Source: a plasmid
Reading direction: 5' to 3' (one strand)
Length of the DNA: 64,000 bases
Sequence record: NZ_AP019725.1
The notes beneath the pieces are model-generated. The model had not been told where the DNA came from, ran no database searches, and saw only the letters and a list, made by a program, of their open reading frames with translations. Below are positions 1 through 64,000 of this stretch, piece after piece (the first letter of the stretch is position 1; the number at the start of each line of letters is the position of its first letter). Both the position numbers and the translations under genes were made by a program.

Positions 1-900
1 TTCAAAGCAAATAAAACGACACTCTCATCAACGTTTTGGCTTTCAAACAGAAGTGGAAAATTTCCTACCGACGGAAAACAACCTGAAGGAGCTGCACCGG
101 GAATGTTTAAACAAGAACTTGACATTTGTGAATGTATAGGCAGGACTGGTGATTTCAACGGAAATTTCTTTTATAAAGGAATGAACTCAAATGTTCATTA
201 TTGGTTTACTCCAGAGGGAGAAAATGTACAGAAAGACATCAGAGCTAAAGAAACAAGGCTATACAGAGAGGATGGAGGTGTACCATCGGACGATTTCAAT
301 GTGTATGGTTGTTGGTGGAAAGACAAAAGTTCAGCCACTTTCTATCTAAACAACACTCAATCAGGAAGTGTGGAATTCTATAATAGAGACACTAACGATC
401 CATTTTATTTTACTGAACCTATGGGCGTAAACATGGTAGTGGAAACATACCCATATCCATGGATAGAGCTCCCTAGCGATGAGGAACTTGCTGATGAAAC
501 AATGAATAAAACATATTATGACTGGGTTAGGGCTTATACTCTTATAGATATAAATGTAGAAACTGAAGAAAGCCAAAATAAAGTGTTTGGCAATAACATA
601 AATATAACTAATAAGGAGAATAGAATACTCAAAAATAAAGAAAACAAATATAGCACGGAACTGATATATACAGCCGACTATAATTGTAATGCGGTAGTAA
701 TAATATATAATAAAGACAAAAAAGAAATTTGTAGAAATTCGAGGAAACTCTTTGCAGGATATGCCAGCTTCAATCTTGAATATAGTGTAGAATATGAAAA
801 AGATAAAGTGTATTATATAGTAGCATACCTGTTACCGGAAAATGAAACAGATATAAATAAGGCTTATCAGACAGATTCATATATTTTGAAAACTTTATAA
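1..900 (+). CDS. GH16-family glycoside hydrolase, C-terminal part (5' end lies outside the window; frame 1 is open from nt 1)
   Basis: Frame 1 has no stop from nt 1. The motif STFWLSN...ELDICE matches the GH16 xWM / ExDxxE catalytic block and parallels VWMLS...EIDIIE (17845 ORF) and TFWMNN...EIDMCE (21220 ORF). Downstream VYGCWWKD...FYLNN parallels IGVWWKD...FYLNG in the paralog. The N/K-rich low-complexity tail is unusual. Confidence 0.55.
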   Translation, partial: FKANKTTLSSTFWLSNRSGKFPTDGKQPEGAAPGMFKQELDICECIGRTGDFNGNFFYKGMNSNVHYWFTPEGENVQKDIRAKETRLYREDGGVPSDDFNVYGCWWKDKSSATFYLNNTQSGSVEFYNRDTNDPFYFTEPMGVNMVVETYPYPWIELPSDEELADETMNKTYYDWVRAYTLIDINVETEESQNKVFGNNINITNKENRILKNKENKYSTELIYTADYNCNAVVIIYNKDKKEICRNSRKLFAGYASFNLEYSVEYEKDKVYYIVAYLLPENETDINKAYQTDSYILKTL

Positions 901-990
901 GCCTTTAAATATAACGAAATATGAACGATACATATTTAGGGTATTACAACAGAAAAACAAGTTTATCATAAAATAAAAAATTAACATACC

Positions 991-2601
991 ATGGTAAAAT
1001 TTAATTTTAACAGCAGCTTGGCAACAGTTATTGCAGTTGTACCCACTGTGTGCAGTATGGCTCAGGAAAAACCGATGAACGTGATATTCATCATGTCAGA
1101 TGACCACACTTCGCAAGCTATTGGAGCTTACGGAAGCCATCTGGCAAAACTTAATCCTACTCCTAATATTGATGAACTGGCCAGTGACGGAGTAGTATTC
1201 GATAATTGTTTCTGTACGAACTCTATCAGCACTCCTAGCCGTGCATGCATAATGACCGGACAATACTCTCACCATAACGAAGTTCTTACACTTGACGAAA
1301 AACTTGATGTAGACAGACAATATCTTGTGAAGGAATTCAGCAAAATGGGATATCAGACTGCCATGGTGGGTAAATGGCATCTGAAAAACGAACCTGCAAA
1401 CTTTGATTATTACAAAGTTCTTAACGGTCATGGAGGACAGGGTGAATATTTTAATCCCACATTTCTTACAAATGAAATAAGTAACAAAGAATGGCCTAAA
1501 AATCAGGTAAAGACAAATGGATATTCTTCGGATGTTATTACAAATATAACTATTGACTGGCTGAAAAACAGACGTGACAAGAACAAACCTTTCTTCCTGA
1601 TGCATCACTATAAAGCTCCTCACGATATGTTTGAGTATGCTCCACGATATAAATATTATCTCGAAGATACAGAAGTTCCGGTACCGGAATCGCTTTATAA
1701 TCAGGATGGATGGGGTTCTGAGGCTACAAGAGGGAAAAATGACTCTCTGAGACACTTCATCGGTACTTCTATTTCAAGAAGACATGAGAACAGAAGCTAC
1801 GCAGAAGACTATAAAATAAATACAGGTGATCCTAAAAAGGATACATACGAAGCGTACCAAAGATACCTGAAAGATTATCTGAGATGTGTAAAAGGTGTGG
1901 ACGACAACTTGAAAAGGCTGTTTGACTACCTGAAAAAAGAGGGACTTTGGGAAAATACCATTATTGTTTATACAGGGGATCAGGGTATGATGCTTGGTGA
2001 ACATGACTTGCAGGACAAAAGATGGATGTATGATGAATCAATGAGAATGCCTTTTATTGTGAGAGATCCAAAATCTAAGCAAAGAGGTGTACATAACGAT
2101 TTAATGATAAATAATATAGACTTTGCTCCTACTCTGATTGAACTGGCAGGCGGTAAGGCTCCAGAATATATGGACGGAAAAAGCTTTGCTGATGTATTTG
2201 AAGGTAAAACTCCTGCAAACTGGAAAGATGAGGTTTACTACAGATACTGGATGCACATGATTCACCATGATATTCCTGCACATATTGGTATAAGAACAAA
2301 AGATTATAAACTGATATTGTTCTACGGAAGACATTATGACGAAAAGACAATGGGCACTCCTTCAATGTGGTGGTTAAGAGATAAAGGCAGTCATAAGGTG
2401 GTACAAACTCCGGTTGCTTTCGAACTCTATGACTTGAAAAAGGATCCTATGGAAATGAAAAACGTAGCAAATGATCCCGAATATAAAGATGTTCTGAAAG
2501 ATATGAAAGTGCGTCTGGCTAAACTTAGAGAAAAAGTTGGCGATACTGACGAAAAATATCCTAAAATAAAAGCTATTATTGACAATGCTTTAAAGAACTA
2601 A
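991..2601 (+). CDS. S1 sulfatase (formylglycine-dependent), Ser-type
   Basis: Signal peptide then IFIMSDDH metal-binding motif. Sulfatase signature S-T-P-S-R-A-C-I-M-T-G (SxPxRxxxxTG) with Ser in the FGly position. GKWHL motif. Length 536 aa is typical. Confidence 0.85.
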   Translation: MVKFNFNSSLATVIAVVPTVCSMAQEKPMNVIFIMSDDHTSQAIGAYGSHLAKLNPTPNIDELASDGVVFDNCFCTNSISTPSRACIMTGQYSHHNEVLTLDEKLDVDRQYLVKEFSKMGYQTAMVGKWHLKNEPANFDYYKVLNGHGGQGEYFNPTFLTNEISNKEWPKNQVKTNGYSSDVITNITIDWLKNRRDKNKPFFLMHHYKAPHDMFEYAPRYKYYLEDTEVPVPESLYNQDGWGSEATRGKNDSLRHFIGTSISRRHENRSYAEDYKINTGDPKKDTYEAYQRYLKDYLRCVKGVDDNLKRLFDYLKKEGLWENTIIVYTGDQGMMLGEHDLQDKRWMYDESMRMPFIVRDPKSKQRGVHNDLMINNIDFAPTLIELAGGKAPEYMDGKSFADVFEGKTPANWKDEVYYRYWMHMIHHDIPAHIGIRTKDYKLILFYGRHYDEKTMGTPSMWWLRDKGSHKVVQTPVAFELYDLKKDPMEMKNVANDPEYKDVLKDMKVRLAKLREKVGDTDEKYPKIKAIIDNALKN

Positions 2602-2781
2602 TATTTCAGGGTATTATAAGATTTTATTTAGAAATAGAGGCTACGTAAATAGAGCTGTGTCAACCCTTTAACTTGTCATTTATTTAGTTAAATATTACTT
2701 CGAATACATCTGATTTTCAGGTGTTTATCCGAAAGTAAAATTTGAGATAATCAGGCTTGTTTAGGATTGACACAGTTTGAA

Positions 2782-5700
2782 TTACGGTCTCTCATCCTCT
2801 GATTTTCCTTTTAAATATGATGTAGGAGTTACACCAAACATTTCCTTAAACCTAAGTCTGAAAGTATTGACATCATTATAACCAATCTCCCACGCAGTCT
2901 CGGAGACATTCTTCTCGCCAGACTGAAGTAACTGAGCCGCATATTTGAATCTTATATTACGTATAAATTTCAAAGTTGTGTCTCCTGTAATAGCCTTGAT
3001 TTTCCTGTTTAAATATGTTCGCGAAACACCATACTCATCGGCAATCAGTTCTACACTTAACTCCGGATTACTCATTTCCCTTTTAATAATATTAATAATC
3101 TCGGTCATAAAATTGAGGTCAGTCTTTGTACTGGCAACCTTTTCAGGAGATATAATAGCATTTTTTGAGTATTGCTCCTGCAATCTGGCTCTATTGGCCA
3201 ATATACTTTTTATTACCCCACGCAAAGTGGACATTTCAAAAGGTTTTTCAAGATATGAATCAACATTAGCCAGATTATAACTGTCCAGTCTGTTCTTGAC
3301 AGAATTATTAGCTGTTAGTACTATAATCGGAATATGGCTTATCTCCTCATCTTTCTTTATCTCAATACACATGTCAATACCATTCATTATCGGCATGCGT
3401 ATATCTGTAATTATCAGATTAGGATAAAACTCCTTACATTTTTCAAGACCTTCCTTTCCGTTTCCAGCAGTAATGACTTCAAAATCGGAAGAAAGATTCT
3501 CGGCAACCACATTTCTCATCTGGTCATTATCCTCTACAATCAGTAAAGTCAGTTTATGAAGTTCTGAATCCTCCGACTGGTTAGTCTCCTGTTTAACTTC
3601 ATTATTCGAAAAATCCATAGACGATAATTCGTCGTCAATAAGCGATAGAGTGTCTTTCCTTAATATATCATAATATGGAATCTCACTCAATGTCACATGT
3701 TCTGTAAGTTCTCTCTTCAGTATAATATTACATTTTGTTCCTTCACCCGATTTACTGAAAATTTCGATATTTCCTCCATGAACATCAATAATATTCTTAC
3801 ACATAGACAGACCGATACCCGTACCAGCCTGCTTGAGTTTATTATGCTCCTTGCCTTGATAGAATCTCTCAAACAGATGCGACAGTTCTTCCTCAGAAAT
3901 ACCTTCACCTGTGTCCTGTACAGACACTGTTATGGTATTGGCATCATTCGCTACATATACACTTATACTTCCTCCTTGTGGGGTATATTTGAATGCATTT
4001 GAAATTACATTTACAATTACTTTCTCAAATAAAGAAATATCTATCATCGAAACTGCAGCTTCTTCAGGAGTATTTATAGAATATATTATATTCCTGTTCT
4101 CTGAGAGACACTTAAACCTCGAATAAATATCTCCAACCACATCTGACACATTAACCGGATACGGATTAAACTGTAGCTTCCCACGTTCTATTTTTCTGAA
4201 ATCCAACAACTGATTTATAAGAATTTTCAATGTGGAAACATTTTGGCGTATGAGGGTCAAATAATAAAGTTGTTTCTTGTCAGATCCACAATTATTGATT
4301 GCCGACTCCAAAGGTATCTCAATGAGAGTGAGAGGTGTCCTGAACTCATGCGACACGTCCGTAAAGAACTGAAGCTTGTATTGTGTAATTTCTTCAGCCT
4401 GCTTAGCCTCAAGATTTGCTGCAAGTACTTCTTTTTTCTTTCTATAGAAAGCTTTTAATATCAAATAAGATATATACATAAGGACGACAAACAGTAAGAA
4501 ATAAATAAAGTATGCCAGTCCGCTACGTACAAATGGTGGCTTTACGGTGAAACTCAATTGGGCTGGATGTTCGCTAACAAAACCATCTTCATTACTGGCT
4601 TTTACAATAAATATATAATCGCCCTCAGGCAAGTTGGTGTATCTTGCAGTTCTCTGAGTACTGTTAGTTAGCTGCCATTCGTTGTCAAAACCTTCAAGCT
4701 TATAGTAATACTTTAATCCTCCTGGATTGGACAACTGTAGTCCGGTAAATCTGAACGCTACATTCCTGTCATCATAATCCAGTACCAGCTCACTGTGCTC
4801 GGAATTAAATTTTAATGATGTACCATTAGTCAGCATGTCTGTTATAAAGACTTTTGGCTTTCTCTCATTTTTCACTATTTCATTACCCCTGAACACAAGA
4901 ATTCCCCTTCTGCTTCCAAATACAAGTTCACCGTTATGACGTTTAACACCACATATTTCACTGAATTCTTCTTCGGATATGCCATTATCTTTTCCATAAT
5001 GGATAATGCTGTTATCTGTTAGATTGACTCTGGAAATACCTTTGTTGCTCGATACCCATACATTATTATCCTGATCTGTCAGCACAGTTTTAATGGAATT
5101 ATTGTGCAGCCCGTTCTTTGTAGTCAGTTTTGTGCAACTGTTATTAATATAGTCGTATAATATTAATCCATTACCCATTGAGCCCATCAGCAGTTTTCCA
5201 TTATATTCCTTTATATCAAGAACATAAAGATGATTGAACCAGTCACTATCCCCACTGAATGTTATACGGTTTACTTTCAGATTTTCATCATTGATATCAA
5301 TAAAATTCAATCCACTGTCAGTACCTATCCATATTTTAGATTTATTATCAAAATACAAAGAACGGATTATATTCGAAGATAAATCAGAATTATATATAGT
5401 GAAATGTCTGTAATCCACAACATTTCCATTGTTATCAAGCTGTAATCTGAAAACTCCATTACTGTAAGTGGCAATCCACAAAACATTTTCCGAAGTTTTT
5501 TCTATTGAGAACACGAAGCCCATTTTAAGTGATGAAGGACAAGAGTAATTTACAATATCGGCAGTTTTGTTATCTATTGCAACAAGATTTGCCGGAAAAC
5601 TTGTTCCTACCCATATCAGTTTACGACCATTTTTGAGTTTTGTTTCTTCAAAAGCATAACCTCTATTCTCATATTTTGAATTGACATTTACAACTTGAAA

Positions 5701-6888
5701 CAAATCATTATAATTTTTATCTGCAGAGAGCCTGAACACCCCTTCTTCTTCTTCACCTAACCACAAATTACCGTCGGAGTCCTCAAAAACCGCACGAACC
5801 TGCATACATTCACTCTTCTGTTTTCTACCGGAAGGATCTTTATGAAAACCTTTGGGTATATAATTCTGAAACTTATGTGCTTTCTTGTTTAGTGAGTATA
5901 GTCCTCCACCTCTGATTCCAATCCATATATTGTTTTCAGAGTCAGTCATCAAGCATGACACATTATTGCTATTCAAAGATTTGACAAACTCCTTATTAAG
6001 ACTGAATTGAGTTGAATAATTTTCATTATCCTCTGATTGGGAAAGATATTCCAAACCCCTTCTATTTGCCACCCAAATATTATCAAAATCTTTTATTAGT
6101 GCAGATACAGGTTTATCGTATAGCAGGACAGGAGTAATGTTATCAAAAGTACCGTCATGAGGTTCTATTTTAAACAGTTTAGATCCACCTACAAGAATAG
6201 CACTCTTATCACCAGTTATGATATTGCCTGAGATGTGAATTTTATTTGAAACCAGCTTATCATCCTTTATACCTGTCACCAGTTCAGTATATGCATTCCT
6301 AGCAATCCAAATATTACCATATACATCCTGATATATATCCTTTATTGCGTCACTGGAAGCATTTCCCTCGAACTCAAAAAGATGTCTTTCTGTTATAATA
6401 TTTTCCTTATGGTCGAATTTAATCTTTAACAAACCATAATTCATTCCTATCCATATATCATTCTGCGAGTCAACCATTACCGCTGTAATGTCCCCCCCCT
6501 TTAAATCTTTTCTGTTTATAAGTATCTCAATGGGAAAATTTATAAATTCACCTGTTTCGTAGTCAAAACGTGACAATCCGCGTCCATAAGTACCAACCCA
6601 CAGATTATTATAGCTGTCAATATCCAGACTCAGAATCATATTTGTACTTATAGCCCCTTCCTGCCCGTCACTCAAATATGCCTTATATTCATAACCGTCA
6701 TATCTGTACAGACCATCAAGTGTTGCTATCCAGATAAAACCATACTTATCCTGAATTATATCATTGACTTCACTTTGAGGCAAATTCCTGGTACGGAATT
6801 CATACTCTTCGCCATTTATTACATATTGCGGGAAAACCTTAATTATACAAGTAAATATTATGCAAAAGAATAAACAAAATTTTTTCAT
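2782..6888 (-). CDS. Hybrid two-component system sensor kinase/response regulator with AraC-type HTH (HTCS), likely PUL regulator
   Basis: 1368 aa. Long N-terminal periplasmic beta-propeller-like repeat region, then a TM segment. HisKA (SHEFRTPLTLI), HATPase (DTGEGISEEEL..GTGIGLS), REC (LLIVEDNDQMRN..ITDIRMPIMNGID) and a C-terminal AraC HTH (GYNDVNTFRLRFKEMFGVTP). Confidence 0.9.
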   Translation of the reverse strand: MKKFCLFFCIIFTCIIKVFPQYVINGEEYEFRTRNLPQSEVNDIIQDKYGFIWIATLDGLYRYDGYEYKAYLSDGQEGAISTNMILSLDIDSYNNLWVGTYGRGLSRFDYETGEFINFPIEILINRKDLKGGDITAVMVDSQNDIWIGMNYGLLKIKFDHKENIITERHLFEFEGNASSDAIKDIYQDVYGNIWIARNAYTELVTGIKDDKLVSNKIHISGNIITGDKSAILVGGSKLFKIEPHDGTFDNITPVLLYDKPVSALIKDFDNIWVANRRGLEYLSQSEDNENYSTQFSLNKEFVKSLNSNNVSCLMTDSENNIWIGIRGGGLYSLNKKAHKFQNYIPKGFHKDPSGRKQKSECMQVRAVFEDSDGNLWLGEEEEGVFRLSADKNYNDLFQVVNVNSKYENRGYAFEETKLKNGRKLIWVGTSFPANLVAIDNKTADIVNYSCPSSLKMGFVFSIEKTSENVLWIATYSNGVFRLQLDNNGNVVDYRHFTIYNSDLSSNIIRSLYFDNKSKIWIGTDSGLNFIDINDENLKVNRITFSGDSDWFNHLYVLDIKEYNGKLLMGSMGNGLILYDYINNSCTKLTTKNGLHNNSIKTVLTDQDNNVWVSSNKGISRVNLTDNSIIHYGKDNGISEEEFSEICGVKRHNGELVFGSRRGILVFRGNEIVKNERKPKVFITDMLTNGTSLKFNSEHSELVLDYDDRNVAFRFTGLQLSNPGGLKYYYKLEGFDNEWQLTNSTQRTARYTNLPEGDYIFIVKASNEDGFVSEHPAQLSFTVKPPFVRSGLAYFIYFLLFVVLMYISYLILKAFYRKKKEVLAANLEAKQAEEITQYKLQFFTDVSHEFRTPLTLIEIPLESAINNCGSDKKQLYYLTLIRQNVSTLKILINQLLDFRKIERGKLQFNPYPVNVSDVVGDIYSRFKCLSENRNIIYSINTPEEAAVSMIDISLFEKVIVNVISNAFKYTPQGGSISVYVANDANTITVSVQDTGEGISEEELSHLFERFYQGKEHNKLKQAGTGIGLSMCKNIIDVHGGNIEIFSKSGEGTKCNIILKRELTEHVTLSEIPYYDILRKDTLSLIDDELSSMDFSNNEVKQETNQSEDSELHKLTLLIVEDNDQMRNVVAENLSSDFEVITAGNGKEGLEKCKEFYPNLIITDIRMPIMNGIDMCIEIKKDEEISHIPIIVLTANNSVKNRLDSYNLANVDSYLEKPFEMSTLRGVIKSILANRARLQEQYSKNAIISPEKVASTKTDLNFMTEIINIIKREMSNPELSVELIADEYGVSRTYLNRKIKAITGDTTLKFIRNIRFKYAAQLLQSGEKNVSETAWEIGYNDVNTFRLRFKEMFGVTPTSYLKGKSEDERP

Positions 6889-6910
6889 AAGTAACTATTC
6901 AAAATTAATT

Positions 6911-7384
6911 TTATACATATGAGTAATTCACAAATAAGTTCGTCCCTACAGATGCAAGAGCTCTGTTTGTACAATAGAAAAGCGAGTCCTTAGTATTGTA
7001 ATCAGCAGGTCTTATCCATTTGCCTTTCAATATACGCCATAGTGTCTCGGCTGGATTAAGTTCCGGAGAGTATGGTGGAAGATAGAAAAGGAATAATCCT
7101 CTATCCTCCCATATCTTTCTTATTTCCTTTATCTTTCGGTTCCTATGGACAGAAGCATTATCAAGTACAACCACCGTTTTCTTCTTTACCTCAAAAGAGA
7201 ACCTGTCAAGATAATCCACAAGCCTGTCTGCATTGATGGATTCTTGTGTTGTAAAGCCTTTATATTGATTTCTTCTGGTAATCATTCCAAAGATATTAAG
7301 TCTTGCAGCTTTCTCGGATGGAATATATACATTCTCATCTTTGAACTGCCATCCGTAAGGTACATACATGACTTTCATCAGCAT
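6911..7384 (-). pseudogene. IS630-family transposase, C-terminal DDE domain fragment
   Basis: DNASVH and LPPYSPELNP motifs of the Tc1/IS630 DD(E/D) domain. The upstream part of the gene is separated by the IS982 insertion. A reconstructed junction still shows frame changes and a TAA. Confidence 0.7.
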
Positions 7385-7393
7385 AATAAAGTT

Positions 7394-8413
7394 ACCTGTT
7401 GGCGGAATTAAATTATAAAAGATTTATGTTTAAAAAGTTGTGCATATTGTTGATATTTAGTAAATTAAAGGTGACTAAACTTTTAATAGACAAATATCGT
7501 ATGCACAACTTATATGCAATATTCGCAAAATTACTGAACATATGCAAGCAAATTGCCGGCAATTTAGTCAATGAATCCGGGAATGTACCAAGACGAGGAG
7601 TCGTCCCTAAATTCTCAGACCTTGAAGTAGTGGCCTTGAACATGGCATCAGAGGCTGTTGGTATTGACAGTGAGTCGCTGTTGTTTGCAAAGCTACAGGA
7701 ATATAGGGTTGAAATACCCAACCTTATTTCCCGCCGACAATACAATGACAGGCGTAAAATAACTTCCTCCCTATGTAATGCAATCCGAGAAGAATGGTTT
7801 CTAAAATGGATGGTGGTGAAGACTATTTCTGTATTGATTCGAAACCGATAGAAGTATGTCGTATTGCCCGTTCCAAACGTTGCAGTATGGGAAAGAAGGA
7901 TTTTAGAAAAGCACCTGGGGTAGGATACTGCGCATCATAAAGCATGTATTATTATGGGTATAAACTCCATGCAGTCTGCGGGTTAAGTGGTATCATCCAT
8001 TCCTTTGACCTCACTAAGGCAAGTGTGCATGACATTCATTACCTGAAGGATGTGAAAGTGGATTATAGTAATTGTACAGTCATAGGGGACAGAGGATATA
8101 TAAGTGCCCAAGCGCAATTGGATTTGTTTGAAACTGCCAATATCAGATTGGAGGTACCATACAGATGTAATCAAAAAGAATGGAAGCCAACATTTCCGGC
8201 TTTTGCCAAAGCGAGAAAAAGAATTGAAACCCTATTCTCACAATTGTGTGACCAGTTTATGATTATAAGGAATTATGCGAAAGATACAGATGGATTGTTT
8301 GCCCGGATTATTGGGAAGATTAGCGCACTTACAATCCTTCAATATATTAACTACAAAAATGAAAAGCCTATTGGCAGAGTTAAATATGCGCTATTTTAAT
8401 TCCGCCAACAGGT
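7394..8413 (+). mobile_element. IS982-family insertion sequence (1020 bp) with 18-bp terminal inverted repeats and a 7-bp target-site duplication TAAAGTT
   Basis: IR-L ACCTGTTGGCGGAATTAA (7394-7411) is the exact reverse complement of 8396-8413. The direct repeat TAAAGTT lies at 7387-7393 and 8414-8420. The internal transposase has IS982 hallmarks (YYYGYKLH, HD, GDRGYIS, RKRIETLFS). Confidence 0.75.
7399..8399 (+). pseudogene. IS982-family DDE transposase, disrupted (one frameshift near 7780-7850 plus an in-frame TAA near 7936)
   Basis: Two ORFs (7399-7851 and 7944-8399) sum to about 300 aa. A third frame reads ...CIDSKPIEVCRIARSKRCSMGKKDFRKAPGVGYCAS*SMYYYGYKLH, which joins them apart from one TAA. 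Confidence 0.7.
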
Positions 8414-8516
8414 TAAAGTTCTATTTAACCTTTGGAATCAAGGCTTTCAAGTTCTTGCAACTTCTCTTTCTTGTATGAATAGAGTTGCGGTGAGGGGGTA
8501 CCCCTTGGGCGTTTTC

Positions 8517-8933
8517 TTATTCGCTTATATCTTGCACCAATGCTCCTAAAAAACGTTTGAAGGTAATGTCGCTGGCTTTTTTACCGGAAGCCTTTTCCCA
8601 GGCTTCGCGTGCTTTTGACACACTCTGACGGTCTTCCTCTATAGCCTTACGGACTGCTTCCTCATCGGAACAATCCATTATAGGTTTACGACCTTGGCCG
8701 GGACGTGTTTTTAAGCCTTTGATACCATTTTCTTTATAACGTTTTATCCAAGCGTATACTGTTGGTATTGTCACATCGAATATTTCAGCTATTTCTGAAG
8801 CTGATTTTCCTGATGACTTCAACAATATGGATTTGCATCTGATACGATAGTTATGAGTAGGGCCATTATGATAGCCTTTCTCCAATTCGAGGCGATTAGC
8901 CTCACTTAATTCAAGCACTTTTATATGTTTCAT
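8517..8933 (-). pseudogene. IS630-family transposase, N-terminal HTH fragment
   Basis: 138 aa with a winged-HTH transposase-like N-terminus (VTIPTVYAWIKRYKENGIKGLKTRPGQGRKP). Continues only after frame changes into the DDE part. Confidence 0.65.
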
Positions 8934-9116
8934 GATTTACATTCTAAAATATCATGATACAATATTAATATTTTATGTTGAATATAAAAATATTTTAGAT
9001 CACTTACTTATCTCTTTTGTTTTAATAAAGTAAGTGTCAAGGCTAAAGTTACTTGTTTGTTTAGCCTTGACATTAAGAATCCGTTCCTTCGCTCAGTCTT
9101 ATAACTTATTTGTCTA

Positions 9117-10541
9117 TTATTTATATTCTTTAGGACGTCTGTATTCTTCCTGCTCATAGAACTGTTCAAGCACGCGCTTTTCGTATTTTCTTTCCAGCAT
9201 CCACATAGGTCTGTCTAGTGTCATTTCCCAGTCTGACAACATCTTATAATATTTTCTTATCAAGTCAGGATGTTTGTCGGCCAGATTATTCTGTTCGCCT
9301 TCATCCTTACTTATATCGTATAGTTCTGCTGGTCTGTCAGGGAAACGCATGAACTTCCAGTCGCCGTCTCTCACAACGCCTCTGTTTTCAATTTTCCAGT
9401 AAAGAGTCTGGTGAGGACGACCGTTATTTTTGCCAGTAAGATAGGGAATAATGTCTACACCATCCAGCGGATTTGCAATTTCCTTGTCGTAACCTGCAAG
9501 ATTGATGAAAGCAGGCAAGAAATCGAGGAAGCTTGTAGGCTTGTTGTAGTGGCTACCTTTCTTTATCACACCAGGATAAGAAATTATGGCAGGAACTCTT
9601 ACACCACCCTCAAGGAAGGTAGCTTTCATACCGCTCAGAGGATAGTTGGAAGTTTCAGTTCCGTTAGGTCCACCGTTATCGTTAGTAAACACTATGATTG
9701 TATTTTTGTCAAGTCCCAGTTCTTTAAGCTTGTCGAACACCTGTCCGCAAGCCTTGTCCATTGCCCATGCCATGGCAGCAAGACTTTTTCTTTTACCTTT
9801 CAGGTGAGCAAATTTCGCCAGGTCTTCCTTTTCAGCCTGTAGCGGAGCATGTACAGCGTTGAATGCCAGATAAACAAAGAAAGGTTTTTTTGCATTTTCC
9901 TCAATGAACTTGCAGGCTTCGTCGGCGAGCAGGTAAGTCATATACTTATCCGGTTCCTTGAAATGAGCGAATCCGTATTCAAGTCTGTTTTCCACACCCT
10001 CATCGGCAAAGGACTCTTCTTCATTCTGATAAGGATAATAATTTCTACCTCCCGAACGGAATCCCACAAATTGGTCAAAACCTCTTCTGTAAGGATGATA
10101 TTCGTCTGTAGCTCCCAGATGCCATTTTCCGAATGCTCCACAAACATAACCAGCTTCGCTAAGATAGTTTGATATAAACTTTTCTGAAGTAGGAACACCC
10201 ATGTCAAGTCCGTATTTACCGTGCTTGCTCATGTATCCCACTACATTGTTCTCTTCGATACCGAATCTCTGCTGGTAGCGTCCGGTCATAAGTCCTGCCC
10301 TTGATGGTCCGCTCACCGCATCGGTGGTATACATCTGGTGGAGTATCATTCCGTTTTCCGCCAGCTTGTCAAGATTGGGAGTTTCAAACTATTTGCTTCC
10401 CTGAAAACCGAAATCAGCATATCCGGCATCATCTGAGAGAATAAACACAATGTTTGTTTTTTTTTGTTCGTTGTTTCCTTCTGCCCATGCAATTGCCGGA
10501 ACAAGTAAGAGAGTTGCTTTTAGAATTTCAGATGTTTTCAT
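9117..10541 (-). pseudogene. S1 sulfatase (Ser-type) interrupted by an in-frame TAG at 10389-10391
   Basis: Same-frame reading upstream of the annotated 410-aa ORF gives [88 protein letters not shown]. This is a full signal peptide plus the DDxG metal site, with a single stop and no frameshift. Confidence 0.75.
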
Positions 10542-10800
10542 AAAACGCCATTTGTTAATAATTAAATAATAAATGGTTGCTGCAATGCAACAACCATTAA
10601 ATAATTCTGTTTGTTATCTCTTGAAAACAATCTACCTTAATTATGTATACCACTTGCTCAAACAATCCTTTTCTTTATTGGCAAAGGTATTATCATTAAA
10701 AAAAACTAATCAGTGGTTTTTTGAAAAAAAAGTATGGTATTTGAGTACTTCTCCTATAAAATACTTTTAATTTTTTAGGGGAAGTTTATGTTTAAACGTA

Positions 10801-11190
10801 TTATTCCATATTTTCGTCTATGTAGTAGCCGGAGAACCCGCATGTTTCCATATTCGTTATTAAATTCATATCTTCAGATGTAAGTTCGAAATTAAATACA
10901 TCGGCATTCTGAATTATTCTTTCTTTGTTCAGAGATTTTGGCAGTGGAACAACGTTGTTCTGTAGTACCCATCTCAAACATAGCTGAGCCACCGATTTAT
11001 TGTATCTTGATGCTATTTCACATAGAACAGGATACTGCAGCATATATCCGTTTCCAAGCGGACTCCATGCTTTACTGTAATATTATTTCTCTGGCAATAA
11101 AGTACTGTATCCACTTGTGTATATCCAGGGTGAAACTCAATCTGATCTACCATCAGCTGTATATTTGCACTTGTAAAATTAAATGTCTAT
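10801..11190 (-). pseudogene. Aldo/keto reductase 3' remnant (truncated and frameshifted)
   Basis: C-terminal AKR signature AWSPLGNGYMLQYPVLCEIASRYNKSVAQLCLRWVLQNNVVPLPKS. Upstream, in another frame, DQIEFHPGYTQVDTVLYCQRNNITV. A 1-nt frame change lies in the A-run GTAAAGCATGG. The 5' half of the gene is absent. Confidence 0.55.
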
Positions 11191-11324
11191 AATTGCTTAT
11201 ATTGTAGATGAGAACTTTTATAAAAAAAATGCCATTGTATGCAAATACACCATATTAAAAACTCTTTTCCAATATATATAAAACACCAACTATCACTTTC
11301 TTTGCAAAAAAATTAATTTATTGT

Positions 11325-14300
11325 TTGCTAAAAAATCAATTTATGGAAATCAAAAACAAAAAGTGGGAGAGGTTACCTTTATTGGTAATGCTTCTGTTTT
11401 GTGTATCTGCAATTAGTGCACAAAAGATTACTATTAGTGGAAAAGTTACAGACGAAATGAAAGATCCTATAATAGGTGCTACAGTTTCTGTTAAAGGTGA
11501 TAATACCGCAGGGACAATTACTGACCTTGATGGTAATTATTTTTTGGAGGCTGATAGTAAGTCGACTCTCGTATTCAGTTTCATAGGCTATGAAACACAA
11601 GAAATCTCTGTTAATGGAAAAACACAAATTAATGTTTCTTTAAAAGAAGAATCTGTTATGCTTGCTGAGGTTGTAGCTATTGGCTATGGTGTACAGAAGA
11701 AAAAAGAATTAACAGGTGCTGTTTCGCAGATAAAGTCTGATGAAATGCTAAAAATAGCAGGTTCGGATTTTACAAAAACTTTGCAAGGTAAGATTTCAGG
11801 TTTGAATATTACTGAAAGTTCCGGTCGTCCTGGAGATGGCGCTGTTATTCAAATTCGTGGATTGGGTTCTATTAATGGTAATTCAAGTCCTCTTTATGTC
11901 GTAGATGGAATACCGGCTGACGGTAATCCTAATTTACCTGCGGAAGAAATTGAAACAATAGATGTGTTGAAGGATGGTGCTTCGGCTGCAGTATACGGAA
12001 CACGTGCTTCAAATGGTGTTATATTGATTACGACAAAACGCGGTAAAGCAGGTAAAGCAAAAGTAAGTTTCTCTGGTTATTATGGTCTACAGAACATTGT
12101 ATCAGGAACTCCATTGCTTAGTACACCACAGCAGTTGTATGTTGATGAAATGTATCAGCGTGCTTTAGGTGGTAACTCTTCCGACTTATATTATAATCCC
12201 GATGCAATGGATTATAATACCGATTTTATTGGATCAGTAACTTTAGATAATGCCCCAATGCAAAATTATAACTTGACTGTAAGTGGCGGTAGTGATGTTA
12301 TGACTTATAATGTTAATGCCAACTATTTCAAACAGGATGGTATTCTTATTAATTCCGGTTACGAAAGATTCTCTACCCGTGCAAATGCAACATTTAAGAA
12401 AGGTCGTTTCAGTGGATTTGTAAGTATTGGCTTAAATCATTCTGATAAATCTGTTGAGCCTTGGAATGTATATCAGTTTGCACAATATCAGAAACCATAT
12501 ATGAAACCATTGAATATGGAAGATGGAAGTGAAGTAGAAATTGATGCTGATAACAACGTAGAACATTTGGGATATTTGGCTCGTATATTGACTAATTCTG
12601 ATGACAGAGTTGAAAATTCTCATAATATAGCAGCAAACTTTAAGATAGAGATTATTGACGGTCTTACTTATCAGGTGAATTTAGGTTATAACTATTGGCA
12701 ATATAAAAGAGATTTCTTTGAACCTCAGTTTATGGTTTATGATAAAAACGGGAACCTTAACACAGCTTCAAGTAGAGTTGATGCAAGTCTTTTGCAGGAG
12801 GATAATTCAAGCATGAAACTTACTATGGAAAATGTATTAAGTTATGATAAAACATTCGGAAAGCACAAAGTAGGTGCTGTAATCGGTTATACTATTGAAA
12901 AGACAGACTGGGTGCAGAGCGCAATGTCTAAAAAAGATTTCATTAGTAATGATACACCTGTTTTCGATGCAGGAAATGTTCTTACATCAATTGGAGGATC
13001 TAAATCTACTCATGTAATTGTAGGAAAGTTGTTCCGTTTACAATATGCTTATGACGGTCGTTATATGTTATCTGCCAGTGGACGTTACGACGGTTCTTCA
13101 AGAATGGCTAAGAATAACAGATATGCTTTCTTCCCTGGTGTTTCATTGGGTTGGAATATTAATGAAGAAAAGTTCTTGAAAAATGTAGATTGGTTGAGCA
13201 ATCTTAAATTGAGAGCCAGTTATGGTGAGGTTGGTAATGAAGGTATTGGTGACTATAAATATGCATCTTACATCCGCAACCAGATTGATTATGTTTGGGG
13301 ACCGGAAACAGGCGATCAGTTAGGTCTGGGTGCTATACAGAGAGCGTATTCCAATCCTAACATAGTATGGGAAACAAATGTATCAAAGAATATCGGTCTT
13401 GATGCTTCGTTATTAAGAGGAGCTTTAAGCTTGAGTTTTGATATGTATAAGAATAATAAGAAGGATATGTTGCTTGATGTGATTATTCCTGCATCATCTG
13501 GTACAAATGTAGGTTGGGGAAATAACTCAATTACTTCTAATATCGGAAACATGGTAAATAAGGGTTTTGAGTTCTCGGCTACATACAAAGGACATACAAA
13601 ATTTGGCATGAACTGGTCATTGATAGGGACATTCACTAAAAATATCAATGAAATTACTTCGTTGGGTGATATGAATGAAATACCTTTGGCTAATAGTAAA
13701 CTTGGTTCCTGGTTGAATAATGATAATGTTACAACATATATGAAAGTTGGTTATCCTGCTGGTTCATTTTTCTTAATTGAATCAGATGGAGTAATACAGA
13801 CTCAGGAAGAACTGGATGCTGTTAAGTCTTATATGCCAAATGCAAAATTGGGAGACTTGAAACTGGTAGACCAGAATGGTGATAATATAATTGATGATAA
13901 GGATCGTGTTTATAAGGGAAGCAGTATGCCTAAATTTGAAATGGGTTTAACTTTTAATGCTGATTATAAAGGTTTTGATTTTTCTACTCAGCTATATTAT
14001 TCACATAAAAATATGGTATACAACGGTGCAAAACAGTTTGCATACGCAGGAGTAAGACACGTTGAATTATATGATATGTGGACTCCAAACAATATCAACT
14101 CAGATATACCTGTACCTGAACCATATAATTGTAATCCTAGATTAGATTACTTTCTGGAAGATGGAACATTCTTAAGATTACGCAATATAACATTGGGCTA
14201 TTCTTTACCTAGAAAGTGGTTTAAAGGTATTTTGGATTATGCAAGAATATATGTAACTGCACAAAATCCGTTTACATTTACTAAATATGAGGGATATGAT

Positions 14301-14399
14301 CCTGAAGTTGGTGGAGATGGTGTTGCAAGCCGAGGTGTTGATAAAGCCAACTATCCTATAACAAGAAAATTCTTATTTGGTGTACAGCTTGATTTTTAA
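11325..14399 (+). CDS. susC: SusC/RagA-family TonB-dependent outer-membrane transporter
   Basis: Signal peptide, then a carboxypeptidase-regulatory-like N-domain (ITISGKVTDEMKDPIIGATVSVKG), a TonB plug, and a C-terminal beta-barrel ending in an aromatic residue (…GVQLDF). About 1020 aa and immediately followed by SusD. The alternative start MEIKNK at 11343 is likely. Confidence 0.9.
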   Translation: MLKNQFMEIKNKKWERLPLLVMLLFCVSAISAQKITISGKVTDEMKDPIIGATVSVKGDNTAGTITDLDGNYFLEADSKSTLVFSFIGYETQEISVNGKTQINVSLKEESVMLAEVVAIGYGVQKKKELTGAVSQIKSDEMLKIAGSDFTKTLQGKISGLNITESSGRPGDGAVIQIRGLGSINGNSSPLYVVDGIPADGNPNLPAEEIETIDVLKDGASAAVYGTRASNGVILITTKRGKAGKAKVSFSGYYGLQNIVSGTPLLSTPQQLYVDEMYQRALGGNSSDLYYNPDAMDYNTDFIGSVTLDNAPMQNYNLTVSGGSDVMTYNVNANYFKQDGILINSGYERFSTRANATFKKGRFSGFVSIGLNHSDKSVEPWNVYQFAQYQKPYMKPLNMEDGSEVEIDADNNVEHLGYLARILTNSDDRVENSHNIAANFKIEIIDGLTYQVNLGYNYWQYKRDFFEPQFMVYDKNGNLNTASSRVDASLLQEDNSSMKLTMENVLSYDKTFGKHKVGAVIGYTIEKTDWVQSAMSKKDFISNDTPVFDAGNVLTSIGGSKSTHVIVGKLFRLQYAYDGRYMLSASGRYDGSSRMAKNNRYAFFPGVSLGWNINEEKFLKNVDWLSNLKLRASYGEVGNEGIGDYKYASYIRNQIDYVWGPETGDQLGLGAIQRAYSNPNIVWETNVSKNIGLDASLLRGALSLSFDMYKNNKKDMLLDVIIPASSGTNVGWGNNSITSNIGNMVNKGFEFSATYKGHTKFGMNWSLIGTFTKNINEITSLGDMNEIPLANSKLGSWLNNDNVTTYMKVGYPAGSFFLIESDGVIQTQEELDAVKSYMPNAKLGDLKLVDQNGDNIIDDKDRVYKGSSMPKFEMGLTFNADYKGFDFSTQLYYSHKNMVYNGAKQFAYAGVRHVELYDMWTPNNINSDIPVPEPYNCNPRLDYFLEDGTFLRLRNITLGYSLPRKWFKGILDYARIYVTAQNPFTFTKYEGYDPEVGGDGVASRGVDKANYPITRKFLFGVQLDF

Positions 14400-14425
14400 T
14401 TTGATTAACTGAAATTTTTAAAACT

Positions 14426-16204
14426 ATGATAAAGAAATTAGCTTATATATTATGTTTCTCTCTTATTGGGGGAACTTTTACGAGTTGTGAAGATGCCTTG
14501 CTGTCACAAGTTAATCCCAATTCTCTGACTGATGGCTCGTTTTGGAAAACCGAAGCTGACTTTGATAAGGCTGTAAATGCATTGTATGGTTCTTTGCAGT
14601 TGGAATATGTAAGTGGTTCAGGATTGACTTTCGAAATGCTAAGAAGTGATTTGGCAGGTACAGAAACATGGTATAGTACTCAAAATATCTTCACCCAGTT
14701 AAAGTGGGATAGCTCTTCACCATATGTTGAAAACCGTTGGTCACAATTGTACGTAGGTATTTTCAGAGCAAATCAAATATTACATTACATTGAAAATGCA
14801 GATTTCCTTACACAAGAGAAGAAAGAACAGATAATAGCTCAGGCACGTTTTATTAGAGGATATGACTATTTTTTCCTTGCCAATACTTATGGTGGAGCCG
14901 TAATACATGATAAAATGGCTTCTTCGGCAGAAGAAATAAACATTCCTTTTTCATCAAAGGATGATGTAATAAATAAAATGGTTATTCCGGATTTTCAGGC
15001 TGCTCAAATATTACCTAAAGTATGGCCCAACGGTAATGACGGACATATCACTTGGGGTGCGGCTACAGCTATGTTGGGTAAGACTTATCTTTTCCAGAAA
15101 GAATGGAAGTTGGCAAGAGAATGCTTTAAGCAATTAGTTGAAAGCAACTTATATGAACTGGAAGAAAATTATATGGATAACTTTACCACTGATAATGAGT
15201 TTAATAAGGAATCTGTATTTGAAGTCTCTTTCTCCGATAACTACAAGCCAGGAAATAGTGGAAACCTGCATGACGAGATAGATGGTTCGGAAGGTGTATC
15301 TATTGCAAACCAGTTTGCTTCTCTTTTTGCAGGTGGTTACAATACAGTGTTACCTACCTACCATTGCCACGAAATGTTTGTTTCGGCAGATGTTATGGAT
15401 CCTGATGCTGAATGGACAAAAGCTGGACATTTGAACTCTATGAGAACATACGCAACAATTGTAGTTGAGAAAGGTGACGGTGATTATTATAAGGCTCCTC
15501 TTGTTAATGAATATGATGCTGATGGAAATCTTGTTGCCAAAGGAAAAGTAAACTTTGGATATGGTCAGAGTTCTAAAGTAAGGAAATGGACACGTTGGGA
15601 TAGAGTGGAATCTGAGGATCCTACTACAGGATGTAGAACAGGTATAAATTACAGAGCTATTAGATATGCTGACGTTTTGTTAATGTATGCCGAAGCTATT
15701 CTTGAAGATGATGGTGATGTAGATTTGGCAATAGAATATATTGATAAAGTAAGAGAACGTGCAGGGGTAGTAAAACTTAAGGATTATATAACAGAGAATA
15801 ATGGATTTTTCCCTAAATTGTGGGTCTCTAAATTTGCAAATAATTACACAGACTTTGAGATGATTCCTGCCAATAAGGATAATGTATTGATGCATTTAAG
15901 AATGGCTGAGCGTTTGCTTGAATTGGCTTTTGAAGGTCATCGCTGGCTTGACTTGGTTCGTTGGGGATTGGTTAAAGAGTGCTTCGAACAATGTTGGAGT
16001 GAAGAACAAGGTATACGTTTGAATTTATGTGGGTCTATTACAAGTACAACAATAAGTTCTACAGAACAGATTCCACCATTAAATGTTAAGGAACGTGTGC
16101 GTCCTGATTTTGAGATGCGTTCAAAGGTATATCAGTCGGATGTTCACGATTATTTCCCAATACCTAGCTGTGAAGTTCAGAATAATAAAGCATTACAGAA
16201 TTAA
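14426..16204 (+). CDS. susD: SusD/RagB-family outer-membrane lipoprotein
   Basis: Lipobox (FTSC) and a TPR-like SusD N-terminus (WKTEADFDKAVNALYGSLQ). 592 aa, located directly after SusC. Confidence 0.9.
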   Translation: MIKKLAYILCFSLIGGTFTSCEDALLSQVNPNSLTDGSFWKTEADFDKAVNALYGSLQLEYVSGSGLTFEMLRSDLAGTETWYSTQNIFTQLKWDSSSPYVENRWSQLYVGIFRANQILHYIENADFLTQEKKEQIIAQARFIRGYDYFFLANTYGGAVIHDKMASSAEEINIPFSSKDDVINKMVIPDFQAAQILPKVWPNGNDGHITWGAATAMLGKTYLFQKEWKLARECFKQLVESNLYELEENYMDNFTTDNEFNKESVFEVSFSDNYKPGNSGNLHDEIDGSEGVSIANQFASLFAGGYNTVLPTYHCHEMFVSADVMDPDAEWTKAGHLNSMRTYATIVVEKGDGDYYKAPLVNEYDADGNLVAKGKVNFGYGQSSKVRKWTRWDRVESEDPTTGCRTGINYRAIRYADVLLMYAEAILEDDGDVDLAIEYIDKVRERAGVVKLKDYITENNGFFPKLWVSKFANNYTDFEMIPANKDNVLMHLRMAERLLELAFEGHRWLDLVRWGLVKECFEQCWSEEQGIRLNLCGSITSTTISSTEQIPPLNVKERVRPDFEMRSKVYQSDVHDYFPIPSCEVQNNKALQN

Positions 16205-16215
16205 ATTTTAATACG

Positions 16216-17775
16216 ATGAAGACAATAAATAAAATATTATTAGTTATTTTAGCCTTTTTAGGAATAAGTTGCCAAAAGGACTATGAGTTTAACGAAGATA
16301 TAGTCCAGGAGTATGTTACTACTTCTTTTGGAAATAAAGCGAATTTGATGCAAGTTAATGGTTGGATGTCATTTCTGGATTTGTCAAGAGGTGTTGAATC
16401 CAGAACATGGACTTTCCCTGAAGGTGTAGCCATTAATTTAGATTCTACGGAAGTTACAACCTCAGCATCCGAAAACCTGAAAGTTAGTTTTATTGTTCCT
16501 GGAGTTCATAAGATTTCTCTTAAACAAATATTCTGTAAGGAAATAGAAACAGAGGATGGACTTACTAATGAAAAGGAACAGTTTGTTGAAGTTACGGTTT
16601 TAGATAGTGTTAGAGCGTCATTTACCGCTTTGTGTAGAGAAACTGGTGCTGAAATAAATTTAGCTTCGGGCGCCAAGAATGAGCTGCAAGGTGGTCATCA
16701 CATAGATTTTACTGTTACTTCTACAGGTGCACCTAATAAAAATGTCTTCACTTTTGTTAGTGAAGATGGAAAGGCAGAAACAGTTGAGGCAGTTGACGGT
16801 ATTGCATCTTATCAGTTCTACTCACCGGGGTTGTATGAGGTTACCTTGGAGTCATCAAGTGATTTTGGACGTAGCAGCATAAAATATACAGAGTTGGTAA
16901 ATGTTATAGCTTCGGAAGATCCTGTTGATTTTATTGGTGCTGAAAGATTATCATCCAATACTATAGGTTTGAAATTTAGCCGTGCAATGAAAGATGCATC
17001 AGACTGTCCTGTTAATGCTTTTTCACTGAATATAACCAACGGGGAAAATATGATTCCTGTAGTTGCAAATATTCAATCAGTAAGTACGGATGTCAATATT
17101 GTAAAACTTGTATTAGATACTGATATTTATAATACCGATAATATAACTGTTTCATACGATGCATCTGTTGGTAATTTGATAACACTTGACTATGTTTATG
17201 CTACAAATTTTATTTCAGAACCGGAAAGTTTCGATTTCAAGATGTCAAATCTTTTGAAAGAAGCAGGATATGATGTAGGTTTTGAAAATTGTACTGTAGA
17301 AGATTGGGATAAAGTTTCTTGGGGAGCAACTCTATGGGACGACTATAAATTATCTATGGTAAATGATAATGCTCATTCTGGTAACGGTGTTGCATATGCA
17401 GAAATTTCTGCTGGTAAAGGAATGATAATGGGTTGCGATACCAAAGTAGCAGGAGATTATGCCATCCCTGTAGAAGCAAATGTTGATTATTTGCTTTCTA
17501 TGTGGATAAATGTACAAGAATTAGATGGTACTCCAGTAAATGGAATATATCCAAATATTACTTTTGATTTTGCAATAGATACAAAATGGAGTACTGGTGT
17601 ATGGTTTAATAATGATTTTGTTAAAGGTCAATGGGTGAATGTTACATGTAAAATGTCATCTTCCAAAGCTGGAGATTCAGGAATTATCATTAGAGCTACA
17701 AATGAAAAATCATCATCAGCATTGAATTTCTATTTTGATGATATTTCATTGACTAAAATAGAAAAACGTCCATAG
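16216..17775 (+). CDS. PUL-encoded surface lipoprotein (SusE/F-position, candidate surface glycan-binding protein with C-terminal CBM-like domain)
   Basis: Lipoprotein signal (LGISCQKD). The gene occupies the position after susD. The C-terminal beta-rich region has aromatic-rich segments. No catalytic motif was recognised. Confidence 0.5.
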   Translation: MKTINKILLVILAFLGISCQKDYEFNEDIVQEYVTTSFGNKANLMQVNGWMSFLDLSRGVESRTWTFPEGVAINLDSTEVTTSASENLKVSFIVPGVHKISLKQIFCKEIETEDGLTNEKEQFVEVTVLDSVRASFTALCRETGAEINLASGAKNELQGGHHIDFTVTSTGAPNKNVFTFVSEDGKAETVEAVDGIASYQFYSPGLYEVTLESSSDFGRSSIKYTELVNVIASEDPVDFIGAERLSSNTIGLKFSRAMKDASDCPVNAFSLNITNGENMIPVVANIQSVSTDVNIVKLVLDTDIYNTDNITVSYDASVGNLITLDYVYATNFISEPESFDFKMSNLLKEAGYDVGFENCTVEDWDKVSWGATLWDDYKLSMVNDNAHSGNGVAYAEISAGKGMIMGCDTKVAGDYAIPVEANVDYLLSMWINVQELDGTPVNGIYPNITFDFAIDTKWSTGVWFNNDFVKGQWVNVTCKMSSSKAGDSGIIIRATNEKSSSALNFYFDDISLTKIEKRP

Positions 17776-17844
17776 TAAATTAAAAATAGATAGGGTTAGC
17801 TCCCTATCTATTTCTTAGATATTATTAATTAAATTTTTTGTAGA

Positions 17845-18873
17845 ATGGAATTGAAATTATTGCTTTTATCATTAGGATTTTTATTTATTTCTTGTAGTTC
17901 CTGTATGCCAGGAGATAATAATGGAGAAGAGAATGGGTCAGAAAACGGATCAAATACAGACCCGGGTGATTCTGAAACAGAATTTGAATATGAATGGGAC
18001 AAGTTTCCTGTACCAGTTTCGGCAGGTACTGGAATGAAATGGGAATTACAGAGTCAGTCGGATGACTTTAACTATACTGCTGACAGTAATAACAAAGGTA
18101 ATTTTGAAAAGAAATGGACCGATTATTACCATGCCAACTGGTCAGGACCAGCTCCTACAATATGGCAGAGAGATCATATTTCTGTCTCAGATGGTTGTTT
18201 GCGAATTGAAACCAGTAGACCTGACGATGTAAAAATAGTTAAGGTTACAAGCGGAGATAAAGAAAAAATGATGCCTGGCACTTATACAGGGTGTGTTACA
18301 TCTAAAACTAGAGTAGTATATCCTGTGTATGTAGAGGCATATGCCAAGATAGCTAACTCAACAATGGCTTCGGATGTATGGATGTTAAGTCCTGATGATA
18401 CTCAAGAAATTGATATTATAGAGGCATATGGTAGCGATAGGGTTGTAGGTGATGATGGACATAAATTTTACGGACCTGATAGAATTCATTTAAGTCATCA
18501 TGTGTTTATTAGAGATCCGTTTCAGGACTATCAACCAACAGATCCTGGAAGTTGGTATAAAGATGTGAATGGAACTATTTGGAGAAATGATTTCCATAGA
18601 GTAGGAGTTTACTGGAAAGATCCATTTAATTTGGAATATTATGTTGATGGTAAAATGGTAAGAAGGGTATCTGGGAAAAATATTATTGACCCCAATGATT
18701 TTACTAAGGGTACCGGACTATCGAAAGAAATGGATATAATTATAAACATGGAAGACCAGAGCTGGAGAGCTATAAGTGGATTGTCTCCGACAAACAAAGA
18801 ATTAATGAATAAAGATAATAATACATTCCTTGTTGACTGGATAAGAATTTATAAACCGGTAGAGGATAAATAA
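17845..18873 (+). CDS. GH16-family glycoside hydrolase (beta-agarase/porphyranase-like), lipoprotein
   Basis: Lipobox (FISCSSC). VWMLS...EIDIIEAYG catalytic ExDxxE block, then VGVYWKDPFNLEYYVDG. Confidence 0.8.
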   Translation: MELKLLLLSLGFLFISCSSCMPGDNNGEENGSENGSNTDPGDSETEFEYEWDKFPVPVSAGTGMKWELQSQSDDFNYTADSNNKGNFEKKWTDYYHANWSGPAPTIWQRDHISVSDGCLRIETSRPDDVKIVKVTSGDKEKMMPGTYTGCVTSKTRVVYPVYVEAYAKIANSTMASDVWMLSPDDTQEIDIIEAYGSDRVVGDDGHKFYGPDRIHLSHHVFIRDPFQDYQPTDPGSWYKDVNGTIWRNDFHRVGVYWKDPFNLEYYVDGKMVRRVSGKNIIDPNDFTKGTGLSKEMDIIINMEDQSWRAISGLSPTNKELMNKDNNTFLVDWIRIYKPVEDK

Positions 18874-19282
18874 TTATTTTATGGAGACCATCTCAAAATG
18901 ATTTTGAGATGGTCTCTTCTCTTTTTATATAGTTAAGGATTTGATTTATTCTAGTTATAGTGGAGAAAAAATATCTTTATGGGAGAGATTTTCATTTACT
19001 TAGGGAAAAGTTGCATTTTGCCATATATAAATACTATTTGTATGATATATATTTGCCATACAATATCCGACTGAAAAATTCTGAATATGATGAAAATGGT
19101 ATTCTGGTTAAAAAGTATGATAATATCAGTATAATGGAAAAAGACATATTGATTGAACCATCAAGATAAAAGTTCTTTGCTTCAAATAAAATGTTCCGTT
19201 AGATGATATTCAATAACGGAGCATTTTTTTATTCTCAAAACCATAAACTTTACTAATATTGTACTTTAATATAAAATAATTT

Positions 19283-21223
19283 ATGAAAAACAGAATTATC
19301 GGCTTGTTTTGTTTTATGGCTGTTCATTTAGCCGCTTCTGCACAGACTCATGTGCAATTGAATTTGAATGTAAAACATAAGCTTGGGGATGTAACAGAGT
19401 TTAACCGTCCTAAGTTTATAAATTTCCATGCTACAATAAATGAGAATTATTGGGATAGTGCAAATAAGATTGCTGATTTACGTGATGACCTTATAAGAAA
19501 ATATGATGTGTATGTGGGGCGTGAAACAGGTATGATCAAGACTGTGCTTCGCAATGTTAAGGAGGATCCCGAAAGACCAGGTTTTGCCGACCCAGATGAT
19601 TTGGCTAGACTATGTAGCCAGAATAAGAAACGGTATGTTCAGAACACAAAGGTACATCCTTACGAGAAATACAGTAATCTGATTCTTTGTAATCAGTTCT
19701 CTCCTTTTTATCCTGACGGAACTAAAACGCTGAAAGGATGGGCTTTATCGCAGAAGGATACTGAAGATGAGCCTTTCGGAACAGCTTCGGGTGAATTTTA
19801 TGGCAGGTATATTAAGGAGTATTTTGGTGAAGGAGGAGAAAGTGGTGAACCTAAGCCTGGGTTCTGTGAGGTAATTAATGAGCCTTTGTGGGATATTTAT
19901 GATAAGCCGAAAGCTCCAAAGTCAAGTATAACCAAATTATTTGAATTCCACTCTACTATTGCCGCACAGGTGAAAAAGTTTAATCCTGATATGAAAGTGG
20001 GAGGTTATTGCACTGCCTTCCCTGATTTTGAACTCCAGAATTTCGGAAGATGGAATGCCAGATGGAAACAGTTTATTGATATTGCCGGAAAGGATATGGA
20101 TTTCTTTACTATTCATTTATACGATTTTCCATGTAAAGATGGTAAACAGATGTACAGAAAAGGCAGTAACATGGAGGCCACAATGGATATGATTGAGCAG
20201 TACAGTATGATAAAGCTTGGTGAGGTTAAACCTCTTATGATTTCGGAATACAGTGCGCAGACGCATGATTACAACAGGAAGCCATGGTCGCCATATCGCG
20301 ACTGGCTGCGACTGAAATCGACCAACTCGATGCTTATGCAGTTTATGGAAAGGACCGATAATATATGTTATGCCATGCCTTTTGCCATGCTCAAATCTGA
20401 GTGGGGATATAATCCCAAAACGGGTCTTGCACATACAGCGAGAATGCTGAGAAGAGAAAACGAGCCTGAAAGCTTTACCGGAGAATATGTTTACTCTGAA
20501 CTTATAAAGTTTTATCAGCTCTGGAAGGATGTGAAGGGTACAAGGGTTGAAACAAACTGTGATAATCCTGACATTATGTGTGATGCATATGTAGACGGGA
20601 AGAATGTGTATTTCATTATAAACAATCTGGATTTCAAACCAGTAGATTTGAATCTTTCTGTAAACGGAACATCTAAGGATGCAAAAAGTATAGAAGTCAG
20701 ACATCTGTACCTTAAAGGTGGGAAAGACGGAGTACCTATGCTTGATGTATACGATGCAAAGAGTCTTGACCACTTTACTTTAGAAACTGAGGCAACATGC
20801 GTCATTTGCTATAATTTCGACAGAAAAGTGAAAATAAACGAAACGATGGAGGAGGTGAAATATTATGCAACGGATTACCTTAAAGAGATTGCTGCTGGCA
20901 AAGAACTGGTTTTCAATATAAATAATGTCAAGAAGACCGAATATGGTGAGGCCGTTATCCGTCTTGGACTTGGCAGAAATCATGGTTTGTCGTTGCTGCC
21001 TGAACTTTTAGTAAACGGTAAGAAAGTTGATATCCCGGATAATTTCAGGGGTGACGTTCAGAAAGACCGTGCTTCTTTCTTCGGTGTTATTGAAGTGCCT
21101 GTGGACTACAGCATTCTTAAGGGAAATAATACTATCTCGTTAAAGTTCCCAGATAATGGCGGTCACGTAAGTACAGTTACTATGCAGATTTTTAATTTTT
21201 CAAATAATATTAGAGGTATATGA
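19283..21223 (+). CDS. Clan GH-A glycoside hydrolase, GH86-like (beta-agarase/porphyranase candidate)
   Basis: Signal peptide. NEP acid/base motif (FCEVINEPLW, E about residue 200) and a second conserved Glu in LMISEYSAQ (about residue 322). A spacing of about 122 aa is typical of (beta/alpha)8 GH-A enzymes. A 646-aa protein with C-terminal beta-sandwich extensions fits GH86. The family call is tentative. Confidence 0.5.
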   Translation: MKNRIIGLFCFMAVHLAASAQTHVQLNLNVKHKLGDVTEFNRPKFINFHATINENYWDSANKIADLRDDLIRKYDVYVGRETGMIKTVLRNVKEDPERPGFADPDDLARLCSQNKKRYVQNTKVHPYEKYSNLILCNQFSPFYPDGTKTLKGWALSQKDTEDEPFGTASGEFYGRYIKEYFGEGGESGEPKPGFCEVINEPLWDIYDKPKAPKSSITKLFEFHSTIAAQVKKFNPDMKVGGYCTAFPDFELQNFGRWNARWKQFIDIAGKDMDFFTIHLYDFPCKDGKQMYRKGSNMEATMDMIEQYSMIKLGEVKPLMISEYSAQTHDYNRKPWSPYRDWLRLKSTNSMLMQFMERTDNICYAMPFAMLKSEWGYNPKTGLAHTARMLRRENEPESFTGEYVYSELIKFYQLWKDVKGTRVETNCDNPDIMCDAYVDGKNVYFIINNLDFKPVDLNLSVNGTSKDAKSIEVRHLYLKGGKDGVPMLDVYDAKSLDHFTLETEATCVICYNFDRKVKINETMEEVKYYATDYLKEIAAGKELVFNINNVKKTEYGEAVIRLGLGRNHGLSLLPELLVNGKKVDIPDNFRGDVQKDRASFFGVIEVPVDYSILKGNNTISLKFPDNGGHVSTVTMQIFNFSNNIRGI

Positions 21224-22017
21224 TGAAGACCTTACTATCATTTTTGTCGCTGATGTTTTCAGCAAATTTTGTTTGTAATGCGCAAAACCTTCCGGAGGTT
21301 CCGGAAGGTTTTAAATGGGAAAAGGTGGAAAGCCTTTCGGATGAGTTTGATTACTGGGATGCTACAAAATGGCACAGGTCATTATGGAATTATGACGTAC
21401 CGGTACAGATGGTTGCCGAGAACTCGGGAGTAGATAACGGTTTGCTTTGGATCAAGGCTACACTTGACGATGGCAAGGAAAGGTGGTTTAAGACTTCTAG
21501 GGTTATGTCGAATACGAGAATTTCATATCCGATGTACACAGAATGTTATATGCGTACCGCACATATTTCGGCTTTCAGTACTTTCTGGATGAATAATGGC
21601 AACAGTAATGACAGGGATGAGATAGACATGTGTGAGCATAACTCAAAACCTTCTATTAAGGCACAGGAGAATACACGTCCTTATACTATGTATTCGCAAT
21701 ACTTTGTTGTCAAGAATGGTGTTACAGAAAGAAATAACGGTAACTTCGATAACAGGAAACTCTCTGACGGAAATCCGGCAAAAGGAGTGAAATGGAATGA
21801 AAAGTTCCAAAGAATTGGAGTGTGGTGGAAAGATGCCAACAATATTCAATTTTACTTGAATGGTGAACCTACAGGAAATGTGGTATCAAAACAGGATTTT
21901 ACTCTAGAACTGAATATCATATGGGATTTGTGGACTGCTGATGAGACCTGGACCGGCGGATTGTGTGAAAAGAATGATCTTCTTGATGATAGTATCAATA
22001 CTATGTATGTAGACTGA
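21220..22017 (+). CDS. GH16-family glycoside hydrolase (secreted)
   Basis: Signal peptide. FWMNNGNSNDRDEIDMCEH (ExDxxE). IGVWWKDANNIQFYLNGE. The start codon overlaps the previous stop (ATGA). Confidence 0.8.
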   Translation: MMKTLLSFLSLMFSANFVCNAQNLPEVPEGFKWEKVESLSDEFDYWDATKWHRSLWNYDVPVQMVAENSGVDNGLLWIKATLDDGKERWFKTSRVMSNTRISYPMYTECYMRTAHISAFSTFWMNNGNSNDRDEIDMCEHNSKPSIKAQENTRPYTMYSQYFVVKNGVTERNNGNFDNRKLSDGNPAKGVKWNEKFQRIGVWWKDANNIQFYLNGEPTGNVVSKQDFTLELNIIWDLWTADETWTGGLCEKNDLLDDSINTMYVD

Positions 22018-22153
22018 ATACTTCTAGTCTAAGATAAAGAGAAAAAAATCTTTAATTTTAAAATACATACTATCTACTTTAAATTTACCTATGTTAGGTT
22101 TGGTAATTTATCAATATATTCGTAATTGATTTTTTTATTAATATTTTTATAGT

Positions 22154-23386
22154 ATGAGAGTAAAGCTTTTAGTATCAGTATTGATAGGAGTTTCTGCAGA
22201 CTTGTTTGCACAGAATCCATTCCCTTATGTTATGCCTAAAGAAAAGCCAACTTTCAAGATGAGTTGCGCTATGAACAGAGTGTATGATAATTACGGAGCT
22301 GCAACTCCACAGTTGAATGAATTATACACGAACTTCAAGTACTCACCGCTTACAGGCTTTGACTATCATAATGATGATGGGACAGTAACACGAAGAGACC
22401 CTTCAAGAATTATTAAGGTAAACGGTAAATACTATATGTGGTACACCAAGCGTTGCACTCCAACAACCTTTGTAGGGACAAAGCTTGCTAATGATACTAT
22501 TCCGTCTGTGGATTGGGACTTGTGTGATATTGCATATGCCACAAGTAAAGATGGTTTTCATTGGGAAGAACAGGGGATAGCTGTACATCGCCCGAAGAAA
22601 CCGGAACTTGGGTGGAGGTCGGTTGCAACTCCGGATGTATTGGTCTGGAAAGGCAAGTATTATTTATATTATCAGGCCTTTTCTGTAATGAGCGGAAGTA
22701 CCGGTCGTGATGACTGCCCAGTTGCAATGTCGTATGCCGATTCGCCTGACGGACCATGGACTCCCGTAAATGAAATCATTATTCCAAACGGTGAACCCGG
22801 TGATTGGGATCAATTTTCTATTCATGACCCTCAACCATTGGTTTATAAAGGGAAAATATATCTATATTATAAATCGGATTATAACGGAAAGGATAATGGC
22901 GGTTTAATCCGCTCTCAGGGTCTTGCCATAGCTGATAATCCTATGGGACCATTCAAAAAATATGAATTGAACCCGATTATCAGTTCCGGACATGAGACTC
23001 AGTTTTTCCGTTTCAAGCAGGGGATAGCCTCGATTATGGCTAAAGACGGGCATGAAAATAATACTATTCAATATTCAGAGGATGGCAAGAATTTCAAGGT
23101 TGCAAGTATTTGTGCCATGATGCCAATTGCTTCAGGACTTTATGACCCGGATGCCTTTACGGATGTACCGTTTGCTAATGGCATAACATGGGGTATTTCC
23201 CATTATAATTTGTGGGGTCGAAACAGAAGAAGTATTTTATTGCGGTTCGACTGTGATTTGAGTATTGATTTCAATGATCCGGAAATGAAAAAGAATGATG
23301 TTCCTTTTTCTTTGGAAGAGTTATATCGAAGGGGATTGACTAAAAAGCAGAAGGAGATTATCTTAAAAAGGGATAGAATAAAATAA
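22154..23386 (+). CDS. GH117-like (GH43-fold) glycoside hydrolase, candidate alpha-1,3-(3,6-anhydro)-L-galactosidase
   Basis: Signal peptide. Five-bladed-propeller-type motifs RRDPSRIIKVNGKYYMWYT, HDPQ, and adjacent His-Glu in SSGHETQ, which is the pattern reported for GH117 catalytic residues. The neighbours are agar/porphyran enzymes. Confidence 0.55.
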   Translation: MRVKLLVSVLIGVSADLFAQNPFPYVMPKEKPTFKMSCAMNRVYDNYGAATPQLNELYTNFKYSPLTGFDYHNDDGTVTRRDPSRIIKVNGKYYMWYTKRCTPTTFVGTKLANDTIPSVDWDLCDIAYATSKDGFHWEEQGIAVHRPKKPELGWRSVATPDVLVWKGKYYLYYQAFSVMSGSTGRDDCPVAMSYADSPDGPWTPVNEIIIPNGEPGDWDQFSIHDPQPLVYKGKIYLYYKSDYNGKDNGGLIRSQGLAIADNPMGPFKKYELNPIISSGHETQFFRFKQGIASIMAKDGHENNTIQYSEDGKNFKVASICAMMPIASGLYDPDAFTDVPFANGITWGISHYNLWGRNRRSILLRFDCDLSIDFNDPEMKKNDVPFSLEELYRRGLTKKQKEIILKRDRIK

Positions 23387-23475
23387 AAATACCCCCTAAT
23401 TTCGAAAGAAATATCTACGACTAGTCTGGTAGGTTAATTATATTTTTGTGTTCATATAAAAACTTAAAACTAATT

Positions 23476-23796
23476 ATGAATAAACTTTTATTTTTTCTAC
23501 CAATTTATTTTTTCGTGTTCGGAGAAATCGTCTGAAGATGAAGATATTAATATTCCTTTCGAAAATAGGACTTGTTTTGTAGATGATAGCATTCGTACCA
23601 TTGTTGATTCTGTCTATAATTTATTATCTCCTGATGAACCTACTGCGCAAATTCATGGTATAAGACCTATATTAATTGTTGAGAATGGTAAGTTAAGCTT
23701 AGAAAAGTGCCGTAAGCTGATACCTTATGGCATCGGGCATATTTCGCAGTTTGCATGTATGAAGGACTTAAAGGTAAATGTATTACGTTGGAGATA
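23476..23796 (+). pseudogene. Small lipoprotein gene with a +/-1 frameshift in a T-run (not in the ORF track)
   Basis: ATG at 23476 gives MNKLLFFLPIYFFVFGEIV*. Shifting one nt in the ATTTATTTTTTCGTG run gives ...FSCSEKSSEDEDINIPFENRTCFVDDSIRTIVDSVYNLLSPDEPTAQIHGIRPILIVENGKLSLEKCRKLIPYGIGHISQFACMKDLKVNVLRWR*. The frame-corrected junction MNKLLFFLPIYF-FSCSE is a textbook lipobox. Confidence 0.4.
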
Positions 23797-23886
23797 GAAC
23801 TGTTACAGAAAACAGAAGAGTTATATTTTTGGAGGTTACAGTTAATGATGATGAAACGAATTTATAAACCTATATAGAAAAAACAT

Positions 23887-25443
23887 ATGAGAACTGATTT
23901 ATTTTTTTATCCGGCAATTGCCGCAGCAGTGCTGTCTTCATGCGGAGGGAAAAAAGACGCTGCAGAAGTGAATAAGAAACCTAATGTATTGTTTATTTAT
24001 GCCGACGATATCGGTTACGGTGATTTGAGCTGTTATGGCGGAAAATCGATTATTACTCCAAATGTGGAGAAACTGGCATCTGAGGGTATAATGTTTACAA
24101 ATGCCCACTGTGGTGCATCTACAAGTACACCATCAAGATATGGAATGCTCACTGGTGAGTATCCGTGGAGAAAGAAAGGTACCGGGATAGCGGCAGGTGA
24201 TGCAGCTATGATTATCAAGCCAAACATATATACTATGGCTGATATGTTTGTTGATGCAGGATATTCGACAGGTGTCATCGGTAAGTGGCATCTTGGTCTT
24301 GGTGATAAGGCTGGTCAGCAGGACTGGAATGGATTGGTTTCTCCAAATCCAAGCGATATCGGGTTTGAATTCTCGCATATAATGGCTGCGACAGCTGACC
24401 GTGTTCCTTGTATTTGGATTGAAAACGGAAGAGCTTTAGGATTATCACCAGATGATCCCGTAGAGGTTAGTTATACCAAGAATTTCCCTGGCGAGCCTAC
24501 CGGAAAAGACAATCCAGAGTTGCTAAGACTTCATCCTTCTCACGGACATGATATGAGTATCGTAAACGGTATTTCACGTATTGGATATATGAGAGGAGGT
24601 AAATCTGCATTATGGAGAGATCAGGATATTCAGGACAGTATCATTGCCAATGCCGTAAGATTTATTGAAGAAAAGTCGGCTTCGGATAAACCTTGGTTCC
24701 TGTATCTGGCTACAAATGATATTCATGTACCTCGTGATCCGCATGAAAGATTTGTCGGAAAAAGCGGACACGGTCTCCGCGGTGATGCTTTGTTGTCTTT
24801 TGACTGGGGTGTAGGCGAAGTTATGAAGACTCTGGAAAGATTAGGTATTGACGAGAATACAATTGTCGTCCTTTCAAGTGATAACGGTCCGGTGATAGAT
24901 GATGGTTATAAGGATCAGGCTGTGGAATTACTTGGCGACCATAAGCCTGCAGGCGACTTGAGAGGTGGCAAGTACAGTAACTATGAGGCTGGCACACGTG
25001 TTCCATGTATCTTGAGATGGAAAAATCACGTTAAACCAGGTGTTAACGATTTGCTTATGTCTCAATTGGACTGGTTTGCTTCATTTGCTGCAATGACTGG
25101 TGTAACTTTACCTGATGGTGCAGCGCCTGACAGTGAGAATCTTCTTGATGCATGGTTGGGTAAATCGGAAAAGGGTAAAGAATATTTTGTAACACAGAAT
25201 ATTCAGAACTTCCTTGGCATAACAGATGGCGAATGGAAGTTTATTCCTAGAAATAATGCTCCTGCTTTGAATGTACAGACTAATACAGAGTTGGGGAATA
25301 GTCCAAAGGATCAGTTATTTAAGTTGAATGGCGACAGGAGTGAATCAGTGAATGTGATTGACAAGAATCCTGAGGTGGCTGCTAAACTTAAAAAAGAGCT
25401 TGAAAGAATAGTCGACAATAGATATTTACAAAATATGAATTGA
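23887..25443 (+). CDS. S1 sulfatase, Ser-type, lipoprotein
   Basis: Lipobox (LSSCGG). LFIYADDIGYGD metal site. S-T-P-S-R-Y-G-M-L-T-G signature. GKWHLG. Confidence 0.85.
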   Translation: MRTDLFFYPAIAAAVLSSCGGKKDAAEVNKKPNVLFIYADDIGYGDLSCYGGKSIITPNVEKLASEGIMFTNAHCGASTSTPSRYGMLTGEYPWRKKGTGIAAGDAAMIIKPNIYTMADMFVDAGYSTGVIGKWHLGLGDKAGQQDWNGLVSPNPSDIGFEFSHIMAATADRVPCIWIENGRALGLSPDDPVEVSYTKNFPGEPTGKDNPELLRLHPSHGHDMSIVNGISRIGYMRGGKSALWRDQDIQDSIIANAVRFIEEKSASDKPWFLYLATNDIHVPRDPHERFVGKSGHGLRGDALLSFDWGVGEVMKTLERLGIDENTIVVLSSDNGPVIDDGYKDQAVELLGDHKPAGDLRGGKYSNYEAGTRVPCILRWKNHVKPGVNDLLMSQLDWFASFAAMTGVTLPDGAAPDSENLLDAWLGKSEKGKEYFVTQNIQNFLGITDGEWKFIPRNNAPALNVQTNTELGNSPKDQLFKLNGDRSESVNVIDKNPEVAAKLKKELERIVDNRYLQNMN

Positions 25444-25521
25444 TGATTTTTTGGGGGTTATATATTCCGTATATGGTTCTATAGGACCTATACGGGATTT
25501 TTTTATGAAGAACACAGGTCT

Positions 25522-25785
25522 ATGAAACTGAAATTTTACTTTATCCTGATAATCTCTGTTACTATATCAATACATGCTTTTGCCTCCTTAAATAGAGTAA
25601 AGAGTTCAAAGTATATTGAAATTAAAAAATATGAAGTAGTTGATATAGTTTTCAAATCTACAAAATCCTCTTGTCCTTTTGATGTAGAGTTCAGCGTACT
25701 GTTTACCTCAAGGAATCGAATAATACTATTCAAAGTCCTAAATTACAGCACTTTAATATCTTTGGAAAAATCCCCGAACCACTGA
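25522..25785 (+). CDS. Hypothetical 87-aa protein; possibly an N-terminal remnant of a DUF5060-type (glycoside-hydrolase-associated) protein
   Basis: Signal peptide then KYEVVDIVFKSTKSSCPFDVEFSVLFTS, which resembles the start of DUF5060 N-domains. It then diverges and stops. It lies at the PUL/mobile-DNA boundary. Confidence 0.25.
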   Translation: MKLKFYFILIISVTISIHAFASLNRVKSSKYIEIKKYEVVDIVFKSTKSSCPFDVEFSVLFTSRNRIILFKVLNYSTLISLEKSPNH

Positions 25786-25957
25786 ATCAGCCATATGCCA
25801 AATTCACCAATTTTCGATAGATTCTCGTTAATCATCCTTTGACTTTACAAAGGTAAGTGTTCGGTTCTATTCCTCCAAATATTTATATAATTATTTAGGG
25901 GTAGCTACAAGCTATTTTATAAAGTTTATCTTTTGATTATTAATGTTTTAAGAGATA

Positions 25958-26179
25958 TTATTCAAATGCCAATACTTTGTTTCTTTCCAATATTTCTATA
26001 ATATCCTGTTCCTTATACAGAATCTTTCCTCCTATTCTGTAATAGGGCAATTTACCATTCATTCTATATTCAATGAGTGTTCTTTTTGTTATTTTGAGAG
26101 CTTTTGATAATTCTTGTTCTGTAATATAGCGGTTCCCGTCTAATATAGGTCTGTAGATTAAGGAGTTTGCATCCAACAT
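25958..26179 (-). CDS. Excisionase/MerR-like helix-turn-helix DNA-binding protein
   Basis: ITEQELSKALKITKRTLIEYRMNGKLPYYRIGGKILYKEQDIIEIL is a typical excisionase-family HTH of Bacteroides mobile elements. Confidence 0.65.
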   Translation of the reverse strand: MLDANSLIYRPILDGNRYITEQELSKALKITKRTLIEYRMNGKLPYYRIGGKILYKEQDIIEILERNKVLAFE

Positions 26180-26352
26180 TCAGAAAGCCATCTCTTCCAG
26201 ACCTTTGTAATCTGTCCAGTAAAATATAGGCGAAAAAACTCTTTGGTAAGATGGTTGTCAGGGAGTTTTCCAACAGGAGTTACACCGTTTTCTTCAATAA
26301 AGACATCCACATCAATATTATATTTTTCAACTAGTTCAAATTTATTTTCCAT
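26158..26352 (-). CDS. Hypothetical small protein (64 aa) overlapping the HTH gene start by 22 nt
   Basis: ORF only; no motif recognised. It could be the first gene of the same operon. Confidence 0.3.
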   Translation of the reverse strand: MENKFELVEKYNIDVDVFIEENGVTPVGKLPDNHLTKEFFRLYFTGQITKVWKRWLSECWMQTP

Positions 26353-26518
26353 ATAAGCTAATTTGTGTGGTTTGGGACAAAAATAGTAAATTTTGATTAT
26401 GTCACAAAATCAAAATTAAATAATTTGAACGTATTGTGTTATAAAATTTATTGTAAAAAAAAAGACTTGCCTATTCCATCAGGAATCAAGCAAGCCTACA
26501 GCATGAGCGCACAATGAA

Positions 26519-26734
26519 TCAGTCTTTCAGAGAGTATGTCTTCACTGTCTTCTTACCTACTTTTTCTGTAGAGAAGGAAAGTTTGTCTTCCTTAGACAAC
26601 CATCCGATAGCAGCCCAGAACTCAGATTCTGAGAGCTTGGACTCCCTCTTAAAAAGAGATACTTCTACACCATTTTTACCTTCGAGCAGATGCCAGATAA
26701 TGCCGGCATTCTGGCCAATTAATACCTGTTCCAT
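26519..26734 (-). CDS. Winged-helix domain protein (DUF2582-like)
   Basis: 71 aa, MEQVLIGQNAGIIWHLL...AAIGWLSKEDKL, matching the short wHTH family common in Bacteroides. Confidence 0.55.
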   Translation of the reverse strand: MEQVLIGQNAGIIWHLLEGKNGVEVSLFKRESKLSESEFWAAIGWLSKEDKLSFSTEKVGKKTVKTYSLKD

Positions 26735-27386
26735 AATGAAATTGATTAAATGATTAATGAAAAGTGAATAAATGAGGAAACATCTATCACAGCCTGGAGA
26801 GGGTGCGATAGATAGGCTGCAGATGCAGCTATAAACTTAAATTATAATGTGCTTTGATTTACTACTGTCAAGAATTGAAGAAATGAATGAGAATGACAGT
26901 GTAAGAAGTTATTTATGTCTTATGACAAAGCAAAGATACAGAAATTTTCTATTAACAAAGAAAATTTGAAAAGAAAAAGCGGTTAAGTTACCCTAACCGC
27001 CCATAGCCATGCACGTCTTCCGTAATAGGCTATTACCAGAACCTCTGCCTGAATTTATAAAATTACGAAGAATATCTGATAAAAGCAAATAAAATATATA
27101 TTACCCCAAACATTATTGGACAAAAAGAAATAATAGCCCGTGAAGAGAACCAACAATAGGGAAATAGTATAATATTCCAGGTTCCAGATATCAACCAGGC
27201 ACCGCAGAGAAAGAAGCAGCTGGAAGAAGAACTCGACCAGCCCAGGAAAAGAAGCCGGGGTTTTGGAATGGGTATGTGATTTTACATATACATGCTTGCG
27301 TTAGGGATACCTTGCCCCCTGTATTTTTGATACAGGGGTATTAGGCTCCCCAAAGGCTTTTATAAAGTTATAAGCAGGGGAAAGGA

Positions 27387-27935
27387 CTACACACAATACA
27401 ATTCACAGGGTTTGCCCGTTGATTGGTGATTGATATTGATTAATATTTTCAACTGAACTTCCTTTTGATTGCCAATGCATGATAAATCAACATTTTCTAT
27501 TACATGGCAGCCATTAGCTTCACAAATCTTGTCAAATTCTATATGTCTCTTTCCTTTCTCCGCTATACCATGAGAATCGATGATAATAAAAAGCGGTTTC
27601 TTCTCCAAAATAGTATGAAGGACTTCCTCACTCAGAAAGGTTTCTGTGGAGAAATACATATCCGTTCCGTATTCGTTTCTCTCCAAATTGGCTGTATGTA
27701 ACAGTAAAGCCATATTTTCAAGGGTGGTAAGACTTTTAATATCTTCCTCTTTGGGCATTTCATTCTGACAATCAAGAACCATTGCTGTGATATTGTATTC
27801 AGGCTTCTCTGGTACTGTTGTATAACAATCCAAGTGAGTACCGACATGTCCTCTTGCCCCTATTCTGTCAGCTTGTGTATTAGCCCATTTAATAGCAGGT
27901 GAATTCTCTTCTAATGTTATGTGTAACTGATTCAT
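27387..27935 (-). CDS. Cyclase-family protein (kynurenine formamidase-like, PF04199-type)
   Basis: HxGTHxD motif (RGHVGTHLDCYTTVP) and downstream conserved acidic/His residues. 182 aa. Confidence 0.6.
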   Translation of the reverse strand: MNQLHITLEENSPAIKWANTQADRIGARGHVGTHLDCYTTVPEKPEYNITAMVLDCQNEMPKEEDIKSLTTLENMALLLHTANLERNEYGTDMYFSTETFLSEEVLHTILEKKPLFIIIDSHGIAEKGKRHIEFDKICEANGCHVIENVDLSCIGNQKEVQLKILININHQSTGKPCELYCV

Positions 27936-28160
27936 AATTCTGTATTTACTTTTATTTTCCCGAATGTTTTCTGTTCATCACGTACCCGGCTAAGTTCCCG
28001 ATGTGCTTTTTCCTTATACTCCTGAAGAACTTTGATTTCGTTACGAAATAAAAATTCAACAAGGATATCATTGTTTTTATACAAACTATACAAATGTAGA
28101 TATTAAAATTGACTTATAGCTGTAATTATGAAATAAATAAGCTACATTCAGCACCATATT

Positions 28161-29432
28161 TTACTTCACGAGAATGACATCATCGAGGTTGGTGGTGTAC
28201 TGCTTGCTGATGTGTTCGCATTTGAGGTGCCATGACTTATCTGTAGTGCCCTGGACAGCTACCTTTATGGTGTTGTGGCCATTCTTTCGGTTGATAGCAT
28301 CTATGGCGGCGGCCAGGCGTGATTGCTTGTCACGGTCAATGGTGTCAAAAAGGTTGGTTTGGATGGCAGAATCAGGAACTATGTTCCAGACAATGACACC
28401 GGCTTTTTTGTACTGATAACCGCCCTCTTTGCGGAAATCCATGCGGAGTGCCCGAACTGCAGTGCTTACAAGTTCCTGAAGGTCGTTGGTCGGTACCTGC
28501 AGGTGGATGGTGCGGTTGATGCAGTACTGCGGAAGATCCATACGGAAACGGCTGGTATAGGCGAATACTGTTATCTCTGTGCAGCAGCTGTGCTGCATAC
28601 GGAGCTTACGGACACATTCGGAAGAAAAGTTGGCGACAGCTTCCTCTAAGCTGGAGAGTTCGGACAGACCGGAGTCAGGGAAACTTCGGCTGGTACAGAT
28701 ACTCTTCTTCTGTGGCAGTTCCTCGACATCGATGCAGGATTCACCACGAAGCTCCTTCCAAGTACGTACACCGGTAATTGTAAGTTATTTTCGCACAAAA
28801 CTCTCGCTTTTCTGAGTGAAATCCCAGGCGGTATTTAAACCGTAATAGTGCAGCTTATCCAAGCTTCGATGGCCGATACCCCAAACATCGCCAATTTCGA
28901 AGCCCTGCAGCGCCTTGATGCGCTTTTCCTCAGAATCAATCATGCATACACCCTGATATCCCTTGTACTTCTTTCCGTAACGGCTTGCCACCTTCGCCAG
29001 AGTCTTTGTCGGAGCAATACCCATCGTAACCGGGATGCCGGTACCCTTTCCGATGGTCTTCACAATCCTGTGACCGTAGGAAACCAACTTCTCCCCTTCT
29101 CCGAAGCCGGAGAGATCCAGGAACGCTTCATCAATTGAGTACTGGGTCAGTTCGGGCGTGAACTCGGACAGCAGCATCATTACCCGGCGACTCATGTCAC
29201 CGTACAGGTTGTAGTTTGAGCTGAAGACAGCCACATTGTTTGCCTCAAGGACTTCACGAATCTGGTAGAGAGGTGTACCCATCTTGATACCCATTGCTTT
29301 AACTTCGTTGCTTCGGGCCACGACACAGCCGTCATTGTTACTCAGAACAACGACAGGTTTGTCACGGAGCAGCGGATTGAACACGCGCTCGCATGAACAG
29401 TAGAAGTTATTGCAATCGACAAGGGCTATCAT
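28161..29432 (-). pseudogene. umuC: Y-family DNA polymerase UmuC/DinB-like with a single in-frame TAA at 28785-28787
   Basis: N-terminal part [36 protein letters not shown] (palm). The same frame continues through the stop: ...ESFVRK*LTITGVRTWKELRGESCIDVEELPQKKSICTSRSFPDSGLSELSSLEEAVANFSSECVRKLRMQHSCC... to the C-terminal DUF4113-like end. The total would be about 423 codons. Confidence 0.75.
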
Positions 29433-29878
29433 CTTCCTTTTCTAAGCTGTCTCTTTATGTTATAAGTAAGAACACCCCATATCAGGTAGTTGTTCTCTTC
29501 AGTAATCTTTATGGGTGAATATTCCTCGTTGGCCGGTACGAGCCAGATACATTTCTCCTTATCGTCAAAGCGCACAGTCTTCAGCGTGAACTCTCCATCG
29601 ATGAAAGCCACAACGATGTCACCGTCCTGAGGCTCCAAGGCCTTGTCTATAACCAACAGGTCGCCATCATCAATACCACAGTCCTTCATTGAATCTCCGG
29701 AAGCACGGGCATAGAATGTTGTGGCCGGATGACGTATGAGTTCCCGGTTCAGGTCTATGCTGTCAGTCATGTAGTCCTGGGCCGGTGAAGGAAATCCAGC
29801 TCTCACACCTTGATCTGCAAACGGCAATGACAGTTCACTGCTCAGGTCAGCAGAATACATGGTAAGTTTTATGTTCAT
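29429..29878 (-). CDS. umuD: UmuD-like LexA/S24 peptidase-family protein
   Basis: ARASGDSM (Ser nucleophile) and [11 protein letters not shown] (Lys). 149 aa. It overlaps the umuC start by 4 nt. Confidence 0.8.
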
Positions 29879-30159
29879 CCCAGTAGACCTTTCTCCAGCA
29901 TTTCCTTACGAAGAAGTTCTTTCTCAACCTCAGTCATATCAGCCAGTTTCAATCTGTGCGGATTCTGTATCTGATAAGCCTTGACATCATCAATCACATT
30001 CTGGAAGTCATACAGAAATTCGCGAGAAGCGCCATGCCTTCTGTAGATTTCAATGGCTGCTTCCAATACTTCTACTGTGCAGCTGTCATCGCCCTGAAAT
30101 ACGATAGCCGGTATATCATTTACGATGCATTTTCTTAATAAAGCAAGTTGATCTTTCAT
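29875..30159 (-). CDS. Small conserved protein (94 aa); stand-alone copy of an N-terminal domain also found at 46624 and 56651
   Basis: MKDQLALLRKCIVNDIPAIVFQGDDSCTVEVLEAAIEIYRRHG is nearly identical in pattern to the N-termini of 46624-47658 and 56651-56875. The stop overlaps the umuD start. Confidence 0.55.
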   Translation of the reverse strand: MKDQLALLRKCIVNDIPAIVFQGDDSCTVEVLEAAIEIYRRHGASREFLYDFQNVIDDVKAYQIQNPHRLKLADMTEVEKELLRKEMLEKGLLG

Positions 30160-30286
30160 ATTTTGATTATGTTACAAATTCAAAAATAACATAAAATAAT
30201 TTAGTTGTGTAATTTTATCCTAATCATACACAATCTACAGATAGTTGTGATACAGATAAATGGATAGTTGTATAAAACCGTCCATA

Positions 30287-30574
30287 TTAAATATTTTTCA
30301 ATTTACTTATTGAAGCAACAAACTCTTTGGCAGGTTTGAAAGCAGGTATATCATGTTCCGGCACAATTAATGTAGTGTTTCTGCAAATATTGCGAGCGGT
30401 TTTCTCTGCTCTATGCTTCAGGATAAAGCTGCCGAAGCCTCTTAGAAAGACAGGTTCCTGATTTGCCAATGAAGATTTTACTTCAGACATGAATGCCTCT
30501 ACTACTGTTAATGCTGTTGCGTAATCTATACCAGTAGAATAAGATATTTGTTTAACTAATTCAGATTTTGTCAT
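30287..30574 (-). CDS. HU/IHF-family DNA-binding protein
   Basis: MTKSELVKQIS...VFLRGFGSFILKHRAEKTARN...IPAFKP matches the HU fold signature. The probable start is the internal Met (the track ORF extends to 30619). Confidence 0.75.
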   Translation of the reverse strand: MTKSELVKQISYSTGIDYATALTVVEAFMSEVKSSLANQEPVFLRGFGSFILKHRAEKTARNICRNTTLIVPEHDIPAFKPAKEFVASISKLKNI

Positions 30575-30630
30575 ATAGCTATTTATAAAGGTTGATAATA
30601 AATACATTAAAATAGGCACAAAGATAATAA

Positions 30631-31584
30631 TTAGGAAGCATCAGATTTCAATAATGACAATTTTAAAGAGCCATCACACAACAAATCATAATATAAATAA
30701 AGCAACGGTTTTAAATAAGACCGGATAGCCGGAACCTGCAAATATATTTTCTTATTTACCATAACACACGAAAGCTTTTCATAACCGTTTGGTATATGCT
30801 TATTAAGCTGAGAGATAAAATTAATAATCTTTTGAGGAGTAGGCCAGTTCAAGAACTGAATGGTCACATTCATATCATCATAACTAACAGATAATTTATA
30901 AGAAAGATCTTGTGAGGTAACGAGAGAAGAAATAAGAAGCAGAGCCTCTAAATAATTGCTACCAGCCATTACTATTATATCTCTATCACAAGATATTTTT
31001 GACAAAACATAATCAATCAGCAAAGTTGAAGATGAAGAAAGCAAATATCCTGTTGAGTCTGGATCACCGGATTTATCCAGACCAAAGAACAAGACAGGAT
31101 CCCAGCAGATATATACAGAGCCAGACTTATCTGTGCGTATTGAAGCCAGGCACTGATTATCGTCAAACAAAAGTCTTGTATTTCCCTTAACTGGATCAAA
31201 TTGAAAAAGATTGCGATAGGCATTCAGTCCAGATTTATCCTGATGTATAGATTTGAGCAAATAGCCATGCAGTCCAAATACATGTTTTAGTTTCACATAT
31301 GTTTCTTTTGCCGAAACATCAAACAAATAATCTATTATTTGTTGTCTGCTGCAACGAACAGGCAGGGAAAACTCTTCGCAATCTTCCAATTCTTCTAAAT
31401 TAACCTTCAGTAATTCAGCCAGCATAATAACCGAAATATCCGTAAAACCGTATAATTCCATACAGCAAATTACGTTATTTTCATTACAATAAATGAGATA
31501 ACCCCTATTGTTGATTCTATAAAGGCGAAAAAAATCACCATACTCTACTGGAGTATATTCTTTGAAAAGCGACTGGAAATTCAT
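30631..31584 (-). CDS. Hypothetical protein (317 aa), AT-rich gene
   Basis: Clean ORF upstream of HU on the same strand. A DKSGDPDSTGY / IIVMAGSNYLE segment is faintly Toprim-like, but no confident motif was found. Confidence 0.45.
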   Translation of the reverse strand: MNFQSLFKEYTPVEYGDFFRLYRINNRGYLIYCNENNVICCMELYGFTDISVIMLAELLKVNLEELEDCEEFSLPVRCSRQQIIDYLFDVSAKETYVKLKHVFGLHGYLLKSIHQDKSGLNAYRNLFQFDPVKGNTRLLFDDNQCLASIRTDKSGSVYICWDPVLFFGLDKSGDPDSTGYLLSSSSTLLIDYVLSKISCDRDIIVMAGSNYLEALLLISSLVTSQDLSYKLSVSYDDMNVTIQFLNWPTPQKIINFISQLNKHIPNGYEKLSCVMVNKKIYLQVPAIRSYLKPLLYLYYDLLCDGSLKLSLLKSDAS

Positions 31585-31595
31585 ATTTGATATTT

Positions 31596-31790
31596 TTAAA
31601 GTGACAAATCATTATTTTTATGTTTCTTTTTCCGTTTCAAAGGCGGAAGATCATCTTCTCTATTTTTCCTGCTACCGCCAGTAATATCAATATCCGGTAT
31701 AAAAGGAAGAGCAGAATGTGACATATACTCATTATCGCGTTCTAAAGACTCTCGCCACTCCCCTACCCTGTATATCGTGTTATCATGCAA
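31596..31790 (-). CDS. Hypothetical small basic protein (64 aa)
   Basis: ORF immediately upstream of the 317-aa gene. Lys-rich C-terminus. Confidence 0.3.
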   Translation of the reverse strand: MHDNTIYRVGEWRESLERDNEYMSHSALPFIPDIDITGGSRKNREDDLPPLKRKKKHKNNDLSL

Positions 31791-32048
31791 TAAAGGCTCT
31801 CTATCAAAATGGCTCTGTATATTAGCATAGGTAAATTTGCGAGATATATCGGAAGCCTTAAATTCAAATGGAATATACCTATCTTTGGCAACAAGAATCA
31901 GTTTGCCAGTGCTGCAAGTGTCAGCCCGGAACAGATAGGTAGAATAATAAAGTTGGAACGGGATTTTGGATATACATTAAAAAGAAATTTAAGATTGCCA
32001 GCTGGAGCGTTCGGAGAAAACTGTGGTGCTACTTAGTTAATTGCAGAT

Positions 32049-32474
32049 ATGGAAGTAAAGTATGGAGTTTATAAAGTTGTCGGTTCAAAATCTGAACTGG
32101 TTATAGCTTATGGAGAACCGCACGTACCAATGAGGACGAGACGAAAATATGCCGGCAAGAAAGCCAAAATTAAGGCTATAGAACAGCTTACCGGCAATGT
32201 AATGGATACTCATCTATCGACAAGTGAAATTAATGCTTATATTGGCCAATATATTTTTGGAACTTCTCAATGGGCAGAGTATCATCGATTATTTGAATAT
32301 TTTGCCAGTGAACTGGAACAAGTTCCGGAACCAGTAGAACTGAAGTTTCTTGTGATAGTTGAGTTTGATGAAGCAATGTGTAGGCCTGATGATGATCGGC
32401 TTATTTACATGGTGAAACAAGCTTTGGAAAATAACTCTATAGACATATATAGGGGCTTCAAAATCCAATCATAA
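32049..32474 (+). CDS. Hypothetical protein (141 aa)
   Basis: ORF with a plausible start. No motif recognised. Confidence 0.35.
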   Translation: MEVKYGVYKVVGSKSELVIAYGEPHVPMRTRRKYAGKKAKIKAIEQLTGNVMDTHLSTSEINAYIGQYIFGTSQWAEYHRLFEYFASELEQVPEPVELKFLVIVEFDEAMCRPDDDRLIYMVKQALENNSIDIYRGFKIQS

Positions 32475-32593
32475 CTTTCTCCATCCAGGCAATTGATAAC
32501 AAATAGGGAGAAGCATGAGACGTCAAATCGAATGACAAACAAATCAATATATTATAATTTAACGTCTTTCTTTTCCTACTTTGTTACTTTCAA

Positions 32594-33481
32594 CTAATCT
32601 ATTGGTATGTTAAAATCTTGTCGCAGTTTGAATTTTACTAAAGTTGATGTTGCTATCTTATGAAAATCAGGATCTTCTTCAATTCCGGATAACATTGTGT
32701 ATATTTCATGTATAGTTTTATCTTCTCTTTTAATAATTTTTTCTTCAATAAATGGATAATCGAATGGATATAGCTTCTTCAATTGTTGCATTATAAACTT
32801 CATATATTCAGGTCTCAGCCTTGCAAGACGTAATACATCAATTTCATTGATAATATCAAAAGCCACAGTGCTTATTTTACTTCCACGTCCGATTACAGCT
32901 CGCCCTATATTTATTTTTATATAAAATGGCAAGGAGCCTTCCTGGTATAATTTGCTAATAACTTTTTCAATAGGAATTAAAATCCGGCTTTTCAACATTG
33001 CATTTGTATAATTAATGCCAAGTATTGCTTTAAGTTCCTCGGGTGATGTTTTATATGTTTTTCCTTTGGATATTATTTCATATAATACATCGCTTTTCAT
33101 ATTAAATTTTGATAATGCATTTAAGAATACATTTGCGATATATGTATTCTCTATAGTTGATTTATCAGCATGATATAAATAAATAGATAATGCATCTGTA
33201 TTGTGTTTTATTTCTATTCCAGCATTGTGCTCATCACATGATATAACAAGTGGACGCATTTTAAAACCGCTTTTAGTAACTTCTCGAACAACAGTTTGAT
33301 GATAGAGTGCGAGAATTGAAAAAAAAGCACTTTGGTTTGGGAAGTATTTATAAATGCTCTCCCATGAAATATAGGATGTTATACAATAACTCTTTTTTTG
33401 ATTTGAAAAAGAGCTATATATTTGCTCATCGAATAGAGCTAATAGTGAGCGGAAGCTATATGATGATAATTTATTTGACAT
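32594..33481 (-). CDS. Hypothetical protein (295 aa), second gene of an AT-rich two-gene operon
   Basis: Overlaps the upstream gene by 11 nt (translational coupling). No recognisable catalytic motif. Confidence 0.5.
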   Translation of the reverse strand: MSNKLSSYSFRSLLALFDEQIYSSFSNQKKSYCITSYISWESIYKYFPNQSAFFSILALYHQTVVREVTKSGFKMRPLVISCDEHNAGIEIKHNTDALSIYLYHADKSTIENTYIANVFLNALSKFNMKSDVLYEIISKGKTYKTSPEELKAILGINYTNAMLKSRILIPIEKVISKLYQEGSLPFYIKINIGRAVIGRGSKISTVAFDIINEIDVLRLARLRPEYMKFIMQQLKKLYPFDYPFIEEKIIKREDKTIHEIYTMLSGIEEDPDFHKIATSTLVKFKLRQDFNIPID

Positions 33482-34811
33482 TATAACAAACTTTTAAATT
33501 AGCTGGAAAATATTTAAGAAGAACACGTTGAAAATCATCAATAAAATATGTTTCAATAGTATTATATACATTATATGAAGTTTTGAATGTCAATATACAT
33601 TCTGTGTCAGTTTCTCTATAGTCATAAAAATTTAATTGTGAAAATAGATCTTTAATCTGTGTACTGGCAGAACTTTCTTTGATATGAGTTATACATTCTG
33701 CCCAATAACGGATACCCGCAGCCGTATCTTTTTCTTCTTTTTGAAATAATGGTGCATCTTTTATCTTGGATTGATCTATTTTAGAAGAGTTTGGATTTAT
33801 TCCATATCGTCTGAATATAAAGCATAAATAATTAGTCTTTTTATTTATATGTGAAGTTTCTGTATTTTCATATTTATATAAACGCAGCCATAAATGTATA
33901 ATTTTATCACTATCCATCAGTCGTATTTGGTTCAATATATTTATTCTATATTTCTCTAAGTGTTTTCGTAAGAAATTGTCTATTTTCATAAATGATTCTT
34001 GTGCTTCAATATCCTGCCGTTTTGTACGACTATCATTATGAACAGTGAATTCCCATCCCGCAATTTTTTTACATTTTCCTACCAACTCTCTTCGTTCTTG
34101 ATATGTAAAGAAACGAGGTGATAAACCTGCATCGAAAAGCTTCTTTATTTCAGTTTGTGTGGGAATAAGTATTTTATCAAGAATATTTGTTACATTATAT
34201 TTAATATCAAATTTTTTGTTTATTTCGGTAGGAGTTAAAAAGAATTTGTAATTATCACGAGGATCATCATGTTTTAGCATTTCCCAATACATTTCATATG
34301 TGTAAGATGATTTGAAAAATGTTGTCAAATTATAATCTAAGGAAGTGTAAGATGTTCCATTAGTTATAATATATATTTGTAAAATCTCTGGATCTACATT
34401 CAGATGTAACCCTGTATCGTCTAATCGAGCACGAGAAAACAAGCTCATATAATCAAAGTTACCGTCAGCGTCCGGTTCACCTTTTATTTTCATAAAATCT
34501 CTAATCATCTTATCAATATCCTTTTTCCAATTTGGAGTCGGATACCATTCTCGTAAAACCTCTGGTGGAATATCAAGTTTTAATATCCGCTGATTACGTA
34601 TGTATTCTTGCAAATCAGTATTCAGAAATTGAATATATCTCTCTATCAATAATTGGCTACGGCTTCGAACTATTGAAGTTGTAAAGCCTGGAGCTTGTTT
34701 ATTACGTTTAAGCAGGGCTTCTTCTTCGCTACTTATCGGTATATTCTCTTGTTTGACTTGGACCATAATTTTTATATTTGCCACAAATATAAGAAGATAT
34801 TTTAATAACAC
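33471..34811 (-). CDS. Hypothetical protein (446 aa), first gene of an AT-rich two-gene operon; candidate iteron-binding replication/partition protein
   Basis: Long clean ORF. An iteron-like repeat array lies about 175 bp upstream. An alternative start MVQVKQ is at 34766. Confidence 0.5.
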   Translation of the reverse strand: MLLKYLLIFVANIKIMVQVKQENIPISSEEEALLKRNKQAPGFTTSIVRSRSQLLIERYIQFLNTDLQEYIRNQRILKLDIPPEVLREWYPTPNWKKDIDKMIRDFMKIKGEPDADGNFDYMSLFSRARLDDTGLHLNVDPEILQIYIITNGTSYTSLDYNLTTFFKSSYTYEMYWEMLKHDDPRDNYKFFLTPTEINKKFDIKYNVTNILDKILIPTQTEIKKLFDAGLSPRFFTYQERRELVGKCKKIAGWEFTVHNDSRTKRQDIEAQESFMKIDNFLRKHLEKYRINILNQIRLMDSDKIIHLWLRLYKYENTETSHINKKTNYLCFIFRRYGINPNSSKIDQSKIKDAPLFQKEEKDTAAGIRYWAECITHIKESSASTQIKDLFSQLNFYDYRETDTECILTFKTSYNVYNTIETYFIDDFQRVLLKYFPANLKVCYNVK

Positions 34812-34986
34812 GTACTGTTATAAAGAAAATAAATAATTGAAAGTGTAATAGGAGTCTTATTCAGCTATTGATAATCAACAAAAAAGAAATGTTAATTCAT
34901 ATGCTTAAAAATGCTAATCATATTAACACTTATTTACAGCTTTCATCTAATTCACGTAGACCCAGAATTTTCTACAACTAAATGAG

Positions 34987-35150
34987 CGTACCTTTCCAGA
35001 GGTGAAAGCGTACCTTTCCAGAGGTGAAAACGTACCTTTCCAGAAGTGAAAACGTAACCTTTCCAGAGGTGAAAGCGTTTTCCAGAGGTGAAAACGTAAC
35101 CTTTCCAGAAGTGAAAGCGTTTTCCAGAGGTGAAAACGTTCCTTTTTAAA
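34987..35150. repeat. Iteron-like tandem direct repeats, 7 full plus 1 partial unit of 19-23 bp (CGTA(A)CCTTTCCAGARGTGAAAR / CGTTTTCCAGAGGTGAAAA)
   Basis: Units at 34987, 35009, 35031, 35053, 35076, 35095, 35118 and a partial at 35137. They are contiguous with no spacers, so this is not a CRISPR array. The array sits upstream of the 446-aa gene and beside the mob module. Confidence 0.8.
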
Positions 35151-35860
35151 TCTCTAATTATCAAGTAATTACGAATGTTAAAAAAAGATGCTTAGCTTTA
35201 GCTATAATATTAGCTTCTTTTTTGCTAAAGATATTACGAAAAACACTTCTAAAATAAAATCATCCATGCAAACAAATGAATCAATAATGAAAAGCAACAA
35301 ATAGGGAAAATAAATCAAAAAATTAAACTGAGTGTTTTAGGGCTATTTTAAGGCCCCTTTTGTGCTTGACAAGCCATTTCTTCAAAATCTAATAAAAGTT
35401 CCAAATTGGGCAAAAAACAAGCCAATAGGATGTGTTTTGGAAGCGAATGTCATTAGCGTTGCAGTTGTATCCTGATGAGATTTTTTCAAGAAGTTTTGTA
35501 GTCGCATAAGTTAGCAAATATTTTTTAGGATTTATATTGTAAATTAATTTCATATATTATTTCCCTAATAGTAGCTTTACTGATGAGGGAAATGGAACGA
35601 AGTGTAATGTGATTAGCAAGAAGAGTTCACGCAAATTGTGAACTTAATAACGCAAAGCGTTATATATTAGATAGTTATAAAATACATAATATTTTTTAGG
35701 TAGAATTTTGGTAGAATTTATATAATTAATATCTTAATTTAAAATGATTTATAAGGTGGAATGTTAAAAATATTCTAATTTATAAATGCCATATAATCAG
35801 CATATTAATTTTTCATATATTGTTTTTTGGTGGAAAATAGGTGGAATTATTAATATTAAC

Positions 35861-35868
35861 TATCTTTG
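35861..35868 (+). promoter_or_regulatory. Candidate Bacteroides -7 element TATCTTTG (TAnnTTTG) 22 nt upstream of the mobA ATG
   Basis: Matches the Bacteroides sigma-ABfr -7 consensus. The nearest TTTG upstream is 31 nt away, so the -33 spacing is not canonical. Confidence 0.3.
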
Positions 35869-35890
35869 TTGCAATAAAATAGATAATTAA

Positions 35891-36475
35891 ATGGCAGAGG
35901 AATATAAAAGTATAAAGATTAAAGAGGATGTAAAGAATAGACTTGATAGATATAAAAAGAGATGCAGTTATTCAGACTGCCTGGATGAGATGCTTGGGTA
36001 TTTCGAGCTGACCGGCGTAGAGCCCCGTCTTGGTCAAACACCTCCAGTTGCTACTTTTGTTTCTACCATGAAGTCTGGCAATGCTGTTTTATTGAAGAGA
36101 ATGGATGATCTGATAAAGATTCTACGTAATATTGAGATTAATAAGATTGATCCCATATTACATAGTGTTGAGGATGGATTTTTCTCGGATAGAAGTAATA
36201 CTCCAGAAGTAGGGTTAAGTGTTTCTGAGGAGGAATTATACCAGGTAATACAAATGAATGAGAAATTGAAATCGGATATACGAAATAAAGATATACTTAT
36301 ACAAAAACTTCGGTCGGATGCTATTGAAAATAATGTTATTCAGGATATTATATCTGATATTGAAGAACTATTATCTGACAGAATTCTTTCTTCTAATAAA
36401 GACGGTTTCTTTCTATTGTCTCGCGAGCATAGAGATCAACTAATAAGAAAAATTAGAACATATATCAATGTATAG
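35891..36475 (+). CDS. mobA: MobA-like mobilisation accessory protein
   Basis: 194 aa. First gene of a three-gene module followed by a relaxase and a coupling protein, which is the arrangement of Bacteroides NBU/Tn4555-type mob operons. Confidence 0.5.
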   Translation: MAEEYKSIKIKEDVKNRLDRYKKRCSYSDCLDEMLGYFELTGVEPRLGQTPPVATFVSTMKSGNAVLLKRMDDLIKILRNIEINKIDPILHSVEDGFFSDRSNTPEVGLSVSEEELYQVIQMNEKLKSDIRNKDILIQKLRSDAIENNVIQDIISDIEELLSDRILSSNKDGFFLLSREHRDQLIRKIRTYINV

Positions 36476-37397
36476 CAAATTGCATCGTCCAGAAAAAAAT
36501 GAGTTGGGAGTGTCAGTTAATGCAGGCAGTTGTGTTAAATTGGCTCATTACTTGGATAAGGAATCTGGTAGTGGAAAATTCTTTTTTTCGCAAAATCAGG
36601 ATAGTGTGCCTTTGACCGAAGTAATACAAAAAATAGACAACAATAAGAAAACACTTAAAAACAATCAAGATAAATTCTACATGTTATCCTACAATCCTTC
36701 ACAAAGGGAAATTGCCCATTTGATTAAAGAGGTGACAGGAAAAGATAACGTGGTAGCTCTTTCTTCACTGACGGATAAGGAGATTGAAAAAGTTGTCTCT
36801 GAATTCCAGGATTACGTAAGGGACTGTATGGATATATATGCTAGGAATTTTAATAGAAATAAGGATTTGTCAAGTGAAGATCTTCTCTGGTTTGGAAGAG
36901 TGGAAACTGAACGGCATTATACATATCTTGATGAAGAGGTTAAGGATGGCTTAAGAAGTAAGGGAGACTTGAAAGAAGGATTGCAGCTTCATGCTCATGT
37001 TATAGTTTCCAGGATGGACGTTACTCAGACCATATCATTGTCGCCTCTGGCTAAAAGTATGGGAAATGTTAATGTTCTTAATGGGAAAGCCGTGAAAAAT
37101 GGTTTCAGCATGAAAGGGTGGCAGGTAGACTGCTTTCAGCATTTCGGTAATAAATATGGATATATAGCAAATGCAGATGAACGCTTTTACTATCACGATA
37201 GCAGTTATTCCAGCTATAAAAATAAGATTCAGAATAAGATTATACATGAGGTAATGGAGGATATGAAAGAGGAGAGGCAATTTATGACTGGTGCAAGAAA
37301 TATTACTCTAATTCTTCATCCAACAAAGAAATCTGTCAAGTTGTATTTAAAGCAAAAAATTAAAAATATTTTATTGGAAAATGAGTCAGTGATATGA
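36468..37397 (+). CDS. mobB: Relaxase/mobilisation nuclease (MobB-like)
   Basis: HAHVIVSRMD (HxH metal motif of relaxases). 309 aa. Overlaps mobA by 8 nt. Confidence 0.65.
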   Translation: MYSKLHRPEKNELGVSVNAGSCVKLAHYLDKESGSGKFFFSQNQDSVPLTEVIQKIDNNKKTLKNNQDKFYMLSYNPSQREIAHLIKEVTGKDNVVALSSLTDKEIEKVVSEFQDYVRDCMDIYARNFNRNKDLSSEDLLWFGRVETERHYTYLDEEVKDGLRSKGDLKEGLQLHAHVIVSRMDVTQTISLSPLAKSMGNVNVLNGKAVKNGFSMKGWQVDCFQHFGNKYGYIANADERFYYHDSSYSSYKNKIQNKIIHEVMEDMKEERQFMTGARNITLILHPTKKSVKLYLKQKIKNILLENESVI

Positions 37398-39025
37398 GTT
37401 TGATTTTTATTGAATGTTTGTTTCTTTCTGCATGTTTGATTTTTCTTATGGGCATTAATCCATTTGTAAAAAAATGGAAAAATCTTGTATTGTATGCTTG
37501 TGGAGGTTTTTTTCTTACTTTGATAGTTTCGTACGTATTTCTCTGTTTTTTTGAGGTTCAATTATCCTTTTATTTGATTGCTGTTTTTTCATTATTTTTT
37601 GTTGCCAAATATTTGCTCAATGAATCTGGTGTCGAGAAAGCCAAGCCTAGAAAAGACGAAGATACATTTATTCTTGGCAGCGAAAGCGGTCAGCTTGAAT
37701 TCTATTATCCACGTGATAATTTCATGGTTTTGGGGGGTGCCGGTTCCGGTAAGACTGCCTCGATAGGTAAGCCCATTCTTGAACAGTATATACGTTATGG
37801 ATGGGCAGGATTCATCTATGATTATAAAGATTATGATTATACGAAGACAGCTTGGAACCTGGTGCAGAAGTATAAATATCCTTATAAGTTCTATTATATA
37901 AGTTTCACGGATATGTCACGTACATATAGGTTTAATATTCTTAATAAAAATGTGATTCGTAATGAAACGATGCTCTTCCAGGCGATGACAGACTTCTTTA
38001 ATGCAATGAAACCTGAGAAAGGTAATACTGATGAATGGTTTCAGGCTGCGCTTGGATTACTTTGTGGTGTGGCGGTGAGATTCTATAAATTTCAGGGTGA
38101 TTACGAGAAGTATTGCACCCTTCCGCATATTCTCAATTTCATCCTGATGGCCACACCGGAACAATTGACGCGTTTTCTGGAGGGGGATATGATGTCTAAG
38201 ATGAAAGCTGGTGCGTTTCTTGGCTCCAAGGGCAGTGAACGTACCCAAAGTTCTGTGATATTTTCCATCAATAACTATATCAGTAATTTAGCTACTAACA
38301 AGAACGTATGTTATGTCCTTTCTGGTAATGATTTTATCTATGACTTGATAGATCCGGAAGATCCGAAGCTCTTTGCTGTTTCAAATAACTTTGCGATTGA
38401 GAGTATGATTTCTCCTATTGTAGCGATGTTAGTTCCCCTTGCTGCACGTCGGATTGAGTTTGGTAATCGTGTGAAATTCGCATTTGTTCTTGATGAAATG
38501 ACTACCGTTAAAGTGAATGACTTCCAATCTTTGCCATCGGTCTTGAGAGAATATGGCGTTTCATTTCTTGTATTGACACAATCCGGTACGAAATTCGATA
38601 AATTGTATGGTAAGGAGGATAGGGTTTCCATTATGGCCAATTTTGCTAATTTATTCCTGGGGAAAACAAAAGATGTGGAAGCATTGAAGTATTATCCCTT
38701 GTTTTTTGGAAAGGAGGAGAAGGAAAAGAAAAGTATTTCCGCGGGGTCCAGTTCCGGTCGATACAATAGTAGTGTTACCAGGAGCAAACAGAAGGAGGAA
38801 ATTTATGATAGCAATAAATTTGCTGAATTGCAGAAAGGAGAATTTATACTTTCTGCAGGGGAGTCTAATGTAAGCCGAATAAAAACACGGTTTGAAAAGT
38901 TTTCACTGGATGAAAAACCGTTACCGATAGTGAAGTTAACAACTGACAGGGAGGTGGAACAGAATTATCGACAGATTGGAATTGACTGTGAGAAGCTTTT
39001 GAATGAGCTTTGCCCGCTCCAATGA
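37394..39025 (+). CDS. mobC: Type IV coupling protein (TraG/VirD4-family, MobC-like)
   Basis: Two N-terminal TM segments. Walker A GGAGSGKTAS. Walker B-like FVLDEMT. 543 aa. Overlaps mobB by 4 nt. Confidence 0.8.
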   Translation: MSLIFIECLFLSACLIFLMGINPFVKKWKNLVLYACGGFFLTLIVSYVFLCFFEVQLSFYLIAVFSLFFVAKYLLNESGVEKAKPRKDEDTFILGSESGQLEFYYPRDNFMVLGGAGSGKTASIGKPILEQYIRYGWAGFIYDYKDYDYTKTAWNLVQKYKYPYKFYYISFTDMSRTYRFNILNKNVIRNETMLFQAMTDFFNAMKPEKGNTDEWFQAALGLLCGVAVRFYKFQGDYEKYCTLPHILNFILMATPEQLTRFLEGDMMSKMKAGAFLGSKGSERTQSSVIFSINNYISNLATNKNVCYVLSGNDFIYDLIDPEDPKLFAVSNNFAIESMISPIVAMLVPLAARRIEFGNRVKFAFVLDEMTTVKVNDFQSLPSVLREYGVSFLVLTQSGTKFDKLYGKEDRVSIMANFANLFLGKTKDVEALKYYPLFFGKEEKEKKSISAGSSSGRYNSSVTRSKQKEEIYDSNKFAELQKGEFILSAGESNVSRIKTRFEKFSLDEKPLPIVKLTTDREVEQNYRQIGIDCEKLLNELCPLQ

Positions 39026-39242
39026 CATATTTTTATCTCCAATGGTGTGAATTAAGGTATTAAAGAATCATTTTGACTGTATTGTTCTATTTTTTGACTA
39101 TATTGTTGTATGATAATATATTTTAAATGGCTATTTTTATAAACAATCGGTGAAATTGCTTTGATGACAAGGTGGGATTTATTACGAATTCATGCCCTGA
39201 TTGTGTGTGAAGGATATCACTATATAATCTTTATTAAATTTA

Positions 39243-40673
39243 ATGCCTATGAAAAAGTATTTATTGTTTGTGTGGATTGCTGTAGTTTTTTGTTCTTGTA
39301 ATGAAGATAACTTTGATATTTCCCCTATGGAAGCAGATGCTACTTGTGCTAACATTATTGATGATGAACACTTTGTGTCAGTTAGTCAAGCCTCTAAAGT
39401 GGGTTCCTTGTTTCTAAATAACAATGGAAATGGGAATTGCGTGCACACAAGAAACAGTTCTGTTGTTCCTGAAGCAACTTCTGATAAGACTGCTAAAGAA
39501 ATAAGAACTATTTACAATAAAAATGGTGTGCCTTGTATGTATGTAATTAACTATGAAAGTGGTGGATTTGTAATAGTAAGCGCTACTAAGAATTACTATC
39601 CGATTCTTGCATATTCTGAAACCGGTTCAATGAATGTAGAAGAAGCTATGAAGACAGGATTTTCTGTTTGGTCGGAAAAAACAATACAAAAAATTGTGGA
39701 AAGTAGTTCTTGGGATGGAGATTCCCAAGCAGAGTTTCAGAGAATGTGGGTTGCTTATGATAAACAAGAAGTAGAAGTTGCCCCTCTTGATGCTTTAAAT
39801 GATGGAGTGTTATTTCGTCAACGTATGAATGAATTATATGAACTGTGTCCAGGATATTCTTTCGGCCCGTTGACCAGTGCTCGTTCTTTCCTTTCTCAAT
39901 CAGAATATGATAGTTATGTTGAGAAGGCTGAACTTTACGGTTCTCCACTTGAATTTACGATTGTAGGCTATAAACGAGATCCCCATGAAAGGGTTGGGCC
40001 GTTAATTAATACTGTATGGAGTCAAAAAAGTCCTTTTAACGGGTTATGTCCCCAAAATTGTCTTGCAGGTTGTGTTGCTATTGCTGTGGCCCAAATCATG
40101 AGATACCATGAATGGCCTGCTACTTATAATTGGAGTGACATGCCCAATACAACAGCAACAATAGCTACTCAAACATTGATAGCAGATGTAGGTAAGGCTG
40201 TGGATATGGAATATGGTGAATCGGCATCTAAATCCTCTATTGGTAAAGCTGCACTTGGCTTTTGGGCTAAAGGATATAATGTGGAGCTAAAGGAACATAA
40301 ATCTTGGGAAGTAGAAGATGAAATATTTATCAATCATCGTCCGGTATATATGCGGGGAAATCAGAAGGAATTTATGGGTTTTAGTTGGGATGGACATGCC
40401 TGGGTGTGTGAAGGAGCTGAGAGGTGGAATACAGGTGCAAACTATTTTGTGGAGTATCTTGTAAATCGCTCTACCAATCCGAGCTATTCAAGTTGTGGAC
40501 TTCCTGCATACTGGGCTCCACAAAGGTCTTCCGGTTCTGGTTATCTTTTGTTTTATATGAATTGGGGATGGGGAGGAGAAGCTAATGCATGGTATAATTT
40601 TAGTGATGTAGATTCAGGATATGGAAATTTTGAATATGATAGACAGAATTTATATGTTTATCCTAAAAAATGA
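39243..40673 (+). CDS. C10-family (SpeB/streptopain-like, Bfp-like) cysteine peptidase with N-terminal propeptide domain, lipoprotein
   Basis: Lipobox (VFCSCNED). Propeptide-like NGVPCMYVINYESGGFVIVSATKNYYPILAYSETG. Active-site block GCVAIAVAQIMRYHEWP (compare SpeB GCVATATAQIMKYH). His block DGHAWVCEGAE. Confidence 0.8.
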   Translation: MPMKKYLLFVWIAVVFCSCNEDNFDISPMEADATCANIIDDEHFVSVSQASKVGSLFLNNNGNGNCVHTRNSSVVPEATSDKTAKEIRTIYNKNGVPCMYVINYESGGFVIVSATKNYYPILAYSETGSMNVEEAMKTGFSVWSEKTIQKIVESSSWDGDSQAEFQRMWVAYDKQEVEVAPLDALNDGVLFRQRMNELYELCPGYSFGPLTSARSFLSQSEYDSYVEKAELYGSPLEFTIVGYKRDPHERVGPLINTVWSQKSPFNGLCPQNCLAGCVAIAVAQIMRYHEWPATYNWSDMPNTTATIATQTLIADVGKAVDMEYGESASKSSIGKAALGFWAKGYNVELKEHKSWEVEDEIFINHRPVYMRGNQKEFMGFSWDGHAWVCEGAERWNTGANYFVEYLVNRSTNPSYSSCGLPAYWAPQRSSGSGYLLFYMNWGWGGEANAWYNFSDVDSGYGNFEYDRQNLYVYPKK

Positions 40674-40679
40674 TACGTT

Positions 40680-41213
40680 ATGAAACATACATATTTTACT
40701 TTGTTTTTTTGTTTGTTATCTTTATTGCTTGGTAGTTGTGACAAAAATGTGGATGATTTCTATCCTCCTTATAACTATAATTATTATATAGCTTTTGTTG
40801 ATGAATCAGGTAAGGATTTGTTGGAGGGGATATCGACTACTCTGAGTGATACAAAGCTTCCTATTCTGGAGAAAGGTACTTATTCTTATGTTTTTATTCC
40901 TCCTAATTCTAAAGACCAGTTCACGTTTTCTGGGATTATAGAGTTAGAAAATGTGAAGGGTCATAATGCTTTAGGTATTCATTTAGGAATGGCAGACTGG
41001 CATCTTCACAAAAAGCCCGAAGTGATTACTCATAATTTTGCTTCTTCTTTTATTTTTGGAGATGACGAGATGCATGAGTTGGTCTCTTATTGGAAATTCG
41101 ATAGTATGTATAAGAAGGCTGATCTTGTTCGTGTTACTATAGATAATGTGGATGCGCGCATTGAAATGGACACATATAAATTCCAATCATTGGCTATTTT
41201 AACGTTGAAATAG
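40680..41213 (+). CDS. Lipoprotein of unknown function immediately downstream of the C10 protease (candidate cognate inhibitor/partner)
   Basis: Lipobox (LLGSCDKN). 177 aa, 7 nt after the protease stop. In B. fragilis the bfp genes are paired with small lipoprotein inhibitors. Homology was not verified. Confidence 0.4.
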   Translation: MKHTYFTLFFCLLSLLLGSCDKNVDDFYPPYNYNYYIAFVDESGKDLLEGISTTLSDTKLPILEKGTYSYVFIPPNSKDQFTFSGIIELENVKGHNALGIHLGMADWHLHKKPEVITHNFASSFIFGDDEMHELVSYWKFDSMYKKADLVRVTIDNVDARIEMDTYKFQSLAILTLK

Positions 41214-41287
41214 TAATAGCATTGCTGATGATTTAATATTGTTTCCTTTTAAAGTCGTGCATAACAACATATAGTTTGTACCAATTA

Positions 41288-41340
41288 ACATAGTGTATTG
41301 AAATAAATCTAAAACTCGTTTTCAATACACTATGTTTTTT
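41288..41340 (+). terminator. Rho-independent terminator: 16-bp perfect stem (ACATAGTGTATTGAAA / TTTCAATACACTATGT), 16-nt loop, T6
   Basis: Seen directly in the sequence, 75 nt after the 40680-41213 stop. Confidence 0.7.
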
Positions 41341-41376
41341 GTATTGAAATAATTCTTTGAATAAATTTCGTATTTT

Positions 41377-41691
41377 ATGCTCCATAAAGACATAGATATG
41401 GAACATCAAGGAGAAATCATATTATATCAGCCGGACGAAGCCGTTAAGCTGGAAGTACGTTTGGAAGATGAAACAGTCTGGCTGACACAAGCACAAATAG
41501 CTGAATTATTTGGGACTGAAGTTCCAGCTATTTCTAAACATATACGCAATATTATTCGAAATGGAGAATTAGAGAAGGAAGCAACTGTTTCCAAAATGGA
41601 AATAGTTCGTTTAGAAGGTTCTCGAAAGGTTAAACGTGTTATTGATATTTATAACCTTGATATGATACGGGAATTCTCGCTTAATTCTTAA
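41377..41691 (+). pseudogene. RhuM-family (Virulence_RhuM) protein, N-terminal fragment only
   Basis: GEIILYQPDEAVKLEVRLEDETVWLTQAQIAELFGTEVPAISKHIRNIIRNGEL aligns with the N-terminus of the full-length RhuM at 60979-61839. It ends after YNLDMI, about 180 aa short. Confidence 0.6.
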
Positions 41692-41783
41692 AGAAATCGG
41701 GTGTTTCCTCTTTTATATTTGAACGAACATGATTATCTTTGTGAAAGATAATCTTTCTCACTTATAATATAAAACTCATATAA

Positions 41784-43187
41784 ATGAAATTCAACCAGTT
41801 CATAGACAGACAAGACTCTTTGGAAAGACTACAAAATGCGTTTTTAAGAGAAACGCCCCAATTTCTTGTTATATACGGTAGAAGACGCATCGGTAAATCC
41901 ACGCTCATCAAGGAGATAATGAAAGACGATGATGTCTATTTTCTGAGTGACCAGACTAATGAGACCAACCAGCGTGCCTTGTTCGCCAAGACCATTGCTT
42001 ACTGCATCCCCCGGTTTGATAAAATGATTTATCCTGACTGGGAAACGCTGCTATTGGAGTTGAATGACAAGCTAACCCGGCGTATAACCGTTTGTCTGGA
42101 CGAATTCCCGTACATGGTCAAGAGCTGTACTTCCTTGCCATCGGTCATCCAAAAGCTACTTAATGGGAAAACACTCAAATATGACTTGATTATTTGCGGT
42201 TCTTCCCAACAACTCATGCAAGGATATGTACTGGATAAAAGAGAACCCTTGTATGGCTTGGCCGATGAGATTGTCAAATTAGAGCCAATCCCCGTATCCT
42301 ACATCAGCCAAGCGTTGGAAGTGGATAGAATCTCCGCAGTGGAAGAATACTCCATTTGGGGAGGGATACCCAGATACTGGGAACTGAGAGCCGATTATTC
42401 GGACATGAACACCGCCATCCGAAAATTGATTTTAGATACCAAAGGGATATTGGCTGAAGAGCCCCAAAGACTTCTTCGTGATGACCTGCGAGATACAGTA
42501 CAGACCTCTACCATCTTATCCATCATTGGGAACGGCGTCAACCGCATTACCGAAATTGCATCAAGAGCAGGGAAGGATGCGAATCAAATTTCCGAACCAC
42601 TAAGCAAATTACGTGAGTTAGGATACGTCAGGCGTGAGATACCTTTCGGCGAGAGTGAGAAAAAAAGCAAGAAAGGCATTTATCGCATCAATGACAATAT
42701 GTTGCAGTTTTACTACCGATTCGTCGCACCGTACCATTCTATCCTCGAACTGGGACGTATCGACACCGTCATGCGCCTGATAGAGACACAATTCAGCCTA
42801 TATGTAGGTGACTGTTGGGAACACTTGTGCCGACAATATGTAAGCGGTAACGAAATAGACGGTATCATCTACAACATGGCTTCCAGGTGGTGGGGGAAGA
42901 TATTCCCCAATGACAACAAAGAGGGAACGATGATAGAACTAGATATCGTAGCAGAATCCTTCGACAAGAAACATATTCTTATCGGAGAATGTAAGTGGAC
43001 GAACGGAGAAGATGCACAACGATTGGCTCACTCTTTATCAGAAAAAGCACAAAGCCTCCCATTCGTCAAAAGGGGGCAGCAGGTGCATCTCGTCCTTTTC
43101 CTGAAAAGGACACCCGAACATCCGGAAGCAGCTAGGTATTTCCTGCCGGAGAATATTGTGAGCTCTCATGCCTTTAGGCGTGAGTAG
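41784..43187 (+). CDS. AAA-type ATPase of the PF01637-like (archaeal-type ATPase + DUF234-like C-terminal) family
   Basis: Walker A IYGRRRIGKSTL. Walker B VCLDEFPY. 467 aa. Paralog of 52242-53597. Confidence 0.65.
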   Translation: MKFNQFIDRQDSLERLQNAFLRETPQFLVIYGRRRIGKSTLIKEIMKDDDVYFLSDQTNETNQRALFAKTIAYCIPRFDKMIYPDWETLLLELNDKLTRRITVCLDEFPYMVKSCTSLPSVIQKLLNGKTLKYDLIICGSSQQLMQGYVLDKREPLYGLADEIVKLEPIPVSYISQALEVDRISAVEEYSIWGGIPRYWELRADYSDMNTAIRKLILDTKGILAEEPQRLLRDDLRDTVQTSTILSIIGNGVNRITEIASRAGKDANQISEPLSKLRELGYVRREIPFGESEKKSKKGIYRINDNMLQFYYRFVAPYHSILELGRIDTVMRLIETQFSLYVGDCWEHLCRQYVSGNEIDGIIYNMASRWWGKIFPNDNKEGTMIELDIVAESFDKKHILIGECKWTNGEDAQRLAHSLSEKAQSLPFVKRGQQVHLVLFLKRTPEHPEAARYFLPENIVSSHAFRRE

Positions 43188-43225
43188 CTCACAACAATAG
43201 ATAAGGAAGAACAAAAACAAAAGAC

Positions 43226-43876
43226 ATGAATGTGGTTATTTATTCACGTGTAAGCTCACAATCTGCCAGGCAATCGACCGAGCGGCAGATTGTTGATTTG
43301 GAAAGATTTGCAACCGGACGGGGAGACAAGGTGGTTGCGGTCTTTGAAGAAAAGGTAAGCGGACGAAAGGCCAATGTAGATCGCCCGGTATTAAGCCGTT
43401 GTTTGGAATACTGCATAGATTCGCAGAACCAGGTGGATATGTTACTTCTGGCCGAGATTTCACGCTTGGGACGTTCCACCTTGGAAATTTTAAAGGCACT
43501 TGATATACTGCATACACATAAGGTATGCGTGTACATCCAAAATTTGAATTTGGAAACATTACGGCCTGACAAGACAGTAAATCCTTTGTCTTCGCTGGTA
43601 ACTACTTTGTTAGGGGAACTTGCAGCCATGGAACGCCAGGGAATCATCGATCGCCTCAATAGCGGACGGGAGTTGTATATTGAGAAAGGGGGGAGGTTGG
43701 GACGGAGACCGGGAAGCAAAAAAAACTTGGAACAGAAAAGAGAAGAATACAAAGAGGCTATTTCTCTATTGAGGAAAGGATATTCTATCCGGAATGTTGC
43801 TAAGCTGACAAATAAATCTGTTTCAACCATTCTAAGTGTAAAAAAGGAGTTTGGCATTGAAAATAGACTAAAATGA
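43226..43876 (+). CDS. Serine recombinase (resolvase/invertase family) with C-terminal HTH
   Basis: VVIYSRVSS catalytic Ser block. LAEISRLGRS. C-terminal HTH (YSIRNVAKLTNKSVSTI). 216 aa. Confidence 0.8.
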   Translation: MNVVIYSRVSSQSARQSTERQIVDLERFATGRGDKVVAVFEEKVSGRKANVDRPVLSRCLEYCIDSQNQVDMLLLAEISRLGRSTLEILKALDILHTHKVCVYIQNLNLETLRPDKTVNPLSSLVTTLLGELAAMERQGIIDRLNSGRELYIEKGGRLGRRPGSKKNLEQKREEYKEAISLLRKGYSIRNVAKLTNKSVSTILSVKKEFGIENRLK

Positions 43877-43894
43877 GGATTACTAAAATTAAAA

Positions 43895-44722
43895 TTGATT
43901 GATATGAAAATATATCATTATACAAATATAGAAGCTTTGGCACTCATTCTAAAGAATCAAACAATTCGATTCAACCGTTTGGACAAAGTAGATGATATAG
44001 AAGAAGGCAATGCAGAATCGTGGGGAGTGAAATTCTGCAAATATGTTTTTGTTTCTTGTTGGACAGACAAGAAAGAAGAAAATATTCCTCTATGGAAAAT
44101 GTATAGCGGCAATACTGGAGGAATAAGAATTGCACTTGAACAAGAAATGTTTAAAGAGTATTTGATTTCCGATTTAAAAATTGAAAGTTTACAATCCGAA
44201 GGAAGTATGATTTCTAAAATATCGCCTCAGGATATGATAAACCCTAATTTCTTTATTATTCCTATACAAGATTATGAGAATGATTTATTTTATAGGCATA
44301 TAAAATATGTGGATGATATTTTCCCTTTTACAAAGGATGCCATTCAAGTAAATAATATCCAAGGGAATAGGGGAGATATAATTGTGGACATGAAACCTTT
44401 TGGTTATTACAAAAATAATCGTTGGAAGTTTCAAGATGAAGTTAGATTCGTTCTCTATGTTTTTCCAATAAATCCTTTGTTGGAAAGTTCTAATCCTAAA
44501 ATGAACTCTATTGTAGTTCAAAGTCTTCTAAATAATAAATCTTTACCATTTGATTATTATGACATGAAATTAAAGGATGATGCTTTTAAGAATTTGGAAA
44601 TAACATTAAGCCCCTCTGCAACAGAATCTCAAGAAACGATTGTTCGGGCATTGGTTGACAAATATGCGCCTAAGGCAAAAATTAAAGAAAGTTCTTTAGG
44701 AAAAGTTGTTCGCTTAAAGTGA
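43895..44722 (+). CDS. DUF2971-like protein
   Basis: N-terminal IYHYTNIEALALILKNQTIRFNRLDKVDD, followed by E-rich hallmarks of DUF2971. 275 aa. 18 nt downstream of the recombinase. Confidence 0.5.
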   Translation: MIDMKIYHYTNIEALALILKNQTIRFNRLDKVDDIEEGNAESWGVKFCKYVFVSCWTDKKEENIPLWKMYSGNTGGIRIALEQEMFKEYLISDLKIESLQSEGSMISKISPQDMINPNFFIIPIQDYENDLFYRHIKYVDDIFPFTKDAIQVNNIQGNRGDIIVDMKPFGYYKNNRWKFQDEVRFVLYVFPINPLLESSNPKMNSIVVQSLLNNKSLPFDYYDMKLKDDAFKNLEITLSPSATESQETIVRALVDKYAPKAKIKESSLGKVVRLK

Positions 44723-44865
44723 GGGAAATGAGAAGTATGCCAACGGAAAACGAATTTTCAAGGATACATCGTTTATTTCTGATTCTGAGAAACAAGGTCA
44801 GCCGGTTTTCTAAGCAAGAGAGATTCTCATAGGGAAAAGTAAACACAGCGATATGCATCAAAAAT

Positions 44866-44914
44866 AGACACCAATCAGAAAATACAAAGTTGCTTGTTTT
44901 AATGATTGGTGTCT
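44866..44914 (-). terminator. Stem-loop (12-bp arms AGACACCAATCA/TGATTGGTGTCT, 25-nt loop) followed by an ATTTTT run on the minus strand; candidate terminator of the primase-like gene
   Basis: Located between the convergent genes ending at 44722 (+) and 44936 (-). Confidence 0.45.
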
Positions 44915-44935
44915 GGAACTGGTTTGGGAGTTATA

Positions 44936-46552
44936 CTATATACCATGTTCTAAATCAAGACTCTTTTTTTTTGAAGTTGAAGGTTTGATATTCCATCCGG
45001 AAGTCAATGTCACTTTCTCAAAATTCTTTTCTACACTACCTTTTGTGTAAGTTAGGATGCCCTTTTCCAGGAAATTTTTGAAATCAGATGATTTCATGTC
45101 TCTGAAAATGTTTATATATTCATTTTTAAGAAATTCATTTATGGCATGTGCTGATATTTTTTTTTGCGTGCATTTTTCTATAACATATAAATTACTAGGT
45201 ACCGGTACCATCGTGTTCAGCCCCATGAAGATATTACAGTCTACCATGAGAGTGTAAGCGCTACTCTCGGCAAGAGGTGCGGAAATGCAATAATTGGCTT
45301 GCTCAAGCAGGGAATCCACCAGCTCTTTTGTGGAAGAACTGATACTATTGGCCAATTGTTCATATCCTCTTAGATTCAGTTGGGATATGGTCTTTTCGAT
45401 AGCCGGGATGAATTTCATTCCTGGACCCAGGTTCAAATCAAATCTTTTGTAATAGACAAGAAGTTCATTCCAATCTTTGTACCGTGGAGGTTTGATGATA
45501 TTTACATTGTCTATACTATGTTGCTTAAGATACTCGCCGGAGGAAAATGTGTCTTCTTTGAAGGTCAGCGTGTTTCCATCCGGGAAACTCAAATAGATGG
45601 TCTTATATGTGTCTCCAGTGTTGGTTCTGGCAAAAGCTTTACATTCCTCACCTTTGAGATAATATGCTGTGGTGATATCAAAACCATTACCGCTGGCATC
45701 ATTATCATAGCAACAATTCCACTTTACCTTATCAGATGGGAATATACGGCTTATATTCTCTATTTGGGATTTGGTGACATATCCCCCCGTGCTTATGAAT
45801 GCGCATGTGGTTTCTTTAGTATAATGGTTTAGCTCGTAGAAACTCATTGCGTCAATAGCAGATTCAAAGAGATATATGTCTGTAACCTTGTCAAAAGGAA
45901 CAAAATTGGCCATCCAACAGCTTTGGGCCTTGTCACCACCCGTGGCGAAGGCTTTATAATTGGTGTTGGTCTCTGCAAAATAGTTCCTCATTTCAAAGTT
46001 AAGGATTTCCATCCGGGAGGGTTTACGGAATGGAAAGCCGATATGATTGTTTTTCCCTACCTGGTAGATAAACAGTCTATTGGCAAAATCCTCCACAGTC
46101 TGTGGAGAGAGCCTCCTTTGGACGGTTAAATATGGATTATCCTTTTTGATAGGGCGGGGATTCCAATAATTCAAATTGAATTCCTTAATGTAGTTCTGGG
46201 TGTGGTCTTTTGTACGGCTTTGTACGTTGCTGGTGACAATTCTTTCGCCAGTCATATACCTTGAAAGAACTTCATTGACTCCTCTATATCCCTGTTGGGT
46301 GCAATAAGAGAACATATGCAATCTTTTAAGGACGAACTTGGTCAGCTCTCCCTTATCGTCAAAGCTGCCTTTCCTTGAGAAATAGGTGTTCTTTTTAGGA
46401 AAGATGACTATTTCGTCTTCTGGATTTTTGAGGTTGCCAAGAACATAGGTCAAGTTCGTTGCTTGTCTGCCCGATATGCGTGTATATCCGAGATCCTCTG
46501 CTATGTTTATGATTGATATTTTGGCCCTGCATTCATCGTAATCCATTTTCAT
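44936..46552 (-). CDS. Toprim-domain protein (DNA primase-like) of conjugative/mobilisable elements
   Basis: IYLFESAIDAMSFYEL (Toprim Glu) and WNCCYDNDASGNGF (DxD). 538 aa. Confidence 0.55.
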   Translation of the reverse strand: MKMDYDECRAKISIINIAEDLGYTRISGRQATNLTYVLGNLKNPEDEIVIFPKKNTYFSRKGSFDDKGELTKFVLKRLHMFSYCTQQGYRGVNEVLSRYMTGERIVTSNVQSRTKDHTQNYIKEFNLNYWNPRPIKKDNPYLTVQRRLSPQTVEDFANRLFIYQVGKNNHIGFPFRKPSRMEILNFEMRNYFAETNTNYKAFATGGDKAQSCWMANFVPFDKVTDIYLFESAIDAMSFYELNHYTKETTCAFISTGGYVTKSQIENISRIFPSDKVKWNCCYDNDASGNGFDITTAYYLKGEECKAFARTNTGDTYKTIYLSFPDGNTLTFKEDTFSSGEYLKQHSIDNVNIIKPPRYKDWNELLVYYKRFDLNLGPGMKFIPAIEKTISQLNLRGYEQLANSISSSTKELVDSLLEQANYCISAPLAESSAYTLMVDCNIFMGLNTMVPVPSNLYVIEKCTQKKISAHAINEFLKNEYINIFRDMKSSDFKNFLEKGILTYTKGSVEKNFEKVTLTSGWNIKPSTSKKKSLDLEHGI

Positions 46553-46623
46553 ATCTTTTAAAATTTAAAATTACACATTTTTTTGAACTGATAGGGAAAA
46601 AAGGGAGAAAAACTTTTTTTATT

Positions 46624-47658
46624 CTATATTTCTGTTGACGAATCTGTAGAGTTGGCGATTTGTTTTGCAATGGATACCCCCCACCCCGTCACCGTCTTAT
46701 TCAGAGATACAAGACTATTTCCGCCGGACTTATTGGTCATTTCGACTTTGTGGCCGGACAGCAGTTTCTTGATTGTTTCCGGAGACTGCTTTTCCAGATT
46801 AATACTGCCTATGTTTAGAGGTTCTGTTTTACCGGTGGATTTATCTTTTATCTGGAAATCTGTAATCTGACTGACCGGTATATTTCCTTTTTGGGTAATT
46901 GTTATATTTCCTTTTAGTTGCCTGCTGTCTGTTTTACATATGGAAACACCTTCAATTATGTATTTTGATTGGGCATTGTTACAAAAGTTGTCTATGGCTG
47001 ATGCATATTGTGTCAGGGCTTGGGATATATCATCGTATCCCATTTGATGGTAGTTTTCTATTACTGTAAATAGTTCGTTCTTTTCTTCTTTTAACGGGTG
47101 TCTGGACATTATGTCAGAGAAACATGTTTTCAGACTGTTGTAGTCTCCTATTCGTTCCGGATAATTCGGATCGTCAGAAAAAACGAAGTAGCTTATCTGA
47201 TTGCTTTCTTTGCTATAATTAATGGCAAAATCATAGTTTCCGTTATTTCCTGTGATACCTATATAGTCTTTTTCCTTTAATAAAAGATACTTGCCATAAG
47301 ATGTTGTATTCTCATAGGTTCTGGTAAATCCGTAATCTTTTAAGTGTTGTTCAAAATCTTTTATTTGAATAGGGAAATAGGCCTCTTCTTTCTCCTGAAG
47401 AATGTAGAACGCTTCTTTTTCACTTGTTGTCAGATCTGGGAGCTTGGTTGCTATAGAGTTTTCCAGTTGGTATGCTCTGAAATTTTCCACTACATTTTCA
47501 TGGAAATCTATCAAAAACTCCGGACTGCAACCGTTCTTCCTATAAATGTTTTCCGCTGCTTGCAGAATTTCTACAGCACAGCTGTCGCTTCCCTGGAAAA
47601 CAATGGCTGGAATATCGTTTACCAGACATTTCTTCAGTAGTTCTTTTTGATCTTTCAT
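46624..47658 (-). CDS. Conserved mobile-element protein: N-terminal DIPAIVFQG domain plus the shared C-terminal domain (paralog set A/B/C)
   Basis: The N-terminus matches 29875 and 56651. The C-terminal about 80 aa (DKSTGKTEPLNIGSINLEKQSPETIKKLLSGHKVEMTNKSGGNSLVSLNKTVTGWG) is shared with the next two genes. Confidence 0.6.
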   Translation of the reverse strand: MKDQKELLKKCLVNDIPAIVFQGSDSCAVEILQAAENIYRKNGCSPEFLIDFHENVVENFRAYQLENSIATKLPDLTTSEKEAFYILQEKEEAYFPIQIKDFEQHLKDYGFTRTYENTTSYGKYLLLKEKDYIGITGNNGNYDFAINYSKESNQISYFVFSDDPNYPERIGDYNSLKTCFSDIMSRHPLKEEKNELFTVIENYHQMGYDDISQALTQYASAIDNFCNNAQSKYIIEGVSICKTDSRQLKGNITITQKGNIPVSQITDFQIKDKSTGKTEPLNIGSINLEKQSPETIKKLLSGHKVEMTNKSGGNSLVSLNKTVTGWGVSIAKQIANSTDSSTEI

Positions 47659-47689
47659 TTTATATCTTCGTTTTTGTTGCCAGAATAAT

Positions 47690-49267
47690 TTAAATGCCAG
47701 CAGAGTTGTCAGCTGAGTTGAATACTTGTTTTACTGCGGATATTCCCCACCCCGTTATGGTTTTATTCAGAGTGACAAGACTGTTTGTGCCGGACTTATT
47801 GGTCATTTCTGTTTGTTGTCCGGATAACAACTTTTTGAGTGTTTCCGGAGACTGCTTTTCCAGGTCAATATCCCCCACATTTATAGATTCTGTCTTACCG
47901 GTGGATTTATCTAGAATGCGGTAATGGCTGCTTTCTTTTTGGCCGGAAGAATAGAATACGTCATAGATCAGAGTTTTACAACCGGAAGATTGCAATTCTA
48001 TTTGTTTTGTTGATATGTTTGTTTTCATTTCCATATATTTATTGGTAACGGCTGCCCATTTATCCATACCCTCGGCTGATATATTTTCTTTATCGAGAGC
48101 TCCAAAAGGATTTTTAGCATATTCACGCATTATTTTATTACGTTCTTCTGATAAATATTGTTCTGGACTTATCGCTGCTTTTGTATTATTCGAGGAGTAC
48201 CATTCTAAAGGATGTGGGTTATCTTCACCGTAAGCACCGTAAACTATGTCATCTACTGATTTTCTGATGTTGGCATCTGTGGTTAATGTTTCATATTTAA
48301 AGCCGTTTGGATTAGAATTTAATTCATCTTTTATACTTTTCAAATAGCTCTCGACAGTATTGTATTCAATAACTTCACATACTTTGCCATTAAAGTCATA
48401 ATATGAAATGGTTCCTATGACTTCTTTATTGGAGAGTGCTTCAATATTATACTTATCTTGAGGTTTGTTTGAATAATCGATTCTTGTATTAACTTGTTTA
48501 TGGCCATTTTCTTGTTGAATACCGGATTCTTCTATTTTAATATTGGGCTCTGTTCCCCTTTCCTTTGCAATGCCAATTTCATATTTATAATCATCTATAA
48601 TCTGTTTCTGTTTTTGTTTCTTCCAGTTCATTATTTTATCTGATTCATTATTGATATATTGATCTCCTTTATTATAATCAAGACTCATTTCTTTTATGTA
48701 AACATAACCTTCAGTATCCTGTAGACTGGAAACTAACTTTTGGGTAGGCTTTATAATCCTGCGATCTGCTGGTACCTCTATATTACCACAGTACGCTCTT
48801 GCAACTTCCTGGCAGACAGTAATAGTTGGATTTTTTATATATAAGAATAACTCTTTGTCTTTTCTTATAGTTATAAGTTGTGCTTTTTCTGTAGGATTCC
48901 TTATGTCACTAATGGAGGCCCTTCTCCATTTTAAAGCATATAGTTGTACTTTTTCTACTGGTTTTTGGATGTTTTTTATGCTGATTCCCTCTTTTATGAG
49001 GTATAGTTGCTCTTTTGCTGTTAAATTCTTAATATGACGATAGTTGTATATATCATCTTTTAAAGCGATGAATCGTACTTTTTTTGTAGGTTCCTTTATA
49101 TATTTTATTGCATGAGAAGAACTCCTTACGGCAGCCAGCTGTTGTGCTTCTGTCGGATTAGTTATCTCTTTAATCATTGTCGGATTTCTCTTGATATTTT
49201 CTAACTCTTTGTTTTCCGAAGAATTGAGAATGTCGTTAATGAGTTCTTTTAGTGGTTTCATAAGCAT
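47690..49267 (-). CDS. Repeat-containing protein (six ~22-aa IKNPTEK-type repeats) plus the shared C-terminal domain
   Basis: Repeats IKEITNPTEAQQLAAV / IKEPTKKVRFIAL / IKNLTAKEQLYLI / IQKPVEKVQLYAL / IRNPTEKAQLITI / IKNPTITVCQEVA. The C-terminal DKSTGKTESINVGDIDLEKQSPETLKKLLSGQQTEMTNKSGTNSLVTLNKTITGWG is shared with its neighbours. Confidence 0.6.
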   Translation of the reverse strand: MLMKPLKELINDILNSSENKELENIKRNPTMIKEITNPTEAQQLAAVRSSSHAIKYIKEPTKKVRFIALKDDIYNYRHIKNLTAKEQLYLIKEGISIKNIQKPVEKVQLYALKWRRASISDIRNPTEKAQLITIRKDKELFLYIKNPTITVCQEVARAYCGNIEVPADRRIIKPTQKLVSSLQDTEGYVYIKEMSLDYNKGDQYINNESDKIMNWKKQKQKQIIDDYKYEIGIAKERGTEPNIKIEESGIQQENGHKQVNTRIDYSNKPQDKYNIEALSNKEVIGTISYYDFNGKVCEVIEYNTVESYLKSIKDELNSNPNGFKYETLTTDANIRKSVDDIVYGAYGEDNPHPLEWYSSNNTKAAISPEQYLSEERNKIMREYAKNPFGALDKENISAEGMDKWAAVTNKYMEMKTNISTKQIELQSSGCKTLIYDVFYSSGQKESSHYRILDKSTGKTESINVGDIDLEKQSPETLKKLLSGQQTEMTNKSGTNSLVTLNKTITGWGISAVKQVFNSADNSAGI

Positions 49268-49286
49268 TTTGTTTTGTAATTATTGA

Positions 49287-51167
49287 TTATATTTCAATGG
49301 CATTGTCTATTGCATTCAATGATTGTTTCTCGGTCTTGAGTGTCCAGCCGATCGGTGACTTGCTTAACCTCATTATCCGCGTAGCACCGGATTGGGTGGA
49401 CATTTCTGTCTGTTGTCCGGACAACAATTTCTTGATTGCTTCCGGAGGCTGTTTTCCCAAATCAATATTGCTTGCGGTTAAAGGTTCTATCTTGCCGGCA
49501 GATTTATCCTTTATATAGAATTCTCCAGATGAGTCGTTTAATAATGACCTGCATCCGGATGATTGGAGTTCAACTGTATTCAGTTCCTTAATCCTCAAAA
49601 TTTCTTTAGTAGGCAATATGTGTTCTGTATAATCGCCGCCGGAACGGGACCCTGTACAAAGAATATAATCATTGCCGGATTTCCACACCATACGGTCTTG
49701 CATCTCATCTTTCCAATAAAATTGAGTATGAAGTTGCCCATGTTGATCGTAGTAGTAGTGGTGAATTACCGGCAGACCGTTTTTCTCAGATTTCCAGTTA
49801 ATGCCCATTGCCATAGCCATACGCCTTGCTGCCTGGGTACTTTCCAAGTCAGGATGCCCATTTGCAGCTTTTATAATCCTTTCTGTTTTGGTAGGCTGAC
49901 GTATCTCTCCTCTGCTGAGCATTGCTCTGTATTCTTCTTTCAGTACATTTCGTTCTGCTTCATATTTGTTGCTTCGTGTTATGCTTATGCTTGATAATAA
50001 ATTTTGTTGGTGTTGTGGCCGGAGGTTTCCCTTGCGTGTTGTGGGCACTGAATAAAATGGATTTTCATATCCTCTCGATACGAGATATTCATCTTCGGTC
50101 ATGACTGGTATCTGATTTTGTTTTTCGGTTGAATCCTCGTGTTCCCGGTTCAGACCTATACCTTCTTCCAGGGAAGTGACTGCTTTGTTGACATCACTTA
50201 AAATTGTCATAATAAATTTCGGATCACTCGAAATTATGGAACACCATCCGTCTAGGTACTGTGCGTTTTCTTTTCTGGGGGTAACTGCCATACCTAGATC
50301 ACGTCCGGTTACTGCAGCTGACAGTTCGGCAATCAATTCTTCGCGGGCGTATTCAGTGCTTCCGAAGGAACCAAATTTTCTTGCCAGTCTTTCTGGATGT
50401 CCGGTCGAATGTGCCATCTCGTGAAGAGCTGTGTAGTAGAATTCCTTATCATCAATGAATTGATACCTTTCTGGAAGGGTAATGGAATCTTTGTATGGGC
50501 TGTAGAAAGCTCCGTCTTGCTCTTTAAGGGTGATGGGACATAGCCATGTCTGTTTTTCAATGGTTGAATCCAGTAGGGCATTCCGGAAATTGTTGCTGGA
50601 ATTGATGGTGAACCTAAATTTCTTAACTAGAGCGTTCCATTTTTCTGGATAGACTTCTGAATAGTTGGTCTGGTCTAGATTGAACACGTTGTAATATTTA
50701 AGAAATGGAATGACTTTATATTTTTCTTGTTCTGCAGGTGATAGGTCCTTGTAGAATTCTCTTGTGACCCGCTTTCCCGTTATCTTGTCCTTAATGATTA
50801 AATCATAATAGGATACAGGAAATGCTTTGGCACCTTTCAGAACTTGTACCTTTTCATTACGCGCTTGGTTGAAAGTGACAAAAATAGGGGTTTTATATTT
50901 GTATTTATCACAAATAAAATAGAGTAAAACCTTGTTCTGATTATTGTATGATCTTCCTGTCAGATTTTGCGGAAATCCCTTGAATCGGGAAGTGAACCAC
51001 GGTTTCGTCCAGTTGGATGAATGTACTTCTTTCATCTTTTCGATCATTAGCTCTGCATACTTTTCTAATGCCGGATTTTCATTTTTCATAGCAATATACA
51101 GTATTAGTAAATATATTGTTTCAATTTTAATTCGCACAAATATATGCCTATAGCTATGCAATTGCAT
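49287..51167 (-). CDS. ArdC-like antirestriction protein (ssDNA-binding N-domain + zincin HExxH metallopeptidase domain) fused to the shared C-terminal domain
   Basis: SNWTKPWF...PQNLTGRSYNNQNKVLL (ArdC_N/DUF1738-like). HEMAHSTGH zinc motif. C-terminal DKSAGKIEPLTASNIDLGKQPPEAIKKLLSGQQTEM. The likely true start is MKNENPALEKY at 51089. Confidence 0.7.
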   Translation of the reverse strand: MQLHSYRHIFVRIKIETIYLLILYIAMKNENPALEKYAELMIEKMKEVHSSNWTKPWFTSRFKGFPQNLTGRSYNNQNKVLLYFICDKYKYKTPIFVTFNQARNEKVQVLKGAKAFPVSYYDLIIKDKITGKRVTREFYKDLSPAEQEKYKVIPFLKYYNVFNLDQTNYSEVYPEKWNALVKKFRFTINSSNNFRNALLDSTIEKQTWLCPITLKEQDGAFYSPYKDSITLPERYQFIDDKEFYYTALHEMAHSTGHPERLARKFGSFGSTEYAREELIAELSAAVTGRDLGMAVTPRKENAQYLDGWCSIISSDPKFIMTILSDVNKAVTSLEEGIGLNREHEDSTEKQNQIPVMTEDEYLVSRGYENPFYSVPTTRKGNLRPQHQQNLLSSISITRSNKYEAERNVLKEEYRAMLSRGEIRQPTKTERIIKAANGHPDLESTQAARRMAMAMGINWKSEKNGLPVIHHYYYDQHGQLHTQFYWKDEMQDRMVWKSGNDYILCTGSRSGGDYTEHILPTKEILRIKELNTVELQSSGCRSLLNDSSGEFYIKDKSAGKIEPLTASNIDLGKQPPEAIKKLLSGQQTEMSTQSGATRIMRLSKSPIGWTLKTEKQSLNAIDNAIEI

Positions 51168-51770
51168 TTCGATTTTTCAATTGATGACTAACACTTATAG
51201 GGAAGATTAGTTGTCATTATTCTAACAGAACTCTAACAGCCAAATTCACTGTAATCGACACTAAAATTACAATAAAGTTCACCATACAAAACAATAGTTC
51301 GGTATCAATACAATCAATAAATCATGCCTATTCTTGCGCTGATGGTTCTGTATATAAGGTTAATCATGGAGGAGGTATTGCTCCAGGACAAAAACATGAA
51401 GCTAGTATTTCCATCTCAAGCAGTAAGTTACCGATGACATTCATAAATGTTTCAGACTCATATCCGTCTGGCTTATCAGGGGCTTCATATCCGACTACAA
51501 TTATAAGTACAACGAAAGAGGTTCTGGTCACAGCGAATTAATAACTAATTTCAGAAGGAAACAAGGCCGGCCTCAATTATGGGCCAGCCTTGTCTTCATA
51601 AGCTATATACTGAAAAACTCTTTAGGAAATCATTTATTTAATAATCATATTTTCTCCAATCTGCTGATATATCCATATTCCTCGTTACAGTAAAAGTATA
51701 ACTATGCAGGCGATTAGTGTCAGAGAAGGTCTTTATTGCCGTTCCGGAATCCAGATAGAGTTCGGTACGG

Positions 51771-51953
51771 ATGGACTACCTGGACGACATCGACATAGAG
51801 GAGTTCCGGGATATTCCCACCTATAAGCGTATGTGTATATGCATCCTGCGCAACGACCATACCTGCAAGTATATGGGGTTCGCCTTGACGAAGGAGGAGA
51901 ACGAAATGAAGAGTAACGCCTTGAAAAAATACAAGGATATAAATGCACTATGA
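51771..51953 (+). CDS. Hypothetical small protein (60 aa)
   Basis: ORF only. Confidence 0.2.
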   Translation: MDYLDDIDIEEFRDIPTYKRMCICILRNDHTCKYMGFALTKEENEMKSNALKKYKDINAL

Positions 51954-51971
51954 TGCCTAACCTTCAACCAT

Positions 51972-51997
51972 AAAAAAGCCCCGACAGAAGCCGGGGC
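51972..51997 (-). terminator. GC-rich hairpin (GCCCCG-8nt-CGGGGC) with T6 on the minus strand (A6 on plus)
   Basis: Seen in the sequence. No adjacent minus-strand gene, so the function is unclear. It could also be a plus-strand attenuator. Confidence 0.35.
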
Positions 51998-52241
51998 CAC
52001 TTATCAAAAAATGATAAATAGAGAACTACTACAACAGCAAAAGTAATGTGTTTCCTTTAACAAACAAGTTATAACACATAGATGATGTGGATGCGTGTAT
52101 TGAAATAGACACATATAAGTATTCTTCTATAATAAGATTATAAAGTTGGGATTATGAAATATTTGTAGTACTTTTGTATTGTTTCATAAACTTACAGCCG
52201 TAATACTTACGATTGTAAGTTTTAATGGCAAGGCTGATTGA

Positions 52242-53597
52242 TTGATAAAAACAGAAAAAATGAAGTTTTATAATAGAGAAGAAGAACTTGAAGCTCTGAA
52301 TAAAGTAAGAGAATTGTCTTTTAATGAACATTCCATGTTCACAGTCCTTACAGGTAGACGTAGGATAGGTAAGACTAGCCTTATTAAAAAGAGTTGTAAT
52401 AATACTCCTACTGTCTATCTATTTGTATCTAGGAGTAATGAAGCATTATTATGCCAAAGTTTCGCTGAGGAGATCAGAACTGCCCTTAATATATTCGTAC
52501 CAGATGGCATAATATCTTTCGCCGATCTATTTCAATTTCTGATGGATGTTGGTACTAGAGCGAAATTTAATTTAGTAATTGATGAATTTCAGGAGTTCTT
52601 CTTTATAAACTCTGAAGTGTACAGTAAGATGCAACATATTTGGGATAGTTATCGACTAAAGTCAAATATTAATTTAGTAGTGAGTGGTTCAGTATATACC
52701 TTGATGACTAAAATATTTAAAGATGAGAAAGAACCACTATTTGGCAGAGCTGATCGAATATTAAAATTGATGCCATTTTCAATATCTGTATTAAAAGAAA
52801 TAATGACAGATAATGGGATACCTTTACCGGAGTGTAATGAAGAACTATTAGCTCTATACTCTTTTACAGGAGGGGTACCAAAATATGTCGAGATGCTTGT
52901 TGAGAACGGTTGTCATGGTCTCATGGATGTAATGGTTGATTTTATGGTACAACCTGATTCTCCTTTTCTCACTGAAGGGAAAAATCTCCTCATTCAGGAA
53001 TTTGGAAAACAGTATGGAAATTATTTTTCTATATTGGCATCTATTGCTAATGGAAAGAATACACTCACAGAAATGGAAAGCCTTATGGGGAATATAAGTC
53101 TATCTGGACAATTGAAACGTTTGGAAGAAGACTATGAGTTGATCAAAAAGAAGCGTCCACTATTTGCTAAAGAAGGTAGCCAAACCGTTAGATATGAGAT
53201 ATCAGATATGTTTTTACGCTTTTGGTTTCGTTACTTTGTTAAGTATCAAAATTTGATTGAGCTTCAAAACTATACTCTTTTAGGTGATATTATCAAAAAG
53301 GATTTTCCTACTTATTCTGGGATAACTCTAGAAATGTATTTTCGCAAAAAAATGATGGAAAGTCATGAATTTATGGATATTGGTGCCTGGTGGTCAGGTA
53401 AAAACAATTCCAATCAGAACGAAATTGATATTATTGGTATCTATGCAGATAATAAACGTGCCTTAGTTGCTGAAGTTAAACGTAAGGGACGTGAGTTTAA
53501 ACCTGAACACTTTAAGCAAAAGATTGATTTTATACGTACAAAAATACTTTCCAATTATGAAATAGAGAGCTGTTGTTTAAGTATGAATGATATGTGA
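52242..53597 (+). CDS. AAA-type ATPase of the PF01637-like family (second paralog)
   Basis: Walker A LTGRRRIGKTSL. Walker B LVIDEFQEF. 451 aa. The likely start is MKFYNREEELE at 52260. Confidence 0.65.
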   Translation: MIKTEKMKFYNREEELEALNKVRELSFNEHSMFTVLTGRRRIGKTSLIKKSCNNTPTVYLFVSRSNEALLCQSFAEEIRTALNIFVPDGIISFADLFQFLMDVGTRAKFNLVIDEFQEFFFINSEVYSKMQHIWDSYRLKSNINLVVSGSVYTLMTKIFKDEKEPLFGRADRILKLMPFSISVLKEIMTDNGIPLPECNEELLALYSFTGGVPKYVEMLVENGCHGLMDVMVDFMVQPDSPFLTEGKNLLIQEFGKQYGNYFSILASIANGKNTLTEMESLMGNISLSGQLKRLEEDYELIKKKRPLFAKEGSQTVRYEISDMFLRFWFRYFVKYQNLIELQNYTLLGDIIKKDFPTYSGITLEMYFRKKMMESHEFMDIGAWWSGKNNSNQNEIDIIGIYADNKRALVAEVKRKGREFKPEHFKQKIDFIRTKILSNYEIESCCLSMNDM

Positions 53598-53823
53598 GTC
53601 GGAATAATACTTTCCTTTACCCGTCCAAATAGAACAATCCCCTTACTTCAATTCAAGGTAAGCGACTGCTCAACTACATCTTGTGTATTCGATTTTTTAT
53701 TGAGGTGCACTCCATTGTAAGTGCGTCTCGATTTTTTCATATGCCAACTTATCTCAGGGTTGTTATTGAGTGTCAATCTCGCTTTTTCCCGTTTTTTCCT
53801 GCATTTTCTCGGAACTGTCCCGA

Positions 53824-55410
53824 TTATTTTCTCCATACATCCGGTAGCAGTTCCTTCAGGTCTCTGTCTGATTTGGGTGCCAGATAATAGGGGAGTTTAC
53901 TGATCACATCATTCAGCCACTCTCTGGGGTTGACACCACGTTCCTTACATGAGCCAAGCAAGGAGCAGATTATAGCCGTATTCTCAGCAGCTTCGTGATT
54001 TCCGCAGAACAGCATGTTCTTTCTTGATATGACCAGTGGCCTCAGGGCATTCTCACAGCGGTTGTTGTCTATAAAGATTCTTCCGTCATGGAGATACGGT
54101 TTCATTCTTGGCAGCAGGGAGTAGGCATAGGCTATGGCTTTCCCCATAAGACTTCGTTTTAGAACTTTAGGGTATGTGTTTTTAAGCCAGAGTTCAAAGC
54201 TGTCAAGTATCGGCTCGGATAGACGTTGACGTAATTCAGCACGTTTTTCATACGGGAGTTCCTGTTTATCCGCCATGTATTCCACATTATACATATCCTG
54301 GATAAATTTGAGTCCCTGCATGGCATATTCCGGATTTTCTTCCTTGCACAGCTCTATATGCCTGCGGATATGTGCGAGACAGCCACACAGGCACACGTCC
54401 TCTCTATCCTCAAAGGCGTCATAAATAGGATGGCCGTCACTTTGGAGATATCCTTTGAAGTTTTTCAAAAGCCTGACCGCAACTTTTTGTGAACGCGATC
54501 CGTTGTCGTAATGGAAGAAGAGCAGACGCGGCACAGCCGCTCGGACTATCCAGATGTATTCTTTTGCGGCTTTATGCCTCTCATGGTTTATAACCGGAAG
54601 CGTGGTCTCGTCAACCTGGAGGTAATCTGCGGCCAGTACTTTCTTCCTGAGTTCCAGATAAAGTGGTCTGAGAAGTTCGCAGACCGGTCTGAACCAGCCG
54701 TCCAATGTGTTTCTGGACAGTTTCACACCCAGATGTTCCAGCTGTTTCACTTGTCGGTAGAACGGGACATGATATTCGTACTTCTGTAAAAGGACCTCAG
54801 CGAGCATGGAAGCCCCGGGCATGCCTTTATATATGGGCATCAGTGGCATGGGAGCGGTTATTACAGCCTTTTCTCCGTTGTCAACGGCCTCCATTTCATT
54901 TTTCAGGGCATATGTGGGACGTACCGTGTCTTTCACATAGAGGTAGCCGGGTTTCATCTCAAGGGTCCTGGTATGTTCCTCGCCTATCTTGACGTATCTG
55001 CTTAAATCGACATTCTCCGGTTCGATGACGACTGTTACAACCGGAAGGTTATTCATGACGACCCGGTTACGGCGTGGCGTTTTATTGGCGGCCCGGGACT
55101 TGGGGACGGTAATCTGTTCAGCCGCCCTGCTCCGGGCCTCTTCGATTTCCGCCTCTATCTGTTCCAGGTCGCCATAGTCAAAAGGGAGCTTCGGGTCTCC
55201 GTTATCGACAGGCTTGCATTTCTCACTCATCTTTCCGAACACCTTCCTCTTCAGCCATGCCAGGGAGGCGTTCAGCTCAACTATCGTACCCCGGAGCTCT
55301 TCTATGGTCCTTGCCTGGGCCGAGATGATCTCACTCTGTTTACGGTTGATATCCAGCAGCTGTTCCATTGAGGATTCCACAGCTTGTCCGGTTGCATCTT
55401 CTTTTGCCAT
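53824..55410 (-). CDS. tnpC: IS66-family transposase TnpC (orf3)
   Basis: 528 aa. HVPFYRQ, LQVDETTLPV, CLAHIRRH and leucine-zipper-like N-terminus motifs typical of IS66 TnpC. Confidence 0.85.
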   Translation of the reverse strand: MAKEDATGQAVESSMEQLLDINRKQSEIISAQARTIEELRGTIVELNASLAWLKRKVFGKMSEKCKPVDNGDPKLPFDYGDLEQIEAEIEEARSRAAEQITVPKSRAANKTPRRNRVVMNNLPVVTVVIEPENVDLSRYVKIGEEHTRTLEMKPGYLYVKDTVRPTYALKNEMEAVDNGEKAVITAPMPLMPIYKGMPGASMLAEVLLQKYEYHVPFYRQVKQLEHLGVKLSRNTLDGWFRPVCELLRPLYLELRKKVLAADYLQVDETTLPVINHERHKAAKEYIWIVRAAVPRLLFFHYDNGSRSQKVAVRLLKNFKGYLQSDGHPIYDAFEDREDVCLCGCLAHIRRHIELCKEENPEYAMQGLKFIQDMYNVEYMADKQELPYEKRAELRQRLSEPILDSFELWLKNTYPKVLKRSLMGKAIAYAYSLLPRMKPYLHDGRIFIDNNRCENALRPLVISRKNMLFCGNHEAAENTAIICSLLGSCKERGVNPREWLNDVISKLPYYLAPKSDRDLKELLPDVWRK

Positions 55411-55490
55411 TCAATATCCTTTTTTGATGATATAAAGATAGCGAAAAGCTATAAGAAAAACAAGCCTTCAAGCTGTTTGTTTACAACTGT

Positions 55491-55862
55491 TTACCAATGC
55501 TTTTTCAAATTGGAAAGCCGTCTTTGCCTGCCTTTGCTGACATCTTCATTGATGCCTTCCACCATAACGACCAGGTCACTCCAGGTCATGGGGTAAGAAC
55601 GGGTGGCAGGATCATAGGCGGGTATCTTGAAGGTGCCTTCTTCAAGCAGTTTCTCGTAAAGGACCAGACCGCCCGGTTCGGCATGGAGCAATTTTATCTT
55701 GGTCCGGAAACGGTTGTAGAAAATGAATACGTCCCCACTTCTGATGTCGCCTCCCATCCTCTCATGCACAAGGCCGCAAAGAGTGAACATACCTTTCCTC
55801 ATGTCCGTATAACCGGGGCATAGGAAATATCTCATGCTGTCATTTAGGCAGAACATTGGCAT
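55491..55862 (-). CDS. tnpB: IS66-family accessory protein TnpB (orf2)
   Basis: MRYFLCPGYTDMRKG...FIFYNRFRTKIKLL matches the IS66 Orf2 family. 123 aa. Overlaps orf1. Confidence 0.8.
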   Translation of the reverse strand: MPMFCLNDSMRYFLCPGYTDMRKGMFTLCGLVHERMGGDIRSGDVFIFYNRFRTKIKLLHAEPGGLVLYEKLLEEGTFKIPAYDPATRSYPMTWSDLVVMVEGINEDVSKGRQRRLSNLKKHW

Positions 55863-56274
55863 TATATATTTTAGAGATCAGATTCAGGGCAGCTTCACAG
55901 CCGGAAGACCCTTTAAACTTCAACTTCAATCCGTTGGGTAATTCCAAGGATATTTCAGAGCTGTCCTTTCCTTTCAAGGGAAAGGGGACGCTAGGCTGGG
56001 GAGATGGCAGGGGAGTCTCGTGAGATATACCGGGGGATGGCGTGTCGCCATTGATTACTATGGGGACAAAGCTGTCTTTAACCCCTAAGCGGGAGGCTTC
56101 TGCCAATAACTCCCGCTCCGTTATACCGTATTTTTGTTTCCAAAGATAGAATCTACTACGGCTATAACCTTCATTCTCACAAAAATCAGCAATGGACAAA
56201 CCACTCTGCTGCTGACGGAAAAGAACGGAGATAAATTTTTCTCTGCTCATCATGTGTTTACGTCGCTGCATCAT
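55840..56274 (-). CDS. tnpA: IS66-family TnpA (orf1, HTH)
   Basis: 144 aa. HTH-like FCENEGYSRSRFYLWKQKYG. First gene of the IS66 operon. Confidence 0.7.
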   Translation of the reverse strand: MMQRRKHMMSREKFISVLFRQQQSGLSIADFCENEGYSRSRFYLWKQKYGITERELLAEASRLGVKDSFVPIVINGDTPSPGISHETPLPSPQPSVPFPLKGKDSSEISLELPNGLKLKFKGSSGCEAALNLISKIYNANVLPK

Positions 56275-56377
56275 AGGATATTATTTTTTTGTAGCAAAAG
56301 TAAGGAGGGAAAATGAACTGTAGAAGATGTACTTACTTAGGCGCTTACAATTCAAGAAGTAAGGGGATTATTGTTTG

Positions 56378-56587
56378 TTACTCTTCTTGGTGGTTCATGG
56401 CGTACTCTTCATGCCAAGCAAGAAAGGCTCTGGCGCTCTCGTCACTTATCGGCCGGGTATCAATCCATTCTTCCCATGCATCAGTTAGTTCAGGCTGTGC
56501 TTCAACAAACTCTACTAATGTAATTTTACCGTCTTGCTGAAGCTGTACAAGCTCCTCATAGCTTTTGTTTTGTAATTCTTTCATCAT
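56378..56587 (-). CDS. Hypothetical small acidic protein (69 aa)
   Basis: ORF whose stop abuts the palindrome arm to the right of the IS66 insertion. Convergent with the ATPase before the IS66 insertion. Confidence 0.35.
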   Translation of the reverse strand: MMKELQNKSYEELVQLQQDGKITLVEFVEAQPELTDAWEEWIDTRPISDESARAFLAWHEEYAMNHQEE

Positions 56588-56650
56588 CGTAATATTTAAT
56601 ATTTTAATATCTGGATATTTGAATATCTTTATATTTGTACATTTGAATAT

Positions 56651-56875
56651 TTATAGATCAGGCACCTTAACTGTAGCCTGATTATCCTCTTGATATTTCC
56701 TAAAGTCCTCTGTGAGCAGTTCAAGGTCTTTAATGAATTCATTACTGCATTCCTTTTTTGCCAAGGAATAATAATATTCCAATGTCTGCAACGCAAACTT
56801 ATCCTTCCCTACCAGGGTAAACAATGGTATGTCGTTTTTAAGCGCATTGCGAGCTAATATTACTTGATCTCTCAT
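56651..56875 (-). CDS. Stand-alone copy of the DIP(A/L)-type N-terminal domain (74 aa)
   Basis: MRDQVILARNALKNDIPLFTLVGKDKFALQTLEYYY aligns with 29875 and the N-terminus of 46624. Confidence 0.45.
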   Translation of the reverse strand: MRDQVILARNALKNDIPLFTLVGKDKFALQTLEYYYSLAKKECSNEFIKDLELLTEDFRKYQEDNQATVKVPDL

Positions 56876-56935
56876 TTTTTATTCTTGTTTTGATGAATAC
56901 TATTCTTCAACTTATCTAAAAATGACGAATATAGT

Positions 56936-57279
56936 TCATCACTTCCATGTCTTGGGAATTTGCTTACTCTTCTCCGGCTGGTCGGGATGGTATTTCTCTT
57001 CCTCTTCCATCTGAAGCCGGACGGCAGCGGCCATGAGCTGTGACAGTGGGACAATAGTAGTCCCGAATACCGCAAATGGCTCGTATTCTCCTTTATCATT
57101 CTGGATATACTTTCTTTCCCCTAAAACGAAGTATCTCTCCTTTTTCCTTGTGCTGCTTGTCTGAGCATCTTTAAGGTCTTGTAGCCGAAGGAAAGGGTAC
57201 GCATAGGGAAAGACTCTATTCCGATTGCAACATCTAGTTCCAATTTGAATCTGTATTTATTCTCTTCTACTATCATCTA
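56936..57279 (-). pseudogene. Small conserved protein gene with a frameshift in an A5 run (about 120 aa if repaired)
   Basis: Frame x: MIVEENKYRFKLELDVAIGIESFPMRTLSFGYKTLKMLRQAAQGKRRDTSF*. Frame x+2 continues KKERYFVLGERKYIQNDKGEYEPFAVFGTTIVPLSQLMAAAVRLQMEEEEKYHPDQPEKSKQIPKTWK*. The junction is at GGAAAAAGG. The track ORF 56872-57099 is the wrong frame. Confidence 0.4.
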
Positions 57280-57318
57280 AAACCAATCGGGTTACGTGTT
57301 TTCTCTTCAACTTTCTTC

Positions 57319-57822
57319 CTAACCTGAAGCTCGGCCAACGTCTGGTTGATCATCTTCAGTTACATCCGGGTATCCTCGTTGATGTCGTTGTAATCGGTGA
57401 AAACTTCTTCCATGTAGGCTCGGAGTTCCTTTATCTGTTTCTCCAGTTCCCCCACTCTGTCTACCGGTAGATTGGCTATCAGTTGACGGATGGCGACGAA
57501 GGCACGAACGATTAAAACACTTGTTTGGATAGCTATATTGCTTCTGAGCACACTTAACCCCATGCTCTGTAAAAGCTAATGGAATAGCAGTCTTTGGTCG
57601 TTTATTTCGTGATGTCATCACAAATTGTGATGACATATTTTGCCATTCGTCCTTTGCCAGTTGAAACATGAAGTCTTCCGGGAAACGCTCGATATTACGC
57701 TTCACCGCCTGATTGAGAACTCGTGTTTCCACCTCGTACATTTCTGCCAGGTCAAAGTCCAGCATTACCTTCTGGCCCCGGATCTCATATATCTTGCTTT
57801 GGATTAATTGCAGCTCGTCCAT
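57319..57822 (-). pseudogene. ORF6N (KilA-N-like) domain protein, degenerate copy (frameshift plus in-frame TAA)
   Basis: The N-terminus [55 protein letters not shown] matches the intact copy at 63460. The C-terminal half continues in another frame (57360-57563 ORF). CAA to TAA where the intact copy has DTRMQLEM. Confidence 0.65.
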
Positions 57823-57859
57823 AAAGAATTTATTGTCGATTGATTACACTAATGCATAC

Positions 57860-59725
57860 CTATTGATTATTCCAATGAGATTGTTCAAAACTAATATAAT
57901 TGAGGGAAATACCAAAAAGATTTGACTCTTCTTGGCTGCTATTTACTTTAGCTGCCAGAATTTCATCCAAATCGCACCGGAGCAGTATCCATTCTCCACT
58001 TCCTTCCGCTTTCCAGTAGAGATGAACCATTGGCATACAATATCCTATTCCATTTGAAGTTCTAGGCATTTCTCTCTTTTGTGGGAATCTACATGGCATG
58101 CTCCCTTTCCAGAAACGGATTGTCGGCTGCAGGTCAATAGACATTCGGCCAATCTCATCCTGCCACTCATTATCATTCACTGTATTTGTCCTCTTTGAAG
58201 ACGGACGATAGCAGTGCCCGATATAATCAAAAGTTCGTTCCCATACAGCCTTTATCTCACCTTTCAATGGAATTTTCCCCCGATTGGACAGAACATAGGT
58301 AATATTGAAATTACTGTCGTATGGTCGGTTATGTATCACTACTCCTGTATTGGTCTCTTCCTCCACCTGAATCATACGAAGAGCCGGCAAATCAGTCTGC
58401 TCCTTAATGGTAAATGTCATATCCTCCCTGGTTACTTTATCAAGGTGATTGGCCTTCTGCCAAATTGTCTCCCCTTTCTTCCGGAAAAGCACGCCAAGTT
58501 CATAAGTCCCTGCTGGAGCCGTTACATAGGATCTTCTTGCAGTCCCTTTCATCATGGCGCCATTTTCAGCAACAATGGAACATGGCTGGAACTTATCCAC
58601 TATATTCCCGGTATTGTCCATGAGCACCATACGGAAGTCCCCTTCCCATGTATCCGGCATATTCCCGGTTTCCAGATCCAAGCCGGTCCAGTATCCGTAG
58701 AATCCGAACATAAATCCCTCATTCCGATAGATGTCGATACCATATGATACTTCTCCAGGCTCAATATCAAACCAGTTACCTTCAGAATTGCCAAGGACAA
58801 TATCATCAGTTTTGCCAAAAGTGCTCCAATAGCCGACATCAATCGGAAACTCCTCCAAGTCAATGGGGCTATTATATCCCCCTTTCAGCGTCAATGTATA
58901 GGTATAGGCTTTGCCTGCCTCCCATTGGTGACTTTCGGGAATGTCATAGACACGTTCTTCTCCGTCCACAACAACGGTAAGGGTTATTCCTTTTGCGGAG
59001 TTTACCGGAAGCATGATCGTTTCAACGGGTATGGGGTCTTTGGTGTCATCCAGATAATAGTTGCCACCTGCCAGTAAGCTGCCTTTGCTTCCCATCGGAG
59101 TGGTGGTATTGTTTGCAGCGTTGTACTTTGCAGTGGTATGGATGCCATTCCAGGTCAGGGATTCAATATGCCCTTCTCCGATATAATTGTTTTTCTTGAT
59201 AGTTATCCGAACCAAGGAGAGCAGGTGTTTCATCTTGACCTCCACCTCAGGCTTTTCGGCTCCAACCGATGCGGAACCGGCCAAGTAATCTGTCTGGGAG
59301 CCAATGTCAATAGGAATCTCTCCGCTGCTCTTGATTACAGACGAATAGGGATAGTAACAGATAATATCCCTCATCTCATCAGCAAGCGCCACTTCTCCCC
59401 CACTCCATATTTTGCCATCATAAACAAATTTCTTGTTTATGCATGTGTCATTATAGAACAGTCCTATCTCGCTGTCAGGTTCAAAAGAGGAAACTGTACC
59501 TCTGGTTGTCACTTCATTCAGCATCTCTATGCTTGTAGAGAAGCACAACATCGTTTTAGGCTTGTCCGGTTCCGGTGCAGGCTCAGGAGTAGGCTCCGGT
59601 TCAGGCAGAATGAGGTCATTTCCCTTGTCGCAGGAAGCCAGGAGAAGCAATGTTGCCATAATGCTGGGAATAATCAATTTTTTCATATTGTTCATTTTAC
59701 TTAAAATCAAAATTATAGTCTTCAT
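57860..59725 (-). CDS. Large surface lipoprotein (621 aa) with a PEPEPTPEPAPEPDKP linker; possible fimbrillin-like or adhesin-like protein
   Basis: Lipobox (LLASCDKG) followed by a Pro/Glu-rich linker, then a beta-rich sequence. No enzymatic motif recognised. Confidence 0.45.
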   Translation of the reverse strand: MKTIILILSKMNNMKKLIIPSIMATLLLLASCDKGNDLILPEPEPTPEPAPEPDKPKTMLCFSTSIEMLNEVTTRGTVSSFEPDSEIGLFYNDTCINKKFVYDGKIWSGGEVALADEMRDIICYYPYSSVIKSSGEIPIDIGSQTDYLAGSASVGAEKPEVEVKMKHLLSLVRITIKKNNYIGEGHIESLTWNGIHTTAKYNAANNTTTPMGSKGSLLAGGNYYLDDTKDPIPVETIMLPVNSAKGITLTVVVDGEERVYDIPESHQWEAGKAYTYTLTLKGGYNSPIDLEEFPIDVGYWSTFGKTDDIVLGNSEGNWFDIEPGEVSYGIDIYRNEGFMFGFYGYWTGLDLETGNMPDTWEGDFRMVLMDNTGNIVDKFQPCSIVAENGAMMKGTARRSYVTAPAGTYELGVLFRKKGETIWQKANHLDKVTREDMTFTIKEQTDLPALRMIQVEEETNTGVVIHNRPYDSNFNITYVLSNRGKIPLKGEIKAVWERTFDYIGHCYRPSSKRTNTVNDNEWQDEIGRMSIDLQPTIRFWKGSMPCRFPQKREMPRTSNGIGYCMPMVHLYWKAEGSGEWILLRCDLDEILAAKVNSSQEESNLFGISLNYISFEQSHWNNQ

Positions 59726-60491
59726 TCATAGATTTTTTTCGAGCCAGTTCCTTCTCCATCCGTCCAATGGCTATGGAAAAAAAGAATTCCACCATGGGGG
59801 CTGTGTTACGCTCATCCCGGCATGCTTTAAGAGCGCCGATGTATTTTTCCCTATCTGTACTTTCAATGAGGAGCATAGGATATCCTAATTTGACTAAAAT
59901 GAAATTAGACAACAATCGTCCAAGCCGTCCATTCCCATCCCGGAACGGATGCAGGAAAATGAAATGCTTATGGAACTGTGCTGCAATTTCTATGGGATGT
60001 ACCGGCAATTGCTCTATTGCTTTCTGTGTAGCTTCCATTAGCTTAGGAACACGGGCAATCAGTTCTTCATGATCGCCAAAAATTGTATCACCAGCTCCCA
60101 TGTCAGTATTGGTATATTCTCCTGGCACTGCATCTTTATATCGGTATGTTAGCGTATGCTGGGTCAGAATCCGATGTGTCTCCTTAACTAACTGTTCTGT
60201 TAACGGCAGCTCTGTTTGCCCCATTAGAAAATCATACGCATTGAAGTGATCCAGTATCTCAAATGCTTCAAAGAGAGTTTTGCCTTGTGGTATCATTCCC
60301 AGCCCTTTTTCTTTCAAAGCTCTTGTGTCATCTACAGAGAAGGTGTTGCCTTCGATTGCACAGCTATGAGCTGAGAAGAGTATCTCATTGTACTCTTTCA
60401 AATCCTCTACATTGAATTTATCAATGACGGTGGTTTTATACTCTCTCAATAAGGTATTATACCTTTCAATCTCTCTTTCAAACATAACCAT
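59697..60491 (-). CDS. Fic-family protein (class II, with an N-terminal inhibitory SxxxEG motif)
   Basis: Fic motif HPFRDGNGRLGR. Inhibitory motif SCAIEGN (S-x-x-x-E-G) near the N-terminus. 264 aa. Confidence 0.8.
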   Translation of the reverse strand: MVMFEREIERYNTLLREYKTTVIDKFNVEDLKEYNEILFSAHSCAIEGNTFSVDDTRALKEKGLGMIPQGKTLFEAFEILDHFNAYDFLMGQTELPLTEQLVKETHRILTQHTLTYRYKDAVPGEYTNTDMGAGDTIFGDHEELIARVPKLMEATQKAIEQLPVHPIEIAAQFHKHFIFLHPFRDGNGRLGRLLSNFILVKLGYPMLLIESTDREKYIGALKACRDERNTAPMVEFFFSIAIGRMEKELARKKSMNEDYNFDFK

Positions 60492-60492
60492 T

Positions 60493-60645
60493 CTGTTTTA
60501 TTTGTCCTCTATGAACTCATCCTCATACACCCAAATATGTTTGCCACTTCCGCAAATCTCCACTTCCCACTTGGTATCCCATTTCTCGATTAGAATAATG
60601 TTCCGGTACCCTAAGTAGGGTTCAATCAATGTCGCTGTTCTCATT
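60493..60645 (-). CDS. Unannotated 50-aa ORF directly upstream of fic (MRTATLIEPYLGYRNIILIEKWDTKWEVEICGSGKHIWVYEDEFIEDK)
   Basis: ATG at 60645-60643. The stop abuts the fic start. Below the ORF-track size cutoff. Confidence 0.25.
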
Positions 60646-60756
60646 TATATAGCTTTATTAGTATTACTCTGCAAAGATACAAATAAAAAGAACATGGGCA
60701 AATATACCCGTAATAAAAATTACCGATATATGCTATGTTTTATAACACACTAGTCG

Positions 60757-60975
60757 CTAAATGGGTCTGAAATCAATTTCAACACCTAAAGCATCACCTA
60801 TACGACTCAATATTTCTAGACTTGGGTTATATTTGCCAAGTTCTATTTTTCCAATGTTAGATGAATCTATTCCAGTTAGTTGCGCTAATTTAAATTGCGA
60901 CAACCCTTTCTCCTTCCGGAGTTCGGCAATTCTTTTCCCTATACGTATCTTATGATTAATTTCTGTTGCTTCCAT
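60757..60975 (-). CDS. XRE-family helix-turn-helix transcriptional regulator
   Basis: IGKRIAELRKEKGLSQFKLAQLTGIDSSNIGKIELGKYNPSLEILSRIGDALGVEI is a canonical Cro/C1 HTH. 72 aa. Confidence 0.8.
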   Translation of the reverse strand: MEATEINHKIRIGKRIAELRKEKGLSQFKLAQLTGIDSSNIGKIELGKYNPSLEILSRIGDALGVEIDFRPI

Positions 60976-60978
60976 ATT

Positions 60979-61839
60979 CTAAAGTAAATTGGTTATCATT
61001 TCTGCGGGCAAGCTCAGCTTTGAGAACGCGAACCATTTTTTTCCTAAGTCCTTCAGTGATGCGCCGATATGATATACAGCATCGTCCACAATCAAGAAAC
61101 GGTCATGAGAGAGCTTGCATGTCCGGACATCGACGGGCGGGTACTGGTCCTTATGTCTGTCAAGGTCGAGCCGGAACTGCGGAGTGATGCGCTGCGTGTA
61201 GATGGTGGCCGTTACTCCCGGTTGCCGTTTGCTCAGCATGAGCAGCACGCTCTCATCAACATAGTTGTCAATGAGTACAAGCGACTGTCTGGCAGACTTG
61301 ATAAGATCCGAAGCGAATTTATAGGCATCGAAGATCTGGCCGTCGAAGAAGATGCCCTCTACCGGGGGAAGGGATGTGCGGACAAAGAAATCGACTTTAT
61401 TTGTTAGCTCTTCCAGTTGCCGGTCATGGGCAGTCAGCCTTGAATCCGTTTTATTCTCCAGTTGGTTAATACGTTGATTGATGGAATAGCCTTTCAAAAG
61501 GTATTCTTTCAACACCTTGTTTGCCCACTGTCTAAATTGAGTACCCCGTTGACTCTTTACCCGATATCCGACAGATATAATTACATCAAGATTATAATAA
61601 TCCACTTGATAAGTCTTACCATCAGAAGCAGTATAGGCAAATTTTGCCCAAACTGAATCCTTTATCAATTCTCCCTCTTTGAAGATATTCCGGATATGTT
61701 TTCCAATGACACTAATATCTCGGCCAAACAAATGAGACATTTCATCAATAGAAAGCCATACCGTTTCATTTTCCAAACGAACATCCAGCTTTATTTCTTC
61801 GTCTGGCTGGTATAATATGATTTCTCCTTGATTCCCCAT
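60979..61839 (-). CDS. RhuM-family (Virulence_RhuM) protein, full length
   Basis: N-terminus GEIILYQPDEEIKLDVRLENETVWLSIDEMSHLFGRD, then the conserved middle YQVDYYNLDVIISVGYRVKSQRGTQFRQWANKVLKEYLLKGY. 286 aa. Confidence 0.7.
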   Translation of the reverse strand: MGNQGEIILYQPDEEIKLDVRLENETVWLSIDEMSHLFGRDISVIGKHIRNIFKEGELIKDSVWAKFAYTASDGKTYQVDYYNLDVIISVGYRVKSQRGTQFRQWANKVLKEYLLKGYSINQRINQLENKTDSRLTAHDRQLEELTNKVDFFVRTSLPPVEGIFFDGQIFDAYKFASDLIKSARQSLVLIDNYVDESVLLMLSKRQPGVTATIYTQRITPQFRLDLDRHKDQYPPVDVRTCKLSHDRFLIVDDAVYHIGASLKDLGKKWFAFSKLSLPAEMITNLL

Positions 61840-61855
61840 TATTATATCTTTCCTG

Positions 61856-62371
61856 TTATTGGTTCATATAATTCAAAAGTAATTCCTTATCTTCCCTACT
61901 CGCTCTTTCCCAAAACTGTGACCAGTTCTTATAATTGCCATATCGGTCTATATTATTGTCGCTTACAGTTTGCCATGCTGAAGAACTGACTTTCTTCAAT
62001 GTATCAAGACTATGGTTATATCCGAAAAGGAAGAAGGAATCCACGGTTTCCGTCTCAAAAGGATATATTTCTGAACGGATCTTCCCATCCCTAAGCTGCG
62101 CCGTAATCCGGCTGTCATAGTCCGGGTATTTATCCGGCTCTACTTCCACGTCCAGAGCCTCAAGCAGCCATCTTTTTATATCATCGTTACTGTTCAGGTA
62201 GAAATCAAATACATCACCTTTCTTGCTCGCCCACTTATTCAGGACGTGCTTGTATAATTCATTGTCAAGTTTTCCATAAATTAATTTATCTATGAAGGCG
62301 GTATTGATTACCCCATTGACGATTGCTGCCGTAACAGCGTCAATAGCCAGTATTGCTTTCTGTGTATTCAT
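61856..62371 (-). CDS. Hypothetical protein (171 aa)
   Basis: Clean ORF between RhuM and a Fic/Doc gene. No motif recognised. Confidence 0.4.
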   Translation of the reverse strand: MNTQKAILAIDAVTAAIVNGVINTAFIDKLIYGKLDNELYKHVLNKWASKKGDVFDFYLNSNDDIKRWLLEALDVEVEPDKYPDYDSRITAQLRDGKIRSEIYPFETETVDSFFLFGYNHSLDTLKKVSSSAWQTVSDNNIDRYGNYKNWSQFWERASREDKELLLNYMNQ

Positions 62372-62402
62372 ATTTTTAATATTTAAGTTGACTAATAGGG
62401 AA

Positions 62403-62591
62403 TTACAAAGTTAAATTATAGTCTGCCTCAATAAGAAAGAATACTTCCTTTGTATTTTTATAAACTCTACGTTTTGCACCGAGAACTTTTAGCTTTCGAT
62501 AAGAAATCATAGCTTTCGTGTCTTCTACGGAATCCACGCCGTTAATGATTGTATGGATCTTGATGTTCTTCTCAGTAACTTTCCATGCCAT
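62403..62591 (-). CDS. Hypothetical small protein (62 aa)
   Basis: ORF only. Confidence 0.25.
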   Translation of the reverse strand: MAWKVTEKNIKIHTIINGVDSVEDTKAMISYRKLKVLGAKRRVYKNTKEVFFLIEADYNLTL

Positions 62592-62639
62592 AGTATTTTT
62601 TTATTAGTTATTAAAGTTCCATACCATAGTCCACCCCTC

Positions 62640-63419
62640 CTACCTATTCTTGTTCAGGTCAAAAGTAGGTTCTCCAGACAACGATAATTCATTAATTCGC
62701 TCTATCTGCCGGTTAAGGAAATAATCCGTATATCCGGAATAATTCCCTGTTTCATAGAAAAAAATCAGTCCTTTCCTATAGTGAAGGATATCCGCATCCT
62801 TTGCGGAATATACCGGAATCAAATCAGCATTCATCATAACGATGCTTTCCATCATACGTGAGGTACGTTTGTTCCCGTCAATGAAGGGCTGGAGCTTGGC
62901 TATATTACAATGTAGATAAATAGCTCTCTCCAGTGGATTGCTATATAATTCCTGGTTAAAAAATATTTCGTTTAAGGCCATCCGTATCTCCCGGATTTCT
63001 TTTGGCGGGATATATTCCGTACCGGTAATCCGTACAGCACGGGAGCGCAGCATGCCGGACTCTTCACTGGATACCAACTCACTGGAGATGGTACGATGTA
63101 ACCGAAACAAGGTACGTTCACCTATTTGCTCCTGATTATGCTCCTTATTGATATATTCCATTTCGGAAACAAAAGTATTATAGAGGTTTTTCAGCATCTT
63201 GGCGTCCTCATATCTCTTTTCCGATGTGATATTATCTTTCAGTAAAGCTTCTGTCTCCACATATGTGTAGGTGTTTCCCTCTATCTTTCCAGAGTAATAA
63301 CACCACACTACTGCCAGGTCCTTTATCTCGGAAGATGTCAATGAAGAAAGTTTAGCGTGCTTGTTCGTAATGATGAAGTCAGCCTTTTTCTTTTGTATAT
63401 CATTGAAGATAGGAATCAT
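62640..63419 (-). CDS. Fic/Doc-family protein with a variant core motif QPFIDGNKRTSR (His replaced by Gln) and an N-terminal SGKIEG inhibitory motif
   Basis: Doc-type xPFxDGNKRT motif but with Gln at the position of the catalytic His. S-G-K-I-E-G (SxxxEG) near the N-terminus. 259 aa. Confidence 0.65.
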   Translation of the reverse strand: MIPIFNDIQKKKADFIITNKHAKLSSLTSSEIKDLAVVWCYYSGKIEGNTYTYVETEALLKDNITSEKRYEDAKMLKNLYNTFVSEMEYINKEHNQEQIGERTLFRLHRTISSELVSSEESGMLRSRAVRITGTEYIPPKEIREIRMALNEIFFNQELYSNPLERAIYLHCNIAKLQPFIDGNKRTSRMMESIVMMNADLIPVYSAKDADILHYRKGLIFFYETGNYSGYTDYFLNRQIERINELSLSGEPTFDLNKNR

Positions 63420-63459
63420 AATTTATAATATTTACGTATTGACAAATAGGGAAAAACGA

Positions 63460-64000
63460 CTATTCATAGGCCCGGAATCCAATCGGATTACGTGGTTTCT
63501 CTTCAACCTTCTTCCTGACCTGAAGCTCGGCCAACGTCTGGTTGATCATCTCCAGTTGCATCCGGGTATCCTCGTTGATGTCGTTATAATCGGTAAAAAC
63601 TTCTTCCATGTAGGCCCGAAGTTCCTGCATTTGCTTTTCCAGTTCTCCCACTCTGTCTACCGGTGGATTGGCTATCAGCTGGCGGATGGCGACGAAGGCA
63701 CGCATGATACTCATATTGATTTGTATGGCTGCCTTTGAATTTAAAACACTGCTAAGCATAGCAACTCCTAATTCTGTAAAAGCATAAGGAGAACGTCTCA
63801 TACCCATCTTTATAGAATTGGACATCACAATTTGTGATTTCCAATTCAATGTTTCTTCTTTTGTCAGTTGAAACATGAAGTCCTCCGGGAAACGCTCGAT
63901 ATTACGCTTCACCGCCTGATTGAGAGCTCGTGTTTCCACCTCGTACATTTCTGCCAGGTCAAAGTCCAGCATTACCTTCTGGCCCCGGATCTCATAGATC
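63460..64000 (-). CDS. ORF6N (KilA-N-like) domain protein, intact copy; the N-terminus runs off the window end
   Basis: ...[49 protein letters not shown]... The reading frame stays open at nt 64000. Confidence 0.7.

Follow-up and report, generated by a model that had tools for sequence, protein, structure and literature searches.

What is the function of an array of short tandem repeats that lies beside two genes in a plasmid-like region of Bacteroides DNA? Among the cargo of large low-copy plasmids in gut Bacteroidales are fimbriae, polysaccharide-utilisation loci and resistance or defence genes. The replication genes of the large plasmids in this group are annotated as hypothetical proteins. 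Here we analysed a stretch of sequence record NZ_AP019725.1 over its full 64,000 nucleotides (hereafter the window), in which the initial annotation had read the repeats as iterons at a plasmid-like replication core. This reading is supported by the fold of the neighbouring protein, by conserved arrays at homologous loci, by their co-variation with that protein and by residence on plasmids. We consider it highly likely that the array is the set of iterons at the origin of vegetative replication (oriV) of the plasmid, with the adjacent large protein as its Rep. The array and the rep gene very probably belong to large plasmids of low copy number that form a family in gut Bacteroides, and both genes beside the array would encode highly diverged replication initiators. 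The array itself is laid out as follows.

34987..35145, plus strand: putative iteron array of seven 19-bp cores TTTCCAGAGGTGAAARCGT, all co-oriented, with the gene-proximal end on the left
34993, 35015, 35037, 35060, 35079, 35102 and 35121, plus strand: starts of the seven TTTCCAGAGGTGAAARCGT cores

Tandem direct repeats with units of 19-23 bp had been described here, and TRF, direct reading and shuffling all confirmed them as seven 19-bp cores. TRF called the array once with a period of 22 (7.4 copies, score 216) and a second time with a period of 42 (3.5 copies, 91% matches, score 232). Read directly, the units run CGTACC|TTTCCAGAGGTGAAAG and so forth, and the gene-proximal edge of the array carries a partial unit tail, GAGCGTACC. 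Along the array the cores are spaced 22, 22, 23, 19, 23 and 19 bp from start to start, the linkers between them being ACC, ACC, AACC, none, AACC and none (3, 3, 4, 0, 4 and 0 bp). When up to three mismatches were allowed, the core matched seven times in the 64-kb window, every time within the array; the number expected by chance was 0.01, and none of 100 shuffles reached seven. The array sits in a divergent intergenic region of 1.08 kb, with two minus-strand genes on one side and the plus-strand genes mobA-mobB-mobC on the other. Its distance from the nearer minus-strand gene, given earlier as about 175 bp, is 176 bp when measured to GTG 34811 and about 220 bp to ATG 34766, the start supported by homologues. 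Several co-oriented repeats of about 17-22 bp near rep are a hallmark of iteron-type origins, and this is the arrangement found.

Other explanations for the repeats at the level of sequence type were considered and rejected. A 70-aa minus-strand ORF spans the array (34952-35164), but the unit lengths of 19, 22 and 23 bp are not multiples of three and hence this ORF cannot be a conserved coding repeat. A CRISPR was rejected because there are no spacers. Finally, a search of the whole window against Rfam returned zero matches, so a known RNA does not explain the array.

The two minus-strand genes and the predicted parts of the larger product are:

33471..34811, minus strand: rep (large), an ORF of 446 aa; the start is probably ATG 34766, which gives 431 aa
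34032-34718, minus strand: predicted WH1-WH2 of the large Rep, residues about 17-245 (431-aa numbering)
Residues about 245-350 (431-aa numbering), minus strand: predicted helical linker of the large Rep
33474-33719, minus strand: predicted DnaA-domain-I-like C-terminal domain of the large Rep, residues about 350-431 (431-aa numbering)
32594..33481, minus strand: rep paralogue of 295 aa, with a winged-helix Rep-like core and without the DnaA-like domain

The overlap of 11 nt between these genes (33471-34811 and 32594-33481) was as originally noted. Since the start codons of homologues and of annotated relatives fall close to ATG 34766, the true length of the large protein is probably 431 aa rather than 446. 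Both proteins had been described as having no recognisable domains. This held for direct HMM scans, and it did not hold once predicted folds and transitive homology to Rep3_N, Rep3_C and DnaA_N were taken into account. Scans of the two proteins against Pfam, NCBIfam and PADLOC gave nothing usable, and no Pfam Rep3_N/Rep3_C or NCBIfam Rep model matched the proteins of the window at E <= 0.1. Matches to RRM_3 (E 0.084) and to a GntR model (E 0.0088) were dismissed, both being far under their cut-offs, and a profile search of PDB sequences with the window protein returned just two chance matches to hnRNP Q. Both protein families are small (28 and 22 clusters at 90% identity), and a profile search of 1.84 billion representatives yielded only 75 matches at E <= 1e-3.

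AlphaFold models built from the family alignments were nevertheless confident (pLDDT 84.5 and 88.2). The comparison of folds, which had been proposed as a check on the iteron reading, turned out positive: all 36 significant Foldseek matches of the large protein were RepE54-iteron or Rep-iteron-ssDNA complexes, and the fold of the 295-aa protein is Rep-like as well. The large protein is thus predicted to have the tandem winged-helix (WH1-WH2) fold expected of an iteron-type initiator. Among 50 remote profile matches, Pfam Rep3_N was present in 35 (best E 1.9e-31), Rep3_C in 34 and DnaA_N in eight (best E 6.9e-11). In one relative (P0062), DnaA_N scores 38.6 bits where the cut-off is 24.6, and another (P0114) bears Rep3_N, Rep3_C and DnaA_N together; a more remote DnaA_N-bearing relative likewise has tandem repeats upstream. 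In hhalign, the large-Rep family aligned with residues 1-90 of E. coli DnaA colinearly from end to end, at a non-significant E of 0.11. As direct matches in Pfam, NCBIfam and PDB sequences are absent, the family assignment rests on predicted structure and transitive profile matches, and these indicate that the large protein very probably belongs to the Rep_3 (Pi/RepE/RepA) superfamily, from whose known members it has diverged strongly. The large Rep has a distant paralogue in the 295-aa protein, which lacks its DnaA-like domain. The case that would speak against iterons, namely a pair of defence enzymes beside a repeat absent elsewhere, is not what was found: neither protein matched a defence family in PADLOC, and homologous loci do carry repeats.

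These loci came from a metagenome scan for homologues of the large Rep, which gave 46 loci; a scan of representative genomes gave only two. At 43 of the 46, tandem repeats with a period of 22, or of 19-21 at a single locus, lay 217-302 bp upstream of the homologue; at one more locus the upstream sequence was too short to judge. The two true exceptions without an array are a truncated 261-aa Rep copy and a partial match of 35% identity; the array is absent at the truncated Rep copies of B. heparinolyticus (L005, L044). A look at homologous loci had been suggested in the initial annotation, and it showed not only that arrays are present but also that they co-vary with the Rep protein, with at least seven distinct unit types following the Rep clades. 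Units equal to that of the window accompany a Rep of 100% or 76% identity, and other units accompany one of 96% or of 61% and less. The cores, ordered by the identity of the accompanying Rep to that of the window, are:

Rep identity 100% and 76%: core identical to that of the window
Rep identity 96%: core differing from that of the window at 1-2 positions
Rep identity about 60%: TTTCCATTTACGTGAGCGT alternating with TTTCCAAAAGCGTGAGCGT
Rep identity 54%: TTTCCAAAAGGGAAAACGT (majority unit)
Rep identity 53%: TTTCCAAAGTCGAAAGCGT
Rep identity 49%: TTCCCYAAAAGCGTGAGCG
Rep identity 40%: TTTCCAGTACTCCGTCAGT

The letters TTYCC at one end of the unit are common to all clades, and CGT stands at the other end in most. 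Loci whose MobA and MobB are 95-100% identical to those of the window, and whose Rep is about 50% identical, have a different array, whereas locus L013, with a Rep of 96% and a MobA of 50% identity, has a nearly identical one. To judge from these sequence comparisons, the array is inherited with rep and not with the mob genes; co-variation and joint inheritance with Rep are what an iteron-type origin would be expected to show. An attempt to map specificity residues by comparing the Rep of the window with the 96%-identical Rep of L013 was uninformative, as the 17 substitutions are scattered.

The architecture of the array is more conserved than its letters. Gene-proximal units are spaced 22 bp apart in every clade, and every complete array ends gene-distally in a 19-bp spacing, mostly as 23, 19, 23, 19. 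Across clades the linkers keep their lengths of 3, 4 and 0 bp while the sequences of linkers and cores change, which argues for a structural constraint; a doublet of 42 bp (23 + 19) corresponds to some four turns of the helix. The number of units ranges from 4 to 10, and differences among metagenome contigs may in part be assembly artefacts, although plasmids from hybrid assemblies still vary between 8.5 and 10.9 copies. The idea that the two alternating unit types are read by the two Rep paralogues was downgraded, because the arrays of L047 and L048 are homogeneous and duplication of a 42-bp (23+19) doublet is a simpler account of the alternation.

Where do such modules reside? In PLSDB, five circular plasmids of Bacteroides, 62-89 kb in size, encode homologues of the large protein at 49-60% identity; no plasmid in PLSDB carries the Rep variant of the window at >60% identity. 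The gene order is constant on all five (paralogue, rep, array, a spacer of about 1 kb, mobA, mobB), and each has a 22-bp array in the equivalent place with a differing unit. There are 10 copies of TTCCCCAAAAGCGTGAGCGTAG on pBuniCL06T06-1, 10.9 copies on the B. fragilis GUT04 plasmid and 8.5 on pBFS01_1, and in the arrays of the B. fragilis plasmids TTTCCATTTACGTGAGCGT and TTTCCAAAAGCGTGAGCGT units alternate. pBuniCL06T06-1 encodes ParA, ParB and a type IV secretion system; its annotation contains no Rep, and no Rep domain was detected in ten of its larger hypothetical proteins. As far as this annotation and these ten proteins go, the module resides on plasmids without another replicon. Also among the five are CP036540 and CP036547, taken here as pBFO17_1 and pBFS01_1. 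These two plasmids (85,671 bp and 78,085 bp) were reported as circular, with read depths of 1.85x and 2.29x relative to the chromosome, and their authors found no known plasmid replication domains on them (Sydenham et al. 2019, PMC6927303).

Comparison with one of these plasmids also delimits the module. When the window was compared with the whole of pBuniCL06T06-1 by blastn, positions 32586-35236 were the only stretch inside the shared backbone to have no nucleotide similarity at all, whereas 35237-43880 and 44937-51049 were about 97% identical and 31994-32585 was 80% identical. From this alignment, the rep-iteron stretch appears to act as an exchangeable cassette, and Rep and Mob identities assort independently at other loci. 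The cassette and the elements on its mob side are:

32586..35236: exchangeable rep-iteron cassette, containing both genes, the array and some 90 bp past its end
35559..35890, plus strand: oriT-like block upstream of mobA, separate from the replicon
35626-35644 (GTTCACGCAAATTGTGAAC) and 35647-35663 (ATAACGCAAAGCGTTAT): oriT-like inverted repeats, conserved in loci L001 and L002

In addition, GGTAGAA/GGTGGAA repeats lie upstream of mobA, with a TRF call at 35695-35720. Together, the inverted repeats at 35626-35663 and the GGTRGAA repeats have the look of an oriT and mob promoter region in its own right. Downstream of the block follow mobA (BfmA/BtgA), mobB (a DUF5712 relaxase) and mobC (a coupling protein). 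The mobABC genes had been counted as part of the replication core; they are instead a module of their own, whose recombination is independent of the rep-iteron cassette.

This separation bears on the possibility that the array is itself part of oriT, serving as the place where MobA, the BfmA/BtgA-type accessory protein encoded in the divergent mobABC operon, binds. Repeats are common targets of relaxosome accessory proteins, and the array does share its 1.08-kb intergenic region with mobA. However, it lies about 750 bp from mobA, whereas the conserved inverted-repeat block and the GGTRGAA repeats stand directly upstream of that gene, and in the comparison with pBuniCL06T06-1 this block falls outside the cassette, on the mob side, which is 97% identical. 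Repeats of an oriT should be inherited with the relaxase or accessory genes, but the array tracks Rep and segregates away from the mob genes, which disfavours this role; we regard it as very improbable. A role as partition centromere or as pure transcriptional operator, with the winged-helix proteins regulating or segregating the plasmid and not initiating its replication, is also quite unlikely. A centromere would be expected beside a par operon, but the neighbours of the array have the Rep fold. The fold is specifically that of initiators and the relatives combine Rep_3 with DnaA_N; moreover, ParB and ParA of pBuniCL06T06-1 are encoded separately (6739-8436 and 44687-45565, away from the array), and no other Rep was found there. 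That the array is a functionless, neutral minisatellite is scarcely credible. Copies do vary from 4 to 10 between otherwise identical loci, but position, orientation, the 19-bp core length and the 22...23/19 pattern are kept down to 40% protein identity while the unit itself is replaced, and such conserved architecture with replaced unit sequence excludes neutral drift.

A different objection concerns the element and not the array. The initial annotation had placed the core on an integrated element, and the replicon could be real and yet reside in a chromosome (ICE/IME), its iterons acting only after excision. Bacteroides mobile elements are often integrative; the window contains a serine recombinase (43226-43876) and insertion sequences, its ends do not reveal the topology of the replicon, and a 76-kb P. 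vulgatus record that shares its left half encodes Tra proteins of the conjugative-transposon type. That same record is circular, however, and is 99.8% identical to positions 10001-31876; together with most of 35237-64000, this part of the window matches circular plasmid records at 95.7-99.8% identity. Across 143 blocks, no contig with the 76%-identical Rep is longer than 200 kb. The window genes examined are PUL cargo, insertion sequences and plasmid backbone, with no chromosomal housekeeping genes seen among them. Likewise, pBFO17_1 and pBFS01_1 failed to align to chromosomal sequences (PMC6927303). The nearest relatives are free circular plasmids, no evidence of integration was found, and we judge an integrated state to be unlikely.

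The intergenic DNA around the array holds further candidate elements:

35146..35345, plus strand: AT-rich, A-skewed gene-distal flank, a candidate DNA-unwinding region defined by base composition
35154-35165: CTAATTATCAAG-type (CTGAnnATCAG-type) palindrome in the gene-distal flank
35195-35204: GCTTTAGCTA in the gene-distal flank, paired with TTGCTAAAGA at 35222-35231
35301-35310: ATAGGGAAAA in the gene-distal flank
34837..34848, plus strand: isolated and degenerate half of an iteron, TTGAAAGTGTAA, some 70 bp upstream of the rep ATG, a candidate autoregulatory operator
34784..34791, minus strand: possible Bacteroides-type -7 box TAtaTTTG, 18 nt upstream of ATG 34766, read from the sequence

Both flanks of the array are about 76% A+T, compared with 55% for the array and 63% for the window. 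Within the gene-distal flank (35146-35345, 75.5% A+T) there are 91 A and 60 T on the plus strand. The palindrome, the GCTTTAGCTA/TTGCTAAAGA pair and ATAGGGAAAA are invariant or nearly so in ten clades with differing iterons; as these elements do not vary with Rep, they are more likely to be host-factor or structural sites. No DnaA box (TTATCCACA, at most one mismatch) was found between 34812 and 35890; over the whole window 20 were counted, no more than chance would give (23.5). Such a lack of DnaA boxes agrees with DnaA-independent initiation, though it is not proof of it. On the rep side, an iteron half that matches the clade's own iteron at 8-10 of 11 positions lies 54-81 bp upstream in equal orientation in eight of nine clades, each match being weak alone, and no classical inverted-repeat operator was found at the rep promoter. 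The -7 consensus of Bacteroides promoters is TAnnTTTG, and a TAtaTTTG-type motif is also present in locus L001.

These elements can be assembled into a working model. A Rep monomer would bind each 19-bp core, one of its two winged-helix domains reading the half common to all clades (TTYCC...CGT) and the other the half specific to the clade. With seven initiators bound, roughly in helical phase, stress would be loaded onto the gene-distal A-rich flank and lead to its opening. The C-terminal DnaA-domain-I-like modules would then offer multivalent docking to the replicative helicase of the host or to its loader, just as multiple copies of DnaA domain I act at oriC; with a helicase-docking module on each bound Rep, no DnaA box would be needed. 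Theta replication would proceed from there at low copy number. Spare iterons may pair plasmids with each other (handcuffing) and so limit copy number, in keeping with the read depths of about 2x that were published. Through the lone degenerate iteron close to the promoter, Rep may repress its own operon. The translationally coupled 295-aa paralogue (through the 11-nt overlap) might modulate initiation as partner or inhibitor; having a DNA-binding core and no helicase-recruiting domain, it would most likely be a modulator. We hold the helicase-docking role of the large Rep and the role of the paralogue only tentatively. Rep and the iteron sequence would jointly set incompatibility, and this would account for the swapping of the cassette between otherwise near-identical plasmids.

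A bolder version of this model, which we put forward as conceivable though doubtful, is that of a self-sufficient two-protein initiator. Here, Rep with its own DnaA-domain-I/DciA-like module would fire without host DnaA, the paralogue would co-assemble with it as a brake or partner, and the strictly conserved 23/19-bp doublets, at the end of the array nearest the origin, would position the complex by the melting region.

The reading of the array as iterons with their Rep would explain how plasmids reported with 'no known replication domain' replicate (PMC6927303). The rep-iteron cassette could serve as a marker to type and detect these plasmids in genomes and metagenomes, and the iteron sequence would predict incompatibility groups and explain mosaic backbones with swapped cassettes. 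Furthermore, the cassette offers a compact, low-copy, Bacteroides-native replicon for vectors, and a natural fusion of Rep with a DnaA-domain-I-like module would make helicase recruitment by iteron initiators testable in a DciA-type host. To plasmid biologists an iteron replicon is unsurprising in principle; for gut plasmids it fills a stated gap. In the literature covered, which was partial, neither this replicon nor a Rep-DnaA_N fusion was found described.

By analogy, the functional class is that of an iteron replicon of the R6K-gamma, mini-F or pPS10 type, and the differences from each known system are considerable. Compared with Pi (pir) of the R6K gamma origin, the window protein has 14% sequence identity and no direct Rep_3 HMM match, and it is about 180 residues longer, with the helical linker and the DnaA-domain-I-like C-terminus. 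Unlike R6K gamma, the window has no nearby DnaA box, a co-transcribed second Rep paralogue and non-uniform spacing (22...23/19). RepE/ori2 of mini-F and RepA of pPS10 (Rep3_N PF01051 + Rep3_C PF21205) have an inverted-repeat operator bound by Rep dimers as well as DnaA boxes, whereas the window has just the lone degenerate iteron near the promoter and no DnaA box. With respect to DnaA domain I (Pfam DnaA_N, PF11638), characterised by an alpha-alpha-beta-beta-alpha-beta fold, and the DUF721 domain of DciA, the module here is C-terminal on a plasmid Rep and not N-terminal on an AAA+ initiator, and direct sequence similarity of the window protein to DnaA domain I is not significant. RctB of Vibrio chromosome 2 works with methylated 11/12-mers and 39-mers and has other added domains, and no such sites were seen here. 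Small Bacteroides plasmids with an annotated Rep_3 (pBFS01_2 and pBACSA03 type) have their host range and BfmA/BtgA-DUF5712 mobilisation type in common with the window, but their Rep is caught by standard HMMs, whereas the large plasmids bearing this module were reported with none. What sets the present system apart is a Rep that is extremely diverged and has a DnaA-domain-I-like module at its C-terminus, a paralogue transcribed together with it, and repeats whose 22...23/19 spacing is conserved.

The spacing of the iterons, compared between window 34993-35139 and loci L006-L059, which hold homologues of the large Rep, follows a pattern common to all clades. The proximal units are spaced by 22 bp in every clade, and at the distal end of the array a 19-bp spacing always comes last, usually in the series 23, 19, 23, 19. 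The linkers keep constant lengths of 3, 4 and 0 bp across clades, although their sequences differ. Adjoining the array, window 35154-35310 holds three elements that are invariant among clades with differing iterons, and none of the three resembles a DnaA box. Further from the array lies an oriT-like block.

Within 35154-35310: first array-flank element, a CTGAnnATCAG-like palindrome
Within 35154-35310: second array-flank element, GCTTTAGCTAAAG with TTGCTAAAGA
Within 35154-35310: third array-flank element, ATAGGGAAAA
35559-35890: oriT-like block, upstream of mobA

In the oriT-like block, the inverted repeats GTTCACGCAAATTGTGAAC and ATAACGCAAAGCGTTAT precede 5-6 GGTAGAA/GGTGGAA motifs; the block is also kept in the sister plasmid pBuniCL06T06-1 and in the B. 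fragilis plasmids.

On the other side of the array, beyond the rep operon, lie the following genes.

32049-32474, plus strand: 141-aa ORF, in convergent orientation to the rep operon
31809-32036, plus strand: 75-aa ORF, preceding the 141-aa ORF
30287-30619, minus strand: HU-family DNA-binding protein gene (Bac_DNA_binding, E 3.5e-23)

The 141-aa ORF had no match in Pfam, NCBIfam or PADLOC; its synteny is retained in nearly all loci, at identities of 32-98%. Some 2 kb separate the HU-family gene from the rep operon, and the HU-family protein could be an accessory factor of the origin.

Beyond these genes, window 1-25500 holds a polysaccharide-utilisation locus carried as plasmid cargo. Among its genes are sulfatase genes and one for a hybrid two-component regulator (2782-6888), and it has large ORFs at 11325-16204. 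Window 10001-31876 aligns at 99.8% identity with a circular record of 76 kb from Phocaeicola vulgatus BFG-201 (NZ_CP103198.1), in which the aligned part has annotations for a TonB-dependent receptor, a SusD-family protein and an agarase. The mobilisation and transfer module of that record differs from that of the window. Genes of the umuD/umuC type were recognised by eye and from the annotation of the P. vulgatus record.

29429-29878: umuD-like gene
28785-29432: N-terminal 215-aa ORF of an apparent Y-family polymerase (umuC type)
28161-28598: separate 145-aa ORF, apparently of the same polymerase

The polymerase that follows the umuD-like gene looks to be split into two ORFs (28161-29432). No CDS is annotated at this place in the P. 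vulgatus record, which is consistent with a pseudogene.

Comparison with pBuniCL06T06-1 (window 51043-51257 against 31266-35099 of the sister plasmid) revealed three consecutive tyrosine recombinase genes in the latter (31396-34974), with none at the matching point of the window. Conversely, window 51258-56343 has no counterpart in pBuniCL06T06-1; this segment and two further tandem repeats of the window are as follows.

53824-55410: IS66-family transposase, within 51258-56343
Within 51258-56343: gene for an ATPase_2/DUF234 protein
56591-56652: AT-rich 8/24-bp repeat AATATTTG, 7.9 copies
11301-11356: two copies of a 23-bp repeat, which overlap the large ORF 11325-14399 at its start

Between a 198-bp stretch (46649-46846) and the sister plasmid's counterpart of 47715-47912 the identity is about 79%, and 47715-47912 in turn matches the counterpart of 46649-46846. 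Given this cross-match, the two adjacent minus-strand ORFs of 344 and 525 aa seem to have a repeated segment in common; neither had a Pfam match when looked for in the sister plasmid.

Relatives of the large Rep also occur in reduced or diverged form. A truncated homologue (261 residues matched, 72% identity) is found in B. heparinolyticus (NZ_SLXB01000017.1) and in a 290-kb metagenome contig. It has neither an array upstream nor mob genes in its vicinity, and so has the look of a decayed remnant, which is possibly chromosomal. A more distant relative, P0062 (loci L061-L063; 449 aa), has Rep3_C and DnaA_N and is mostly on contigs of 2-10 kb. About five tandem repeats ATTAAATACCAATTTGTGAAA, in registers of 22, 32 and 53 bp, lie 350-500 bp upstream of the P0062-type gene. 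This gene is followed by an overlapping gene of 119-120 aa, whereas the window's rep gene has the 295-aa paralogue in that place.
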